A stretch of DNA of 64,000 bases from Lepidodermella squamata (taxonomy: Eukaryota > Animalia > Gastrotricha), in the NCBI GenBank assembly GCA_047495785.1, contig JBLDXI010000029.1:1674001-1738000 (forward strand). The letters run 5' to 3'. The position numbers and the translations under genes are program-made. This document shows, one piece after another, positions 1 to 64,000 of this stretch. The notes beneath the pieces are model-generated. The model did not search any database. It was not told the DNA's origin and was given only the letters and a program-made list of their open reading frames with translations. Position 1 is the first letter of the stretch. Each line of letters opens with the position of its first letter.

Positions 1-1057
1 CCCGCTGCCAATTTTGGAACCCGGCAAATTTCTGGAATAATATGATTTTGGTGTCAGCCATGTGCTTGCGTTATTATTCTCCCTTCTTTCAACCTTCACG
101 AATCAAAAGTTAAAAATATATCGAAGCTGAAGCTTTTCATGTATAATCCGAACTGTAATATTGGTTTGATTTATACTATCAGCAACATAAAGAGAGTCTG
201 TATTAAACTAAGAGAATTAACAGTGCAACACTTTCGGGTCTGACTAGTCCCGTTAGAAATAGTCTCATTCCAAGAAAATCCGCTTCAGGCTGTATTAGCT
301 AAATTTCACCTTAATTGTATGAAATAATAGTTCAAATTGAATGTTCTCTTCTGCCCATGTTGTAAGCAGGCGCAGACAAATCAGAGCCACGAAAACCTTA
401 AAAATCCGAATTGATTTCGAATTTCGAATTCGAACTTTGATCACACTTTCGAAAATGTGATATCAATTAAAAAATATCAGGTTAAACTAAAATTTACACA
501 TTTGCTTCGATCACATCCCCCACTGTGTACACGCGTAACGCAGAATAGCAGGTCAAACAAATAAATAATAAATAAATTATAATGGGGTTTGCAGCCGCAG
601 TCATTTGAATCCATGCAACTGGCGTGGCTTGGTCATTTTTTTTATTAATTTATTGTAACAATGGCAAACAAATAGTAACTGCCAGTAAAGCAGTTCACAG
701 CAGAATTATCGGGCTAATACGTTTTCTAAACAGCTGATTTTCTTCTTTCCAAAGTGAGATTCAGAATTGGGGGACCGGAGAATCGGGGAGGAATAAAAAC
801 ACCCAAAGTACTGGAGAGCTGTTCGAGTTGAGAGCAGGTTCTACGTCAGAACAAGCTTGCCAAATTGTTCGCGTGGTTGAGGTCCATGTTAAAGAAAACC
901 TTTCTATTAGTTTGTGAGCGTGATAGAACGTGATGTACGTGATTGCGCGTGCCATCACGCTTGTGCAATTACTTGATTAGCGAGATTGTATGCACTCGAA
1001 AGCATAAGAAAATACAAATTACCATAGAATACTCAATGTTCAACACTATTTCTATAT

Positions 1058-1257
1058 CATAGATTAAGCCCTCCTTTCTCCTCCTTTCGCCATTCCCCAC
1101 ACGACGTTAAGGGCATCTTCCTCACAAGTCAGCTAGCTAACTTATTCGCGTTGTTATGGTCCAATTAAAAAAATCCTGTCTAGCAGTTCGTGAACCCTGT
1201 ACGTGATAGCGCATAGCAAAGGAGGGGGCGCGGAGAAAGGCGGGCTTGAAATCTATG
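1058..1257. mobile_element. MITE (~200 bp) with imperfect terminal inverted repeats
   Basis: Left end CATAGATTAAGCCCTCCTTTCTCC is an imperfect reverse complement of right end GGAGAAAGGCGGGCTTGAAATCTATG. A second partial copy lies inverted at ~5858-5985. Confidence 0.7.
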
Positions 1258-1374
1258 TTATGGCTATCTAAGTTCAACCATTTAGTGGTTCCACGATGTC
1301 ATATTACTTCATAATACAATTATAGACTCCTACTCATACAATATCATACATGTATATAGTAATTTCCTCCAGTA

Positions 1375-1575
1375 CACCAGAAAAAATATTACCCTATTTT
1401 ATCTACCGAATGCATGAATTTAGTTTCGGTATCTGAATTCATGCTTTCAGTAGATAAATATCTGCATTTTTGTAGATGAATTAGGGTGATTTTGGGCATG
1501 ATCATAAATGCTGAAAATCGGTAAATTAGGAAGTCCCATTTTCTAGCACCCCACTTAGGGTGATTTTTTCTGGTG
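1375..1575. mobile_element. MITE (~200 bp), TA-flanked
   Basis: ta|CACCAGAAAAAAT ... ATTTTTTCTGGTG|ta; perfect 13-bp TIR plus internal inverted segments. Confidence 0.75.
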
Positions 1576-1834
1576 TAATGATATCAGAAATAAAAACAAA
1601 TCTGCTAGTGAAAAAACTGATAACATAGCTTCCTTGCGTCCGAAACGTCGCCTGAATTATAAATTGTGATTTCACAATAAATTAAGGAAACCCAACCCCA
1701 ACACCGGTTTCTTGAAGGGCTCGACGCTGCTACATCACACACATAAAATCAAGTTTTGAATATTATATTTGTGAAAAGTTGGAGAAAAAGTATAGCCTTC
1801 ATCTATTTCCGGGTGGCAGGGCCACGCCTGTGTA

Positions 1835-4800
1835 CTAACGAATTCCATATCCTTCGAATCGGTGATTGCCGCGCAGAACTTTTGTTGCTAGATGCAGCTC
1901 GCTGTTGGTAAACTTTTGCCATTCTCGGCAAAAAAGTGTGCTGATCGGGACGGCGGAAAACCCAAGTGAATACCAGGCCACGGTGGCCGTCAATGCAGAA
2001 GGTTGCGTCCAAAATATGCCAGCTGTAGCAATCTCAGCTACGACAAAAACTGTGCAGCCATACAAACAGATTTTCAGATACTTCGTGTCAGCAATGACCC
2101 CTGGCTTCTGTAAAAGTTATTCCATTGAGAAGCGAAATCAATGAATGAAACAAAATTACCGTTCTTAACAGGAGAATCAGAAACGTCGATCTCAGAATTG
2201 CAATGACATTTGCAACTGCGATCACTGCAATGATACCCTGAGTAACAGCTGTGTTCATGTTTACGGAGCATGAGTAATAAGAAAATTGGTAAGCAATGCT
2301 AGTGAATCTCGACGAGGGTGGAAGTTGTGATTTTACTATCGCAATAGATATTGGTCTAATGCCAAACCAAATGACCAGAGAAGCCGCGATTAGGCTTGTA
2401 TAACCGATGATGAAGCTGACCCCTTTCTTCGTCAACCTCACAACTTCCTTCTGCAAAAAAATATTCGAGGAGCGAACCGATGACATTGTGAGCATGTAAC
2501 GATCAGCGAGTATTGATGCAATTTCTAGCTTCACGTATAGACTTCCAAAAATCATGGAGAACCCAAGAAAAAGAAGAATATAGGAAAATGTACAACTCCA
2601 TCCTATGTTACTTCCGCTCCAAGTTGCTATGAAGAAAACATGACACTGAATCAACAAGCATCCAATCAGGATCGCAAAGTTAACGGCTGGCAAGATTCTT
2701 ATCGAGCCCAAGTAACGTTTGCTAATAATTTTGAGGCGGAGTAATCCAATCGTTATAATGACAAACACCAAACCAGTGGCTGATATAAAATGTAATATAT
2801 TTACTCATGCTTAAAATTTAAATCCAACCTACCGTAGAGCGATCCGCCAACGTATGCATCAATTAGAGGCTTCATGATAACAATGATTTTGAGGCTGTCT
2901 GGTGGTGGATTGCCATCATAAGTGCTCCAGATTACTGGACTTCTCGCAACAACTTTGTATCCCATCTCGTTGTCCTGCTGATAAGCAAGAACGGGAACTA
3001 AGCCCCACCCGCCCAGCGAATTCTGGCGCATCTGGGAAATGGCAGTCAAGGAATACCCTGCCGACCATCCTTTCGCCTCCATATCAGGATCCAATGGGTA
3101 GTCATTGATTAAACCGCGAAAGCCAACGTTATAAATGCTCGTCTCCATTACACGGATGAAGTCATTACCTGACTTCTTGAATTTCTCGCCTCCGGTGACC
3201 CAGTCTGAAAGCGTCTCATTACCTAATGAAATGTGGTGGAATTTAATTTCGGGTATATTTACACTTTTAATTTACGTTGATTGAGTAGTTTCTCCGTTTC
3301 ATTTAGCCAAAAAGCCGTGAATAGTATGTTTTCATACATTCGAAGTGGGTTACTTATCGAGCTAGTGATGCGTGGCGGGTTTTCGATTCGATCATCCATG
3401 ATTGAGTCAAAGTCACGAGCTGACAATCCCGTGATGTCCGTCATGTTTCCATCGGCCAGTTCGGTGTTAGTGAGAACTGTGAGGAAAAAGGTGTATCGCA
3501 GCATCTCGACCAGCATTTCGGTAGTACACCACTGTCGAGTCAAAGGCGCGTTTGAGTAGTCGCCTGGAGTGGCAACAGAGGTGGCAATAAAGACATAATT
3601 GGGACCATAAACCCCTGTTTTGTACAGCAAGCATAAATAATCCACGGAATAATCGCCAGGTACAACGATTATTCGGGCGTCATTTACTGTTGCTTCCTCA
3701 ATTGCTCTCGCCATCCTTGCTAACGGGTCTGGGCAGGGATAAGACAGATCGACCGCAGCGTATCCAACGAGGGTCAAGTTTAGGTGATCCATCTCGCTGA
3801 GGAGTCTTCGTTCACGCTTGAAAATGCACAGTCACTATCTGGTATTTAAGATTACTTTCTTATCAGTTACCTCAAGCAACTGAGCTGCGTCTGAATTTAT
3901 TTGATTGATGAATGCGGCCCTTGTCCAACCGTTTTGCTTCATGAAGTGGGCGATCGCTGCTTGTCTGTCGACAAATGTTGTTCCGAAAGCGTAAAATGCT
4001 CGATTTAAGGCGCGGTCACTCATAATATCAGCATTTGCATAACAGGCAGACTGCAATCAAGCGTAGGTATATTATATAATATACGGAAGACAAAAAGGGT
4101 TTATAATCGCCTGAAGGCTTATATATTTCGGCCTGAGGCGCAGCACTATCAGCACTATTTAAACCCATATAACCTGATTGGCTTCCGTATATGTGTGTTA
4201 TCCGGGTCGAATCGTAAAATTTTCAGGGTTACTAGTATCGTATGGTACACTCTCGCAGAATTTCTATTGATTTGATTTGAAATTAAAAGATCCAACTTAA
4301 AAAAATCATGAAATTTGTTTCTTGCTCATTTTTTTCTCGCATTCTTCATTTTGCGAGTTTTTGGTTCGTTTTTCACAACGAATTTTCCGCATTTCTGGGA
4401 CGCCAAACAAATTGCTGGTGCTGAATCTTGCAATCGGGCTCTCGCACTGGTTCTGCTCGATTGGCTTCCGATGGCTATTAATGCGACTATCAATGGCAAC
4501 TCGGTTTGCAGAGCTGCTTCTAAATCGACGAAGAACACGATCGACGAAATCTTGAACGAATAGCTGCAATTTGTCACGGTTTCAGCAAACGCCCGACAAG
4601 ACTTGCTCGAATTCGTCTACTTCGCTCGATTCGCTGTGTCTTCTAGCTTTCACTGCCACAATCGATGCCGTGTTGCGATTTCTGGAATCCAATGCTGCCC
4701 GAGCTCTCTCGGATTTCATGGAAAGCTGGCCGATTGTTTTTTATTTCCGCGACATGTTGGACGAATTCTGCGCGAATTTCGCCAATTTCTGGACGAATTC

Positions 4801-5705
4801 TGCCCGAATTTCCCGAGCTCGTGGCTAAGTGCTGTTTGATTGGGGTGAATGCTGCCCGATTCGATGCCTGGCTTGTGCAATTTCTCCCGAAATTATGCCA
4901 AATTTTTCGCGATTCTTAATAAAATCGTTTTGGAGTGTTTGAAGTTTTTAGGGTTTCTCTTGTGTGTTTGACAAGTGGGGTTTTTGGTGATATTTTTTGG
5001 ACAGGCAGGGATTTTTTTGATATTTTTATATCAAAAAATGCCCGCCAGTTTAGAAAATATCAAAAAATTCCTGCTTGGAAGAAGGTTTTATGAGTTTATA
5101 ATTCGGCCATTAAGAAGGCATATTTTACGATACGATCCGGATAATAACCAGCAATAAACAAAAAATCTTATCGCATACCCCTGAAAAATTGTAATGATGG
5201 AAAACTGGTGGTTGTTTACGCCAGCCGCTGTTGAAACCTGCAAATACCGGCAACCGATCCAACTTTCCCGGCTCATGCAGTATTGGCATCAAACGGATTA
5301 AAGGGCTCGTGAAATACTATAAAGATGTGGACATCTTAGTTATAAATCTCTCTCCCTTTTTAAAGAAGGGTTACTAACCAACATATTCTCAGCCTCGTCG
5401 TATACATCAAGCACAAGTTCGTATTTTGGTAGTAGATTGGGGATCAGTTGCACGCGTTCAAGAGCCAATTGCATCGCCATGGAGCCAAGAGGACCTCTAG
5501 ACACCACCGGTGCGTAGGGGCTCATAGTCATGTTGTAGAAAAGTAAAGTGACTATGCCTATTTGCTTGCGAGAGGTCGTAGTTTGATTGCCTTGGGACGC
5601 TGTTAATCTAGCGGGCAACCTCGACTTGAGCATTGATAACTTGACTGTCTCGGTTTGAAGTATGGCTATGGCGAGTAACACGCAGACTCCGATTATTTTC
5701 CTCAT
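1835..5705 (-). CDS. Multi-exon class C GPCR, GABA-B-like architecture (Venus flytrap + 7TM, no Cys-rich linker)
   Basis: Signal peptide MRKIIGVCVLLAIAIL at 5705. VFT motifs in ORF pieces: AMQLALERV..LLPKYEL, FMKQNGWTRAA, ARIIV..CLLYKTGVYGPNYVFI. 7TM pieces (GFSMIFGSLYVK) at 2088-2771 and 1835-2065. Exon boundaries near 4150-5180 are uncertain. Confidence 0.8.
4198..5144. mobile_element. ~950 bp non-autonomous TIR element inside the GPCR gene
   Basis: TTATCCGGGTCGAATCGTAAAAT (4198) vs ATTTTACGATACGATCCGGATAA (ends 5144): 23-bp TIR with 2 mismatches. Interior has degenerate GACGAATTCTGC repeats. Confidence 0.65.
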
Positions 5706-5857
5706 TTTGTTGAAAAAAAGTGAGATTGATGGCGAATGCATGCAAGTGAATCTTTGGTCTCTTTCGAGTGCACACAATCTGACTAATCAGGTAATTGCAC
5801 AACGTACGTCACGTTCTATCCGCAGACAGGTTTTTTAACTTCAGCACTATTTCTGCA

Positions 5858-5985
5858 ACATAAATTGCAAGCCCGCCCTTCTCCGCGTCCCATCTTTTGT
5901 CACGCGCTATGCTATCACGTACAGGGTTCACGAACTGATAGCCAGGATATTTTTTAATTGGACCTTAACCACGCGAACAAGTTAT
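5858..5985. mobile_element. Partial inverted copy of the 1058-1257 MITE
   Basis: Reverse complement matches ~1135-1257 (GGTCCAATTAAAAAA..CAGTTCGTGAACCCTGTACGTGATAGC..GCGGAGAA.GGCGGGCTTG). Confidence 0.75.
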
Positions 5986-6538
5986 CATCACCTCATCAGT
6001 ATATTTGCCAGCTTTCTTCATTTCATCACAAAACGCAACGAAATCGATTAGCTTTTCAACGTGATCTGGCGCTAGCTTCTGACAAGTCGTCGTTCTTATT
6101 CGAATCGTCATATTATGTCTTGTCAAGACTTTGGCGATCCAACCATTAGAGGCCCTAAATGGCGCATCAACCATCAACACCACACTCGGCGCGTACTGCA
6201 ACCTTGCTTGGTTTCCAAATGTAAAAACTGATTAAAATAACTGAAAATGACGTTGGGAACAATTCGGATCGCTCATTGGGATATCTCGATCGGCAATTGG
6301 GAGAAATTGCCTTATACGATACGACATACACATTGAAAAGCATGAATATCAAACACATGATTTCATGACAAAAACGTTATTTCGGGTCGCAAAAGTCCTT
6401 GTATTTCATGCCTCTGAAGTTAGGGCTCGATTCTGTCCCCAAATTCATTTCGCGTGCTGAGTTTCATGGGTTTGAAAACTCAATGTTGCCTTTTTTCCTG
6501 TGTTCTTAACGAGGGGGCTTATATTTCGATAACTACGG
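5986..6538 (-). mobile_element. Truncated pogo/Tc2-type transposon: terminus plus CENP-B-type HTH transposase fragment
   Basis: Minus-strand end ta|CCGTAGTTATCGAAATATAAGCCCCCTCG matches the TIR family at 54029. ORF 5965-6201 reads FRASNGWIAKVLTRHNMTIRIRTTTCQKL..VEKLIDF, the F.AS.GW...RH....R..T..QKL signature of pogo/Tc5 HTH domains. It breaks off before the DDD domain. Confidence 0.8.
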
Positions 6539-6580
6539 TATTTGTATCATGCCTAACTGATAATATATGAGATTCTTATT

Positions 6581-6654
6581 CGGCACCTTTCGGCACCATT
6601 CGGCACCATTCGGCACCATTCGGCACCTTTCGGCACCATTCGGCACCACTCGGC
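6581..6654 (+). repeat. 10-bp tandem array (CGGCACCATT) x7.4
   Basis: Read directly: cggcaccttt cggcaccatt cggcaccatt cggcaccatt cggcaccttt cggcaccatt cggcaccact cggc. Confidence 0.97.
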
Positions 6655-6821
6655 CTTGCGCGCTGTTTAAACGCTGCGGAAAGATAGAAAGCGCTGAAGA
6701 ATAAATAAATAATAAAAAAATATAAATACATCTTCTATAAATATATAAAAAATAAAAAATATTATTTGTTTTGGCGTTTTTTTTGAATCGAAACGAGTCG
6801 TTGGTTACGAACAAAGAAGTC

Positions 6822-6871
6822 GGTAGCCGGTTACGACATAGGTAGCCGGTTACGGCATAGGTAGCCGGTTA
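6822..6871 (+). repeat. 19-bp tandem array (GGTAGCCGGTTACGRCATA) x2.6
   Basis: Units start at 6822, 6841 and 6860. Confidence 0.95.
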
Positions 6872-6970
6872 TGAAGTCTCACTGTGCAGAGCTGCAACCG
6901 TTATTCACTAGAACTTTATCCATCGATATTCTGCGACTATTTCTTCTGCTACACACAGTTATTCACAGTT

Positions 6971-7294
6971 ATGCCGATTTTTAACCCGTTCCACGCATCC
7001 TCTTGGGTGTTGGGTGGCGAAAACATCCCAAAAAATAACTCTGACATTGTTGTCTCGACGACGCTACCTGTGCCTGCTACAAGCAATGACACAGTTCTTA
7101 ACTCAATTTTAAATCTCGGCTGTGAAACGCATGCTCTTGCGATAACGATTGCATGCTTATCCATAACTTTGATCGCTATGACTGCAGTCTTCCTTGGTTG
7201 GTACCTCCGACGATTTCGCTGTTGCTGCAAAGCTAAGCCTAGCTGGAGATCATATTCTAATGGCCATACTCCGCTCACCAATACCCGATTTTAA
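6971..7294 (+). CDS. Small single-pass membrane protein (107 aa), unknown function
   Basis: ATG at 6971. S/T-rich N-terminus with sequons NNS and NDT, hydrophobic helix ALAITIACLSITLIAMTAVFLGWYL, then RRFRCCCK (positive-inside, palmitoylation-like). Confidence 0.55.
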   Translation: MPIFNPFHASSWVLGGENIPKNNSDIVVSTTLPVPATSNDTVLNSILNLGCETHALAITIACLSITLIAMTAVFLGWYLRRFRCCCKAKPSWRSYSNGHTPLTNTRF

Positions 7295-7717
7295 GTTAAT
7301 AATTTTACATTTTCTCTCTAGCATGAACGCATCAGCATTTTTAAAGTATTCTAATATGGACACTTCTATCTTCAGGTATGCCCCGCCCTACCAGCCGACG
7401 GAGGTCAAAATGCTCGCTGAGGTGTATCTGGCTCACCTCTTGATGGCGGTGTTATGGGGCTTCATGATGGGAAAGCTGATGTGACATCTGACTACTGACA
7501 TTCCTGTGAATTATCTACTATCGTGAAATCTATCTGAAAATATTTGCAATATCTATTTACATTCGCCGTTTTACAGCGGTACCAGTGAACAAAATGAACC
7601 TGTTTGCGTTCTAGTTTAGTCAATATATTCGCAATGGAGTTACATTTTTGCAACATTTTACTCTCAATAATATCAATTAAAGAATTCCATTCCTGATGTT
7701 TTTTAGACTTTTTCATC

Positions 7718-8891
7718 ATGTTTGTTCTGCTTCTCATCGTTTCGATTGCGAGCTCATTTGCTGATCCTGCTTCCGACGATTTCAAACTTCTCGACATATT
7801 CAAGTTAGATGACGAGAGTGTGGACCATATCATCAATAAGCGCGATGTCGCAGTAGAAAAGCAAGATACGCCGGAATTGTTCGAGCTGATAAGTGGCATG
7901 CAGTACGTCAGCAGCTACAGATCAGGTCCCAATGAATGTTTTGCTAACTTCACAAATATTGGTAAATGCATGTGGTCTGGCCAGACTTTATTTTCAGTTT
8001 ATTTTTTACTTTGCAGCGGAGAAAATGTGCAAATGGCCACTGACGCCGTCAGTTTGGGACGAGCTATCCTTCAAAATGCTTTCATGCATTCATTCCCACA
8101 ACTGTCATTCAATCACTTGTGTAACGAGACTGGATGACGACGCAATAAGGACATGGGCAACGATGCTCGGAGTCATTAGCCCAATCTGCGCATACTTCAC
8201 GACAAACTTCTCAACTTTCGCGTTTTCACACACATCATCTTTGTTTGAATCGTATAGCGCTGACGGAAATACTGCTATGCAGTTCATGCATCGTTTGCTT
8301 CGATTTCTTGGCCAGTTTCGCCCCATTCAGTTTCTCGTTTGCCATTTTTGGCCATTTTACCAGTTTCAGCCGGTTTTCACTGCCACGCATTACATCCCTC
8401 ACGTGATTTTCATCATTTTTGCTATGTGGAAGCAGTCACAACGAGGTTTTATTGCCGCAACGGTGAGCTTAGCCATCGAGCTTTTTTATACTCGCATTAT
8501 TTCTTATTGGCTCGGCAGAATTCTTTCTTTGATTTATCTGGATTTTTACACCGTGTCAATCTTTACGAGATATTTTATTCTCTTCGCTTTCTTTGGCCTC
8601 AAATCATTCCTCTGTTTCTATTACCTGGGCAATTTTTGTATTTTCATCTGGTCAACAACTTTTCTATACATCCGAAATATGTTCAGAGGCGATAAAATAG
8701 TTCACATTGAAATTGATACCAAAACGGTAAATCCTGAAAGTGAAGCTAAAACAGTTCAATTTGTAATTGAGGCCAAGGCACAAGATGACACAAAAGAATG
8801 CTCCTGCATGCACGGTGGCTGCGTGGCAACTAAAACTGCATCTGGTTGCTCTGGCTGTGGCAGGAGAGTGTCAAGCAGAAAGCGCAAGTGA
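7718..8891 (+). CDS. GEX1/Brambleberry/Kar5-like membrane protein, short form (exons 7718-7961, 8017-8891; 372 aa)
   Basis: A 55-nt GT-AG intron (7962-8016) joins the two ORFs in frame. Signal peptide, then C-x11-C-x18-C-x5-C-x4-C-x22-C with CVTRLDDDAIRTW...IC, about 3 TM helices, and a Cys-rich basic tail. Confidence 0.65.
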
Positions 8892-9161
8892 ACGAAAATC
8901 TCTCAGTTTTTTCAACTATTATTTGTATCACCCAAAATACTTTTTCAATCTAATCATATTTCCGAGTCGAGATTTTTCTCGTACATTTTTCTTACGCTTC
9001 AATAACAAAATTTTCATTGCTTCTGTCATTTCTTCTTGATTAATTATTTCAGTTTCCTTATTGCGTTTCTTATAGCGGCTCATAAAAATGTCCTGTTAAT
9101 CCAATTAAACCTTCAGGAAAAATAGCTGAACGTTTGTTTTCCATTCTTAGAAAAATTTACC

Positions 9162-11502
9162 ATGAGTGATATTCCGAACGCTGGAGAGGCTGCTGGCATC
9201 AATCCAGAAGCAAAACGAAGCGATAAGAATCTTGTGCGCGAGGAGAACGGTCGATTCGCACCTCAACTACCTTACAGTCGAAGAAATAGGATCAAACGCA
9301 ACTTGAATCGATTCTGCATCTTTTGCAAATTGAGCTTCTCAACAAGTTACCTGAAAAAGCATATAATGAAGTTTTGCGCGGACGCTAAGGTGGCTCCGGC
9401 AGCAGCAGTGGAAGAGGCTGTACGAAATGTTAGACGTGCCGTTATCGACAAAAATGTGTCCAACAAGCGTCCCGCCTCACCTGCTAAATCAAAACGTCCG
9501 TTTACAAATTTGGAAAACTTCTACACTCCAGGTGATGTTCAGAACAAAGCCTCAAAGCGCGCAGACGAAACATCACGCAATGAAATAAGCTGTCATATTT
9601 GTAACTCACTGCTATCTCAATCTGGGACTTCTTCTTCTGACATGAGCTGCAATTGCGGGCTTTCCAAGACTTCAAATCTGCCGGCTCAATCTGTCCGCGG
9701 GTCGCCGCAAGATTCTGAGCTTGGAACAAGCTGCCGCTGCTCTCGGTGTGGTTTGTCTACCCCTGCAAATCGTCATTCAACTGCTGCCTCTTCATCAAAT
9801 GAGAGTTGCCGATGCGAGTTTCCCTTAGGTAAAAAACTTTACTCGCTATAATGCCGGTTTTCATTTTCACTTTCAAATAACAGACGGAATACCCTATGAT
9901 TCTTCGACGCCTATCTTTCCAAGCGCAGTTGCGAGAAATTCATCTCACCCAGTTGGTTTTCGAAAACACGTTGACAGCATCAACTTGGTTCGTGCATCGA
10001 ATGCAGAAGATACTGGCGAAAGCAGCTTTGATGGCGAACAGAGCGGAAGCGACGCGCTTGAGACTGGCGAAAGCAGCTTTGATGGTGAACAGAGTGGAAG
10101 CGATGCGCTTAACTCAAGCTTTTCCAGCTTTTCATCGGATGACGACGACGATCCATTTCCTGCTACATTTGCTCACATGAAATCGCTACTAACCGCTGGT
10201 CTTTCCGAAATACCCATGCCAGCTACCACGTTAGCGAAAAAAGGTGCCGTAACAACAGGGCCGACTCGCCATCAACCTTCGATCAAAATCCCTGGCCCGT
10301 TGAAATGTATTTCAACTAGTTCTTTCGAGCAGAACGTAGCTTCTGGGTCCACCAACTCTGGCCCAACACGCAATTCTATGTCCAAGGACCTATTCAATCT
10401 GCTGAGGGTTCGGTACGGCGATCGTAATTTCATGATCTATAAGCACCAAGAACCACGGAACCAGAAAACAGTTGAAACCAGGTCTTCGGGGCTGAAGACA
10501 GTCGTCGAGTTGAGCGGTATTCAATGTCTGGCAGATATGTTCAACGTGGATTTATGGTTCGACTTTTTTCAAAGTGAAAAATCCATCTCTAGTAAATGGA
10601 AAAAAGTCGACAAAGTTAAACCTTCAACTTCCCACGGAAGATTGATTGCTGCTCGTGATTTTCTCTTAAAATACCGGGATGGGTTTTTAATTGATCGGAG
10701 GGAGACTACCAAGGCAGAGCGTGACGCATGCGACGAAGTCATCAAGGATTGTCTCGACCCCCAAATCAAAATATTGAATAGCCTTCGATGGAAGGCTAAT
10801 CAGGTTCGAAAGCATGTGCGTATAACTGAAAACGTCACCATCTTCACTGCCCTTAAGTATGGTCAATTTATCGAAGAATTTATCGCCAGTATGGAATCTC
10901 AAGGTCTTAAGGTTCCATACACCTACCGAGTCGCGTTGATCGCCGTCAAAATGAACGCGAAGAACGGTTGTCGGCCTACTAGTATATTTGGCATGAAACT
11001 GGACGAGTTTGAAGATGGTCGGAGTGAAATCCCTGGGACTAAAACTGTTTATGTAGGTGACACGAAGCTTTCACATGGCTGCTTCCCTTACGTCACTCTT
11101 GATGATGAGCTGATCAACTTGTACACAGAATATCTTGAAAAATATCGCCCTAAGCCCCAAAATTCTGAAAGTGAACCATACGTCCTTCTTCGTCGTGACG
11201 GCATGAAGTTCGAGAAGCTCAATTATTATGCCAATGCCTTGTGGGAAAGATTCCTGTTGAGCTTGCCTGAATCCGAACGGCCCAATAATGTCACCTCATT
11301 TAAGTTCTCCATGCAAAGACGCATGATGCAAACAGCTTTCCGTAATAATCGAGTTCGTGATTTGACGCCGGAGATGAAATTAATGGTAGATCAGTTTCTG
11401 CATCACACCGAGACTACTGCTGTTGCATCGTACCAGCAATACTCGGCGCCTACTGACCACGCTTTTATTTTTGCCAAGTTCAATTCATTTATGCGTAGCT
11501 GA
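9162..11502 (+). CDS. Zn-finger + tyrosine recombinase (exons 9162-9828, 9884-11502; 761 aa)
   Basis: A 55-nt phase-1 intron (9829-9883) fuses the ORFs in frame. N-terminal CxxC..H..C finger (FCIFCKLSFSTSYLKKHIMKFC). YR motifs: NGCRPTSI (R, 10972), GDTK (K), FSMQRR (R, 11317), FLHHTETTAVASY (H-x8-Y; Tyr at 11431). Confidence 0.85.
10012..10110 (+). repeat. 51-bp in-frame duplication (TGESSFDGEQSGSDAL x2) in the YR linker
   Basis: Units start at 10012 and 10063. Confidence 0.95.
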
Positions 11503-12371
11503 AATACTTGAAATTCCGATTGTTGATGATCCTGAACCGTGACGATCGTAATGCAATACTCTGAAGTTGCTATTATGTATTTATTATTTATTAATTTATT
11601 ATGAGTATCAGCGCAATTTTTTCACAATTACCAATTGGAATAAAGTTGGAAGGCGAATAAAACGCGGGATATGACTTTTTTACTCGTTTTGTTTCAATTT
11701 CAGGCAAATAAACGTATTTTAGCGGTATTCGTGGATTTATTTTTGCTGAATAAACTTTTTCAGGCTGGCTTCATCATTTTACAGTACCCTATAACAATAA
11801 ATCATTAGAAAACGCAATAAATCCGAAGATTCTGCTTTCCGTGCCAAAAATATAAAAATCTGCCCACGAATTATCTAACTGATAGATCTCCATATTACGC
11901 GTGAACAGTCATTTGAAGAGTTTTTAAGTTGTTTAGCCTTCAGAGCCTGTTGGTTCCAAGTATCAAGTTACAAATCAGTGTCTTCTCAGATATCAACCGT
12001 CAAGGAACTTTAAACTTTGATTCCAATAAGAATATAGGACCCTAAAAATATTGATATTCCTAAAACCAAAGTCATCGCAAAGCCCCTCAACAAAAATAGG
12101 ACGACTGTGCCCGCAAATAAACCGGACTTCTAGACAGGCCGATAGATTACAAGACGAAGCTTCGGCGATTTTAATAACAGGTTGAATAGAGCGGTCTTCA
12201 AAGCAAGCCCGAACTGAAAAATGTCGATGATCATTTTAAATAATGAGTAAATTGAAAGAAAAAGCGATCAAAATAGAAGAATGGAATACATACTAAGGTG
12301 GATTTTTTATTCCATTTTCAGGTGCTCGACAAATTAATATTTTAGAATTTTTGCGAATAAGAGGATATATG

Positions 12372-14181
12372 TCAGCTCAGGCCGAGGCATACAACTTCCC
12401 GCTCTGAAAGTGCGGCAATAATGTAAGCATTTCCGATGGCATCGACTGGAGTCGTGACAGCTCGAACCCAAGGCGCGTATATTTTGTCCGGCTTCTTCGT
12501 GTCCCCGTGCAAATTGATCGAAATAGAGCCAGCTGTAGGAACCATCGTCGCTAGTATTGGATTTGACGTCCACAAATGCTGCCACGGCTTGTTTTCAGTA
12601 TTTTCCTTATTGAGCTCAAATAGCTGAAGAAAAGGAAATAATAATAGTAAAAAATTACCATCCAAAGATCAGTGATAAAAATAAAAATAATAAAATTTAG
12701 ACGCGGGAAAAGAATTCGTCGAGAAGATAACATTTCGCATTTTTGGGGAATTTATTTTCGAAAGTTTGAAATAAACAATGAAAATTTAATTTTTATCTCA
12801 CTTGAACTCGATCATTGAGGCCATCAGCAATCCAAAGTGCGCCATCAGACTCGGAAAAGTAGACACCCAATGGGTAATTAAAATGCGCATCATCGCGTCC
12901 TTTTTCGGCGGAAAAGGTTTGTCCTAGTGCGGAGTCGACCTGTGAGTTGCCAATTCTCGAAATTCTGAAAATCATTAATCGATGCAACGAATCGACAACG
13001 GCAAGATGAGTAGTCGCCAAGTCTGATTGGTCGACGAACGCCGAGCAGTTAAACGGCTGAAAATCGACTGATTGCTGAATTTCCGTGATTTTCTCGCCAT
13101 TTTCCAACGACCAAACGCTAATTGAATTCGGCCGAAATCGATGGCAGACGAATAACAGGCCTTTTTTAGCCGCAAGCCCGAAAAACCATCGATAAAGTCC
13201 ATCACTTAATTTTTCAGGTTTTACGAAAGGCTTCAAATTTCGATCCAAGTCGACGATTTTTGGCTCTGGAGGTGGCTCGAAGCTAGCTATTGAACTTTTC
13301 GATTTCGCCAAGGCGTCACTCTCATCGGTGTTAATGATATTTGTCTCCGGTATATCGGTCAAATTTCTTGGACTCACCCCGGTCGACGGTGGTTCTGAAG
13401 TCAGGGCGTTGTTGACCAGCGAAGAGCGACGCCGGGATGACGGCTTTTGGGGTATATCTTGAACCCGTCTGCCTTCGTGTTCTACGGCTGAGAGTGAGAC
13501 CCAATACACGCCTGATTCAGCCGGGTGAAGGGTGAAATATATTAGGCCGGTATCGAGGTCCATAGCAGCGTGGCAAATTAGCGCTTTTTTGAGCTCGTCG
13601 GGGAAAACGACCTTTGCTTGCCATTCAATCTGAGCCATAGTCGCTTTTGAATCATCTGTTTTGATTGCCTAGGAAAGCATTGAAAGCTTGGAATTATTTA
13701 ACAAATTTCAATTACAATTCGGAATTTTGAAATTTAGTAATTTCACATTTAATTTTTTGACGAAGTGACAGTGAAATTCGCAAACAGTTTTATCGAATTG
13801 TCTCCCGATTTTTCATCATCGAAATTTCTGACTCGAAAATTACATCTATTATTTTTGGCTGAATTAAAGTAGTTTTTCACTTACGGAAATTGTCCCGTCT
13901 TCAGAAATAGCCAGTACAAGGTTCGATTGTTGTAGTAAAATCAAACTGATAACACTCGCCGGCGGGTCGAACCATTTTTTCGCCTTGTGGACGGCCAGCC
14001 GCTTCAGCCTAGCCCAGTAAATGTCTCTCACAGGCTTTGCCACCACATCTTCAGGAGCAGGAGCGCTTTTCTGGGCATTATCACTATCGTGTTTCGGCGA
14101 GGTTACAAGTTCGGAATTAGCTGCTGCCGGTGGTGCTTTACGAGGCGAAGATGGTACCCTGGTAAGAGGCGCTTTCGACAT
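12372..14181 (-). CDS. NHL-repeat / beta-propeller protein (exons 14181-13885, 13668-12802, 12623-12372; 471 aa)
   Basis: Two phase-0 GT-AG introns join three ORFs. NHL-like motif FNYPLGVYFSESDGALWIADGLNDRVQ. Confidence 0.75.
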
Positions 14182-15122
14182 TTTCTACCGCTTCTCATCC
14201 AGCCAGCTCAGCTCTTTACACGTGTGTGATAGTATTGGAACCTGAAACTGCGTTTTTATTGATTCATTTTGCGGTGTTCTTGCATTTTATTCTTTCTCAT
14301 CATTCATTATTCATCCAGGAGTGAAGCACTCGATTGGCGCGTCTCCAATGCATAGTTCAACCTCCAATCGATTAATTAACCTTTTCATGTTACAGCTTCA
14401 AACTTGAGGCTAGATTCGTTAACAGTGACAATATTTGGTTGAATTTGAATATACGCAATCATAAATCGAAGAAATGAATTGCTTTTATACAATATTTTAG
14501 AGGATAAATTGCCTTGAAAGCCATTATTGGGAATAATATAAATTGATTCACACAAATTCCTAAATGTAAGGTTATTCATCGGATATTTCTACCCATCAGA
14601 TTCAGTAGTCCAGATTTCCAGGCCTTTGAATCCTGTTGGATAGCCGCCAAGATCATAGGAAATCGAAATCCAGGTGAAATCCACGCCACACAGCCCATTT
14701 TAAAATTAACATTAAATTTTGCATCCATCAGCCATCAAAATTCATCCATCCTAATTAAAATACTGCATTTGACCATCCTGAAAGTGCACACAGTTCGCCA
14801 GACGCATGTCACCTTGCTCTGCCACTTTAATCGATAAAAAAACTTGTGCGACGTGTCACATCGGAAGTTTGCGCGTAAACCTTAGCAATAAACTAAGCGC
14901 ACGCGAGAGAGAAAAAACAGCTAATAAAAATCTTCGTCATCCGCGCACTTGTTGTTGTTAGTTCAAATGATGATTATGATGACGGGTAGAAAACAACGCC
15001 CGGTGTCACATTTCACCATAGAGAGACTATAGCGCTAACCCCTAGCGAGATTTGACATCGCATAGTGTCAATTATTTTCACCCGGTTATTTTTGTATTAT
15101 TTTGAACAAAAAAATATCAACC

Positions 15123-16898
15123 ATGGGAGTATGCCAGTCGCAGGCCGCTGTCAAAACTGCTGAGCTCACTGCTGGTGTCACGCCGCCGGGCAATACCATC
15201 GGCGCGGAGATAAAGAAGCGGCTTAATTCGATCGGGAAAAAGAAGCCGACCGCCGCTGTTGCGTCGAAGCTGCCGAAAAAGCCGTCGGCTGGCAATTTGA
15301 AACGCGCCTCCATGGAGTCGAGCGAGTCGGTCGGCCTGCAGATGCGGCCGGCGGCGAATTCGGATCATTTCCACATGGAACTGCTCAAGTTGACGACGGA
15401 GGAAATTGTGCTGCTGTTCGAAACGTTCGAGCCAATCAAAAATAAGCGCGATTTAATCGCGGATGAAATTTATAAAAGGTTTCTCTCTTCATCTTTCATT
15501 TCAACTGAAATGTAATTTGCCGATTTCGTTTACAGTTTAAAAAGCAAGGTGCCCGGTGCTACCGACATCATGGACAAAATAGATCAACGCAACGACTCGT
15601 GGGAGAAAATTCCTCAAAGTGAGTCTCAGCTTTAAAATAGTTTCTTAACCCATTATATAGAGGGGCTCAGATAACAGATGAGAGAATTATCATTTCAGCT
15701 GTCGGAATTTTCTAAGAACATTGACATTCAAACTTCTTAAGATATTTTTCATAGAAAATCAAGGTCATTTTAACAAGTTCGAACATTGGACTGAATTTTA
15801 GGTATTGGATAGTAAATTGTGTAGTTTAGAGGTGTATGCAAATTCCAAAGCTGTCATCTTTCATCTTTCAGCCACTATTTTGCACACTATTTAAATCATA
15901 TTGGCTTGATTTAGCTTCATTTTACTTATCTGGCATATTCCAATTTCGAGCATTTCAGAGACGGAAACTAGCGGGAAAGCCTGAATTTAAATACTATCAA
16001 TTTTTAACTTGTGAACGCCGCTAGGGCTTCAATTCGATTTAGAGAACTGTTTGATGCAACCGGATGAAAACTTGAAGGTTGGAGACATCTCAAAATCTTT
16101 TTTGTGATATGAAGTTGAGGAAATTTAAAACTTGAATGATGATGATGGCTGGTCAGAGAAAATTGATCAGCTCAGTCGCCTTTTCAGGAAAATGCATATG
16201 TTTCGAAAACAATCTATTACATTTCTTCACTTTCTTTACCCTCTTTACAATTGGATGGTTAAAATTTAGGTTAAATTGAGGGTCAATAATCTATTTTAAT
16301 CAATTAGTTTCTTTGCTCGATTTGTTCCTTGATCTATGAATAGTATTTCTTAACTGTCTGTTTCTTTCCAGCTATCGTGCTTCTAAGTGGCGTGGAGAAG
16401 TGTTTACTGCGAATCAGAGACAAGCGCCGTGTCGAGGAATACCTGCGCAAATTAGTCGTCAGCCACGTGAAACACTTTGATGTATCAAAACAAATGTTCC
16501 TCGATGGCCTTGATGCAACTGGGGCCGTTGTGCTCAAACACATCGGCCAGCACCACACCCCACCTCCGAAGCCCGAAGACGACGAGACAACCCCGAAACA
16601 CATCTGGCAAAACTGTACCATCTGTACGACATGGGCTCGTTTCTTCGAACTGCTGCATAAATCGCTAGAGAAAATTAATACGGAATCACGAGGACACATG
16701 GCACTTTCGAAAGCAATTTCCGCTCCGGTCGGCTACGTCCTACCCCCTACTGCCATAGCGTTAGACGCTGAGGTGTGCCCGATCGAGGAGCACGCACCTG
16801 CTGGCATTCAAAAGAGCCTACCCCTAGCTGTAGAATGTCCAGTCTCATCCCTTCGCCAGCAGACGATTGCTGAAGAAGCGCCCGAAGATGCAACTTGA
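15123..16898 (+). CDS. N-acylated globin-like protein 1 (exons 15123-15478, 15536-15618, 16372-16898; 321 aa)
   Basis: MGVCQS N-terminus. A helix LTTEEIVLLFETF; phase-2 intron at B12 (IYK-S); C2 Pro; E7 Gln; F-helix LRKLVVSH (proximal His) followed by FDVSKQMF; H helix W..FF. Confidence 0.75.
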
Positions 16899-17249
16899 TG
16901 ACTCATTTTTCAGTTTCTTCTTATATTTAATAACTTTGATCTCATCACATACATACTCTTGATATGTTGCAAAGACACATTGATTTTTCTTCTCAGTAAA
17001 AAAGCTGGTCATTTATGCATGCGTGATGGTGCACGAAGTTTTTGAAACAGGACCCGAAACACAGCCCACTCGTCGTCGCTCTGTCTCGTGTCGAATTACG
17101 CGCGATGAGCAGCCATATATCATTATTAGCCGCCATACTTACCTTACCTGTGTATGTGAGTGTGTCAATCCAATTTCTGTAATATACGCAAAGTGACGAC
17201 GAGAAAAAAGCGCGCTCACAGCAGACGACACCTATGTTTGTCATTTTGT

Positions 17250-18367
17250 ATGGGCGCATGCTTAGCACCGACTGCTGTTGTAGCTGCTGGAGAAGATCCG
17301 AATCGACAAGGCCCGAATCGACAGTACGCAGGTCGTTACGTTGGCCCTAAGCGTATGACCCCTATCATCGAACTGACTTGCGATACACGACTTGACTCGA
17401 CTCTGTCAGTTACTACTAATTTGTCCCAGCCCAAGCAGAAGAATTCCAACGCTTCCGACCACGCTGATCAGGAAAATAAAGCCCCATCTATTCACCAACC
17501 GATTCATCACTCAGTTTCAGCTCAACTCTCTATCAGACCCCGAGCACCTCCCCAGCCAAATCCTCCAGAAATGCTGAAATCCATCGATAAACCCGACCAA
17601 TTCACTCCAGATGTTATTGCAATCTATCGCAACTCTTACAACAACATCACGGGAGCTGATAAGAAGGCCCTAGCCCTTAACACATTCAAAAAGTAAGCCA
17701 AAATAAGTTTTTATTAAGGTTTTAGTAACCCACTGCTAATCAAGTCGTCTACAAAGCGTAGATGCCCTGGAAGTTTAAACAGACAGCTTGATTAGCTCAA
17801 TTGGAAATCCTAATTTTCGAATTTTCCCTAACTCCGGAGTATACTATGCCTTAAACTACTATGCTCCAATGACTACTTTTACAAATTTTACAAATTTTTC
17901 TCAGGCTCATACGGACTATGCCTAGCGCTGCAACCTGTTTTGCTGCAGCTGCGGCGACTGCTTCAGAAGACGACGCCAAAGACACTTTGGATGGCGATGG
18001 GACTTCAAGCTTAATCCGAAAAGGACAGTCCCTACTCGGCGATCTTGAAGTTTGTCTGATGAGCCTCCATGACCCGAAACTGTTCAACACATGCACTGTT
18101 AACATCGCTCAACGGCAACACAGCTGGGTCGTTTCCAGGCAGATTCTACGAGTTGCAATTTTCGCGTTGGAAAGTGAAGTCCTCGCTACCATAAAAGCCC
18201 TATCCGACAAAATGCCACCTGACTGCAAGTGCAACTGCTCGGACCCGTATTCTGACAACTTTGTCGAATGCTTCATGTGTGATAGTTGGAAAAAGTTTTT
18301 TCAATTCCTCTTCAATCAATTCGTGTCAAAAATCAACCGACGACGTGTTACAAATGCTACGTGCTAA
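17250..18367 (+). CDS. N-acylated globin-like protein 2 (exons 17250-17692, 17905-18367; 301 aa)
   Basis: MGACLA N-terminus. A helix FTPDVIAIYRNSY; same B12 phase-2 intron; MPSAATCF (C2 Pro, CD1 Phe). LLGDLEVCL and CFMCDSWKKFF align with paralog 1. Confidence 0.7.
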
Positions 18368-18889
18368 ATGCCTGAAGTTGCGTGAACTCAATGCGTGTTA
18401 ATTGAGCGATTTGTGCTATCCGCTGCCAGTCTTTGTGCGATTGAGATTTCTCAATCTTGAAATATGTCTGGGATTGTGTTGATCTGATATACTAAGTCTA
18501 ATTTCTCAATGTAAATAGCGTGTGGATACAACAAGGATGCTTTTTCTCAGGTTTACTAAATGGCCGGGTCAGGTTAGAAACTATGGATTAAGAGAGATTT
18601 TCAGAATACATTCTCAGTTCGCGTGACTTGGAATGTTCGCGGACGACTTTTTGAGAAATTCCAGGCGAGGCGGTGTCAAAGGACTAGCTGTAAATGCGAA
18701 TCTGCTGCGGCTTGTAATTTTGTTATTATTATCGTTATTAATATTAATGTGGAATTCATGCCTGAGTATTTTTCATAACGACGTTTTTTTGCGTATCGAC
18801 CGCACACACTCACGTTATACAGTTTTTGCCAGACCTGCATTTTTCTCTTGGTAAATTTTTCAGCTGTAAAAGCAAGTAGAAAAAATACC

Positions 18890-19651
18890 ATGGCTGATTT
18901 AACTCATCTGCGGGAACTTGTTGATAGCGGTGATCTCGAGCAGTTGAAAAAGGTCTTCGGATCTCCTGCTGATATTCTCAAGCACAAGTTCGAGTTTAAA
19001 TTTGATGTTAGCGTTGAAAACCAAACAGCTCTACACCGAGCCATCTTAGCTGGCCAGCTCGAGGTCGCCAGATACTTGATGTCTGACAAGGAGGCTCTGA
19101 AGGAGCACGTTAACGACAAGGATGACTTGGGCTACACACCCTTAATCGAGGCAGTCTCGGCGAAACAAAGCTACGTCGAGATTGCGCAGGCGCTCATCGA
19201 CGCCGGTGCTACGATTGTGATTTCAAACAGCTGTAACTGCTTGATAGTTGCAGCAGCCCAGGACAAACCAGAAATGGTGCACCTGTTGCTGGAAGCTCTG
19301 AAAAAGCAGAACAAGCTGGAAGAAGTGAATAGTGGGGACCAATCTGGCGAAACTCCTCTGATGAAAGCAGCCACGAATGGAAATGTAGGCATGATTGAGG
19401 ATTTGCTGAAATACGGAGCTGATGCGACGAAGGTTTCTGGCCCTGAATACCCCTATTCAGCTCTTCTTTATGCTGTAAAGTACGCCAAGGAGGAGAGTCG
19501 GCTGGCCACAATTAAACTGTTGGCTGATATTTACAGACAAAAGGATCCAAAATTGTTTGAATTTAAAGACAGTGATGGAAAAACAGCGCTTGATTTGGCG
19601 AAGGAAGCTGGCTATGCGGACGTTGTCGAGGAACTGAGTCGAACTGCCTAA
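18890..19651 (+). CDS. Intronless ankyrin-repeat protein, soluble
   Basis: Ankyrin motifs TALHRA, GYTPLIEA, GETPLMKA, GKTALDLA. ATG chosen by the MADL start shared with paralogs. Confidence 0.9.
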   Translation: MADLTHLRELVDSGDLEQLKKVFGSPADILKHKFEFKFDVSVENQTALHRAILAGQLEVARYLMSDKEALKEHVNDKDDLGYTPLIEAVSAKQSYVEIAQALIDAGATIVISNSCNCLIVAAAQDKPEMVHLLLEALKKQNKLEEVNSGDQSGETPLMKAATNGNVGMIEDLLKYGADATKVSGPEYPYSALLYAVKYAKEESRLATIKLLADIYRQKDPKLFEFKDSDGKTALDLAKEAGYADVVEELSRTA

Positions 19652-20108
19652 TTTTTTGTTCCTGGTTCTATGACTCATGATAAGTACATTGAACTGCCAT
19701 TGCACGGATTGAAATAAGCTAAATGTTTCAAATTATCACATTTCAATATGGGAAATTCCGCATATTTTAATTGTTTCACTCAATAAATTATCCGATTCTT
19801 GAAATGCGTCGGGTTTTCGTCTGGCTTTAATAAATAACTTTGAAAGTAGGACGCGGTGTTTTTTATTGATCGTTGTCAGAGTTTACGCAGCTAGCTTTTA
19901 GCTTTCATACGTATGTTTTAGCGCCTGCACGGATTTTTTGCCTCTCAGTGCCAGATATACAAATACCTGTTATAAAAAATCTTCTTATTGTATATAACTA
20001 GTATACCCTGTAGAGAAATTCCGCCTCTATACACGCAATCTATTACTTACAAGAAGATATAATTCCCTTGTATTTATTTTCCCTACAGCAAAGAATAATT
20101 ATTTATTG

Positions 20109-20999
20109 ATGGCTGACCTTCTACTTCTCCGAAAATGTGCCGAGACTGGGGATCTTGCGAAAATTAAAGAGGTCTTTGGAACTCCAGCGCTGATTTTGAA
20201 GCATAAATTCGCCCAGGACGAGTACGAATGCAACGAGAATGCAACTGCCCTACATCGAGCTGCAGCAAAAGGTCAATTAGAGGTGGTAAAATACTTACTC
20301 TCCGATAAAGCTGCGACTCAGGAACATGTTGACGACGTTGATAGCCGGGGTTACACGGCTTTAACTGAAGCTGTTTCATTCGGGTCGATCGAACTCATTG
20401 CAGCTATGGTAAAAGCTGGTGCAAAGATGGAGATATTCCCTGGGGCCTCGATCAGCGCATTGGTCACTGCCGTATGCATGGATCGGCTCGATTTGGTTCA
20501 ATTTTTACTACAAGAGCTAAAGATTCAAAATAAGCTGGACACCATCAATGATACCGATAGTAATGGCGAGACTGCTCTGATGAAAGCTGCGCAGAATGGG
20601 AATCCGGTTATCATCGAAGAGCTGCTGAAACTTGGAGCGGATTGTTCTCCCAAATCTGAATCTTCTCAGCGAACAGCTCTTCATTATGCTGTGAATATGT
20701 ACGGTAAAGAGGAAGATCGCATCAAGTGTGTTAGGCTGATTGCTGACGCGATGCGAAGACGAGATCAAACGATGCTGGATTTGAAAGATAGCGATGGCTT
20801 GACAGCTCTAGATTTGGCGAAGCAAGGCGGCAATAGAGATGTGATCATAGAGCTTGGCGGTGCTGTCGATGAGCCGAAACCGACTGTCATATCAGAGGCT
20901 GCTTCGCCTCTGGCGAATCTCACGATTCTTACAGCTGGCATTCCTGTTCTACTTGCAGCAGCTGCTGTGGGAATGTGGCTCTACAAAAGGAGCAAATGA
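20109..20999 (+). CDS. Intronless ankyrin-repeat protein with C-terminal membrane anchor
   Basis: Ankyrin motifs; ends ILTAGIPVLLAAAAVGMWLYKRSK. Confidence 0.9.
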   Translation: MADLLLLRKCAETGDLAKIKEVFGTPALILKHKFAQDEYECNENATALHRAAAKGQLEVVKYLLSDKAATQEHVDDVDSRGYTALTEAVSFGSIELIAAMVKAGAKMEIFPGASISALVTAVCMDRLDLVQFLLQELKIQNKLDTINDTDSNGETALMKAAQNGNPVIIEELLKLGADCSPKSESSQRTALHYAVNMYGKEEDRIKCVRLIADAMRRRDQTMLDLKDSDGLTALDLAKQGGNRDVIIELGGAVDEPKPTVISEAASPLANLTILTAGIPVLLAAAAVGMWLYKRSK

Positions 21000-21268
21000 G
21001 AAAATGAGCTATTGTAAAATTGTTATCGGCAGAATTATTACCGCATAGTACCGACATTTTAATTCATGAATAATACATCTTTTTTTAAATAATAAAATAG
21101 TGAACAGAGCGACGTTTCGACTGGTGATTTATTTTTGCTTGTCACTGAGAATCTATTGAGACTCGATGAAAGATTCACTTCCGTTGAAATGGTAATTTAC
21201 AATGTTGAATGTTGAACATTGAACACGTGGTCCAATGTTAAAAGCACCCCGAAGAAGTGGTCCAAGCT

Positions 21269-23602
21269 TCAATTATAGTACATTTTCATAACAGTTGTCT
21301 TTCGACGCAGTGCGTTTAATCGGCGCAGAATTTTCGATGACGGTAGCCGAGACACTGCTTCACCTGCAGCATCCTTTACGTCTCCAACTTTAACCCACAG
21401 CAAAGCAGCGACTACGGCTGATTGAATCTGCAATCCAACAGCGACTGCAATATTTTGTCTACTAGTTGATTTCAGCATGAAAACAACTGCGGTAAGAGCG
21501 AGAAATAGAATTGACGAGACAGCTATAGCCACGGCTAATCGCCTCACATAGGGGAAATACCGCAAATATCTATTCCCTACAAGTTTCATCCCACAAATCA
21601 AACCTATTTCAAGAACCGCGAGATTCAAAAGCAGAAGAGCTGCTGACCATTCCATGGCATAGTTTGACGAGCACACGACAGAATACTCTTCAACAAAAGT
21701 ATCGGCTTCGACTATGTAATACCTGGCATTTTCTGGTGTCGTAAGCACTGCGCGGTAAGGGTCAGACTTCAACCAAGATATGACGATGATAAAATTAAAA
21801 AGAAGAAACAAAAGCGTTCTAATAAAGAACGAAGGTTCATCCCTGAAAGGATCAGGGGCACGACGTTGGCCCGACGAATTTTGCTGCAATACTAAGCAGC
21901 AAGTCCTCAACCGAAATACCAAGTAACTGTACAGAAGTGACAACCCTGAAGCAACGGTGATTATAGTCGCCTCACAAACAGAGCTGTTGCGCATTGACGT
22001 CGGAGTTGCGAGTAGAATCGACCCTCCTGCTGAGAACAGGAAGCTCAGCATTATATGAATGTTATCAATTTTATGCCTGAGATTATTTTTATCATGTGTA
22101 ACAATGTAAGCAATTCCGCTGATTTGACAAACGACGACCAAGCATGCTGTTGTTGTCAAGAAGATGAAAACTAAAACAGGGATGCCGGCATCGACGTATT
22201 CTTCATAAGCAGCATCTTTAGGCAGAAAATTTGGTGCAAAAGGCGCAATTACTCTAATTTTGAACAACGAAATCTCGTTGATCGTCGTAGCATTTTCATC
22301 CAAAGACACGGTATATCTCGGTTGAAGGCCTGTCTTTTGTGACCACGTAGCTACCCATTGGGTTTCATAGTCCATTTCCATTCTCGCAGAATAGTGAAAG
22401 AAGCCATGTTGCTGATTCCGATACCTTAGGTTCCCAATGCTTTGATTAACGGCGAGCATGACGTTCCTAGGATCGTTCGGAAAGTTTCGAAGCGTAGAGT
22501 TTCGACTGTTTAAAAGCTTTTCCGCTTCAGCTAGCGTGACTACAGAATGTAGAGCTAGATCATAACAGGTGAATCGAGATAGGTAGTCACCCATTTTCAT
22601 GTCGATTGGATAGTTCGATTTAAGGTACTCATCAAACGCAGAACGGGTGTTTCCTAAATAATCTTTGCCAATAATGTCATTTCCAATAGGAATTGAAGAA
22701 GGGGCCCCAAAAAACAATACTATCTCAGCTTGTTCCTTAAAAATTGAGACATTGCAGTTTTTCGGGTACAGATAGGGCGGAAAGAAACTGGGATCTACGA
22801 AAGCAGTAGCGAACGTTAGGAACATGTATCTATTCCCTCTAATCCCATTTTTGTATGCTTGACAAAGGAAACCTAAGAAAATGAATGGGTCGATGTTTTC
22901 AAAGGAAAAAATTCGAATGTCCTTTCTGATAAATGATTGCATTATATCATCGTTGAAGTCTGAACTTGCTTCTATCGTTTGAACCCCTAGGCCGAATCGG
23001 TTATTCATTGCAAGTGTGTAAGTCGCTGCCTCCAAGCCGAAAGAGCTCTCATTTGCCGGGAACACAACTGCTGTTTTCTTCCAAGGAGTGAACTGTTTGA
23101 TGAAGCTTAGTCGAGCCATTATCGTTAATTGGGATGAGGCTTTGATACGCCATAGGTTTGGATACAGATCTCTTCGATCAACTTGACCAGGTGAGAGGCA
23201 AGATTGAGTAATCGCTACCATGTTCATATGATACGCAACTCTGCCCCAACTCTTACAGCCCAGAGTCTGGCCCAGGCCGACTGTCACTGGGGCTAGAAAT
23301 AGCCCAGGCTCGGCCGTTTCTGTCATTGACCGCACGAAGTTGATGCTAACGGAGGTTGCCAGCATGGCTTGAATTCCTTCGTCGGAATTATCGAATTCGA
23401 GGTGGTAGTCGGACAAAATGTCGGAGTGATTATTCGCGATGTCATAAGCTGTTTGAAAGGCCCATCGGCAGTTCCTGCCATCTCCTGTGTTTCGAGACAA
23501 CCCCTCTAAGTAAAGTGTACGCAAGCGGTACGGCTTTCTAGACTGGGTCTGAATCACTGCCGAACCGGCGAGAAGAATAAAAAATATAAGCCCACTTTCC
23601 AT
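21269..23602 (-). CDS. Intronless class C GPCR (GABA-B-like VFT + 7TM), copy 1
   Basis: Signal peptide; AFQTAYDIANNHSDILSDYHL, DLYPNLWR, WKKTAV, FLCQAYKNGIRGNRYMF; seven hydrophobic segments. ATG chosen by paralog alignment. Confidence 0.9.
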   Translation of the reverse strand: MESGLIFFILLAGSAVIQTQSRKPYRLRTLYLEGLSRNTGDGRNCRWAFQTAYDIANNHSDILSDYHLEFDNSDEGIQAMLATSVSINFVRSMTETAEPGLFLAPVTVGLGQTLGCKSWGRVAYHMNMVAITQSCLSPGQVDRRDLYPNLWRIKASSQLTIMARLSFIKQFTPWKKTAVVFPANESSFGLEAATYTLAMNNRFGLGVQTIEASSDFNDDIMQSFIRKDIRIFSFENIDPFIFLGFLCQAYKNGIRGNRYMFLTFATAFVDPSFFPPYLYPKNCNVSIFKEQAEIVLFFGAPSSIPIGNDIIGKDYLGNTRSAFDEYLKSNYPIDMKMGDYLSRFTCYDLALHSVVTLAEAEKLLNSRNSTLRNFPNDPRNVMLAVNQSIGNLRYRNQQHGFFHYSARMEMDYETQWVATWSQKTGLQPRYTVSLDENATTINEISLFKIRVIAPFAPNFLPKDAAYEEYVDAGIPVLVFIFLTTTACLVVVCQISGIAYIVTHDKNNLRHKIDNIHIMLSFLFSAGGSILLATPTSMRNSSVCEATIITVASGLSLLYSYLVFRLRTCCLVLQQNSSGQRRAPDPFRDEPSFFIRTLLFLLFNFIIVISWLKSDPYRAVLTTPENARYYIVEADTFVEEYSVVCSSNYAMEWSAALLLLNLAVLEIGLICGMKLVGNRYLRYFPYVRRLAVAIAVSSILFLALTAVVFMLKSTSRQNIAVAVGLQIQSAVVAALLWVKVGDVKDAAGEAVSRLPSSKILRRLNALRRKTTVMKMYYN

Positions 23603-23669
23603 TCTAGGAGTGTAATACAACAGTTATTGCATGATTCGATAAGGGACTGCTCCCTTCTATTATTCGATC

Positions 23670-23720
23670 TTTTCCACCCACATAGCTTCCTATTTATTAC
23701 TTCAACGTCTGCGCTTCCGA
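23670..23720 (-). promoter_or_regulatory. Conserved upstream motif of the intronless GPCRs (putative core promoter)
   Basis: Minus strand GGAAGCGCAGACGTTGAAGTAATAAATAGGAAGCTATGTGGGTGGAA, ~70-120 bp above the ATG. Homologous at ~27755-27803 and ~34279-34325, weaker at ~38122 and ~43664. Contains a TATA-like ATAAATA. Confidence 0.55.
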
Positions 23721-24287
23721 TGATTCCGTTTTTAAGAGGTTCCTCATTCTCTTCCCAACTTCACGCATATCAACAATAGAAGCTGAATCACTATAATACC
23801 CTCATTACTTCCATGATTTCTCCCGGTGCGACGAAACTTGAACATGTCTAAACTGTCACGAAACGTGGAGTGTCGGAAGTGCGTGATAACTTGACGGTGA
23901 AATGTGAAATCTTTGTGTGAAACTTGACAGGGAAGTCTCGCGATAGGACACGTGAGTTAGGGGACAACAACATTGAACTTTTGAATACATTGAAGTGACG
24001 AATAGGAAACTATGCGGCTTTAGAAAAGAGCAATTAACCTGATATCAACCAGTCAACATTATTCTCTGAACGGTTTCTATATTGCCACATTTTTCGCTGA
24101 TTCCAAATTCCAAATCTGAAGACCTAGCAAATCCCATCGTTCGGCGCATTTCGGCGATATTTCATGAGTAAATTTCAATTTTTAGCCTTTTTTAACGCGT
24201 TAACTACCAAACTTTACACGACTTCAGCCGCTTTTGCATTACACCATTGGAATGGTAAATGATGGTAATTGATGGCGTAGCCAGATA

Positions 24288-24392
24288 CTAGGGCGCCGAT
24301 ATAAGGGCGGGGACATTAGGGCTTAGGCTAAAAGAGCGCTGGACAAAAGGGCGACAGACATAAGGGCAGCCGGATAAAAGGGCGCCCGAATT
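24288..24392. repeat. ~15-bp degenerate tandem array (GACAWAAGGGCG), probable MULE subterminal repeats
   Basis: About 7 units (gatataagggcg, gacattagggc, gacaaaagggcg, gacataagggc, gataaaagggcg) next to the MULE relic. Confidence 0.7.
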
Positions 24393-24504
24393 AATTAACG
24401 GTTAAAGAAAAATGTAATTTAGGAATATGAAAACAATTCGATGAACTTGAAACTTTACACACCTACCGTAAATTCCCAAATACAAGCCTAGGTGGCACTA
24501 AAAC

Positions 24505-24785
24505 TGACTGTCCGACTGGCAGGTTCTGGTCATCAGGACATAGAACAACGGTACTGCCTTGATTCCCATCAAGCCCTGAAGGGTCCAAACCTGGTGAAAT
24601 AGGCAAGGACATACATCAAAGGTGCCGTCTCCTAACCAGTGAGGAAATCTCACAAGCATATCAAGATTTCGACGTGTTGTAAAGATAATTATGCGATGCG
24701 GGTCTTCGAGCCCAGAATCAAACTGGAGAAACCGCTCTCCGTGTTGGGTGTTGTGCAGGTCTTCGGGAATCTGTAGCTCAACTTG
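24505..24785 (-). pseudogene. MULE (Mutator-like) transposase fragment
   Basis: Manual translation: LQIPEDLHNTQHGERFLQFDSGLEDPHRIIIFTTRRNLDMLVRFPHWLGDGTFDVCPCLFHQVWTL, frameshift, AVPLFYVLM. This is the W..DGTF..P..F.Q MULE signature. Missed by the ORF track. Confidence 0.88.
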
Positions 24786-25364
24786 ATTGACTGGATTGGC
24801 TTGTACTGCGCGTAAGCCACGGCGAACGCGACTGATGAGACAGTAGCAGCTCCCCGGCTCGCCGAGAATGCGTTCTATGGATTCTATATTCTATTCTTTC
24901 ATTGATAAAGCGTCACGTGTACAAACATACATGAATTATATATTTAGCATGTGCTTTTATTCAGAAAATTCCTAGAAAATCAGTAAAAAATCATGGAAGT
25001 TCGCTCCAAGTATCGATGAAGATCCATGATGCGGGCCTGTTAAAATTCATTTGAAATACTTTGAAAAAATAATCAACGTGTTCCTCGTGATTTCCTTTGT
25101 CTGGATCCATCAACCAAAACCTTGGGAAAATCGAAACCGTCACGGAACAACGAACACGCTGGTTAATATTTCATGATTTTTAACTCAATATGGACGACCA
25201 AAATATTATCCATTGAGAACCAATGAATGGTTCCCTATTTTCCGATGAAATGGTAATATAAAACGTGGCGCACTCCATTTATTTCCCAGCACAATATATT
25301 ATCAAAAATTGCCTGCAAAAGCATTATTTTTTTATATCATGAGAACTGTAGTGTAGTTCAAGCT

Positions 25365-27689
25365 TTATCTGGTGTAAATTCTCTTAATAGCGGCCTTGTG
25401 ACTCAATGCGTCAAATCTGCTCATCATTTGCGACGACGGTAGCCGAGACAATGCTTCACCTGCAGCATCCGCTCCGTCCCCGACTTTGACGTACAGCAAA
25501 GCAGCCACTATTCCCGATTGAATTTGCAGTCCAACAGCGACTGCAATATTCTGTCCGCTAGTAGATTTCAGCATGAAAACGACCGCAGTTAGGGCAAGAT
25601 ATAAAGTCGAGGAGACAGCTATAGCCACGGCTAATCTCCGTACAAAAGGGAAATAGGGCAAGTATCGATTCCCCACAAGTTTCACCACGTAAATCAAACC
25701 TACTCCAAGAACGGCGAGATTCAATACAAGAAGAGCTGCCGACCATTCAATGGCATAGTTTGATGAGCAAATGACAGAATACTCTTCAACATAAGTATCG
25801 GTTTCAGCAATGTAGGATCTAGAATTTTCTGGTTTGGCAATAACTGCCCGGTAAGGATCAGACGTCAACCAAGAGATGACGATGACAAATTTCAGGAGAA
25901 GAAACAGAAGTGTTCTTATTGCAAACGACGCTTCCTCCCTACCGGGATCTCGTTGACGTGATGTTTTTTGCCGCAATACTTTCGAAGCAGACCTCAGACG
26001 GTTTACCATATAACTGTATAGAAGTGATAGTCCTAACACAAATGTGAATATGCTTGCCTCGCAGACAGAGCTGTTACGCATTGAGGTCGGTGTTGCGAGA
26101 AGAATCGACCCTGCAGCCAAGAGCAGGAAACTCAGCATTACAAAAATGTCATCAAGTTTTCGCCCGATATTCTTTTTATCATGGGCAATGATTAAGGAGA
26201 TGCCACTAATTTGGCAAACTACGACTAGGCAAGCTGTTGTTGTCAAGAAAATGAAAACTGCTACAGAGATGCCGGCATCGACGTATTCTTCATAAGCAGC
26301 ATCCTTAGGCAGAAAATTTGGTGCAAAAGGCGCAATTACTCTTATGTTAAACAACGATGGATCGTTGATCGTCGTAGCATTCTCATCCAGAGACACGGTA
26401 TATCTAATCTGAAGCCCTGATTTTTGTGACCAAGTTGCCACTAATTGGGCTTCATAGTCCATTTCCATTCTCGCAGAATAGTGAAATAAGCCATGTTGCT
26501 GATTCCGATACCTCAGGTTCCCAATGCTTTGATTAACAGCGAGCATTACGTTTTGAGGATCATCCTTGAAGTTTCTAAGCGTAGAGTTTCGACTGTTCAA
26601 GAGCTTCTCTGCCTCCGCCAGCGTTACTATAGAGTGCAAGGCGAGCTCATAGCAGGAGAATCGAGATAGAAAATCGCCCATTCTCATGTCGATTGGATAA
26701 GTCGATTTGAGATAATTTTCAAAGTCAGACCAAGTCAGACCGAAATAATCTTTGCTTATGCCATCATTTGGAATAGGGATCGTAGCAGGGGCACCAAAAA
26801 GCAATACTCTTTCTGCTTGTTCCTTATAAATTGGGACGCTACAGTTCTTCGGATACAGATGTGGTGGAAAGAAATTTGGGTCCACGAAAGAACTGGCAAA
26901 GGTTAGGAACAGGTACCTAGTACCTCTAATCCCATTTTTGTATGCTTGGCATAGGAAACCTAACAGAATAAATGGGTCGGTGTTTTCAAAGGAAAATATT
27001 CGAATGTCCTTTTTGATAAATGATTGCATAATATCGTCATTGAAGTCTGAACTTGCTTCTATTGTTTGAACTCCTAGAGCGAATTGGTTATTCTTTGCAA
27101 GCGTGTACGTAGCTGCCTCAAACCCAAAAGAGCTCTCATTGGCTGGGAACACAACAGCTGTTTTCTTCCATGAAGTGAATTGCTTGATGAAGCTTAGTCG
27201 AGCCATTATCGTAAGTTGTGATGAGGCTTTCATACGCCACAGGTTTGGATACAGATCTCTTCGATCAACCTGGCCGGGTGAGTGGCAAGCTGGAGTGATC
27301 GCTACCATGTTCATATGAGACGCAACTCTGCCCCAACTCTTACAGCCCAGAGTCTGGCCCAGGCCGACTGTCACGGGGGCTAGAAATAGACCGGGCTCGG
27401 CCGATTCCGTCATTGACCGCACGAAATTGATGCTAACGGAGGTTGCCAGCATGGCTTGAATTCCTTCGTCACGATGCTCGAATTCCAGGTGGTAGTCGGG
27501 CAGTATATCAGAGCGATTATTCGCAAAGTCGTGAGCTGTTTGAAAGGCCCATCGACAGTTCCTGAAATCTCCTGTGTTCAGAGACAATCCTAGTAGGTAA
27601 AGTGCTCGCAAACGGTACGGCTTTCGAGGCTCAGTCTGAATTATGACCAGGGAGGAGAGGATAATCAAAAATATAAGCGCATTCGCCAT
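25365..27689 (-). CDS. Intronless class C GPCR, copy 2
   Basis: Close paralog of copy 1; starts MANALIF. Confidence 0.9.
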   Translation of the reverse strand: MANALIFLIILSSLVIIQTEPRKPYRLRALYLLGLSLNTGDFRNCRWAFQTAHDFANNRSDILPDYHLEFEHRDEGIQAMLATSVSINFVRSMTESAEPGLFLAPVTVGLGQTLGCKSWGRVASHMNMVAITPACHSPGQVDRRDLYPNLWRMKASSQLTIMARLSFIKQFTSWKKTAVVFPANESSFGFEAATYTLAKNNQFALGVQTIEASSDFNDDIMQSFIKKDIRIFSFENTDPFILLGFLCQAYKNGIRGTRYLFLTFASSFVDPNFFPPHLYPKNCSVPIYKEQAERVLLFGAPATIPIPNDGISKDYFGLTWSDFENYLKSTYPIDMRMGDFLSRFSCYELALHSIVTLAEAEKLLNSRNSTLRNFKDDPQNVMLAVNQSIGNLRYRNQQHGLFHYSARMEMDYEAQLVATWSQKSGLQIRYTVSLDENATTINDPSLFNIRVIAPFAPNFLPKDAAYEEYVDAGISVAVFIFLTTTACLVVVCQISGISLIIAHDKKNIGRKLDDIFVMLSFLLLAAGSILLATPTSMRNSSVCEASIFTFVLGLSLLYSYMVNRLRSASKVLRQKTSRQRDPGREEASFAIRTLLFLLLKFVIVISWLTSDPYRAVIAKPENSRSYIAETDTYVEEYSVICSSNYAIEWSAALLVLNLAVLGVGLIYVVKLVGNRYLPYFPFVRRLAVAIAVSSTLYLALTAVVFMLKSTSGQNIAVAVGLQIQSGIVAALLYVKVGDGADAAGEALSRLPSSQMMSRFDALSHKAAIKRIYTR

Positions 27690-28074
27690 TCTAGGATTTG
27701 AATGAAAAAGCTGAATGTTCGAGAAGGGATGTCTTCGTCCATTTATATTGTATTGTCCACCCACTTGGCTTCTTATTTATCACTTCCACGTCTGCGCTTC
27801 CGAATTATTTTGACTCTGAGAGTTTCTTCGTGACGATGCTCATTCTCTTCTCAGGTTCATGCAATAGCAATAGAAGCTGAAGCTTATATCATCCTCATTC
27901 CTCCCGTGACGTATTCCGGAGCAAAAGAAATACGAGCATCTCCAATAAATCACAAGAAAGCACTTAGCTGTCGGAAGGGCTTTTGATGGCAAAACTGATC
28001 TCTTTATGGATGAGATAATGTTTTCAAAGACATCTCGCGAAAAGACAAATGAGTGTGAGGAAACTCCTGAAAGC

Positions 28075-28305
28075 CTAATAGGAAGCGCAGACGTTCAAGT
28101 GATAGGAAGCTGTCTGGGTCGAAAAGGGCGAATATACAGGGATATCCCTTTTCGTTCAATCAATCCTTAAATCAGATTTTTCATTTTAACCTTAGAATTG
28201 CGAATGCCCTTGTGTTTCCGATTATCTTTTACCACTTGGCAGTGATTCAGCACGAGTCCAGAAAGCCGCACCGTTTTCAAACGCTTTGCGTAAGACAGGT
28301 CTCAC
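28075..28305 (+). pseudogene. Inverted, decayed copy of the GPCR promoter and first ~35 codons
   Basis: GGAAGCGCAGACGTTCAAGTGATAGGAAGC, then ATTGCGAATGCCCTTGTGTTTCCGATTATC...CAGAAAGCCGCACCGTTTTCAAACGCTT, matching ATGGCGAATGCGCTTATATTTTTGATTATC...CGAAAGCCGTACCGTTTGCGAGCACTT of copy 2. Confidence 0.75.
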
Positions 28306-28361
28306 AAATCAGAGATCATAAACCGGTGGATGGTGGAACAATAGAGTTGAGCCGAGCTAGT

Positions 28362-31300
28362 TAACCCTCCAAGTCCGGCTGGTGTATGTGTAAGTCGCTT
28401 GGTGTTTTGGAAAGTTGCAAAAAAATGCCAAAAATGTGCGTTACTATTGTAACTTTTAAAAGTGCTTGTGTTAACACGAGTCCTGAAATATTTCCCCAAT
28501 TTTTTCATTTTGACCAAAAATGCCGTTTTCACATGTCAAAACACAAGTGATTCGATAGATAGCCGAATTTTGTGCTTGTCGAAACACAAGTGATCCATGA
28601 AGGTGACTGACAAAACTTTGATTTATCGATCAGGGTTAGTTAATAAATCAGTGGCACCTTGATAAACCGGCTGGTATTAAAGTTACCCGCCCTAACTACG
28701 ACCTATTAGCCCATGAAAATTCAATAAAAATCGCGGGCAGAATTTTCGTCACCAATTTTGTCTCTCGCACCCAATTCAAATGAAAATTTGAGGAAGGTTT
28801 ACCGCAGACTAGATCTATCGACTGGTGAAAACCATTTTAAAACATTCCTCATGGTTGAAAAGTTATTGATAAAATGCGATGCAAAAAAAATATTAAGCAT
28901 ACTTTATTCGTTGCGAGCTTGCGTACGCGTGGGTGGGCATTACTTCGTTCCCAATATATCGCCTGATTATGTAAACTAAATATCAACCTCTCCTAATGTT
29001 GATCCGAAGGGTAATGTGACCTATCTGCCCTCGTTTAAAAAATTGACGTCCGATTTTATCCGCAACTACTAGGGGTATAATATGCCCAGATGGTATACGA
29101 CCTCTTGCGCACAGTCCTAAGGGCAGTCCTAAAATGTCGCCGGACGGGTTGAAGCCTGCTTCAATAAGGCTTTGTCAATTTCCACGGGTTTGGCGGAGTC
29201 GATAGTTTGCCTTGGAGGAGTGCAAAAAACGCCAAGTTAAAAATTCCTAGGTTCGATTTTTGAGAGATCGCCCAGTCATCTTACATTTGCTTAAATTCAA
29301 CTGCTTGAATTCAACTGAGATCACGCTCTCTAGGCTTCAGGGTATTCGGTTTAAACTCAAACCAGTTCCTACCAGTTTACACCGGTGCCGGTATAAACCG
29401 GTTTTTTTCAAGTTCAATAAAAACCGCGGTTTTAAGTAAACAGACAAATCCGACGGTTAGATAATAAGACATCACCGGTAATATGTCGTCCTAGCTGAAA
29501 GTGTTGGCACAAAGATCAGCTAAAAGATCAGGGGTGGCGTTAGTTATGATAAACAGCTTTGATTCAAAGCGTGAAGGATCATTTGCCAAGTAAGAATCGG
29601 CCAAATTGGAACAAAAATCAATCATTCACTGTATAATCGATAATCAATATCCAATAACCGATACTTCCAGTGTAAAAACAGATGTGCTCAGCGTGTTCAG
29701 CGCCTCAGATTACCCCTAGAACTCAAATATCTCCAAATTCCAAATAATTCGCAAAACGAACGAAAATATCGCAAAATCAAAAATTTTGAAAAATGTGCGG
29801 AAAATTGTAAAAAATTTTTTTTCAAAGGAATCGGGAAAACCGCGTCTTTTGTTCGCAAAATCCCCTTAGAATTCCCGGCGGGGTAAAGTTTGCACGGGGA
29901 ACTCAATCCTGTTTTATTCAGAATTTTCATAGCTATCACAGATCTGGAGATAATTAGCTGTTTTTTTAATTTTTATTGCTTTATTGCATTTAATCGAATT
30001 TTCATGAAAATAGTCGAGTAACACATCAAACTATGCAGTTTTTTGCGTAGATTAACGTGGTGCACTCGAAAATTCAATGGAAGCTAAGACATTTGAGTTG
30101 TTCGACTCTCCTTTGGTCATATCCTTTGATTATTGACATTCATTAAAAACCGGTGTTTATTACCGGTATAAATCGGTTTAAACTGGTGGGCGGTTTTTTC
30201 AGAATAAAAACCGGTCGGTATAATACCCTGCGAGGCTTCAGTGGGCTATGCTATTTTTCAAGGGCTCTCCAATGGTATAAGTTGTTTGAAAATTAAAGCC
30301 AAATTGAGTGAGCCGCGAAGACATCCTCCTGGCTAAACTCTTTTGCCCCATTCTTTATTTTGAAGCCATTCATCCGTAGATTTGCCTTCATTTTCTGAAA
30401 TAAAATTCGAAATTTCAGAGCTATATAGGTGATTTCCTTGCTCTACTCATCGAGACCTATCTATCGGTACCAAACATAAGGTATTTTCGTTGATACCTGG
30501 GGTGGCCCAAATAAGGGCACCTGTTGCCCTAATTCTGGCCGGTTGACCGAGTGACAGGGAAATTTTTCCAAAGCAAGGTAACATCTTTCGGATTTTTATA
30601 TACCGGCATTCGATAGCCCATGTGCCCTTCTAGGAGATAGCTATTGCTGTTTATTTTTAAAAAGATTACCTGACTCAGAAAGTTTAAAAAACCTAAAAAA
30701 CCCCAAAAAACCCCGAAATGCGGCCCAATTTAGGGCGGGGTGCTCTGGTTTCAAATTTGTAATCAGCGACCCAGATTATAGTTACCCACCAAATCTCGAC
30801 CAATCATGAACAAAACTTAAGAAAACAGGCCTTAATACACACAGGTGTGTAAATCGAGCACCATATACATGAAATACACACATGTGTGTAATTGGCAGCC
30901 AATGTGTTAACCCTCTAAGTCCGACTATGGGTTTTCGTCAATCGCAACTTCTCGGCGTTGGTGTGGATCGCTTATTAATTTTAGACTAAAAATGTTTATA
31001 CCACGGTTGAGCCCCATACCTGAGCTTTCAGCACCCAGGCGGGCGCGTCCACAACGTGAGATTACGCAACACAGTAATTAGGTGAATGTCCCTCGCCTCT
31101 TAAAGTCGTCGAATCACATGTGCCATTATGTGTGCACAAATCATGTTCGGCAATTTTTTGTCGCTCTGATTGCCATTCGAACACACGAACGTGTTTTGGA
31201 AACCAATTTACATGCGAAAACACCATAGACATGATTTCAGTATAGACTGTCTACTCACGAGAAAAGGGGTGTAACGCCATGGGCGCCAGATGGTCTGCTG

Positions 31301-31630
31301 ATTCATCAATTTCCTGGATCTTCTTGGAAGGCTAAAAATCGAAAAGTTCACAATTTCCTATTGGAGGTTAATTTCACCTTCTATTGGAGGTGTGCGAATC
31401 CCGCAAGTGAAAGTACCTCGGAATCACACTTACTTTGGGAATCTCGTGGGAGAGGCATCTTGATCGGCTCTCGGCGAAAATTAACGATTTCTTTCTTAAT
31501 CTTAAGTTTTCTTAATAACGATCCACTTTAGGGTCCAAGTTCTTTAGTTCCATGATCTTTTGTGTGGCGCTGACGCCACCTGGTGCAATGACACGCGCCC
31601 TTCTCGCACGCGCCCGTTTCTCCCGCCTCG
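28362..31630. mobile_element. Nest of non-autonomous DNA transposon fragments between GPCR copies 2 and 3
   Basis: piggyBac-like ends TTAACCCTC.AAGTCCG at 28362 and 30907; a ...CAATGTGTTAA end at 30910; inverted CCCGCCCTAA / TTAGGGCGGG at ~28686 and ~30729; hAT element inside. Confidence 0.55.
29338..30230. mobile_element. Non-autonomous hAT-like element
   Basis: TIR CAGGGTATT...AATACCCTG; 8-bp TSD CTAGGCTT / CGAGGCTT (1 mismatch); subterminal AACCGG repeats at both ends. Confidence 0.8.
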
Positions 31631-31868
31631 GAGTTTTATTTAACTAATACGCATCCTTGAAACTGATAGCCTTGTTTGAGTTTACGAGCAGCTTTGTCTG
31701 GAAAGGCTTGAGTCTGGGGTTTCGAGTTCGTGGTCAGCCTTGTATTTTGAGATACATTCTTATGCCATATCAACAGTATCAGCAGAAAAAACAAATACCA
31801 GTAGCGTAACTTTTATTTAGAGCAATTGGTGAGAATATGGTTCTAGTTATTTCATTCAGCTCTGCATT

Positions 31869-34202
31869 TCATCTGGTGTAAATTCTCTTAATAGCGGCCT
31901 TGTGACTCAATGCGTCAAATCTGCTCATCATTTGCGACGACGGTAGTCGAGACATTGTTTCACCTGCAGCCTCTGCTCCGTCTCCGACTTTGACGTACAG
32001 CAGAGCAGCCACTATTCCCGATTGAATCTGCAATCCAACAGCAACTGCTATATTCCGTCCACTAGTAGATTTTAGCATGAACACAACTGCAGTTAAGGCA
32101 AGATATAATGTTGATGAGACAGCTATCGCCACAGCTAATCGCTTCACGAAGGGAAAATACGGCAAGTATCGATTTCCCACAAGTTTCACAACATAAATCA
32201 AACCTACTCCGAGAACGGCGAGATTCAATACCAGAAGAGCTGCCGACCATTCCATGGCGAAGTTTGACGAGCAAACGACAGAATACTCTTCTACGTAAGT
32301 ATCGGTTTCAGCAATGTAGGATCTAGAATTGTCTGCCTTGGTAATCACCGCGCGGTAGGAATCAGATGTCAACCATGAGATGACAATGATGAAATTTAAG
32401 AGAAGAAACAGAAGTGTTCTGATTACAAACGAAGCTTCCTCCCTACCGGGATTGGAGGCGCCTCGTTGACGCGATGTTTTTTGCCGCAATATTATGGAAG
32501 CAGACTTCAGACGAAATACCAAGTAACCGTACAGAAGTGACAGACCCAACACCATGGTGAATATGCTCGCCTCACATACAGAGCTGTTACGCATTGAGGT
32601 TGGAGTTGCGAGAAGAATCGACCCTACGGCTAAGAAAAGAAAACTCAGCATTACCAGGGTTTCATCAGTTTTTCTCCCGAGACTGTGTTTATCACGCGTA
32701 ACGATGTACGAAATACCGACGATTTGGCAAAATACGACCAGGCTAGCCGTTATTGTCAAGAAGATGAACACTGAAACGGGGATCCCGGTATCAACGTATT
32801 CTTCAAAGGCCGCATCTTTGGGCAGAAAATCTGCTCCGAAAGGCGCAATCACTCGTATTTTAAATAAAGAAGTATCGTTAGTCGTCGTAGCATTTTCATC
32901 CAAAGACACGGCATATCTCGCCTGAATTCCTGTCTTTTGAGACCACGTAGCAACCCATTGGGTTTCATAGTCCATTTCCATTCTCGCAGAATAGTGAAAC
33001 GAGCCATGTTGTTGATTGCGATACCTTACGCTTCCAATACTTTGATTTACGGCAAGCATGACGTTTCGAGGATCATCCTTAAAATTCCTTAGCGTCGAAT
33101 TCTGGCTGTTCAAACGCTTCTCCGCTTCAGCAAGCGTTGCTATTGCATTCAAAGCTTGGTCATAGCAGGAAAATCTGGATTGGTAATCGCCCATTTTCAT
33201 GTCGATTGGATAGTTCGATTTGAGGTAATTGTCAATCTCAGTCCGGGTGTTTCCCAGATAGTCTTTGATTGAACCATCATTACCGATAGGAATTGAGGAA
33301 TGGGCGCCAAAATAAACGACTCTCTCTGCTTGCTGCTTATAGATTGAGATGTTACAGTTCTTCGGGTACTGATGGGGTGGAAAGAAATTAGGGTCCAAGT
33401 AAGCACTGGCAAGAGTTAGAAACAGGTACATACTCCCCGTTATCCCGTTCTTGTACGCTTGGCATAGAAAACCGACGAAAATGAATGGGTCGATGTTTTC
33501 AAAGGAAAATATTCGAATGTCCTTTTTGATAAATGATTGCATAATATCGTCGTTGAAGTCTGAACTTGCTTCTATTGTTTGAACCCCTAGGCCAAATTGG
33601 TTATTCATTGCAAGTGTGTAGGTAGCTGCCTCAAACCCAAAAGAGCTCTCATTTGCTGGGAACACAACTGCTGTTTTCTTCCATGAAGTGAATTGCTTGA
33701 TGAAGCTTAGTCGAGCCATTATCGTTAGTTGAGATGAGGCTCTGATACGCCACAGGTTTGGATACAGATCTCTTCGGTTAACTAAACCGGGTGAGAGGCA
33801 AGATGGGGTAGTTGCTACCATATTCATATGAGACGCAACTCTGCCCCAACTCTTACAGCCCAGAGTCTGACCCAGGCCGATTGTGACTGGGGCTAGAAAT
33901 AGCCCAGGCTCGGCCGATTCCGTCATTGACCGCACGAAGTTGATGCTAACGGAGGTTGCCAGCATGGCTTGAATTCCTTCGTCGCGATGCTCGAATTCGA
34001 GATGGTAATCGGGTAGAATGTCGGAGCGATTATTCGCGAAGTCGAGAGCTGTTTGAAACGCCCATCGGCAGTTCCTGAAATCGCCTGAGTTTAGAGACAA
34101 TCCTAATAGATATAGTGTTCGCAAGCGGTACGGCTTTCGAGGCTCAGTCTGAATTATGGCCAGGGAGGAGAGGATAATCAAAAATATAAGCGCATTTGCC
34201 AT
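31869..34202 (-). CDS. Intronless class C GPCR, copy 3
   Basis: 777 aa paralog. Confidence 0.9.
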   Translation of the reverse strand: MANALIFLIILSSLAIIQTEPRKPYRLRTLYLLGLSLNSGDFRNCRWAFQTALDFANNRSDILPDYHLEFEHRDEGIQAMLATSVSINFVRSMTESAEPGLFLAPVTIGLGQTLGCKSWGRVASHMNMVATTPSCLSPGLVNRRDLYPNLWRIRASSQLTIMARLSFIKQFTSWKKTAVVFPANESSFGFEAATYTLAMNNQFGLGVQTIEASSDFNDDIMQSFIKKDIRIFSFENIDPFIFVGFLCQAYKNGITGSMYLFLTLASAYLDPNFFPPHQYPKNCNISIYKQQAERVVYFGAHSSIPIGNDGSIKDYLGNTRTEIDNYLKSNYPIDMKMGDYQSRFSCYDQALNAIATLAEAEKRLNSQNSTLRNFKDDPRNVMLAVNQSIGSVRYRNQQHGSFHYSARMEMDYETQWVATWSQKTGIQARYAVSLDENATTTNDTSLFKIRVIAPFGADFLPKDAAFEEYVDTGIPVSVFIFLTITASLVVFCQIVGISYIVTRDKHSLGRKTDETLVMLSFLFLAVGSILLATPTSMRNSSVCEASIFTMVLGLSLLYGYLVFRLKSASIILRQKTSRQRGASNPGREEASFVIRTLLFLLLNFIIVISWLTSDSYRAVITKADNSRSYIAETDTYVEEYSVVCSSNFAMEWSAALLVLNLAVLGVGLIYVVKLVGNRYLPYFPFVKRLAVAIAVSSTLYLALTAVVFMLKSTSGRNIAVAVGLQIQSGIVAALLYVKVGDGAEAAGETMSRLPSSQMMSRFDALSHKAAIKRIYTR

Positions 34203-35728
34203 TTCAGGATTCTAGTGAAAAAGCTGATAGGGATTGCATCGCTCGAGAAGGGACTTCTCGCTTCTTATATTTGCTCCTTTCCACCCACATGGCTTCCTGT
34301 TTTCAACTTCGACGTCTGCGCTCTCAAATAATTCCGTCTTTGAGAATGTCCTCATGATTATGCTACCTTCCCAGCTGCATGAATTTCACGCAAAAATCTG
34401 AAACATTAACACTCACACATGCCGTAAATTCTTCCGCCGAAAACGAACATGATTTGTAGTGCATCGTTATTTTCCATCGAAGTGTCGGATTTGCCTGAAA
34501 GCTTGAAGATGAAACTGGATTCTTTGTGGGCGAGGAGAACATGTACGAGGGGAATCTCGCGATAAGACGAATGAGTATAAGGAAATTCTTAATGGCGAAT
34601 TCGATAGCGCAGACGTTCAAGCGATAAATAGTCCTGCAGGTGGGAAATGGCCCATACACCCTTCTCCGACCACTCAATCTCTATATTAACAGCTTTACAT
34701 TTGCATGTTACTTTTTATGGCAATTTTTTTTATAATATTTCCGATTCACCTTCCGGCAGTGATATCTTCCTTGGCAGTGATCCAGCGTACGTACCGCTTG
34801 TGAACACATTTCAATGAGCTGATCTAAAAATACCAGTGATCATTGATTTAGCGAAACAGCCGATTGTCCGAAATCGTGGACCGGCACGATTATACCACCC
34901 ACTTCTGGGTGCTGGGTGGTACACCTTTGATACAACTTTTGCAGCGCAAACCCACCAGACACTGTTGAAAGTGGAGGAATGATGGCAATGCAGTAAGCGA
35001 GAGCTCACAGATCACAGAGTCACGATGGAGCCTATGCTAGTACACGTGTCATCAATGTAGGAATGCATGGCTAAGAGTATCGGCCAAGCCAACAGATCAA
35101 TCACGCGGCTCCTAAGACTAAGGACCTACTTGCCAGCTTGCAATGCCTACAAAACCGACTTTCTACCTCGAATTCGCAATGGTAGCATACACGTTCGCGG
35201 CGTCATCGAGAACCTTGGAAAAACAGATTTGTGAAGATGACAGAAGCCAAGTTGATACCGCGAGGCCAATAAAGTCATTGCCTCAATAATTGTTTTCAAG
35301 CGTATTCAAAGGTTTTAAACAAATAGGGTGCTGTACCAGTTCCCGACAGAGGATTCGGAATTTTTTTCCAGCTTTAGCGATCTGAAACGTCTTTCCTCAA
35401 CAGGCCACGCTGATACAGGGTGCGTTGTACTATGGTACTGGTTTGTCGCGACACCCCAGCTTCGAGAACACGATATATACACGATATATTCACCCTCGCG
35501 CTCGGACGCTGTTAGGTCCGAATGTTCCACCAAGCAAACATGAAGCTATTAATATGAAGCAGAAAGAAGACTATTAGATGCTATTCTGTGACACAGCCGC
35601 TTAATGTTAACCTTGCAAATTAGGGATATAGGTATTCATTTGTTATCACCATACAACACTTATTTTTACTAAAAACAATTCTGGAGAATATCTCTAGTCT
35701 CAAGACTCTAGACTCTTCGTTTCATCTT

Positions 35729-38062
35729 TCATCTAGTGTAAATTCTCATAACAGTGGCCTTTCGACTAAGTGCGTCAAATCTGCTCAGCATTTGCGATGA
35801 CGGAAGCCGAGACACTGCTTCGCCTGCAGCGTCCGCCCCATCCCCAACTTTAACGTACAGCAAAGCCGCGACAATGCCTGATTGAATCTGCAATCCAACA
35901 GCAACTGCTATATTCCGTCCACTAGTAGATTTTAGCATGAACACAACTGCAGTTAAGGCAAGATATAATGTTGATGAGACAGCTATCGCCACAGCTAATC
36001 GCCTCACGAAAGGGTAATAGGGCAAGTATCGATTCCCCACAAGTTTGACAACATAAATCAAACCTACTCCAAGGACTGCGAGATTCAATACCAGAAGAGC
36101 TGCCGACCATTCCATGGCGAAGTTTGACGAGCAAACGACAGAATACTCTTCTACATAAGTATCGGTTTCAGCAATGTAGGACCTGGAGTTTTCTGGTTTT
36201 GCAATAACTGCGCGGTAAGGATCGGACGTCAACCAAGAAATGACAAGAATAAAATTCAGAAGAAGTAACAGAAGTGTTCTGACAATGAACGAAGCCTCCT
36301 CCCTACCAGGATTTGGCTCGCCGCGTTGGCGTGATGTTTTTTGCCTCAAAACTACTGAGGCAGACTTCAAACGAAAAACCAAATAACTGTACAGAAGTGA
36401 TAGTCCTAACACCATGGCGAATATACTAGCCTCACAAACAGAGTTGTTGCGCATCGAGGTCGGAGTTGCGAGAAGAATCGACGCAACGTTTACAAGCAGG
36501 AAGCTCAGCATTACAAGAATTTCATCAATTTTACGCCCGAGCTGTTGTTTAGCACGTAAAGCAGTGTACGAAATGCCGCTGATTTGGAAAACTAGGACTA
36601 GGCAAGCGGTTGTTGTCAAGAAGATGAAAACTGAAACGGGGATCCCGGTATCAACGAATTCTTCAAAAGCCGCATCTTTGGGCAGAAAATTCGGCGGAAA
36701 AGGCGCGAGAACTTGTATTTTGAATAAAGAAGTGTCGTTAATTGTCGTAGCATTGTCATCTAGAGATACAGTGTATCTTGGTTGAAGTCCTGTCTTTTGT
36801 GACCACGTAGCCACTAATTGAACTTCATAGTCCATTTCCATTCTCGCGGAATAATGAAACAAGCCGTGTTGTTGATTACGATACCTTACGCTTCCAATAC
36901 TTTGATTAACTGCAAGCATCACGCTTCGAGGATCGTCCTTGTAATTTCTGAGCGTCATATTCCGGCTGTTTAAAAGCTTCTCCGCTTCAGCTAGCGTGAC
37001 TACGGAGTGCAAAGCAGAATCATAACAAGAGTAACGCAATGGATAGTCAGGCAATTTCATGTCGATTGGATAGTTTGATTTGAGGTAATTTTCGAACTCA
37101 GCCCGGGTGTTTCCTAGATAGTCTTTGCTTATTCCGTCATTTCCAAAAGGAAGTGAAGAAGGAGCGCCAAAATACAATACTCTATCAGCTTGCTCCTTAT
37201 AGATTGAAATGTTGCAGTTCTTCGGGTACAGATAGGGTGGATAAACATTGGGATCCATGTAAGCACTTGCGAAGGTTAGGAACATGAACATACTCCCTTT
37301 TATCCCATTTTTGTATGCCTGGCAAAGAAACCCGACAAAAATGAATGGGTCGATATTTTCAAAAGAAAATATTCGGATGTCCTTTCGGACGAATGATTGC
37401 ATCAAATCATCGTTGAAGTCAGAACTTGCTTCTATTGTTTGAACTCCTAGGCCGAATTGGTTATTCATTGCAAGTGTATAAGTAGCTGCCTCCAATCCAA
37501 AGGGGCTCTCAGTCACTGGGAACACAACAGCTGTTTTCTTCCATGGGGTGAATTGCTTGATGAAGCTTAGCCGGGCCATTATTGTAAGTTGGATAGAGGC
37601 TTTGATGCGCCATAGGTTTGGATATAGATCTCTTCGGTTAGTTAGACCAGACGCAGAGCAAGACGAAGACATCATTACCATGTTCATGTGAGACGCAACT
37701 CTGCCCCAACTTCTACAGCCTGGAGTTTGGGCCACGCCAACTGTTATTGGAGCTAGGAATAGTCCTGGCTCTGCTGAATCCAACATCGACCGCATAAAGT
37801 TTATGCTCGTCGAGGTTGAAAGCATTGCTTGAGGTCCCTCGTCGCGATACTCGAATTCCAGGTTGTAGTCGGGCAGAATATCGGAGCGATTATTAGCGAA
37901 TTCGTAGGCTGTTTGAAAGGCCCATCGACAGTTTCTGTAATCTCCTGCGTTTAGAGACAGTCCCACTAAGTAAAGTGTTCGCAAGCGGAACGGCTTTCTA
38001 GGCTCGGTCTGACTCATCACCGAGAAGGCGAGGAGAAACGAAAATACAAGCACATTAACCAT
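35729..38062 (-). CDS. Intronless class C GPCR, copy 4
   Basis: Paralog; starts MVNVLVF at 38062. Confidence 0.9.
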   Translation of the reverse strand: MVNVLVFSFLLAFSVMSQTEPRKPFRLRTLYLVGLSLNAGDYRNCRWAFQTAYEFANNRSDILPDYNLEFEYRDEGPQAMLSTSTSINFMRSMLDSAEPGLFLAPITVGVAQTPGCRSWGRVASHMNMVMMSSSCSASGLTNRRDLYPNLWRIKASIQLTIMARLSFIKQFTPWKKTAVVFPVTESPFGLEAATYTLAMNNQFGLGVQTIEASSDFNDDLMQSFVRKDIRIFSFENIDPFIFVGFLCQAYKNGIKGSMFMFLTFASAYMDPNVYPPYLYPKNCNISIYKEQADRVLYFGAPSSLPFGNDGISKDYLGNTRAEFENYLKSNYPIDMKLPDYPLRYSCYDSALHSVVTLAEAEKLLNSRNMTLRNYKDDPRSVMLAVNQSIGSVRYRNQQHGLFHYSARMEMDYEVQLVATWSQKTGLQPRYTVSLDDNATTINDTSLFKIQVLAPFPPNFLPKDAAFEEFVDTGIPVSVFIFLTTTACLVLVFQISGISYTALRAKQQLGRKIDEILVMLSFLLVNVASILLATPTSMRNNSVCEASIFAMVLGLSLLYSYLVFRLKSASVVLRQKTSRQRGEPNPGREEASFIVRTLLLLLLNFILVISWLTSDPYRAVIAKPENSRSYIAETDTYVEEYSVVCSSNFAMEWSAALLVLNLAVLGVGLIYVVKLVGNRYLPYYPFVRRLAVAIAVSSTLYLALTAVVFMLKSTSGRNIAVAVGLQIQSGIVAALLYVKVGDGADAAGEAVSRLPSSQMLSRFDALSRKATVMRIYTR

Positions 38063-39963
38063 GTGAGTGAACAATTCTAATAGTGACTGAATGGTTCGCG
38101 AAAGGATTTTTCGGATTGTACTTTCCGCCCCCAAGGCTTCATATTTTTCTCTTCGACGTTAAGACTACTTTCTAACCGACTTCCTTCTTCGAGAATTTCC
38201 GGAAAATGACGCATTATGCAAGCCCTGTTTCTAACTCAACTCAATACATTAGCGATGAAATCGGAAATATTATTAACGCCCTCATACTTTTCACGACTGG
38301 CTACCCGGACCTGACCAACTATGGGGCTTTATAGTAAATCTTCTGTCCGCATCGAACTGTCGGAAATGCTTGATGAATCTGCGTTCGCTGTGAGTGTTTA
38401 GCGAGCTTTAAGGTAACCTGTTCAGCTTCTCATGTAAAAGACAGAGTGAATAAGAACGCTGGCGTCAGGATATGGTTTGATGCTCTTCTTCAATCTCAAA
38501 TGTCAAAGCGTAGTGCAGCGGTTATGACTGAGTTTATGACACGGCAGTGTTCTATGATCACACATCGTAAGACACCGTACACCATTCTAAAATGAATAAA
38601 ATTCGGTTGGGAATGGGTAGAGTTTGTAGAGTAGAATTGAGTAAAATGCATGATTGGCTTTCAACATTCGGTAGCCAATGGGTACAATGGGTTTACAATT
38701 GGTGGTATAGCTCGAATTAAAAAGATCGAGTATAGTCGTAGATGTGCCATAAAATGACTGCTGATTTTAGAGTATGGAACATTGCGATCACAGGACATGA
38801 GTGAGTACGCTTAAGTTTCCCTAGAGTGCTCATCATTCCTTATATTCAAAATTTATTGAATTTTATTTTATTATTAGCGAAATAGCAAGGCAGCGACCGT
38901 TGAGAGCCAGTAATAAGATATCTTAGTTTTAATACTGCTATTGCAAAAATCACCCGTTTGGCAGCAATAGACATCAATGGTTCGCAGCAAGTTGATGTGA
39001 ACCTCGCTACAAAATGTGACGCAGTCTTTCGAAACAAAGCCGATTCCGAAAACTCCAACAATCGTTTTCTAGGTTATTATTAGTACCAAGTTTTGACAGT
39101 AGATATAACCAGTGATGCATTTACCGTGCAAAAGCCGGGCTCGATTATGCAAACACCGGAATCCGAATCTTGACAGGTCAGAGCATCGACCTCATCGGGT
39201 TGGTCCAGCGAAAGCAGCGGGATAAGAAATATCAGGAATTTCATGACGAGAAAACCTCAAGTTGACATCGTCGTATCTCGCATCGCGACTATTTGCATTC
39301 AATCAAATATAAGGCGTTGCATTGGTGGCATCGTCCCATGCGATTGCGATTTGCTTTACTAAATGTGCCATTAATGATTTATAGCTCTTTGGCACAAGAG
39401 CTGAGAGCTGAATCGCAATAGATAAATTATATACTTAGGTTCCAAGTTACGAAGTTCTCACGCCACCATCTGATAAAAACCATCATAAAGGGAGATATGA
39501 AATAGGGTGAACATGTTTTTTTACATTACGGTACGTTGAAGTAAAAAAATTTAAAGTAAAAACGTTGATGTACATGGGCTGCTTGGATATCATTAAATCA
39601 AGAAAATTGTCCACGAGGTTATATCTGTTCGCAAGGGGACTATCGCCTGTTATTTTAAGCCACGCCCAGGGTTGTTCGATCAATGATCGGCAAGTAAAAA
39701 GGCTGCTGCTCATTTTTTTAAGGCAGGTTATGGCGCAATCGATACGCCGGAATAATAATGACTAATCCATAACTTCGATTGATTATTATGAATCATATAA
39801 TATAGAATGTATTTTGATCTTGAATTATTTACAAAAATTCCAATGACGCAATGTTGCATAATTCTAATAGGCAGACGGCAGACGAGCTTGCCTGAACCCC
39901 ATTTCCCATTAATTTTTTCGCGCAAGAACCCTATATTTATTCGATAGAGAACTGACCTCAAAA

Positions 39964-40578
39964 ATGACAGATCACTCTCTAATGCGGAAACTCATCGAGA
40001 ATGGTTATATATCTGACAAAGCTACAACTGTTGAGCATGCCAACGACCAAGATTCAAAAGTATCCAATCTGCTAATCGAGGCTGTTTCTGACGAATCTAT
40101 AGACATTGTTGAAATGCTGGTCGAAAATGGTGCGAAGGTTGAAGCAGGCGCCTTGATTGCTGCTTGTGCTGCGGATAACAAGGAGATTGTTCGCTATTTC
40201 CTTCAGGTGCTGAAATCTAGGAACCAGCTTAACGAAATTACCAACGCAAGAGACGAACATGGGAATACCGCTATTCTGATGGCAGCCTCAATGGGTGGAG
40301 ATGGAGTCATACCTCTGCTGGTCGAAGCTGGAGCAGATATAAGCCAGAAAGACAATCACGACCGAACAGCGCTACATAAAGCAGTTCAGGCTTTTACATC
40401 CCTGAGGAGACTCGAGATTTGTGTTCGAATGATTGCTGAGTTCATGGTACAACGCGATCGGGATTTGTTGCTTGCAAAGGACAATGACGGCAAAACAGCT
40501 TTGGATCTGGCTAGAGAAGCGAATGGTTTGCAAGATGTTGCTGCTTATCTAGAAGTATTGTTATCTTCATCCGTCTGA
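39964..40578 (+). CDS. Intronless ankyrin-repeat protein, short divergent soluble copy
   Basis: LIEAVS, GNTAILMAA, RTALHKAV, KDNDGKTALDLA; N-terminal repeats shortened relative to paralogs. Confidence 0.82.
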   Translation: MTDHSLMRKLIENGYISDKATTVEHANDQDSKVSNLLIEAVSDESIDIVEMLVENGAKVEAGALIAACAADNKEIVRYFLQVLKSRNQLNEITNARDEHGNTAILMAASMGGDGVIPLLVEAGADISQKDNHDRTALHKAVQAFTSLRRLEICVRMIAEFMVQRDRDLLLAKDNDGKTALDLAREANGLQDVAAYLEVLLSSSV

Positions 40579-41260
40579 GAAACAGCAACTTGAATGAATC
40601 AATGCGTTGAAGCCTTAAACATTAAATTTATAAAATTCTAAGGAGTGTTTCCCAGTGTTTATATTCCAGAGTCCAGAGCAATCGCGCTCAAGTGCGCGAA
40701 GTAGGATCCTCGAACTAGGGGGTATTTTCGGGCTCTAATTTCATGACCAAAGGGCCCCCGTGGATTTTTCTACTTTGGCCGAACTGGGCAGTACAATACC
40801 TGACGAAGGTATCTTCCACGGCGGCCAAATGAATTGAGGACAGCGCGAATTCCATTCGATATTTCGAATAATCTGCTGATTGATAAAGTGCCTGTTTATC
40901 TCCAGCAAAACGAACAACAATGACGCTCCAAAAATAGCTCCAAGGAAAGGGGGATAGTTTTAATACTATGAATATATTCATAGTATGAAGGCTAGCTATG
41001 CAGCGGAATAGTGGCCTGGCGAACGATTATTCATCGCTGTCCACCGATGACACCCGGATTATGGTTGTTTCCCGGCGTAAAAAATCATCATATCAGTCTA
41101 CATATCTTAACTCAGTCTACAAGGCCGGTGTATGCACTCTATAGGCGGGCATAATTATATGCATAATTGAATGGTTTATCGCCAGCAGTGTGCATACCAG
41201 TAAGTTAACTTTTTATTGAGAACAATCGGTAAGAAAGTGTTTCTATTCTAGTTCTTCCTT

Positions 41261-43597
41261 TCACCTGGTGTAAATTCTCTTAATAGCGGCCTTTTGACTC
41301 AAAGCGTCAAATCTGCTCAGCATTTGCGATGACGGAAGCCGAGACACTGCTTCGCCTGCAGCATCCGCTCCGTCCCCGACTTTGACGTACAGCAAAGCAG
41401 CCACTATTCCCGATTGAATTTGCAGTCCAACAGCGACAGCAATATTCTGTCCACTAGTAGATTTCAGCATAAAAACAACCGCAGTTAGAGCAAGATATAA
41501 TGTTGATGAGACAGCTATCGCCACGGCTAATCGCTTCACGAAGGGAAAATACGGCAAGTATCGATTCCCGACAAGTTTGACAACATAAATCAAACCTACT
41601 CCAAGGACTGCGAGATTCAATACCAGAAGAGCCGCCGACCATGCGGTGGCAAAATTTGACGAGCACATGACAGAATACTCTTCTACATAAGTATCGGTTT
41701 CAGCAATGTAAGACCTGGAGTTTTCTGGTTTTGCAATAACTGCGCGGTAAGGATCGGACGTCAACCAAGAAATGACAAGGATAAAATTGAGAAGAAAAAA
41801 GAAAAGTGTTTTGGCTATGAAGGAAGCTTCCTCCCTCCCCGGATCAGGGGTGCCGCGTTGACGTGTTGATGTTCTTTGGCGTAAGACTTTCGAAGCAGAC
41901 CTCAGGCGGAATACCAAATAACCGTACAACAGTGATAGCCCCGAAGCAACGGTGAATATACTTGCCTCGCAAACAGAGCTGTCACGCATTGAGGTCGGAG
42001 TTGCGAGAAGAATCGACCCCAATGATATGAGCAGAAGGCTCAGCACTGCAAGAAATTCATCAATTTTTCTCCCGCGGCTCCTTTTATCCTGTAAAACGGT
42101 ATAGGAAATACCGCAGATTTGGCAAGCGACAACCAGGCAAGATGTTGCTGTCAAGAATACGAAGACTGCCATGGGGACCCCGGCATCCACGTACTCTTCA
42201 AAAGCAGCATCTTTAGGAAGAAAATTCCGTGGGAATTGCGCAAGTGCCCGTATTTTGAACAATGATGGATCGTTGATCGTCTTAGCATTGTCATCCAAAG
42301 ACACGGCATATCTCGCCTGAAGTCCTGTCTTTTGCGACCACGTGGCTACCAGTTGAACTTCATAGTCCATTTCCATTCTTGAAGAGTAGTGAAAGAAGCC
42401 ATGTTCTTGATTCCGATACCTTAGGTTTCCAATACTTTGATTAACAGCGAGCATTACATTTTGAGGATCGTCCTTGAAATTCCGAAGTGTAGAGTTCTGA
42501 CTGTTCAAAAGCTTTTCCGCTTCGGCAAGCGTGACTACAGAATGCAAAGCAGAATCGTAACAGGAGAATCGCAAAGGATAATCAGCCATTCTCATGTCGA
42601 TTGGATAGTTAGATCTGAGGTAATTTTCAAACTCAGGCAGGGTGTTCCCCAAATAGTCCTTGCTTATACCGTCGTTACCACTGGGAAGTGAAAATGGGGC
42701 CCCAAAATACAACACTCTCTCAGCTTGCTCCTTGTAAATGGAGATGTTGCAGTTCCTCGGGTAGAAATTGGGTGGGAAAATATTAGGATCTAAGTAAGAA
42801 CCGACGAAGGTTAGGAACATGTACTTATAACCCCTTATCCCGTTTTTGTATGCCTGGCATAAGAAATTGACAAATATGAATGGATCGATATTTTCAAAAG
42901 AAAAAATACGGATGTCCTTTCGGATAAAAGACTGCATTACATCATCATTGAAGTCTGAACTTGCTTCTATCGTTTGAACCCCGAGGCCGAATCGGTTATT
43001 CATTGCAACTGTGTAAGTAGCTGCCTCCAACCCAAAAGAGCTCTCATTTGCCGGGAATACAACCGCAGTTTTCTTCCATAAGGTGAATTGCTTGATGAAG
43101 CTTAGTCGAGCCATTATCGTTAATTGGGATGAGGCTTTGATACGCCATAGGTTTGGATACAGATCCCTTCGGTCAGTTAAACTTGGCGCGGAGCAAGACG
43201 ATGATATCATTACCATGTTCATATGAGACGCAACTCTGCCCCAACTCTTACAGCCGAGAGTTTGAGCCACGCCGACTGTTACTGGGGCTAGGAATAGCCC
43301 AGGCTCTTCTGAATCCAACATCGACCGCATGAAGTTGATGCTTGTCGAGGTTGACAACATAGCTTGTGGTCCTTCGTCGCGATGCTCAAATTCGAGATGG
43401 TAATCGGGTAGAATGTCGGAGCGATTATTAGCAAATTCGTAAGCTGTTTGAAAGGCCCATCGGCAGTTTCTGTAATCTCCTGTGTTGATTGACAATGAAA
43501 CCAGGTAAAGTGTTCGCAAACGGTAAGGCTTTCTACCCTCAGCCCGATGCGATACCAAGGAGGCGAGGAGAATAGAACATAAAAGCGCTATTTTCAT
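41261..43597 (-). CDS. Intronless class C GPCR, copy 5
   Basis: 778 aa paralog. Confidence 0.9.
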   Translation of the reverse strand: MKIALLCSILLASLVSHRAEGRKPYRLRTLYLVSLSINTGDYRNCRWAFQTAYEFANNRSDILPDYHLEFEHRDEGPQAMLSTSTSINFMRSMLDSEEPGLFLAPVTVGVAQTLGCKSWGRVASHMNMVMISSSCSAPSLTDRRDLYPNLWRIKASSQLTIMARLSFIKQFTLWKKTAVVFPANESSFGLEAATYTVAMNNRFGLGVQTIEASSDFNDDVMQSFIRKDIRIFSFENIDPFIFVNFLCQAYKNGIRGYKYMFLTFVGSYLDPNIFPPNFYPRNCNISIYKEQAERVLYFGAPFSLPSGNDGISKDYLGNTLPEFENYLRSNYPIDMRMADYPLRFSCYDSALHSVVTLAEAEKLLNSQNSTLRNFKDDPQNVMLAVNQSIGNLRYRNQEHGFFHYSSRMEMDYEVQLVATWSQKTGLQARYAVSLDDNAKTINDPSLFKIRALAQFPRNFLPKDAAFEEYVDAGVPMAVFVFLTATSCLVVACQICGISYTVLQDKRSRGRKIDEFLAVLSLLLISLGSILLATPTSMRDSSVCEASIFTVASGLSLLYGYLVFRLRSASKVLRQRTSTRQRGTPDPGREEASFIAKTLFFFLLNFILVISWLTSDPYRAVIAKPENSRSYIAETDTYVEEYSVMCSSNFATAWSAALLVLNLAVLGVGLIYVVKLVGNRYLPYFPFVKRLAVAIAVSSTLYLALTAVVFMLKSTSGQNIAVAVGLQIQSGIVAALLYVKVGDGADAAGEAVSRLPSSQMLSRFDALSQKAAIKRIYTR

Positions 43598-45019
43598 TCT
43601 TCGATGAGAACGATATAATCTGACAGTGACAGAATGGCCTGAGAAAGGACACCTCTAATCGTTTTCTCCGCCTCCCCATCATCTTATTTAACTTGTCTGA
43701 GCCAACACTTTCGAACTTCCGTCTTAAAGAGTTTCCGCTTCATGAAGGTCCTGTTCCGACCCACGCCCATCTATTAGCAAATAAATAGGAAACACTTTTA
43801 GCAGCCCTTTCTTCCACTGCCGACTTAATTATAAGAATTCATAGTGCGTTACTACTTCAATATGCATTGAACGGTCGGAAATGCTTGAAAGCTGAATCTT
43901 CCCCGTTGGTGTGTAGGTTGCTTCCTGTGCAGCAGGCAAAGAATTACTGTCTAAGGGCGATGAGACGTAAGGACAAATGCATGTCCATCGTCAATTGCAT
44001 ACCACAGACGAATTCACTTCATCCCTTGATTTTGAAATAGTGTTTCAACTTATTGCACAGGACAAAATAAAAAGCCTCCTTGAATCATCTCTCAAAGTGA
44101 TATTCAATGCCTCAAGAAAAAAACGTTTATTGATAGTTCGTGGTCAATGGCGAAAATGTCATAATTTCGATGAAGTTTGTCTGCTGAAAGGTGAATGTGG
44201 GACAAAGTTCAAAAGGGTCAAAAAGTTATTCTTTCCTGCCCTTGGAAACAGGTCCGTCGAATGACATCGCACAACTGTAACCCAGACAGATCATGCCGCG
44301 GAAAGTTTTTGATCGATGTTTGCCGCCTACATCATTGGTATCCGCTGTTTTTCTCGTGCGAAGACGCAAGCATGCTTCTGTTGGCAGAATTTTCTATTCG
44401 CGCTCCTATAAAACGTAATTTAATCTCTCGAATGTTGCTACGACTGGTCTCGGCATATACTGAAACGAGAAGTTTAAGAGGCTATTTGTAGACATTTTGT
44501 TGGTTACTCATATGTTCCATGTTCCTGTTTTTTCATTGTCCAAGCTCACGTGAGGTTTAATTCAGGAATGATTGAAGACGATGCGTACATTACGTACATA
44601 CCTGTAAGCGCAAATCCTCTAACATTTTGCACCCACGCAAGGCCCATCGCGTGCCAGATAGCTGGACAAAATTGAATGCCGGTTCTGCGAATTTTAAAGT
44701 TTTCCGCCATCTGTTTCTATTTAAGGCAACACGTTATGGCGCCCACCTTTAATAATTCATAACAACCCTTGTTTTTCATCATCGGAATGCTGCACTCACG
44801 CATACCTTTGATGACATAATTTCGAGCCGCACTAGCAAAAAACAAGACACATCACACACCACATGAAAAATTCCATTTAGATTTCCTTGCGTGACCCATA
44901 TTCTGGGGTAGAAATCGAATTTTCTGTATTCTCGTCTGCCTAGAATAGGTTCTTTTTCATAAGGTCTGTCTCTAACTTAGATATTTTAGTCTCAATTTGA
45001 TTCACTAATAAACATTCCA

Positions 45020-45766
45020 ATGGCTGATCTCGCAGTTCTCAGGAAAGCAGCTGAAGAAGGCGATTTGGATACTTTGAAACGCGTTTTCGGCTCTCCTAGT
45101 CAAATTCTGAAGCACAAACTGCCGCAAGATGAATATGAATGCAATGGTAATTCAACTGCACTACATCGGGCTGTTCGCAAGGGTCAAATCGAGGTCGTGA
45201 AATACCTGTTATCCGATATTGAGGACTCTGCTGTCAAGGAGAGCGTAAATGAAAAGGACGATCGCGGGTACACGGCTTTGATCGAAGCTGCTTCTGCCGA
45301 CCCGCCGAATCTCGAGATTGCAAAGCTGGTAATCAAAGCCGGCGCGAAAAATGACACCAATCCTGAGCTGCCAGCGCTCATTGCTGCTGTTTGCGCCGAC
45401 CAACCTAGCATGATTAAACTGATGATCGATAATTTCGGTGACCAAATCAACGTGGGTGATGTGAATGGCGCAACGCCGTTGATGAAAGCGGCCGAGAACA
45501 GCAATGCGGATGTCGTCAGTGAGTTGTTGAGGGCAGGGGCTGATCCTTCATTTCGGCATAATGACAGTCAGCGGACTGCCCTTCACATCGCAGTTACCGG
45601 CTGGGGTAAAGAAGAGAACCGTAAAAAATGCGTGATTTCAATCGCGTCTGCTATGAGACAGCTGGATGCTAGTTTGGTTACGCTGAAGGACAGTGAAGGC
45701 AAGACAGCTTTGGATCTGGCAAAAGAGGCAGAGGGCATGGACGCTGTTATCACTTATTTAAAGTGA
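45020..45766 (+). CDS. Intronless ankyrin-repeat protein, soluble
   Basis: MADL start and ankyrin motifs; no hydrophobic tail. Confidence 0.9.
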   Translation: MADLAVLRKAAEEGDLDTLKRVFGSPSQILKHKLPQDEYECNGNSTALHRAVRKGQIEVVKYLLSDIEDSAVKESVNEKDDRGYTALIEAASADPPNLEIAKLVIKAGAKNDTNPELPALIAAVCADQPSMIKLMIDNFGDQINVGDVNGATPLMKAAENSNADVVSELLRAGADPSFRHNDSQRTALHIAVTGWGKEENRKKCVISIASAMRQLDASLVTLKDSEGKTALDLAKEAEGMDAVITYLK

Positions 45767-46653
45767 TATGACAACTCCGTCGGCCTAGAATATTTTCTAT
45801 AGTATGTTTGACTTTTTACTGTGAAAGAAATGGCCAATTATTGTCGATGCTTTCAGGAGCCGAGAGCCGTGATCGATAAGCTATTAAAACAGACCTCTTT
45901 GATGTCCGAAAAAACAAGAACAACATTATGAGCTAATTTTCCCACCTTTTTCATTTTCTACAGCAATTATCGCGTTCATTATAGTTCCCCGACTTAATCA
46001 CTATTTGATTTTTGCTAACACGATGATGAAATAACAACGATTTTTTCTCTTGCACTGAGAAGACTGCCTGCTAACCTTGTTTTGTGCGTTCGAGAGCTCT
46101 TGAAAATAAATGAATTCGTTAACAAGAATCAACTTTGATCTCAAAACAGGGCTGTAAAAAGCCATGCGGGTAAGTGGCTGTACAAAGGAATCTGGACAAG
46201 AAACAGGCTCAATGAATCCGAGCATTCATTTGAGATAGCATTCATGTCTTTTGAGTGATGAGTGATCACGCGTTGAAAAAAGCGATAATCGCTGATTTTC
46301 AACAATATATATGTATTATTTAAATTTCTTCAATTCCTTACTGGTTAAACACATTACCTCGCCGGAAATTGTCTCAACTCGAAACCCAAGACGCAACAAA
46401 GTCCATTGATTTTTCTTTTCAAATTTCTCGCGAGACTTGTCGTAGCAATGATTTATGACGAAGCATACACCTGGTGGTATTCACTATTGATGTTTTTTGC
46501 AGCTTAAATAATTCATAATAGTCACTGTTTTTTCGTGCTCAGAATGCCGCACATACCTGCATAGCTTTGACGGCGTAATTTCACGTCGCACTAGCATAAA
46601 ACATATAGCTGACATTTTTCTCGATTATAAGAGACAACATATTAAACGCTGCA

Positions 46654-47532
46654 ATGGCTGATCTCGCTGTTCTTAGGAAAGCCGCTGAAGAAGGCGATCT
46701 GGAGAAGTTGAAACGCGTGTTTGGCTCTCCTGGCCAAATTTTGAAGCTCAAATTACCAGAAGATGGTTGGGAATGCAACGGCAACTCAACTGCACTACAC
46801 CGGGCTATTAGAAAGGGTCAACTTGAGGTGGTTAAATACCTTTTGTCAGACAAGAAAGACTCAATTGTCGAGAGAAGTGTCAACGAAAAGGACGATCGAG
46901 GTTACACCCCTTTGATCGAAGCTGTCTCAGGCAGCCCACCGAATCTGGAGATCGCCCAGCTTGTAATCAAAGCCGGGGCGAAAAATGACGTCAATCCTGA
47001 TTTGACCGCTTTCACCGTGGCTGTTTGCGCTGACCAGCTTGACATGGTTAAATTGGTGATCAATGCCTTCAAAGATCAGATCAATTTGGCAGATTCAGAT
47101 GGTGTGACGCCTTTAATGAAAGCGACCGACAATGGCAACCCTGAAATCATTAGCGAGCTTCTGAAGGCCGGAGCTGATCCTTCATTGCAGCGAAAGGACA
47201 ATAAACGGACTGCTCTACACGGCGCAGTTGCTGGCTGGGCTAGTGCAGAGAACCGCATCAAATGCGTGAAACTAATCGCAGATGCTATGAGACAGTTGGA
47301 TGCTGATTTGATCGCTATAAAGGACTCTGAAGGCAAGACAGCTCGTGATTTGGCTAAGGAGCAAGGCTACAGCGATGTCGTTACAGAACTTGGCGGTTTG
47401 GCCGATGTGGCGTGTGATATTGTGGGCGAAACTACTGCGACGATTCTAACTTATAGCGTCGCCGCTGCTGCTGTTCCGATTGTTCTGGCAGCTGTTATTA
47501 TTGGAATATGGCTCTACCGCCGGTCATCTTAA
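46654..47532 (+). CDS. Intronless ankyrin-repeat protein with C-terminal membrane anchor
   Basis: Ends SVAAAAVPIVLAAVIIGIWLYRRSS. Confidence 0.9.
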   Translation: MADLAVLRKAAEEGDLEKLKRVFGSPGQILKLKLPEDGWECNGNSTALHRAIRKGQLEVVKYLLSDKKDSIVERSVNEKDDRGYTPLIEAVSGSPPNLEIAQLVIKAGAKNDVNPDLTAFTVAVCADQLDMVKLVINAFKDQINLADSDGVTPLMKATDNGNPEIISELLKAGADPSLQRKDNKRTALHGAVAGWASAENRIKCVKLIADAMRQLDADLIAIKDSEGKTARDLAKEQGYSDVVTELGGLADVACDIVGETTATILTYSVAAAAVPIVLAAVIIGIWLYRRSS

Positions 47533-47881
47533 TTGCGATGTTTCATTTTTGAATTTTAAATGACAAATTACTGCCCGTATCGCTTCTCACTTTATTAGCA
47601 AGTAAATGCACCGATTTTTCGCTTCATGACCAGAAGATGAGTGCCATAATAAAATTGTGAATATCCGACTCCATTCCTCAAATTTATTCGCTATTTCATA
47701 TAGCTTTCTATTTATCGATCGAAGGTCACACCCTTTGAGATGGATTTCTTTCACGACCGGCTACTTAAATGAGACGCATGCTATTCAAAACTCATTTTTT
47801 GCGGTTTTCACTAAAGTCTGGAGTGGGGCTTTTGTATTCTACATCGCTTCTGCAAATCAAAAGATTTTTCTCTGCAATAAA

Positions 47882-48781
47882 ATGGTTGATCTAGCCGCTC
47901 TGAAGAAAGCTATCGCCGACGGGGATATCGAACAGCTTCGGCAGCATTTCGGCTCTCCTGGGCAGATTCTCAAACACAAATTCCAGCACGAAGGCAACAA
48001 ATGCAATGGCAATACATCGGCTCTTCACCTTGCTGTGATCAAACGCAAGTTACAAGTTGTCAAGTACCTTTTATCTGACAAGAAAGACTCTACTGCGGAG
48101 AAGATTATCAATGAAACGGATGACTATGGCTATACACCATTGATCGAAGCTGTCTCGAATTCAACAGGCCATTACGAGATCGCAAAGCTGTTGATTGAAT
48201 CTGGGGCAAAGGTAGGCGTAAATTCGAAATTCAGCCCCTTGTTCATTGCGGTTTGTGCCGAATCGTATCCTGGCCAAATTTCCTTGGTTAAGCTAATTCT
48301 CAAAGCTATGGAAGATGAGGGCAAAGTCGTACAAATCAATGACGTCTATGGCGAAACGAAAGAAACTGTTTTGATGCGAGCAGCTCAGATTGGGAACCCA
48401 CAAACTGTCGAGGAACTGCTCGGCGCTGGAGCAGATATTTCCCTTACAAATTCGAAAAACCAAACTGCTCTGCATCTGGCTGTGAAGAACCATGGTTTTG
48501 AGGGCGATAGTGAACTCAAATGTGTAAAGCTGATTGCCGATGCCATGAAGCAGCAAAACAGCGCATTACTGCATGTGAAGGACATAGATGGCCTTACTGC
48601 TCGAGATTGGGCTGTTAAAAGGGGTTGGAAAGAAGCTGCAAATCAGTTGCTAGATCCGGCAAGCGATCTTGTGGCTTACACGGCGACCACGATTCTGAAG
48701 TATACCTTAGTTGCTGCAGCTATTCCAATTGGTTTCGTTGCAGTCTTCATCGGCCTGTGGATCTATAAATTAACCACCTGA
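47882..48781 (+). CDS. Intronless ankyrin-repeat protein with C-terminal membrane anchor
   Basis: MVDL start at 47882 by paralog alignment; ends LVAAAIPIGFVAVFIGLWIYKLTT. Confidence 0.88.
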   Translation: MVDLAALKKAIADGDIEQLRQHFGSPGQILKHKFQHEGNKCNGNTSALHLAVIKRKLQVVKYLLSDKKDSTAEKIINETDDYGYTPLIEAVSNSTGHYEIAKLLIESGAKVGVNSKFSPLFIAVCAESYPGQISLVKLILKAMEDEGKVVQINDVYGETKETVLMRAAQIGNPQTVEELLGAGADISLTNSKNQTALHLAVKNHGFEGDSELKCVKLIADAMKQQNSALLHVKDIDGLTARDWAVKRGWKEAANQLLDPASDLVAYTATTILKYTLVAAAIPIGFVAVFIGLWIYKLTT

Positions 48782-49062
48782 ACCCACAAATATACAACTG
48801 ACTTGAAACTTCCACTTCATCTGAAATTTATGAACTTATAATTTATCTCGTTCTAGTGAATGAAAACGGATTGTCGCCAAAGAGTTTAGATCTGGGGCAA
48901 GATAATCGTTGGGTTGATGATTAATCATCAGCCCACGGTTAATTTTATCTCGAAATTCCACCTATTTTTTTGCACAGCAGTAAAATTTATTATCTTGTCA
49001 GATAAAGCTGATTAGTCCATTGATGACAAAGCACTGGTCCGTTTTAGAACACAGCCCGCTTA

Positions 49063-49904
49063 ATGGCAGCCGCTTCTTACAATGTAAGAAAAATTAAAGT
49101 TCTGAGTCGCAATCTCTTACACAATCTCTTGAATTTTGAGGTCATCGTATTGGGGAATTGTATGGTGGGTAAAACAGCTCTAATAACTCGGCTGAAAACA
49201 GGAGCGTTTGTGCTAAATGCCAGTGCTACAGTGGGTGAGAAGAAGGATTTATTTGGAAAGGTTCCCTAATGAATATGCATGCTGTAGGAACCGAATTCAT
49301 CAGCCACGATGTCACACTTCATGATGGCTTTAAAGTTAAGCTCGTAATTTGGGATACGGCCGGTATAGATCGATATATGAACTTAACGCGGTCACATTTT
49401 CGTGGGATCCATGGCTTCATCTACGTTTACGACGTAACTAATCCGCAATCTCTTCAAGATGTCAGCACTTGGATAGAAAACGTGAATGACCAAGTAAAAT
49501 ACCGCGATGGTCCGGCACCAGTTTCTATTCTGCTGGGAAACAAAAATGACCTACAGGTAATGAAGATTATCCGGACAGAAGATGTCGAAGGTGTATGCAT
49601 CTAAAGTTTTGAGTCTATTTTTATTTTACCCGCTGAATTTTAGATGAAAAACCGTCATTCGCTGCACTGCCACTATGAAGTCAGTGCAAAAACTGGCGAC
49701 AATTTGGAAAAAGCAATTGAAAAGCTCGCCTCTTTTCTGGTCGCCTCTGGTAGTGCTACATTGGCAATTTGAAGCTGCTTCTTCCATTTCTCTATATCTT
49801 TAGTTTGTTTCTTATAGCTGTCTGAAGGTAAATCATCCCCCGATCCAACTATCAAACTCAGGGAACTTGAGCCGGCTGGTGCCGAAGATAGCTGTAAATG
49901 CTGA
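49063..49904 (+). CDS. Divergent Rab-family small GTPase (about 5 exons)
   Basis: G1 GNCMVGKT, G2 ATVGTEF, G3 WDTAGI, G4 GNKND, G5 EVSAK, C-terminal CKC* (stop ends 49904); short introns. Confidence 0.85.
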
Positions 49905-50004
49905 AAGTCACTCATTGTCATTCAAATATCAATTTATTGTTTATAGCTATAATAATAATAATGTTGGAAAATTCTGTAATCAGCGCTAATTATTGCAACA
50001 GCCG

Positions 50005-52481
50005 TTAGAATTCCGTTGTAGTGATTGCAACCGAGCCGTAATACGCTTCATTGTCTTCGCCCTGTTGAGTGGCGAATTTCACAGAAAGAGAGTGACCCTG
50101 AGCAGAGCTGTGCTTTTCGACTATCGGTTGCTGGTACGGCGCTGGAGTGCCATGTTGAGGTGGGTACATCACCCCGGCGTTGATCAAAGCCGGAGCGATT
50201 GGGGACATCGGCGGTGAAATCCCATCCGCCACCCCAGAATGGGTCCTGGTAAGAACCGCGGACTTGGGTGGTCGGGGTGGCATAGTGTTAGTATTTCGAC
50301 GGCTTGGCATCCTAGAATCAGCCGCAACCCATTTCCCTGATTTTGTAGCGAGGTAAACAGCCTTGTAGCCGTTGAATTCGTAGCATGTCACCCAGAAGCA
50401 ACCGATCACCATGATTAAGGGACATAGAGCTACCATTAGCCATCCAACGAGAACGCTCCAGCCGGGCAGTTCATAAACGCCATCATTGCATTCATGGGTG
50501 ATGGTCCATGGGTAACCGGAGGCTGAAAGACCTGGGAACTCTACGACATCGTACATTAGAATGAACGCTATTGAAATTGGTGCGATGAAGGTCCAAGTGA
50601 TAATCCAGTACCATCTATACATTGAAATTTAGTTGAATGATGAATGATGATTTTAGTAAAATTACCTAGTGATAACCATTGGTCCGATCATTTTTTCGAT
50701 ATCTCTGATCAATTTATGGCCAACACGGGAGCAGAAAGGCCGGCTGTAGATCCAGCCAATGCCAACGAGTTCAGCCAGACCGATGATCATTAGCGGAATA
50801 GCGGCTGCAAGGTCGTCAATAAGCACGTACCAGTAATATCCACACTACATTAGATTTTTGACACATAAATTCTGGCTTCCTGAGAAGTTACTTACCCCGA
50901 AGAAGAAGATTGTAGCTAAAGCGTAACCAAAAACGCAGAAGCCAGCTCGCATGAGAAGATTCCGCTTTCTGTTCACGTTGAACCATGGGAAAGACTCGCC
51001 AATTACAGCACAGCACATTTCAACAACCGGGAACTGAGACGAAAGGCCGAGAATGATGACCATGAAGAAGAAAAACACGGCCCAGATGTTACCGCCATCG
51101 ATTTTGCTGAATGCCTCAGCGTAGGTCACGAAAATGAGACCAGGGCCTAAATAAATGGATAATTTGAAAGAATTCGTCTTGACAATGATTGCTTACCAGA
51201 TGTTGCAACATCCTCTACATCAACTCCACGACTCTCAGCCATGTATCCTAAAACTGTGAAGACAGCAAAACCGGCGAAAACCGATGTTAATCCATCGAGG
51301 AATGGGATTAAAATGGCGTCTCGAAGGATGTTATGGCGATACTTGTTGTAACTAGCCAGTTGAATCGAGGCACCCAGGCCGCAATTTGTCGAGTAAAACA
51401 CCTGGGCTACGGCGTCTCGCCAAACAGCTATTTCGAGCAATTTCTCCCATTTTACGTTGAATAGGTAGAATTCGATGCCTTTCATCGAACCAGGCAGTGT
51501 TGCGGTGTAACCGATCATGACTGACAGCATAATGTAGGGGAAGATACTAGTGAAATACGCGACTTTGCCCAGGGTGGATGCTCCGAACGACACACCAGCA
51601 AATAGGATTACCCAAAGCACGGCATTGCTGACCATGCCAGGCCATGCGAAAGTTCCGCAGTCCAGAATGTCCCCGCTAATGCGTAGATTGTCCTGGAAGA
51701 AGAACATCTCTGCGGAGCTTGTATTCGTGGAATTTGCGATAAGAGGATTAGTCGGCTCGATGCAGGGGTGGATCGCCCACCAGTGGTCGCAGCTTGACCA
51801 TGGCAAGACATCGGTCATGGATTGCGTGAAGTAGTAGGCCGCCCATGAGATGGGGGCGTTGTAGTAAACAATACCTGAAAAGGTAAAAGGAACGTTTTTA
51901 TAGGATTCCGAAGTTCCCCAACTTGAGTAGCCTTAATCCTAATCCCTAACCCTAGCCTTAAAGCCGCAATTCTGCATTATTAAGGTTTGTATTGGCGACA
52001 TACCAATGAAAGAGCTGTACCATGTCGCCACACCGATGCCTCTTAACAGAGGAACAGTATCCCAAACACCAACAGGGCCCTTCTTCGAATATTGTCCAAT
52101 ACTTCCCTCGAGGAGTTGTAGAGGAATTGCGAGTAAAATCAGAGCCAGAGCATATGGAATGAAGAATACAGCTGAAAAAAGGAAAAATTAAGTTCCAAAA
52201 TTGGATCAATTTGATATATCCTTACCTCCGCCGTTGCTGTAGACCTTGAAAGGGAATCGCCAGACGTTACCAAGACCAACCGCGAATCCGATGGAAGTGA
52301 TGAAGAATTCAATGGCATTGCCCCACGCCCCTCGGTGAACCTTTTCCTTCTCCTCATGCTCAGGGTGATTCGGGAGTTTATCCTCATCCGGAATGTATCT
52401 AGATCCAATGTATGTCACAGAGTCTGACCGGTAAGATCGATCTGTATCGGACGTGTTAGTGCCAGCTCGTGAGCGCGACAT
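50005..52481 (-). CDS. SLC6 sodium:neurotransmitter symporter, amino-acid-transporter type (multi-exon)
   Basis: [54 protein letters not shown]. Gly rather than Asp in TM1 argues against a monoamine transporter. Confidence 0.93.
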
Positions 52482-54028
52482 AACTCTCCGGTGTAGCAAC
52501 TGCAAATAAAAAAACTATAGATGCCGGTGCAATTAACTTGCTTCCTGCGCATATAATCGTCTTTAGATAACAAAAAAACGTAACGTTTTTTATCTCTGGC
52601 ACCCGGCAGTGTTTATTAATCAGAAGCTGTACGAGATGAACTTGACGCTATAGAGTTGTAGGCGTGGAATCGGTGTTATATAATAAAAAGTGCGTGTTTT
52701 AATACGCTGTGTATTGTGCGTTAACTCCTAATTAGACGGCTCTTGGGCGTAACGATACATTATGTCTGGCTTCCGGTCATCTTATCGCAATAACAATGCT
52801 TTGTTTTAAGCCGGCGCAACGTCATACAGCATGGCATGATATATATGTATCTGGTGCATAATAGTCATTTTTGTACCTTGCAAAAGGTAGAAATTATTAT
52901 CCTGGAAATTAATTATTTTAAACCTAGATTACCTTGACCTGGTATTCAAACCGAACGGAATGTTAAAAGGGCACGCCCAACTGATTACTAGCGCACGTGC
53001 TTGTGCACTTTGGCTAGGAAAACTTCACGTGACCAATTATATCTTTTTCCAGGCTTTGCGAACCAGTGTAATCAATTCTGGCAAAGTTACTGCCCTAGTA
53101 AAATCTGAAACGGTTTTGGTACAGTCGGAAGTTCTTCGCTGCTTGGTACATAGGTCATAAGAACGCTTCCGAATCCACAAAAGTAGGTTAAATAACCTGC
53201 CGAGCATGACCGGTAATAACGGGCAAAGCACGCTTGAAGTTTCTATTGAAGCTTGAAGTTGCGGGTTCACAGACTCACGATTTGTCGCGCGTGGTGTCTG
53301 GACAAATCTGGACTGTGGGCGGAGTCACACGTGTCCCGAGTGTCGCATCAACGTCGCGCGCGAGGGTGTTCACCTTAGAGAAATAGAGATAGAATTATTC
53401 TGGGCCCAGAATTGAGCCGCAGTTTGCCGCGCGCAACAGTATTTTCAAGCGTGACTATCTGTGTTTGTCGAGTCGCTGTTTTCTCGCTGTGAAAAAAGTA
53501 AAATTCAGGCACCCCAATAGAAGTTATCGGGGGCCCGGAATGTGACCATGGTATTCATTTGAAATACAGGGAAGTCGGTACCCGGTTAACCGGGTAAAAA
53601 TTCATTTTATGCGTAACTTCATGAATAATCAAAATATATTAGGTCAAACGGAATTCAGGTCAATCTCAATGAAAAGTCATGTTTTATTACGCTCATGAGA
53701 CACATCTCTCAGGTATACAGCATGTTTTGATAAATATTACATATTTTTCATAATTATTATAACGAATTAAAGCGCGATGAGGAAAAAATTGTTTTAAAAG
53801 ACGCAGAGCACAGCGCAACTTAGGCAATAAACGTAACCAACCTTTTGAAGGCATTGAGCGCATCATTCATCGATTTTCCAACAACAAAACACGGTCACTT
53901 GATACATATGATAATAAAAAAAAATCCGAAAAAATATGCCAGCATATCTTTGACTTACTGCGATGAAAATGGAAATTCAAGTGAAGTAACAACCTAAAAT
54001 CACATTAATGTCGGCGACGCCACACATA

Positions 54029-54416
54029 CCGTATTTACCGAAATATAAGCCTCCCCTCGTTTAGAGGCCTGTCTCGTTTAGAAGCCTAGGTAAATTAGAA
54101 TTCTTCGATGCATAGTCCTATCTCAAATAGTAGCCTAGGCTACTACGGCATGTAGGCTCTCCCGAGCTTAAAGGTTATAGCAACGAAAAATGCCTGAAGA
54201 TGTTTGATAATCTGCGACGATGATTTTTGTTGTGGCGCTCCTTATTTTCAGCTATTAGGCGACCTGGGTAATAGCTAGTAACGAAAAATTATGCCACGTC
54301 TTCGTTGCATAAGCCTATCTCAAATAGAAGCCTAGTGTTGAATAGTAGCCTACTTTTCCCCAATTTTCGAGGTATCATTTTTGCATAAGCCCGGGTTAGT
54401 ATTTCGGTAGCTACGG
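54029..54416. mobile_element. pogo/Tc2-family MITE
   Basis: ta|CCGTATTTACCGAAATATAAGCC ... ATTTCGGTAGCTACGG|ta; internal TAG(A/T)AGCCTA repeats. Confidence 0.8.
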
Positions 54417-54645
54417 TATTTAATACTTGAACTTACTACACGAAAAATAGGACCAACGTGAGATCAATTGAGGTCCTCTTATGAAAAATACTAAGCGTGC
54501 GTTGAAAAAAACGTGAAAGATGATCGATGACAAAAGAAGATCGCTATTATTTCGCCTACATTTTCTATTGCCAACGGGTCGCTTTTTAGTCGCATAATAA
54601 TGTTAATTACGAGGATAATAATACAGTTTTTTGATCGATGATGAA

Positions 54646-57600
54646 TCATATAGTGTAGCTACACGTCGGCGGCTGTGTCCACGTGCCATCAGCCTGGCAG
54701 TAGATGGTAGGTTTGCCGACGAGGGTGCGGTCTTTCCGGATGCAGGTGTACGTCACCTGGGCGCCGTATTTCGTGTTTTTGCCGTTGTGCAGCGCGCAGT
54801 CGACCGTGGGAATGTCGCCGCAGTCTTGTAGGGATGAGCACGGTAACTCGCGGCCTTCCCACTGCCCGTCGGCGTTGCACATCATCTGGTACTGCGTGCG
54901 GCCGTCGTCCATCGCCCAGCCATCGCGGCACTTCACAGTCACGGCGGTTCCGCGAACGCCGGGTTCGTTCTTCATATTCGTGCCCGGAATGGTCTTAGGC
55001 GGGCAGCCGAGTACTTAAACACAGAAAAAATGTTATTTTTTCAGGATTATTTCCATTTAAGATTTAAGCGAAAATGTGTTGGTCGAAATTCTTGGGCTAA
55101 AAATAGCGTTTACGCTTGAAGAAAAAATCCATTTGGGTGACTACAACCATAAGGTGTCCAATGGGGATCCCAGCACTGATAAGCCTCGCTGGTTGCGGCT
55201 TCATTAGTCTGGAGAATCTGAAGAAATTTTGACCTAAACTGCTAAAATACCGAAAAATACCGAACCAATCGTGGATTTTCCGGGGTTTCGCCGGTAAATT
55301 TCAAATTTCCCTTAATTCGTGGATAATGGGCTATATGGATATAGATTCTTCAAAGGGTACTTTTTGGTTCAGGGAAATTAAGGAAAATTGTATTTGAGAC
55401 ACCCTATATTTAATTTCCCAGAGTATCTTAATAATTAACAAAATATTATAACGTGCCCCATATGATTTCTTAGTTGGCAAATGTTTGCAAAATATTCAAT
55501 ATTTATTTCAGAATGTAAAAATCATGGGTATTTCTCCTCCCGTTTCCGCGATTTTACCGACGAAATTTTAAAAATTACCGCGGTGAAAACCCGGAAAACC
55601 CCGATGGTAACTAGTTCGGTATTTTTCGGTATTTTACCCGATCGGACCAAATTTCTTCGGATTTTTTAATCCCATTGACTAGTGCCGTACTTGATGATCA
55701 GTCTCATGACGTTAGGAATTCTTCTAAGATTTTTCTGGCTATTGATGCGATTTTGGCCATCATTTTATACTTCTTTACCCCTTTCGCTACCTGTGGGACA
55801 CGCTGTAGCACAAAAACCTAATCAAATAATGCCTATGTTAAGCAATTTTCAGCCTTAAGAAATCAGGAATTGGAAGCTCCATCTGAAGGCTCAAAATTTG
55901 TTCAAAGATAATCAGGGAAATTGCGTTCATTTCAAGACGAAAATCCAATGATGCGGGAACTTACTCTTATTATATCGAGAAAAGTCGATGTGTAGGCATG
56001 GATAACCGGAGTAGCCGAGAACGTGCGCCCTCACGTATCGCGCCCTGATGCCAGTCAACGGGCACCATTGAACACCCAGGGCGTCGGAGTTGCCCGTATA
56101 TTCAACCCAAGACCCGTCGTTATTCCTCATCTCGCGCCACTGATTGCCGTCATTGCTATACGAAAATCCGAGTTTGGTCGTCCACTGATCCAAGGCGCGA
56201 CGACCCTGAACCACGTAGCCAGTCACCTCATATTGACCTCCGAGGTCCAGTTGGATATAGGACTGATTGCGGTCGCAGAAGGTCGGGCACCACGCCTCGA
56301 GATTGCTCGACCCGAATCGAGCGTTGTAGGGTGTTGTAGCCGGCATTGACCCGGCCAGATTGACCCCGGAGCAACCCGGGCATTTATTAGGGCCGTCCAT
56401 GATGATTGAAGATGAGGCGAATTTGCCACCAGCTGAGCAGCTAGATTCCGACCCGATCATTGGGACATTGGAAATGTAAGAGCTAGATGCGCGGTAATGA
56501 TTAGGGTGCGTAGACGTCACGTGACCAGTCAAGAATGACCCGTCGAATTGATGTCTCTCTAAAAATTGATATTAAAAAAAGTTGGCTATAAATTGCGAAA
56601 ATATAATTTGAAAAAGGGTGAATCCACGAGTGACGTACAGAGAAAAATCCACCACCTCGAGATGCTATAAGCGAGCTAGCGTTGGAATAGGCGATTCAGC
56701 ACCCATAAATTTATATTCATTGGAAAGAGGAGGATTTTTTGCGTCCTTGCGTACAAAATCTAAGCTGGAGACTAAACGGGCGTGACTTGGTCGACGGTAC
56801 AAAGTCGCGTGACAGACAGAGAAAAAAATCCAGCAATTTTGGGTTCGATTTTGCAAATTAGATTTCCTCTGAATTAAAGCGGTTGTAGGCTTCATTTTTC
56901 ATCCCATAATTCGCGTATAACGTCTAGTTTGTTTTCCGGTAAAAAATAAGGGCTAATCATCCATATTTTAATAGTGATGCCCGAAAAACGCCGTGACGTA
57001 CAGAGAAGCCCTAACGTGACGTACAGAGGACCATTTTTTAGATGTTACCTATCGTCGTAGCTTGCTCATATATCATCATCTGGGTATTTTTCGACGTCAT
57101 TTGACAGCAGCTAACTTATTGGCATATAATTCTGTGCTTGGTTTTGCACTTAAGCATGGAAGTTTCATTGGTCTAATTTTAGGCACTCGTGAGACCCCAC
57201 AAATTTAAGGAATCACGGTTTTTTCAATTTTACAGATAACCTAGTAAACCTTTTTGAGTTAAAACATCGTTTATAATGATTCTTAATGTTTCCGACCCTC
57301 TAAAAGCTACGTAGGTGCTACAATTATCGAATTTCATATTTTCACCTGCTGCAGCTTAGGCTAAAAAATACTGTTCACCAGCTTCGCGATAGAATTGAAC
57401 GCCTCAGGAGCACCGAACGGATCGAAAACATCGACAAATATATAGAACATAGTATAATAAGCAAAAAAACACTCATCCCATGGTTTAGGATCCTATTTGG
57501 GAGGTGCACGAGGCTGACGGGAAAGACTAAGATTTGACCATTTAGCACAAAATCTGGATAGGCTCATAATTAGGCTTCAAGCATTAGTTGGAACATCAAA

Positions 57601-60600
57601 AACGGTTTCTTTTAGTTAACTCTATGCCACTTGCCATTAAAATAACCATTTCCAGCCATTAGGATGATTTTTAAGAATTCAGGTGAACAGAAACGTTCCG
57701 TTGATAACCATTTCTCTGTACGTCACGATGAGAAAATCCTCTGTACGTCACGCACTTTTATCATCTCTGGGAGTTTTCTGCAGGCAGCCAAGTATCACAA
57801 AATGTTAATGAGGGTTCCAGGGAAGAGAATAAAAAGTTTTGGGCTGATTGGACCCGGTTCCACGGATTGGCGATGAAATTTCATTTTTTCCGTGACGTAC
57901 AGAGAAATTTGACCTAATTTGACATTACATGGTGTCGTTGCGTAATGAAACATCATGCAAGGTCGCGGGTACCTGCAAAACACTCGTCTCATATAGGCGG
58001 AAATAGTTACCCAGCCGTTGAAAGCTGGAAACACCTGGGCTTGAATAAGAATAAGGGCAAAAAACATGAAAAATTGACCCAAATTGGCTTCTTATACTGA
58101 GTTACGTAACAGAGTGTCAAATGTGTCAAAATCGGGTAATTTAGAGAAAATATTGCCAAAAAATGAAAGTTCAGATCACCAGCTTTCTAAAAATATATAA
58201 TATATGAGGCATATGCCAATTATATTTTTGAGCTCCCCAGTTGACAAGATCGTGGATTCACCCAAAAATCGAATTTAAAATTAAATTGAATTTCAAAAAT
58301 ATTCAATTTCCAAAAAATATAATTTGAATTTAATGGTTTAATTGAAATTAAAATTTCAGAATTCGGGAAAGTTCTTTTTTATGAGTCTTACCTATGCATG
58401 CGTAGTTGACCCATAAATATTGTGAGCAAAGTTGGCACGGACTATCAGCGCAGCTGGGTAGTAATAAATACCGACTGGCTAGGAACGAGCACGTTTGCTG
58501 GCCCTCGCACAGATTTTTCACCGTATCGTAGACATCAGTGAAGCCGCATTGAACAGGTGAGGCATTTGCATCGAATGTATTAGGCGACTTGCAGCTGAAT
58601 TCGTTGTTCCAGCCAATGCGGCCGAAATGAGCTGATACGAGCTTGATTTGCTTCGAACCGGTGCAACTGATCTGCGCTCGATCGCCGTGGCAAATTTGGA
58701 ACGTGTACACATCTATAAATTTCAGAGGAAAATCGAAAATAAATAAAAAACTGAAATGAAATTATTATAATGTATCATATAAGTTTATCGATTTTACTCG
58801 AGAATTAATAATTAAGTTTCTTTTCAATAAATAAATTGAAAATATTCACTTTTTCAAAATTTAGATTTTAAATTTCAGAAATTTCTCAAATTATTGAGCA
58901 TTTTTTAATTTTTCAACAATTATGATTAAAATAAGTATTCCTTGCCTAAATTAAACATTTATTATTATGATTTATTGAAAATTCGCACTTCAATTCACTT
59001 TCAAAAGGTAAAGAATTTTTTTAATTTCGAGATTGGAAAAATTTAGAAAAATCATAAACATCATAGATTTCCAATGGAAGCCACTGAACAAAAATTGTCA
59101 AAAATTCTCAGAAAAAAAATTCAAAAATTCAAAAACAAATTTTAAAATTAAAATTATGTCTAATGTTTTACCATTGCAAGTAGGCTGAGGCGGTGGCGGG
59201 CATGGTTCTTGGAACAAGTTCATGCCAACCGGAAATGCGTACGACTCGCGATCACCAGCACCATACAAAATACCCATAAAATTGGTACCAGCCGGGTTCT
59301 CCAAGACGTGCACCCCTTTACGCACCTTGACGTAGGCGCACGAATAATCCGGGTTAGCCGACCGTCTTACGCCGTAGATCGGCGCTCGATCACCGTCCAA
59401 CGTCAGCGAATTGACATCAGCCGACCGGACTGACATGAGGACGTAGTGTTTATAATCATTATCGCCACTTGCGTCAATGCCGGCGTATTCAACCGTCGAA
59501 AACGAGTAGCGATCGCGGTACTGTTCGATAGGCGGGATGATAACCATGGACGGGTCGCTCTTCTCAGCAGATCCTAGGCTTTCCTGACTCAGCGAGAAAG
59601 ACGTGACTAAAATAGGCTGGTTTGATTCTAGGTAGACGCATTCGTTAGATGGGATCAAAATCGTCGCGTATTGCCGTTTATCAAGTTGCTGAATGCTGAT
59701 TTTGCCCGACGCTTGTTGAATAGTTACCGAGGTGCCGTCGTTAGCAGCCACGATTTTGATGTAGTCGCCCACGGTTCGAGCCGGCGTTGACGTGAAAACA
59801 AATTTGCGGCCCCAGTTTTTGATTGGCGGGATTTGCTCGACCAAATGGTCCCGATTTGGATCCGGAACGCCCGGGTACCAGAGCGCAGTTCGAATGTTAC
59901 CGCTGAATAGAGCTAAAAATATTAAAAATAATTAAGAAACATTTTTTTTTTAAATTCAAGAAACAGGATTTAAATATTAGAATTTTCAAAAAATTTTGAA
60001 ATTTTCAATTTTTATTTTTTTTTATTTATTTTTTCTTACCGAAAGGACAGCTGCCCGTGATTCGAGTACCAGTGAGATCGGACTGTTTCTCCGAGTTGAT
60101 GATCAGCAACGAATCGTAGCGATTCAGCGTGACCTCAATAGTGTCCCCGTCGCAATAAACACGGCCATTAAACTCGACCTGAATCCTCTTCCACGGATGA
60201 AAATCGCTTCGGTCATATTTAGCACCAGCCAGTTCGATTTTAATCCGAGTGTTATCTTTAATCGCAGCAACGCCGAACTCGTTAGCCCACTGCGTCTCTG
60301 GAGCCCAGGTCACGGCGTAGTACTCTGTTCCGAGGGCTTGGATGGGCAGGCCGAGGAACCCGTCGACGGTGTAGGTCTCACGGTTGACACCGGTGACAAT
60401 CAGCTCGGCATTCGGGGGATCAATTGCGCGAACGATAATGACCTAAAATTCGTAGAAAAAATCCCGCAATAAAAAAATGATTTTATAATATTTAAAAAAT
60501 TTAAAAAATCCCATTATGAATTTTTTCCAAAAATTTTTAATTTTCATAAATTAAAATTTGAATTTTTAATTTTCATAAATTAAAATTTGAATTTTTAATT

Positions 60601-61487
60601 TTTCAAAATAAATTTCAATAATTTTTCATGGTCGAATTTCTCTTTTAAGCATAATTAAAATTTTGGACTTGAATTTTGTTTGATCAAACTTGGGTTTGAA
60701 ACCGCGAAATTTTACATTTTACTAAGAATTTCTGTTTACTCTTTCTCACCTTCGATTCAATACCAGCGTTGTCCATACGAAAATCGTTAGGTACAAGAAT
60801 TTTCTTAACATCGTCGCTATAGACAACCAACTGCTGGCTGAGGTAGGTCGACGAGCGCGGCGCCGTGATTTCAAACCGCACCGGCCTGTCCTTGGTCTGC
60901 GTGGTCACGTACACCTCAAGCGGGTAGCCCTTCGGCTGATCGGCCCTGTTCGCCATGAACATGATCGCAAACGCCGAGCCAACGTTATTGAACTGCGCGC
61001 CACAGTCCGCAAATTGCTGCTCCTCCAGCTGCATTTCGTCCGTAAAAATCCCAGCCGCTGTAACAGACTCGTTACCCGACGATATCGACGACGTCAATAT
61101 CGTGTAATTGCTTCGGGATTGGTGCTTTTCGTAGAAGACAAACGTGCCTTTCACAGGGTCGGAGCACGAGGCTGATTTTAGTATGCACCCTATTTGGTTG
61201 CTGTTCTCGTAGGATCCGTAGGAAAACCCGCGGCACACCTCCATGCCGTCGCAGTGGCTCGCGCATTCCTTGATGTCAAGCGGCATTACGACGTCATTCA
61301 ACGAATTGCCACGGCAATTTCCGTCGAAAAAACGATAGCCTAAAACTTCGGTTGTTATATGCTTCGCAACATGAGGAACATCTGCAAAAAAACATGATTA
61401 ATTCGGAATATTATCGAATTTATCGAAAAATTTACGTTCTGTGCCAATGACCCCTGAAAACAGAAGCCAGACGAGAAATCTAGCCAT
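54646..61487 (-). CDS. Secreted mosaic protein: PAN/apple, IgGFc-binding N-terminal domain, SUEL galactose-binding lectin, F5/8 type C (discoidin), two Sushi/CCP
   Basis: Signal peptide MARFLVWLLFSGVIG at 61487. Domains: ECASHC..CRGFSY (PAN); HLVEQIPP..WG, DPSMVIIPPIEQY, ESYAFPVG (IgGFc-binding); ISC..IKLVSAHFGR..CEGQQTC..YLWVNYAC (SUEL); AWCP..YIQLDLG..VQGR (F5/8); C..GA.V.Y.C..G...C...G.W..P.C (Sushi). Confidence 0.85.
55202..55684. mobile_element. Intronic MITE with long imperfect TIRs
   Basis: CATTAGTC...GACTAGTG ends; AAAATACCGAAAAATACCGAAC vs GTTCGGTATTTTTCGGTATTTT. Confidence 0.7.
56616..58263. mobile_element. Intronic non-autonomous TIR element (PIF/Harbinger-like GGG termini)
   Basis: Perfect 14-bp TIR GGGTGAATCCACGA / TCGTGGATTCACCC in an A-run. 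GTGACGTACAGAG occurs about 6 times, in both orientations. Confidence 0.78.
60541..60605. repeat. 29-bp intronic tandem duplication
   Basis: TTTTCATAAATTAAAATTTGAATTTTTAA x2. Confidence 0.85.
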
Positions 61488-64000
61488 TTTTTCCGTAAAA
61501 TACCTGAGAAAAATAACGACTGAGTTGTTATAAAGTCGAGAGTTTTATAATAAGTCCCAAGGTGTGAGCGGGAAATAACGTTAAAAAGTGAAAATTGAAA
61601 AATTTAGTTGCGCAAACAAAATTTTTTTTTCGCCATAGGTATATATTTATTTACTCGGCATAATTTTGGCGGCGGCGCATGGCGAGGACTTGCTGCTGAG
61701 CGCGCGAGCGCGCAAGACCGCAAAAATTGTGCGCTAATTAATTGTCGCGAGCGGTCGCCGAAAAATGGCGCGAGGATGTGATATACACAGCGCCGCAACA
61801 GGGCTACATCTTCTTTTTATTCAAACAAGTTGGTTTTTCGGCGGCTAAAAAATAATAACAAAAAGCGCGCGGCTCAGTGAGTGAGTGAGTGAGAGGCGAC
61901 AAAACTGTGCGCGGTTTTATTAATTGCGTGTAGTCTGTTTTGTACACCTTAAAAAGTAATATTGCGTGTGCGCGGTCTTTTAAGGCGGCTATTTTTCTGC
62001 GCGCAAAGTGGAGAAAAATAACAATTGCGTTTAAAAACACGAGCGGCCGGAAACAGTTTAAAAAGAGCGATCACCGCCCTGGTAATAATAGCTTTATCGA
62101 AAAACATTGTTATAAAAACTATCAATATATGAAAGAAAGTGAACAATGCTGTGTATTTTACGCGCTTTTTGGCAGGCGCAGGTAATAAAACGCGCGACGC
62201 GCACATGGCCGCATTTTTCGATAGGCGCGCTCGCTGAGCTTTGATTAATAATAAGAAGCGATTTTGATTGTTTTATTGTTGTTGTGTCGTGTTTTTGTTA
62301 TTTTGCAGGCTCCATTGTCTCAATAAAACGCCTGTTCACATATGAAAAATGCAGCATAAATATACACGGTGATTGATGATTAATGATTCTCTTGAACGCG
62401 CTCCCGGAAATCGCATCTATTCGCGCTCTTTCAAATTCACGTAGGGTTATTAGAAAAACAATGCGCCTTAATACGCGTATATATTTGCGTGTCTGATGCT
62501 TTTTGCGCGCACGCGCCCGACCTGATAATAAATAATAATAATCAGGCATAATCAAGCGCGGTGAGTTTAAAAATAATACACCTCTTCAAATCGCGGTGTG
62601 AAGCAAAAACAAGACACGCTGTCGCGATTTTTCGCATCCGGTTTTTTGGCGTCGACAAATTAATATGTTATTAATAAGTAATAAATTGATAATATTTACA
62701 TTCGCACTGTGCAATAAGTCAGGCGGTGGCGATTAATTTTTCGGGCCCGCCATGATGTGTCCCAATTGTTTTCCTGTTTATTGTTTTGCTAACGGTCGGT
62801 GCGCCAACAACAGCTTTTAATTGAAAAAATTATTCCGCTGTGAATTAAATCAAGCTAAATAACTAAATATTTTTTCCATCGTCGATTTTTATTGACAAAT
62901 TTTCGTAATACAAAGAGATTTTTTGAGCTTTCAGTTGTGCAGTGATTTTGTAACATTATTTGTTTGTTTTTCGATTTCAAGAGACAACCGAGAAATGAGG
63001 AGGCAATATCCGCCAATAACGATCGATAAATTGGAAGAAATTCTTGTTGAAAATTGCACATCATGAGAGGCATTTAGTAGAAAAATTAGCGCTAAATATA
63101 TGAACAACATTGCTATGTAAATTACACAAAAATCAAATCACACATTTTTTTGTATTGAAGATCAGACAGCCGTCATTAGTTGTCAAATTCTGCGAGCGGA
63201 GCCTCGCCATTTTTCGTGTAGAACGTGTATTGAGATGTGACAGGGTCGTAGCACGGACTGCTCTTCAAAACACAGCCTGGTCCAATTGCTGAATAGGCGA
63301 ATCCCTGAAACGAAAAATGATTAGTAAAATCACGGATTTAAGTTGATAAAAAAATATAATACAATTTTCACAGCCAAAAGAACTTAAAAAATCATAAAAA
63401 ATGTCTGGCAAAATTCTAGAAAATCGTGATTCTCGAAGTCATGACGAGGCCCGTGCATAATTTGTTTTTAATTTCCAATGAGTAGGTATGGGGTATGGGG
63501 AGCGAGTCCACCTCCCATTGCCCCTCCTGTCCCCTTACAACCGCGTGTAAACAAACGCCGGCCATAGTGGCACAAAGGGCAGTGCCGTGCATCCTCAGAG
63601 AGGCAGCCGGGGTACGAGAATTTTCGAACTCTCTTGCTGCGCGTTGCACTGGGCAAGTAATCCCATATTGTGGAGATTTGGTTCATTTATTTCGGTCACT
63701 CTTCCATGAAAATCGTTAAAAAATCGCGATAGCCAAAGCTCGCTTTGCTCGTATCTCACGATGTTCATCAGAAAACCAGCTAAAAATGGGGACATGCAAA
63801 TTTTGAAAAATTAATGCAAATTATTTGATATCTCGGACGCAGAGTTTTAAATTTACTATCAAATTCCCCTACACTGAAAAACAATAAATTAGCAGGGGTT
63901 GTAACGTAGCCAGGTAAAAATGTAGGTTTTGAGATCTTCAAGAGCCAGTGTTCAAAAGCCCGACCCTAAATGTATATAAATTATACATTTTCGGCGATTA

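Follow-up and report, generated by a model that had tools for sequence, protein, structure and literature searches.

Fungi are known to harbor tyrosine recombinase (YR) elements whose cargo is conserved and functional, and animal Cryptons are, to our knowledge, described as little more than a recombinase. Cryptons of the CryptonA, I, F and S groups reside in eukaryotes, rely on a YR as their sole mobility enzyme, lack reverse transcriptase (RT) and terminal inverted repeats (TIRs), tolerate introns, may end in a short terminal direct repeat and are presumed to pass through a circular intermediate (PMC3212892, PMC13465315). Starships are also eukaryotic and YR-mobilized, and carry extra genes (PMC10104507, PMC11162782). 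We analyzed a 64-kb stretch of the Lepidodermella squamata genome (the window) containing a 5.3-kb block that shares the listed Crypton features; a search of the block for RT/RNase H and TIRs found none. The block very probably belongs to a small, apparently undescribed family of cargo-carrying YR elements of invertebrates, and we lean slightly toward reading it as a copy of a small autonomous YR DNA element whose membrane module serves its own transmission. Of the 24 papers that a literature search yielded, not one joined "tyrosine recombinase" to a GEX1, Kar5 or brambleberry term.

The block comprises two tandem arrays, ORF A, ORF B, gene C and a zinc finger-YR gene (ZnF-YR). The first-pass annotation had described a co-oriented unit of arrays, a small transmembrane (TM) ORF, a spliced six-Cys membrane gene and an intact ZnF-YR; all of these were re-found, together with ORF B, a second small membrane ORF missing from that list, and "intact" holds in the sense of open frames, uninterrupted and free of stops. 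The single 55-nt intron reported for each spliced gene was likewise recovered, with GT-AG boundaries at 7962-8016 and 9829-9883. Both splice models gain support from relatives in which the two halves share one reading frame, and neighboring host introns measure 52-53 nt. Trinucleotide and CpG composition of the block is indistinguishable from that of the host, an Rfam search gave no match, and no second copy of the block was found within the 64-kb window.

The candidate left and right ends are marked by two copies of a 10-bp direct repeat, CTAACTGATA (6553-6562 and 11875-11884, both plus strand), a putative recombination core that occurs only these two times within the 64 kb; about 3% of matched controls give such an end repeat by chance. 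The repeat includes a Myb-type hexamer. A subterminal 10-nt tandem array (6578-6654, plus strand; unit ATTCGGCACC, 7.7 copies) is akin to 10-nt GCAC-ATT repeats in relatives L001, L011 and L004, and the 10-nt repeat common to the window and L011 was matched in 0 of 200 shuffles. Within the putative ORF A promoter lies a 19-nt tandem array (6822-6871, plus strand; 2.6 copies) with a Myb-like hexamer in each unit, and in three elements out of four, relaxed Myb-type sites cluster upstream of ORF A. ORF A (6971-7294, plus strand) encodes a predicted 107-aa single-pass membrane protein with a Ser/Thr-rich N terminus, a TM segment at about 56-74 and a basic, Cys-rich tail. This architecture is common to four elements (L001, L018, L024 and the window), and pairwise comparison of ORF A with its counterparts gave no significant similarity. 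ORF B (7323-7484, plus strand; 53 aa, one hydrophobic segment) has a positional counterpart in L001/L002, to which it matches at E=0.007 over 9 residues. In relatives, small membrane ORFs co-occur with gene C.

The YR gene is split into exon 1 (9162-9828, plus strand), encoding an N-terminal C2HC-type zinc finger and a Cys/Ser-rich linker; a 55-nt, phase 1, GT-AG intron (9829-9883, plus strand); and exon 2 (9884-11502, plus strand), encoding an acidic linker that contains a 51-nt duplication, a helical core domain and the catalytic domain. The catalytic residues Arg (10972), Lys (11065), Arg (11317), His (11404) and Tyr (11431) are aligned and conserved in the family. The first His of the HxxR motif is Ser in the window YR and Ser, Gly, Asn or Gln across the family, never His. 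The finger is 47% identical over 30 aa to that of P0001 (E=2e-8), and relative P0010 matches zf-C2HC_2. A family profile searched against the PDB had as its sole match the archaeal XerC-like recombinase 4a8e (E=0.005), and relative P0005 matched Phage_integrase PF00589 at E=7e-4, below the curated cut-off; the YR assignment is statistically modest. The window YR itself went unmatched when window ORFs were compared with Pfam, PHROGs, NCBIfam and the PDB, and a word-based search with exon 2 was blank. Its single-sequence model reached a pLDDT of 37, and the fold search from that model was uninformative.

Gene C is likewise split by a 55-nt, phase 1, GT-AG intron (7962-8016, plus strand). Exon 1 (7718-7961, plus strand) encodes a predicted signal peptide and the first conserved Cys; exon 2 (8017-8891, plus strand) encodes the remaining residues, Cys 2-6, of a six-Cys domain resembling that of Kar5/GEX1, followed by hydrophobic helices and a Cys-rich tail. 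The signal peptide is called from hydropathy only, from a hydrophobic stretch over residues 1-19, seen in window exon 1 and in P0021, L006 and L001. The 372-aa product has six N-terminal Cys at 74/86/105/111/116/139, those beyond the intron being placed by phase arithmetic; both spliced genes were searched as separate exons only. The window Cys spacing is 12,19,6,5,23, that of relatives 12,19,12,7,24, 12,19,12,16,25 and 12,21,13,6,22, and that of Kar5p, from published positions, 12,23,14,11,25 (PMC4291462). The tolerance for this comparison was chosen after the data were seen, and its null rates of 0.04-0.2% are therefore optimistic.

Like Kar5/Tht1, GEX1 and Brambleberry, gene C has a predicted signal peptide, an N-terminal six-Cys domain of similar spacing and C-terminal membrane helices (PMC4291462, PMC10609895). 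Those proteins have one or two coiled coils after the Cys domain, whereas the gene C family has none: about 60 aromatic-rich residues with low heptad scores separate the Cys domain from the first TM segment, and the P0021 model has a single 37-residue helix. Kar5p loses its function when either coil is deleted (PMC4291462). The known proteins have two or three membrane helices; hydrophobic segments in gene C number four to five, with counts of three for P0021 and five each for P0020, P0023 and the window. The gene C family also differs in its size of 270-370 aa, in being encoded by a mobile element and in that sequence and HMM comparisons detected no match. Comparisons of gene C and its relatives with Tht1, other Pfam families, named proteins, PDB sequences and folds were all blank; a word-based homologue search with exon 2, insensitive and length-limited, was blank; and a fold search gave no match for the model of a gene C relative, whose pLDDT of 62 rises to about 80 in the Cys domain. 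The kinship with nuclear-fusion proteins suggested at first pass is a tentative one: the predicted signal peptide, the spacing of the six Cys and the membrane helices near the C terminus speak for it, and the absent coiled coil and blank homology searches speak against it. From the sequence features, we judge it somewhat probable that the six-Cys domain shares ancestry with Kar5/GEX1.

A search of 1.8 billion proteins yielded nine distant YR relatives at 20-44% identity, eight of which could be placed, all in one marine metagenome study; an exact look-up of ten window ORFs in the protein collection gave no match. The relative L001/L002 (5.4 kb) has the same gene order as the window; identity is 35% for the YR and 31% for gene C (E=3e-29 for the latter). 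The YRs of L019, L006 and L007 are 22-33% identical to the window YR, and gene C lies beside each. Gene C thus adjoins the YR in L001, L019, L006 and L007, which represent three deep YR sub-lineages, and all gene-C-bearing YRs fall on one side of a 99/98 branch in the YR tree. Between L001 and L019, whose synonymous sites are saturated, gene C has a pN/pS of 0.25 and the YR one of 0.30; as read from these alignments, both genes are under purifying selection. A sister branch (L013-L015) couples the YR to an HUH Rep and a superfamily-3 helicase and has no gene C, from which it follows that mobility as such does not require gene C.

Near-identical copies of one gene-C-bearing relative (L007/L008/L009, 99.7-100% identical) have three different left flanks that meet at one sharp junction, which indicates recent mobility and insertion at multiple loci; attempts to extend to the right end of this relative did not recover it. 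L011 and L012 diverge sharply 36 bp past the YR stop. Relatives' flanks are unrelated, gene order differs among relatives, and a single study contains several diverged lineages side by side. In each of the pairs L019/L020 and L016/L017, the two members are the two parts of a single YR copy that an inverted-repeat insertion has divided, and the L019/L020 junction, which resembled an element end, lies within an intron. No terminal repeat was identifiable for L001/L002, and no terminal overlap, a sign of a circle, was seen in relatives' contigs. Relatives were sought in IMG/VR, GTDB genomes and phage genomes, with none found; a search of JGI metagenomes was blank, and a motif scan there gave one match without a YR. 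The first-pass annotation had proposed an animal YR element with a membrane-remodeling module, and had considered that other YR copies might never carry the membrane genes. The reading as an animal-hosted YR element with a heritable membrane-gene module gains from relatives that carry gene C and an ORF-A-type gene, one of them at multiple loci; the concern is answered by gene C beside the YR in relatives.

The neighbors of the block are as first described. A pogo/Tc5-type relic lies outside the element (5965-6541, minus strand; ending in TA at 6540-6541), its TIR at 6504-6545 matching a MITE at 54022-54065 and a weak Tc5 HTH match (E=0.013) falling at 5965-6201; the convergent host gene is an NHL-repeat gene on the minus strand, from about 12334. 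The window carries invertebrate SLC6, GPCR and ankyrin paralogue arrays, and the block occupies a repeat-rich intergenic gap within a GPCR/ankyrin paralogue cluster. Bacterial contamination is ruled out by the introns, the metazoan flanks and the lack of prokaryotic relatives.

If the Crypton model and what is known of YR biochemistry apply, the ZnF-YR would recombine short sites at both ends, and the element would be excised as a circle and integrated elsewhere. Because introns are retained, transposition would proceed without an RNA step. The least secure part of the scheme is that the membrane module would act in the element's own transmission: gene C may be an ER or nuclear-envelope protein with a Kar5/GEX1/Brambleberry-type six-Cys lumenal domain and no coiled coil, which together with the small single-pass proteins would act at contacts of the nuclear envelope, either in germ cells or in the zygote, and the excised circle might thereby reach a second nucleus. 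We put forward this transmission role at the nuclear envelope tentatively.

The same genes could instead make the element a selfish distorter, with gene C a coil-less decoy against the host nuclear-fusion protein, or the membrane ORFs a toxin-antidote pair, giving biased inheritance or a penalty for loss. Spok in Enterprise and peel-1/zeel-1 are parallels. Gene C keeps the Cys domain but not the coil that Kar5p needs, the small membrane ORFs travel with it, and a point change in the Cys-rich domain of cotton GEX1 delays karyogamy and gives uniparental haploids (PMC13763932). We consider this reading unlikely; no known toxin or antidote matches in sequence, and long purifying selection across hosts equally suits a constructive role. 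More unlikely still is a capsid-less, plasmid- or virus-like replicon spreading from cell to cell, its membrane proteins acting at the cell surface in fusion, budding or as a channel, and the six-Cys likeness being convergent. The outline of ORF A, a short ectodomain, one TM and a basic, Cys-rich tail, is that of a small fusogen and is kept in four elements, but such features are generic to small membrane proteins. The Rep-helicase sister branch with the same YR, and variable gene order of the kind expected of circles with exchangeable modules, also fit such a replicon; against it, the block has no capsid, packaging ATPase or polymerase, and no relatives were found in IMG/VR, PHROGs, phage genomes or BFVD.

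The locus might also descend from an element and now be a fixed, immobile host gene cluster, with gene C a host nuclear-fusion gene. Its single copy in the window, host-like trinucleotide and CpG composition, host-sized introns and putative ends accord with domestication, which is nonetheless highly unlikely given the repeat-rich intergenic setting, the unrelated flanks, co-occurring diverged lineages and multi-locus copy among relatives, and the retained catalytic Arg/Arg/His/Tyr, unlike domesticated DUF3504 genes (PMC3212892). If a solitary YR had come by chance to lie beside host membrane genes unrelated to it, that would explain why ORF A and ORF B barely resemble their counterparts, but this reading has a negligible probability and is refuted by gene C neighboring the YR in three deep sub-lineages.

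An animal family this compact, with modules that can be exchanged, enlarges the known mobilome, and the YR, being compact, adapted to eukaryotes and paired with short target cores, may find use as an integration tool. Gene C has the shape of a shortened nuclear-fusion protein, a hint that the spread of a transposon may involve action on the nuclear membranes of its host. Should gene C prove to be related to Kar5/GEX1, it would be the first such protein on a mobile element, would bear on the way in which a circular intermediate gets back into a nucleus and would offer a naturally minimized variant for testing whether the Kar5/GEX1 family is the inner-nuclear-membrane fusogen (PMC4291462).

Set against described systems, the family fits neither Starships nor DUF3504 Cryptons. 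Unlike Cryptons, the window YR has an N-terminal zinc finger and lacks the HxxR His; the element adds three membrane-protein genes, whereas Crypton second genes encode a C48 peptidase, a DDE transposase or an HTH protein; and its candidate terminal repeat is 10 bp rather than 4-6 bp. None of 11 family members had a Pfam match to DUF3504 (CryptonA) or GCR1_C (CryptonF), and no Crypton sequence appeared among the homologue-search matches. Starships are fungal, span tens to hundreds of kilobases and have a DUF3435 captain as first gene; the window element is about 5 kb, resides in an animal, has no DUF3435 match, places its YR last and, unlike Starships, carries a small conserved module as cargo. 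The RT and the split or inverted terminal repeats of DIRS, Ngaro and VIPER elements are absent from the block. Polinton-like viruses (PLVs) and MELD viruses with a YR, Replitrons and CRESS replicons share with the family a YR integrase in a eukaryotic mobile replicon and, through the sister branch, Rep (PMC4642659, PMC11071296, PMC10288648), but capsid, ATPase, polymerase and Rep are all absent from the window element, which is also much smaller than PLVs. More speculatively, and in our estimate rather unlikely as a whole, the family may form a new class of animal integrative element in which the Cys-rich domain of Kar5/GEX1/Brambleberry was captured or is shared, and the membrane module moves the circle between nuclei or steers pronuclear fusion to the element's advantage; together with its Rep-bearing sister branch, it would then be a eukaryotic counterpart of bacterial integrative, self-transmitting elements.

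The block (6553-11884, ~5.3 kb) occupies the space between a pogo-type relic and a convergent NHL-repeat gene. Every feature named in the first-pass annotation was found again: two tandem arrays (6578-6654 and 6822-6871), a 107-aa single-pass membrane protein (ORF A, 6971-7294), a spliced six-Cys multi-pass membrane gene (gene C, 7718-8891) and a tyrosine recombinase (YR) gene (9162-11502), with single 55-nt introns. A 53-aa ORF absent from that list (ORF B, 7323-7484) lies 5' of gene C, and all four genes are co-oriented. Gene C and the YR gene each contain one phase 1 GT-AG intron (7962-8016 and 9829-9883, respectively), splicing of which unites two open frames without a stop; the adjoining host GPCR gene has introns of 52-53 nt. 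Flanking genes comprise arrays of class C GPCR and ankyrin paralogues together with SLC6, F5/8, IgGFc-binding and PAN genes, and therefore indicate an invertebrate animal host.

The class C GPCR cluster (ANF_receptor + 7tm_3; 2088-5777, 21269-43597 on the minus strand and 18848-48781 on the plus strand) includes five intronless paralogues, ~80% identical, and one spliced, interleaved with short ankyrin-repeat genes, several ending in a C-terminal hydrophobic tail. A probable spliced gene of globin-like type (15102-15515 + 16377-16898), whose N-terminus bears an MGxC motif, had no Pfam match at E 0.01. The TIR of the pogo-type relic matches a MITE at 54022-54065; a pogo-type MITE with TA ends lies at 54027-54418. 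The relic is truncated by a second dispersed repeat (5761-5984, also 862-1259).

Direct scans of the window YR (word-based homologue search, Pfam, PHROGs, NCBIfam and PDB) returned no match, and exhaustive phmmer search of 1.8 billion proteins recovered nine relatives at 20-44% identity; two further matches were repeat artefacts. A profile of the family has a single PDB match, the archaeal XerC-like recombinase 4a8e (E=0.005), in an alignment covering the family's Lys, Arg, His and Tyr, and one member matches Phage_integrase (E=7e-4). A nearly invariant RP motif holds the first catalytic Arg. Because the His of HxxR is substituted in every member, the non-canonical active site is a family trait and not decay of the window copy. 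The zinc finger of window exon 1 matches the relatives' N-terminal finger, and the relatives encode finger and YR domain within one ORF, which validates the window splice model. Family scans gave no match to DUF3504, DUF3435 or GCR1_C. The acidic linker of the window YR carries an in-frame 51-nt duplication (10009-10110).

All relatives that we fetched derive from assemblies with the label CAOS20-1/SAMN13674978 (run SRR10912803) or from assemblies sharing their proteins. We infer that their source is a polar seawater study (PMC7119284; 0.22 um filter), although a search of its supplements did not turn up the accession. They carry introns and thus belong to eukaryotic hosts. In contigs L001 and L002, a unit of ~5 kb with satellite arrays on both sides has the gene order of the window (TM ORF, small ORF, six-Cys membrane gene, ZnF-YR). 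Gene C exon 2 aligns with its counterpart there at 31% identity over 258 columns (E=3e-29), and a gene C profile made without the window sequence recovers both window exons. Gene C precedes the YR in L019 and L006; in L007 it lies downstream of the YR and is itself followed by an ORF-A-type gene. The linkage of membrane gene and recombinase proposed at first reading thus extends to other YR copies. In a ten-YR tree the five gene C carriers, in three deep sub-lineages, all lie to the same side of a 99/98 branch, a clustering that with only ten rows is not significant in itself against shuffles. Comparison of L001 with L019 gives pN/pS values of 0.25 (gene C) and 0.30 (YR), synonymous sites being saturated. 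The four-gene unit is conserved and under purifying selection, and one relative demonstrates mobility.

The opposite side of the tree (L003-L005, L013-L015) carries other cargo, including an unknown gene family, present as two paralogues in L003-L005. In L013-L015, an HUH-motif ORF lies convergent beside a superfamily-3 helicase (PPV_E1_C, E=3e-4; minus strand: L013 813-1 and 2980-2666, L014 2489-2202 and 2205-1480, L015 1615-1163), and no capsid was seen there; a small eukaryotic element joining a YR to a rolling-circle Rep merits separate study. Intron positions in gene C and YR differ between the window, L001 (~2471-2527, ~4828-4881) and L019 (before ~376), and therefore imply repeated intron gain or loss within the family. 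Gene C shifts frame at ~796-833 in L006 and has a 237-bp in-frame deletion near 3046 in L008; L019/L020 with L016/L017 represent one YR copy interrupted by an inverted-repeat insertion.

Contigs L007, L008 and L009 are 99.7-100% identical, with three unrelated left flanks meeting one shared A-rich junction (L007:592, L008:465, L009:50), and L011 and L012 diverge abruptly right after the YR stop (L011:2594, L012:1823). These sharp junctions are likely true element ends, and the short A runs just before them hint at A-rich target cores. Near-identical copies with different flanks indicate recent multiplication, which is demonstrated for relatives and not for the window copy, of which the 64-kb window contains no second example; domestication of this copy is one of the main rival readings. 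Its best candidate ends are the two copies of a 10-bp direct repeat (6553 and 11875), a match of a length that arises in ~3% of controls. A better supported family signal is the 10-nt array, whose motif recurs in L011 (0/200 shuffles) and, in related form, in L001 and L004.

The hallmarks of Kar5, GEX1 and Brambleberry are a signal peptide, a domain with six Cys, coiled coils and C-terminal TM helices (two or three), and only the Cys domain is conserved in sequence (PMC4291462, PMC10609895). The first-pass annotation took gene C for a nuclear-envelope-fusion-like protein of this kind, a proposal that fits part of its architecture. A signal peptide and six Cys occur in 4/4 gene C subtypes; the first Cys gap is always exactly 12 and the last ranges from 22 to 25, in line with Kar5p (12, 23, 14, 11, 25). 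A tolerant version of this spacing appears in 0.04-0.2% of shuffles, a flattering rate given that the tolerance was set post hoc. From Cys 5 to Cys 6 the intervening residues may also resemble plant GEX1, which we treat as a lead. Unlike these proteins, gene C lacks a coiled coil and has more hydrophobic segments, and Pfam, homologue, PDB and fold searches gave no match, although their targets included neither a solved structure nor a reference sequence for the Kar5/GEX1 family. For these reasons we describe gene C as Kar5/GEX1-like in architecture and do not place it in the family.

By analogy with Cryptons (PMC3212892), the YR would excise the element as a circle that reintegrates at short A/T-rich cores; a DNA circle is compatible with introns being kept and with the differences in gene order. 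In the weakest step of this model, the membrane module might help the element to be transmitted where nuclear envelopes make contact in germ cells or in the zygote. The module could instead interfere with host karyogamy or act as toxin-antidote, or could promote cell-to-cell spread at the surface; these are the other main rivals. Upstream of ORF A, relaxed Myb-type hexamers number six in the window, four in L001 and five in L024, with no cluster in L018, and the strict consensus (quoted in PMC2797782) occurs two, two and three times, respectively. They may point toward germ-line or cell-cycle expression, only as a lead, since strict counts are low and the motif was noticed ahead of the test. 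The nuclear-fusion reading, which would be striking if true, seems to us rather doubtful.

In our literature searches no element of this gene content came up, in agreement with the first reading. We conclude that these small YR elements of animals, whose cargo is exchangeable, form a real and apparently undescribed family. It would work like a Crypton or a miniature Starship, but fails the domain tests of both.

Follow-up and report, generated by a model that had tools for sequence, protein, structure and literature searches.

A GEX1-related gene lies inside a 5,322-bp insertion together with the gene for a likely tyrosine recombinase, and this combination is what is new here. The earlier note on this DNA had described the gene without the insertion, a context that raises the value of the feature. 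The three genes of the insertion are on the same strand and encode a 107-aa single-pass protein, the GEX1-like protein, and, last, a recombinase-like protein (Table 1; positions are those of the window, by which we mean the whole 64-kb stretch of DNA that was analyzed). Our best reading, which we hold with slightly less than even confidence, is that of a Crypton-like element carrying a stalkless GEX1/Kar5-type protein for a role at the nuclear envelope that helps the element to enter the nucleus.

Table 1. Features of the inserted element, with positions in the window
Feature	Position	Strand	Remarks
Insertion (5,322 bp) and, after it, the second 10-bp repeat	6553..11884	+	X2 contig skips it
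Left 10-bp direct repeat CTAACTGATA, likely recombination core	6553..6562	+	Its two occurrences in the window start at 6553 and 11875
Subterminal 10-bp tandem array, 7.7 copies	6578..6654	.	
19-bp tandem array, 2.6 copies	6822-6871		After the 10-bp array
107-aa ORF	6971..7294	+	Membrane segment 56-74, preceded by two N-glycosylation sequons and followed by basic residues and three Cys
Exon 1, GEX1-like gene	7718..7961	+	Encodes a hydrophobic leader, an acidic stretch (dibasic site at residue 41), and the first of the six Cys
Six-Cys domain (residues 74-139), interrupted by the intron	7937..8189	+	Probably of GEX1/Kar5 type
Predicted intron, 55 nt, GT-AG	7962..8016	+	Top among 159 joins compared to P0004
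Exon 2, GEX1-like gene	8017..8891	+	Cys 2 to 6, 66-aa linker, 3-4 membrane segments, Cys-rich basic tail
Membrane region, residues 201-286	8373..8630	+	Motifs conserved in P0001, P0004, P0005, and P0006
Cys-rich basic C-terminal tail	8799..8888	+	Absent from homologues
Likely recombinase exon 1	9162..9828	+	C2H2 zinc-finger match, E 0.037, below cut-off
Likely second intron, 55 nt, GT-AG	9829..9883	+	Picked by length and donor site from 23 listed joins that restore the frame
Likely recombinase exon 2	9884..11502	+	Tyrosine-recombinase-like domain; 761 aa if spliced
Right 10-bp direct repeat	11875..11884	+	Joining the ends in silico gives an inverted repeat around a spacer

The insertion and its surroundings

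The boundaries of the insertion are seen in contigs of the sequencing run X2, which may be the source sample. One X2 contig represents the empty site, joining 6552 to 11875 and skipping 5322 bases, with 10 letters ambiguous, and other X2 contigs span the left and the right filled junctions. The ambiguous letters are the 10-bp direct repeat, of which the empty site has a single copy. The inner contig (5,231 bp) has a depth of 57 and three flanking host contigs have depths of 125 to 133, which fits an insertion on one haplotype, contig depth not being copy number; separately assembled flank contigs are at 63 to 71. Diverged copies of the insertion flanks (6450-6552 and 11885-11980) are present on other X2 contigs. 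Given this repetition, the contig lacking the insertion could come from a paralogous site instead of the second allele, and a host repeat could be what the element targets.

Further traces of the element occur outside the window. Two contigs, loose-ended at 6558, have its left end on other flanks; an X2 contig with a different interior has a related right end, related right ends in the run X1 continue into other sequence, and a stretch related to the recombinase gene and matching 11089-11177 is on another contig. Within the 64-kb window, tblastn found no second copy of either the GEX1-like gene or the recombinase gene.

The junction of a circle formed in silico from the two ends has a 6-bp inverted repeat around a 5-bp spacer. 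Recombinase sites have arms of 11 to 13 bp and spacers of 6 to 8 bp (PMC3212892, in excerpt), and the resemblance of the circle junction to such a site, though with shorter arms, is suggestive only. No circle joint is among the 13 joints listed, which come from contigs that drop rare forms. Comparison of the first and last 300 bp for terminal inverted repeats gave only an AT-rich internal match, and no match to a reverse transcriptase was found among the ORFs of the element, which leave no room for one. We consider it highly likely that the 5.3-kb insertion is a mobile element; it is small, of recombinase type, and apparently recent.

The rest of the window looks animal: it has class C GPCR-like and ankyrin genes, both intronless and in arrays, as well as a neurotransmitter symporter and discoidin, PAN, and IgGFc-binding domains. 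Five intronless class C GPCR-like ORFs of 774 to 778 aa form a tandem expansion on the minus strand (21269-43597), the first of them matching ANF_receptor (E 3.7e-08) and 7tm_3 (E 1.6e-06). Interleaved with this array on the plus strand (18890-20999 and 39964-48781) are six short intronless ankyrin-repeat-like ORFs, three of which end in a hydrophobic anchor; the domain scan covered the first of the six. Pieces of a further, divergent gene of ANF_receptor type lie on the minus strand directly to the left of the element (2088-5741).

The recombinase-like gene and the small membrane protein

The last gene likely encodes a tyrosine recombinase, as judged by motifs and the layout of the direct repeats. 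Its ORFs at 9162-9851 and 10177-11502 would yield the 761-aa protein if joined by the second intron. Residues R266, K297, R381, H410, and Y419 (numbered on ORF 10177-11502) occur in the same order as in lambda Int and Cre, with the same His-Tyr spacing of 9 and a similar stretch around the first Arg, and there is a Ser where the R-H-R-Y tetrad of tyrosine recombinases would have its first catalytic His. The alignments to Int and Cre were not significant, their scores being reached by 156 and 714 of 1000 shuffles, respectively. Profile searches of the ORF against Pfam, PHROGs, and NCBIfam returned no match, including DUF3504, Phage_integrase, and DUF3435, and the AlphaFold single-sequence model has a pLDDT of 33. 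A 51-bp in-frame tandem duplication is present at 10012-10110, in the acidic linker of this likely recombinase gene.

Cryptons resemble the element in having a recombinase-like gene and short direct repeats at the ends, with neither terminal inverted repeats nor a reverse transcriptase (PMC3212892, in excerpt). They differ in the length of the repeat, which is 4 to 6 bp in Cryptons, compared to 10 bp here, and the element lacks a match to DUF3504 or Phage_integrase. The second genes that Cryptons carry encode a C48 peptidase, a DDE transposase, or an HTH protein rather than membrane proteins in the consulted portion of PMC13465315. The Starship elements of fungi, described in the same portion, are likewise tyrosine-recombinase elements with direct repeats and cargo genes; they are giant and fungal and have a DUF3435 captain, whereas the element reported here is 5.3 kb long, sits in what is apparently an animal genome, has its recombinase gene last, and gave no DUF3435 match.

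No family match was found for the 107-aa ORF. Its product has no leader and presumably exposes its sequons on the outside, a layout that recalls small viral fusion proteins of the FAST type. The fact that the element also encodes this predicted small single-pass glycoprotein would suit an origin from a larger nuclear DNA virus, with the element as its satellite or a reduced remnant and the GEX1-like protein helping the virus, or the element packaged by it, to get into or out of the nucleus. We regard such an origin as very unlikely, since neither a capsid nor a polymerase nor other viral hallmarks were found in the 5.3 kb, no match was obtained in PHROGs, IMG/VR contigs, or BFVD, and both the sharply defined ends and the introns, which are likely spliceosomal, are in keeping with a transposon.

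The GEX1-like gene and its homologues

A phmmer search of 1.84 billion representative proteins with exon 2 gave two matches, P0001 (E 4.6e-13) and P0002 (E 1.7e-07). The cluster of P0001 includes P0004, a 405-aa reading that reaches the N terminus; when the Cys domain of P0004 served as the query, P0005 came up, of which P0006 is a cluster mate. P0006 and exon 2 share 30% identity over 255 aligned columns, and at an identity of about 30%, three clusters have the short layout and the membrane motifs in common. P0002 was dropped as a homologue, being a tandem-repeat protein whose E value is summed over four stretches; its approximately four 62-aa Cys-bearing repeats resemble the last helix of the Cys domain.

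The queries in the sequence and structure searches were individual exon pieces and homologues. A word-index search retained none of 200 candidates for exon 2 and none of 4516 for the recombinase ORF, and no related loci were found in IMG/VR, JGI metagenomes, or prokaryote genomes. The PDB sequence search gave no match (best E 0.89), the PHROGs and NCBIfam searches gave no family, and the phage protein search returned only tail proteins at E 0.5 to 0.9.

With 7962-8016 (55 nt, GT..AG) taken out, the gene reads from the ATG at 7718 to the stop at 8891 and encodes 372 aa. This intron, claimed in the earlier note, ranks first of 159 frame-restoring GT/GC..AG joins in alignment to P0004 (score 313, with the next at 303). 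P0004 is uninterrupted at the site and has the same C-x11-C, and exon 1 alone aligns to it better than all of 1000 shuffles. The gene is thus very probably spliced, with two exons, homology to P0004 being what supports the join. The note had also looked to RNA-seq over the intron: in X1, the one RNA-like run, no contig crosses it. X1 was taken as RNA by guess, and two spliced joints in a neighboring host gene fit; the GT-AG introns at 12624-12801 and 13668-13883 of this minus-strand NHL-repeat gene are skipped in X1 contigs, so X1 appears to hold spliced host RNA. X1 contigs of depth 2 to 4 lie on 8091-8921 and 11182-11575, with none over exon 1 or the intron, and provide a weak hint of expression. 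Among the runs containing the locus, none is recorded as RNA.

The predicted product largely bears out the architecture described in the earlier note. A signal peptide is consistent with the hydrophobic N terminus (hydropathy 1.76 over residues 1-19), and P0004 has a similar leader. The pattern C-x11-C-x18-C-x5-C-x4-C-x22-C is read in residues 74-139, with Cys at 74, 86, 105, 111, 116, and 139, and the motif that the note quoted is present too; the C3-C5 loops, at 5 and 4 residues, are indeed short, about half the usual length. Of the roughly three membrane helices it had counted, the region itself stands and the number is better put at three or four than at a firm three, since hydropathy gives four C-terminal segments (201-219, 225-243, 247-265, and 268-286; windows 1.29 to 1.72); a weaker fifth window (124-142; 1.22) falls within the Cys domain. 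The Cys-rich basic tail is real in the sequence, with Cys at 343, 345, 350, 359, and 362 and four basic residues at the very end, though it is private to the candidate and not kept in the homologues.

The coiled coil, said in the same note to be missing, is indeed replaced by an aromatic-rich linker of just 66 aa between the last Cys and the motif before the first membrane segment, and both homologue clusters are likewise short at 61 aa; the AlphaFold model of P0006 has at most one low-confidence helix, of 26 residues, in this linker. Because the stalk is missing in the homologues as well, the stalkless form is a conserved subfamily trait and not decay, and the shared short layout is more in line with a streamlined form that has been conserved than with a solitary, broken mimic.

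The Cys domain of the GEX1/Kar5/Brambleberry proteins was reportedly defined across eukaryotes by Ning et al. in 2013. The candidate is like GEX1 of Arabidopsis and other plants, Kar5, and Brambleberry in its leader, in its N-terminal six-Cys domain with a first spacing of 11 and a last of 22 to 24, and in its C-terminal membrane segments and basic tail, which is Arg-rich in Arabidopsis GEX1. P0004 and P0006 have Cys spacings of 11, 18, 11, 6, and 23; those of Arabidopsis are 11, 19, 12, 8, and 22 in an alignment of nine plant GEX1 Cys domains (PMC7586128, part of the supplement), and those of yeast Kar5 are 11, 22, 13, 10, and 24 (Cys 56, 68, 91, 105, 116, and 141; PMC4291462, in excerpt). 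The candidate departs from these proteins in its C3-C5 loops of 5 and 4, its three or four membrane segments, its Cys-rich tail, and its gene, which is part of an insertion and not of a fixed locus of the host. About 66 aa separate its Cys domain from the membrane, compared to about 300 in Kar5 (C141 to TM1 at 445; same excerpt). Members of the family have one to three coiled-coil regions ahead of two or three C-terminal membrane segments. A coiled-coil stalk is counted in the shared architecture of the three proteins (excerpts of PMC4291462 and PMC10609895), and because the coiled-coil region between the Cys domain and the membrane is absent, we describe the candidate as GEX1-related and not as a canonical member.

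For a direct comparison, 48 columns were counted by eye, namely, all non-Cys positions at which no more than three residues occur among the nine plant GEX1 proteins. Of these, 9 are retained by the candidate and 16 by P0004, where a rough hand estimate from residue frequencies puts chance at about 6 to 7. Pfam, including Tht1, gave no family for the candidate exons, P0001, P0004, P0005, or P0006; Tht1 marks only 21% of the GEX1-like cluster in the Atlas. An Atlas structure search with residues 30-130 of P0006 placed "protein GAMETE EXPRESSED 1-like" first of 10 rows, at a TM of 0.40 over 65 residues, a match below the naming bar from a query model with a mean pLDDT of 0.38. The Atlas feature search with P0006 gave unnamed matches only, at 0.84 or less, and no named one at 0.9 or above, and the GEX1 row was not found in the Atlas whole-protein search with P0004. 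In the AlphaFold model of P0006, usable over approximately residues 31-129, the Cys region forms a small helical domain (pLDDT 54 to 83), for which Foldseek found no match at E 0.001 in the PDB or BFVD; the best Z obtained with the model was 6.9, to generic helices.

Profile and fold searches, of the kind that the earlier note had proposed, were divided, with nothing from Pfam or Foldseek and a GEX1-like first row from the Atlas. Its assignment of the Cys domain to GEX1/Brambleberry agrees with the six Cys and gains support from P0004, while the direct match of the candidate itself is near chance. By its sequence features, the domain is probably of the GEX1/Kar5/Brambleberry type, the link running via the homologues and not directly. 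The lack of a profile match, the near-chance agreement with the plant columns, and the halved C3-C5 loops would also agree with an unrelated membrane protein of cell-surface or envelope type whose likeness to GEX1 is superficial, and which would be cut at a dibasic site and perhaps work with the 107-aa protein; such sites are found at residue 41 of the candidate and at 46-50 of P0004. This is quite unlikely, however, given the columns kept by P0004, the near-identical spacing of all six of its Cys, and the first place of the GEX1-like cluster in the Atlas structure list for P0006.

The age of the association between gene and element bears on a further alternative, in which the gene is a lineage-specific short paralogue of a host GEX1, carried as passive cargo that brings the element no benefit. 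Starships are an example of recombinase elements known to pick up cargo genes (PMC13465315, in part), and an AT-rich read-through in P0004 points to an apparent upstream intron in the homologues themselves. However, the two introns predicted in the element have the same donor start and a length of 55 nt each, whereas two neighboring host introns are about 180 and 216 nt, and because the element introns are alike and differ from those of the host, they suggest a long residence of the gene in the element. Moreover, the largest contigs holding P0005 and P0006, at 5,407 and 5,136 bp, match the size of the element and its 5,231-bp inner contig; they hint at a family of GEX1-carrying elements, of which one locus has been read. 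P0001 and P0004 sit on contigs of 2.3 to 2.9 kb. Taken together, we find passive cargo unlikely.

A possible role in nuclear entry

The reading that we tentatively prefer, that of a Crypton-like element with a nuclear-envelope protein of its own, would operate as follows. The predicted recombinase would excise the element as a circle at the 10-bp core, and excision as a circle has been proposed for Cryptons (PMC3212892, in excerpt). In the egg or the cleaving embryo, the excised circle would acquire an envelope of its own and would have to merge with the nucleus before reintegration. The lumenal Cys domain would cluster the protein, which would either bridge nuclear membranes alone or recruit the full-length fusion protein of the host, and the membrane-wrapped circle would merge with a pronucleus or karyomere and then reintegrate. 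In yeast, the conserved Cys region localizes Kar5, anchoring it at the fusion site (PMC4291462, in excerpt), and zebrafish Brambleberry is needed for both pronuclear and karyomere fusion (PMC10609895, in excerpt).

That the GEX1-like protein serves the nuclear entry of the element is possible, though it falls short of probable. Against it, both coiled coils of Kar5 are essential for fusion in yeast (PMC4291462, in excerpt), and the candidate does not have them. The wider proposition, that small animal DNA transposons exist as a family with a minimal stalkless GEX1 of their own, used to merge the membrane compartment of the circle with pronuclei or karyomeres, is rather unlikely.

The missing stalk could instead point to a dominant-negative or selfish modifier, whose Cys domain would bind the host fusion protein and delay or bias pronuclear or karyomere fusion for the carrier chromosome. 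Kar5 without coil 1 still couples membranes yet fails in inner-membrane fusion (PMC4291462, in excerpt), and a natural GEX1 mutation results in semigamy in cotton (PMC13763932, in part), both of which would be in keeping with such an effect. Nonetheless, the conservation of layout and motifs among the three clusters fits a positive function at least as well, a toxin-antidote-like pair is not evident in the element, and there is no known host partner, so that we consider a modifier of this kind distinctly improbable.

Full-text literature searches, whose scope left out most subscription papers and Repbase reports, did not find GEX1 together with a tyrosine recombinase and, within the same partial scope, did not find it paired with virus and mirusvirus. 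Among the literature matches listed, none reports an element-borne brambleberry or GEX1 copy in its title or at the start of its abstract.

The fusogen of the inner nuclear membrane is an open question (PMC4291462, in excerpt), and the GEX1/Kar5 proteins are the main candidates. A conserved natural version that lacks the stalk isolates the Cys domain and the membrane anchor and is testable in yeast, Arabidopsis, and zebrafish mutants. If the nuclear-entry reading is true, the element would have its own route into the nucleus of the germline, egg, or embryo, of which no description was found in the literature searched, and karyogamy machinery would be seen in a transposon for the first time. 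It would also mean that animal DNA transposons can carry membrane-remodeling cargo, and it would offer a natural minimal construct with which to ask whether the Cys domain and a membrane anchor constitute the inner-membrane fusogen.
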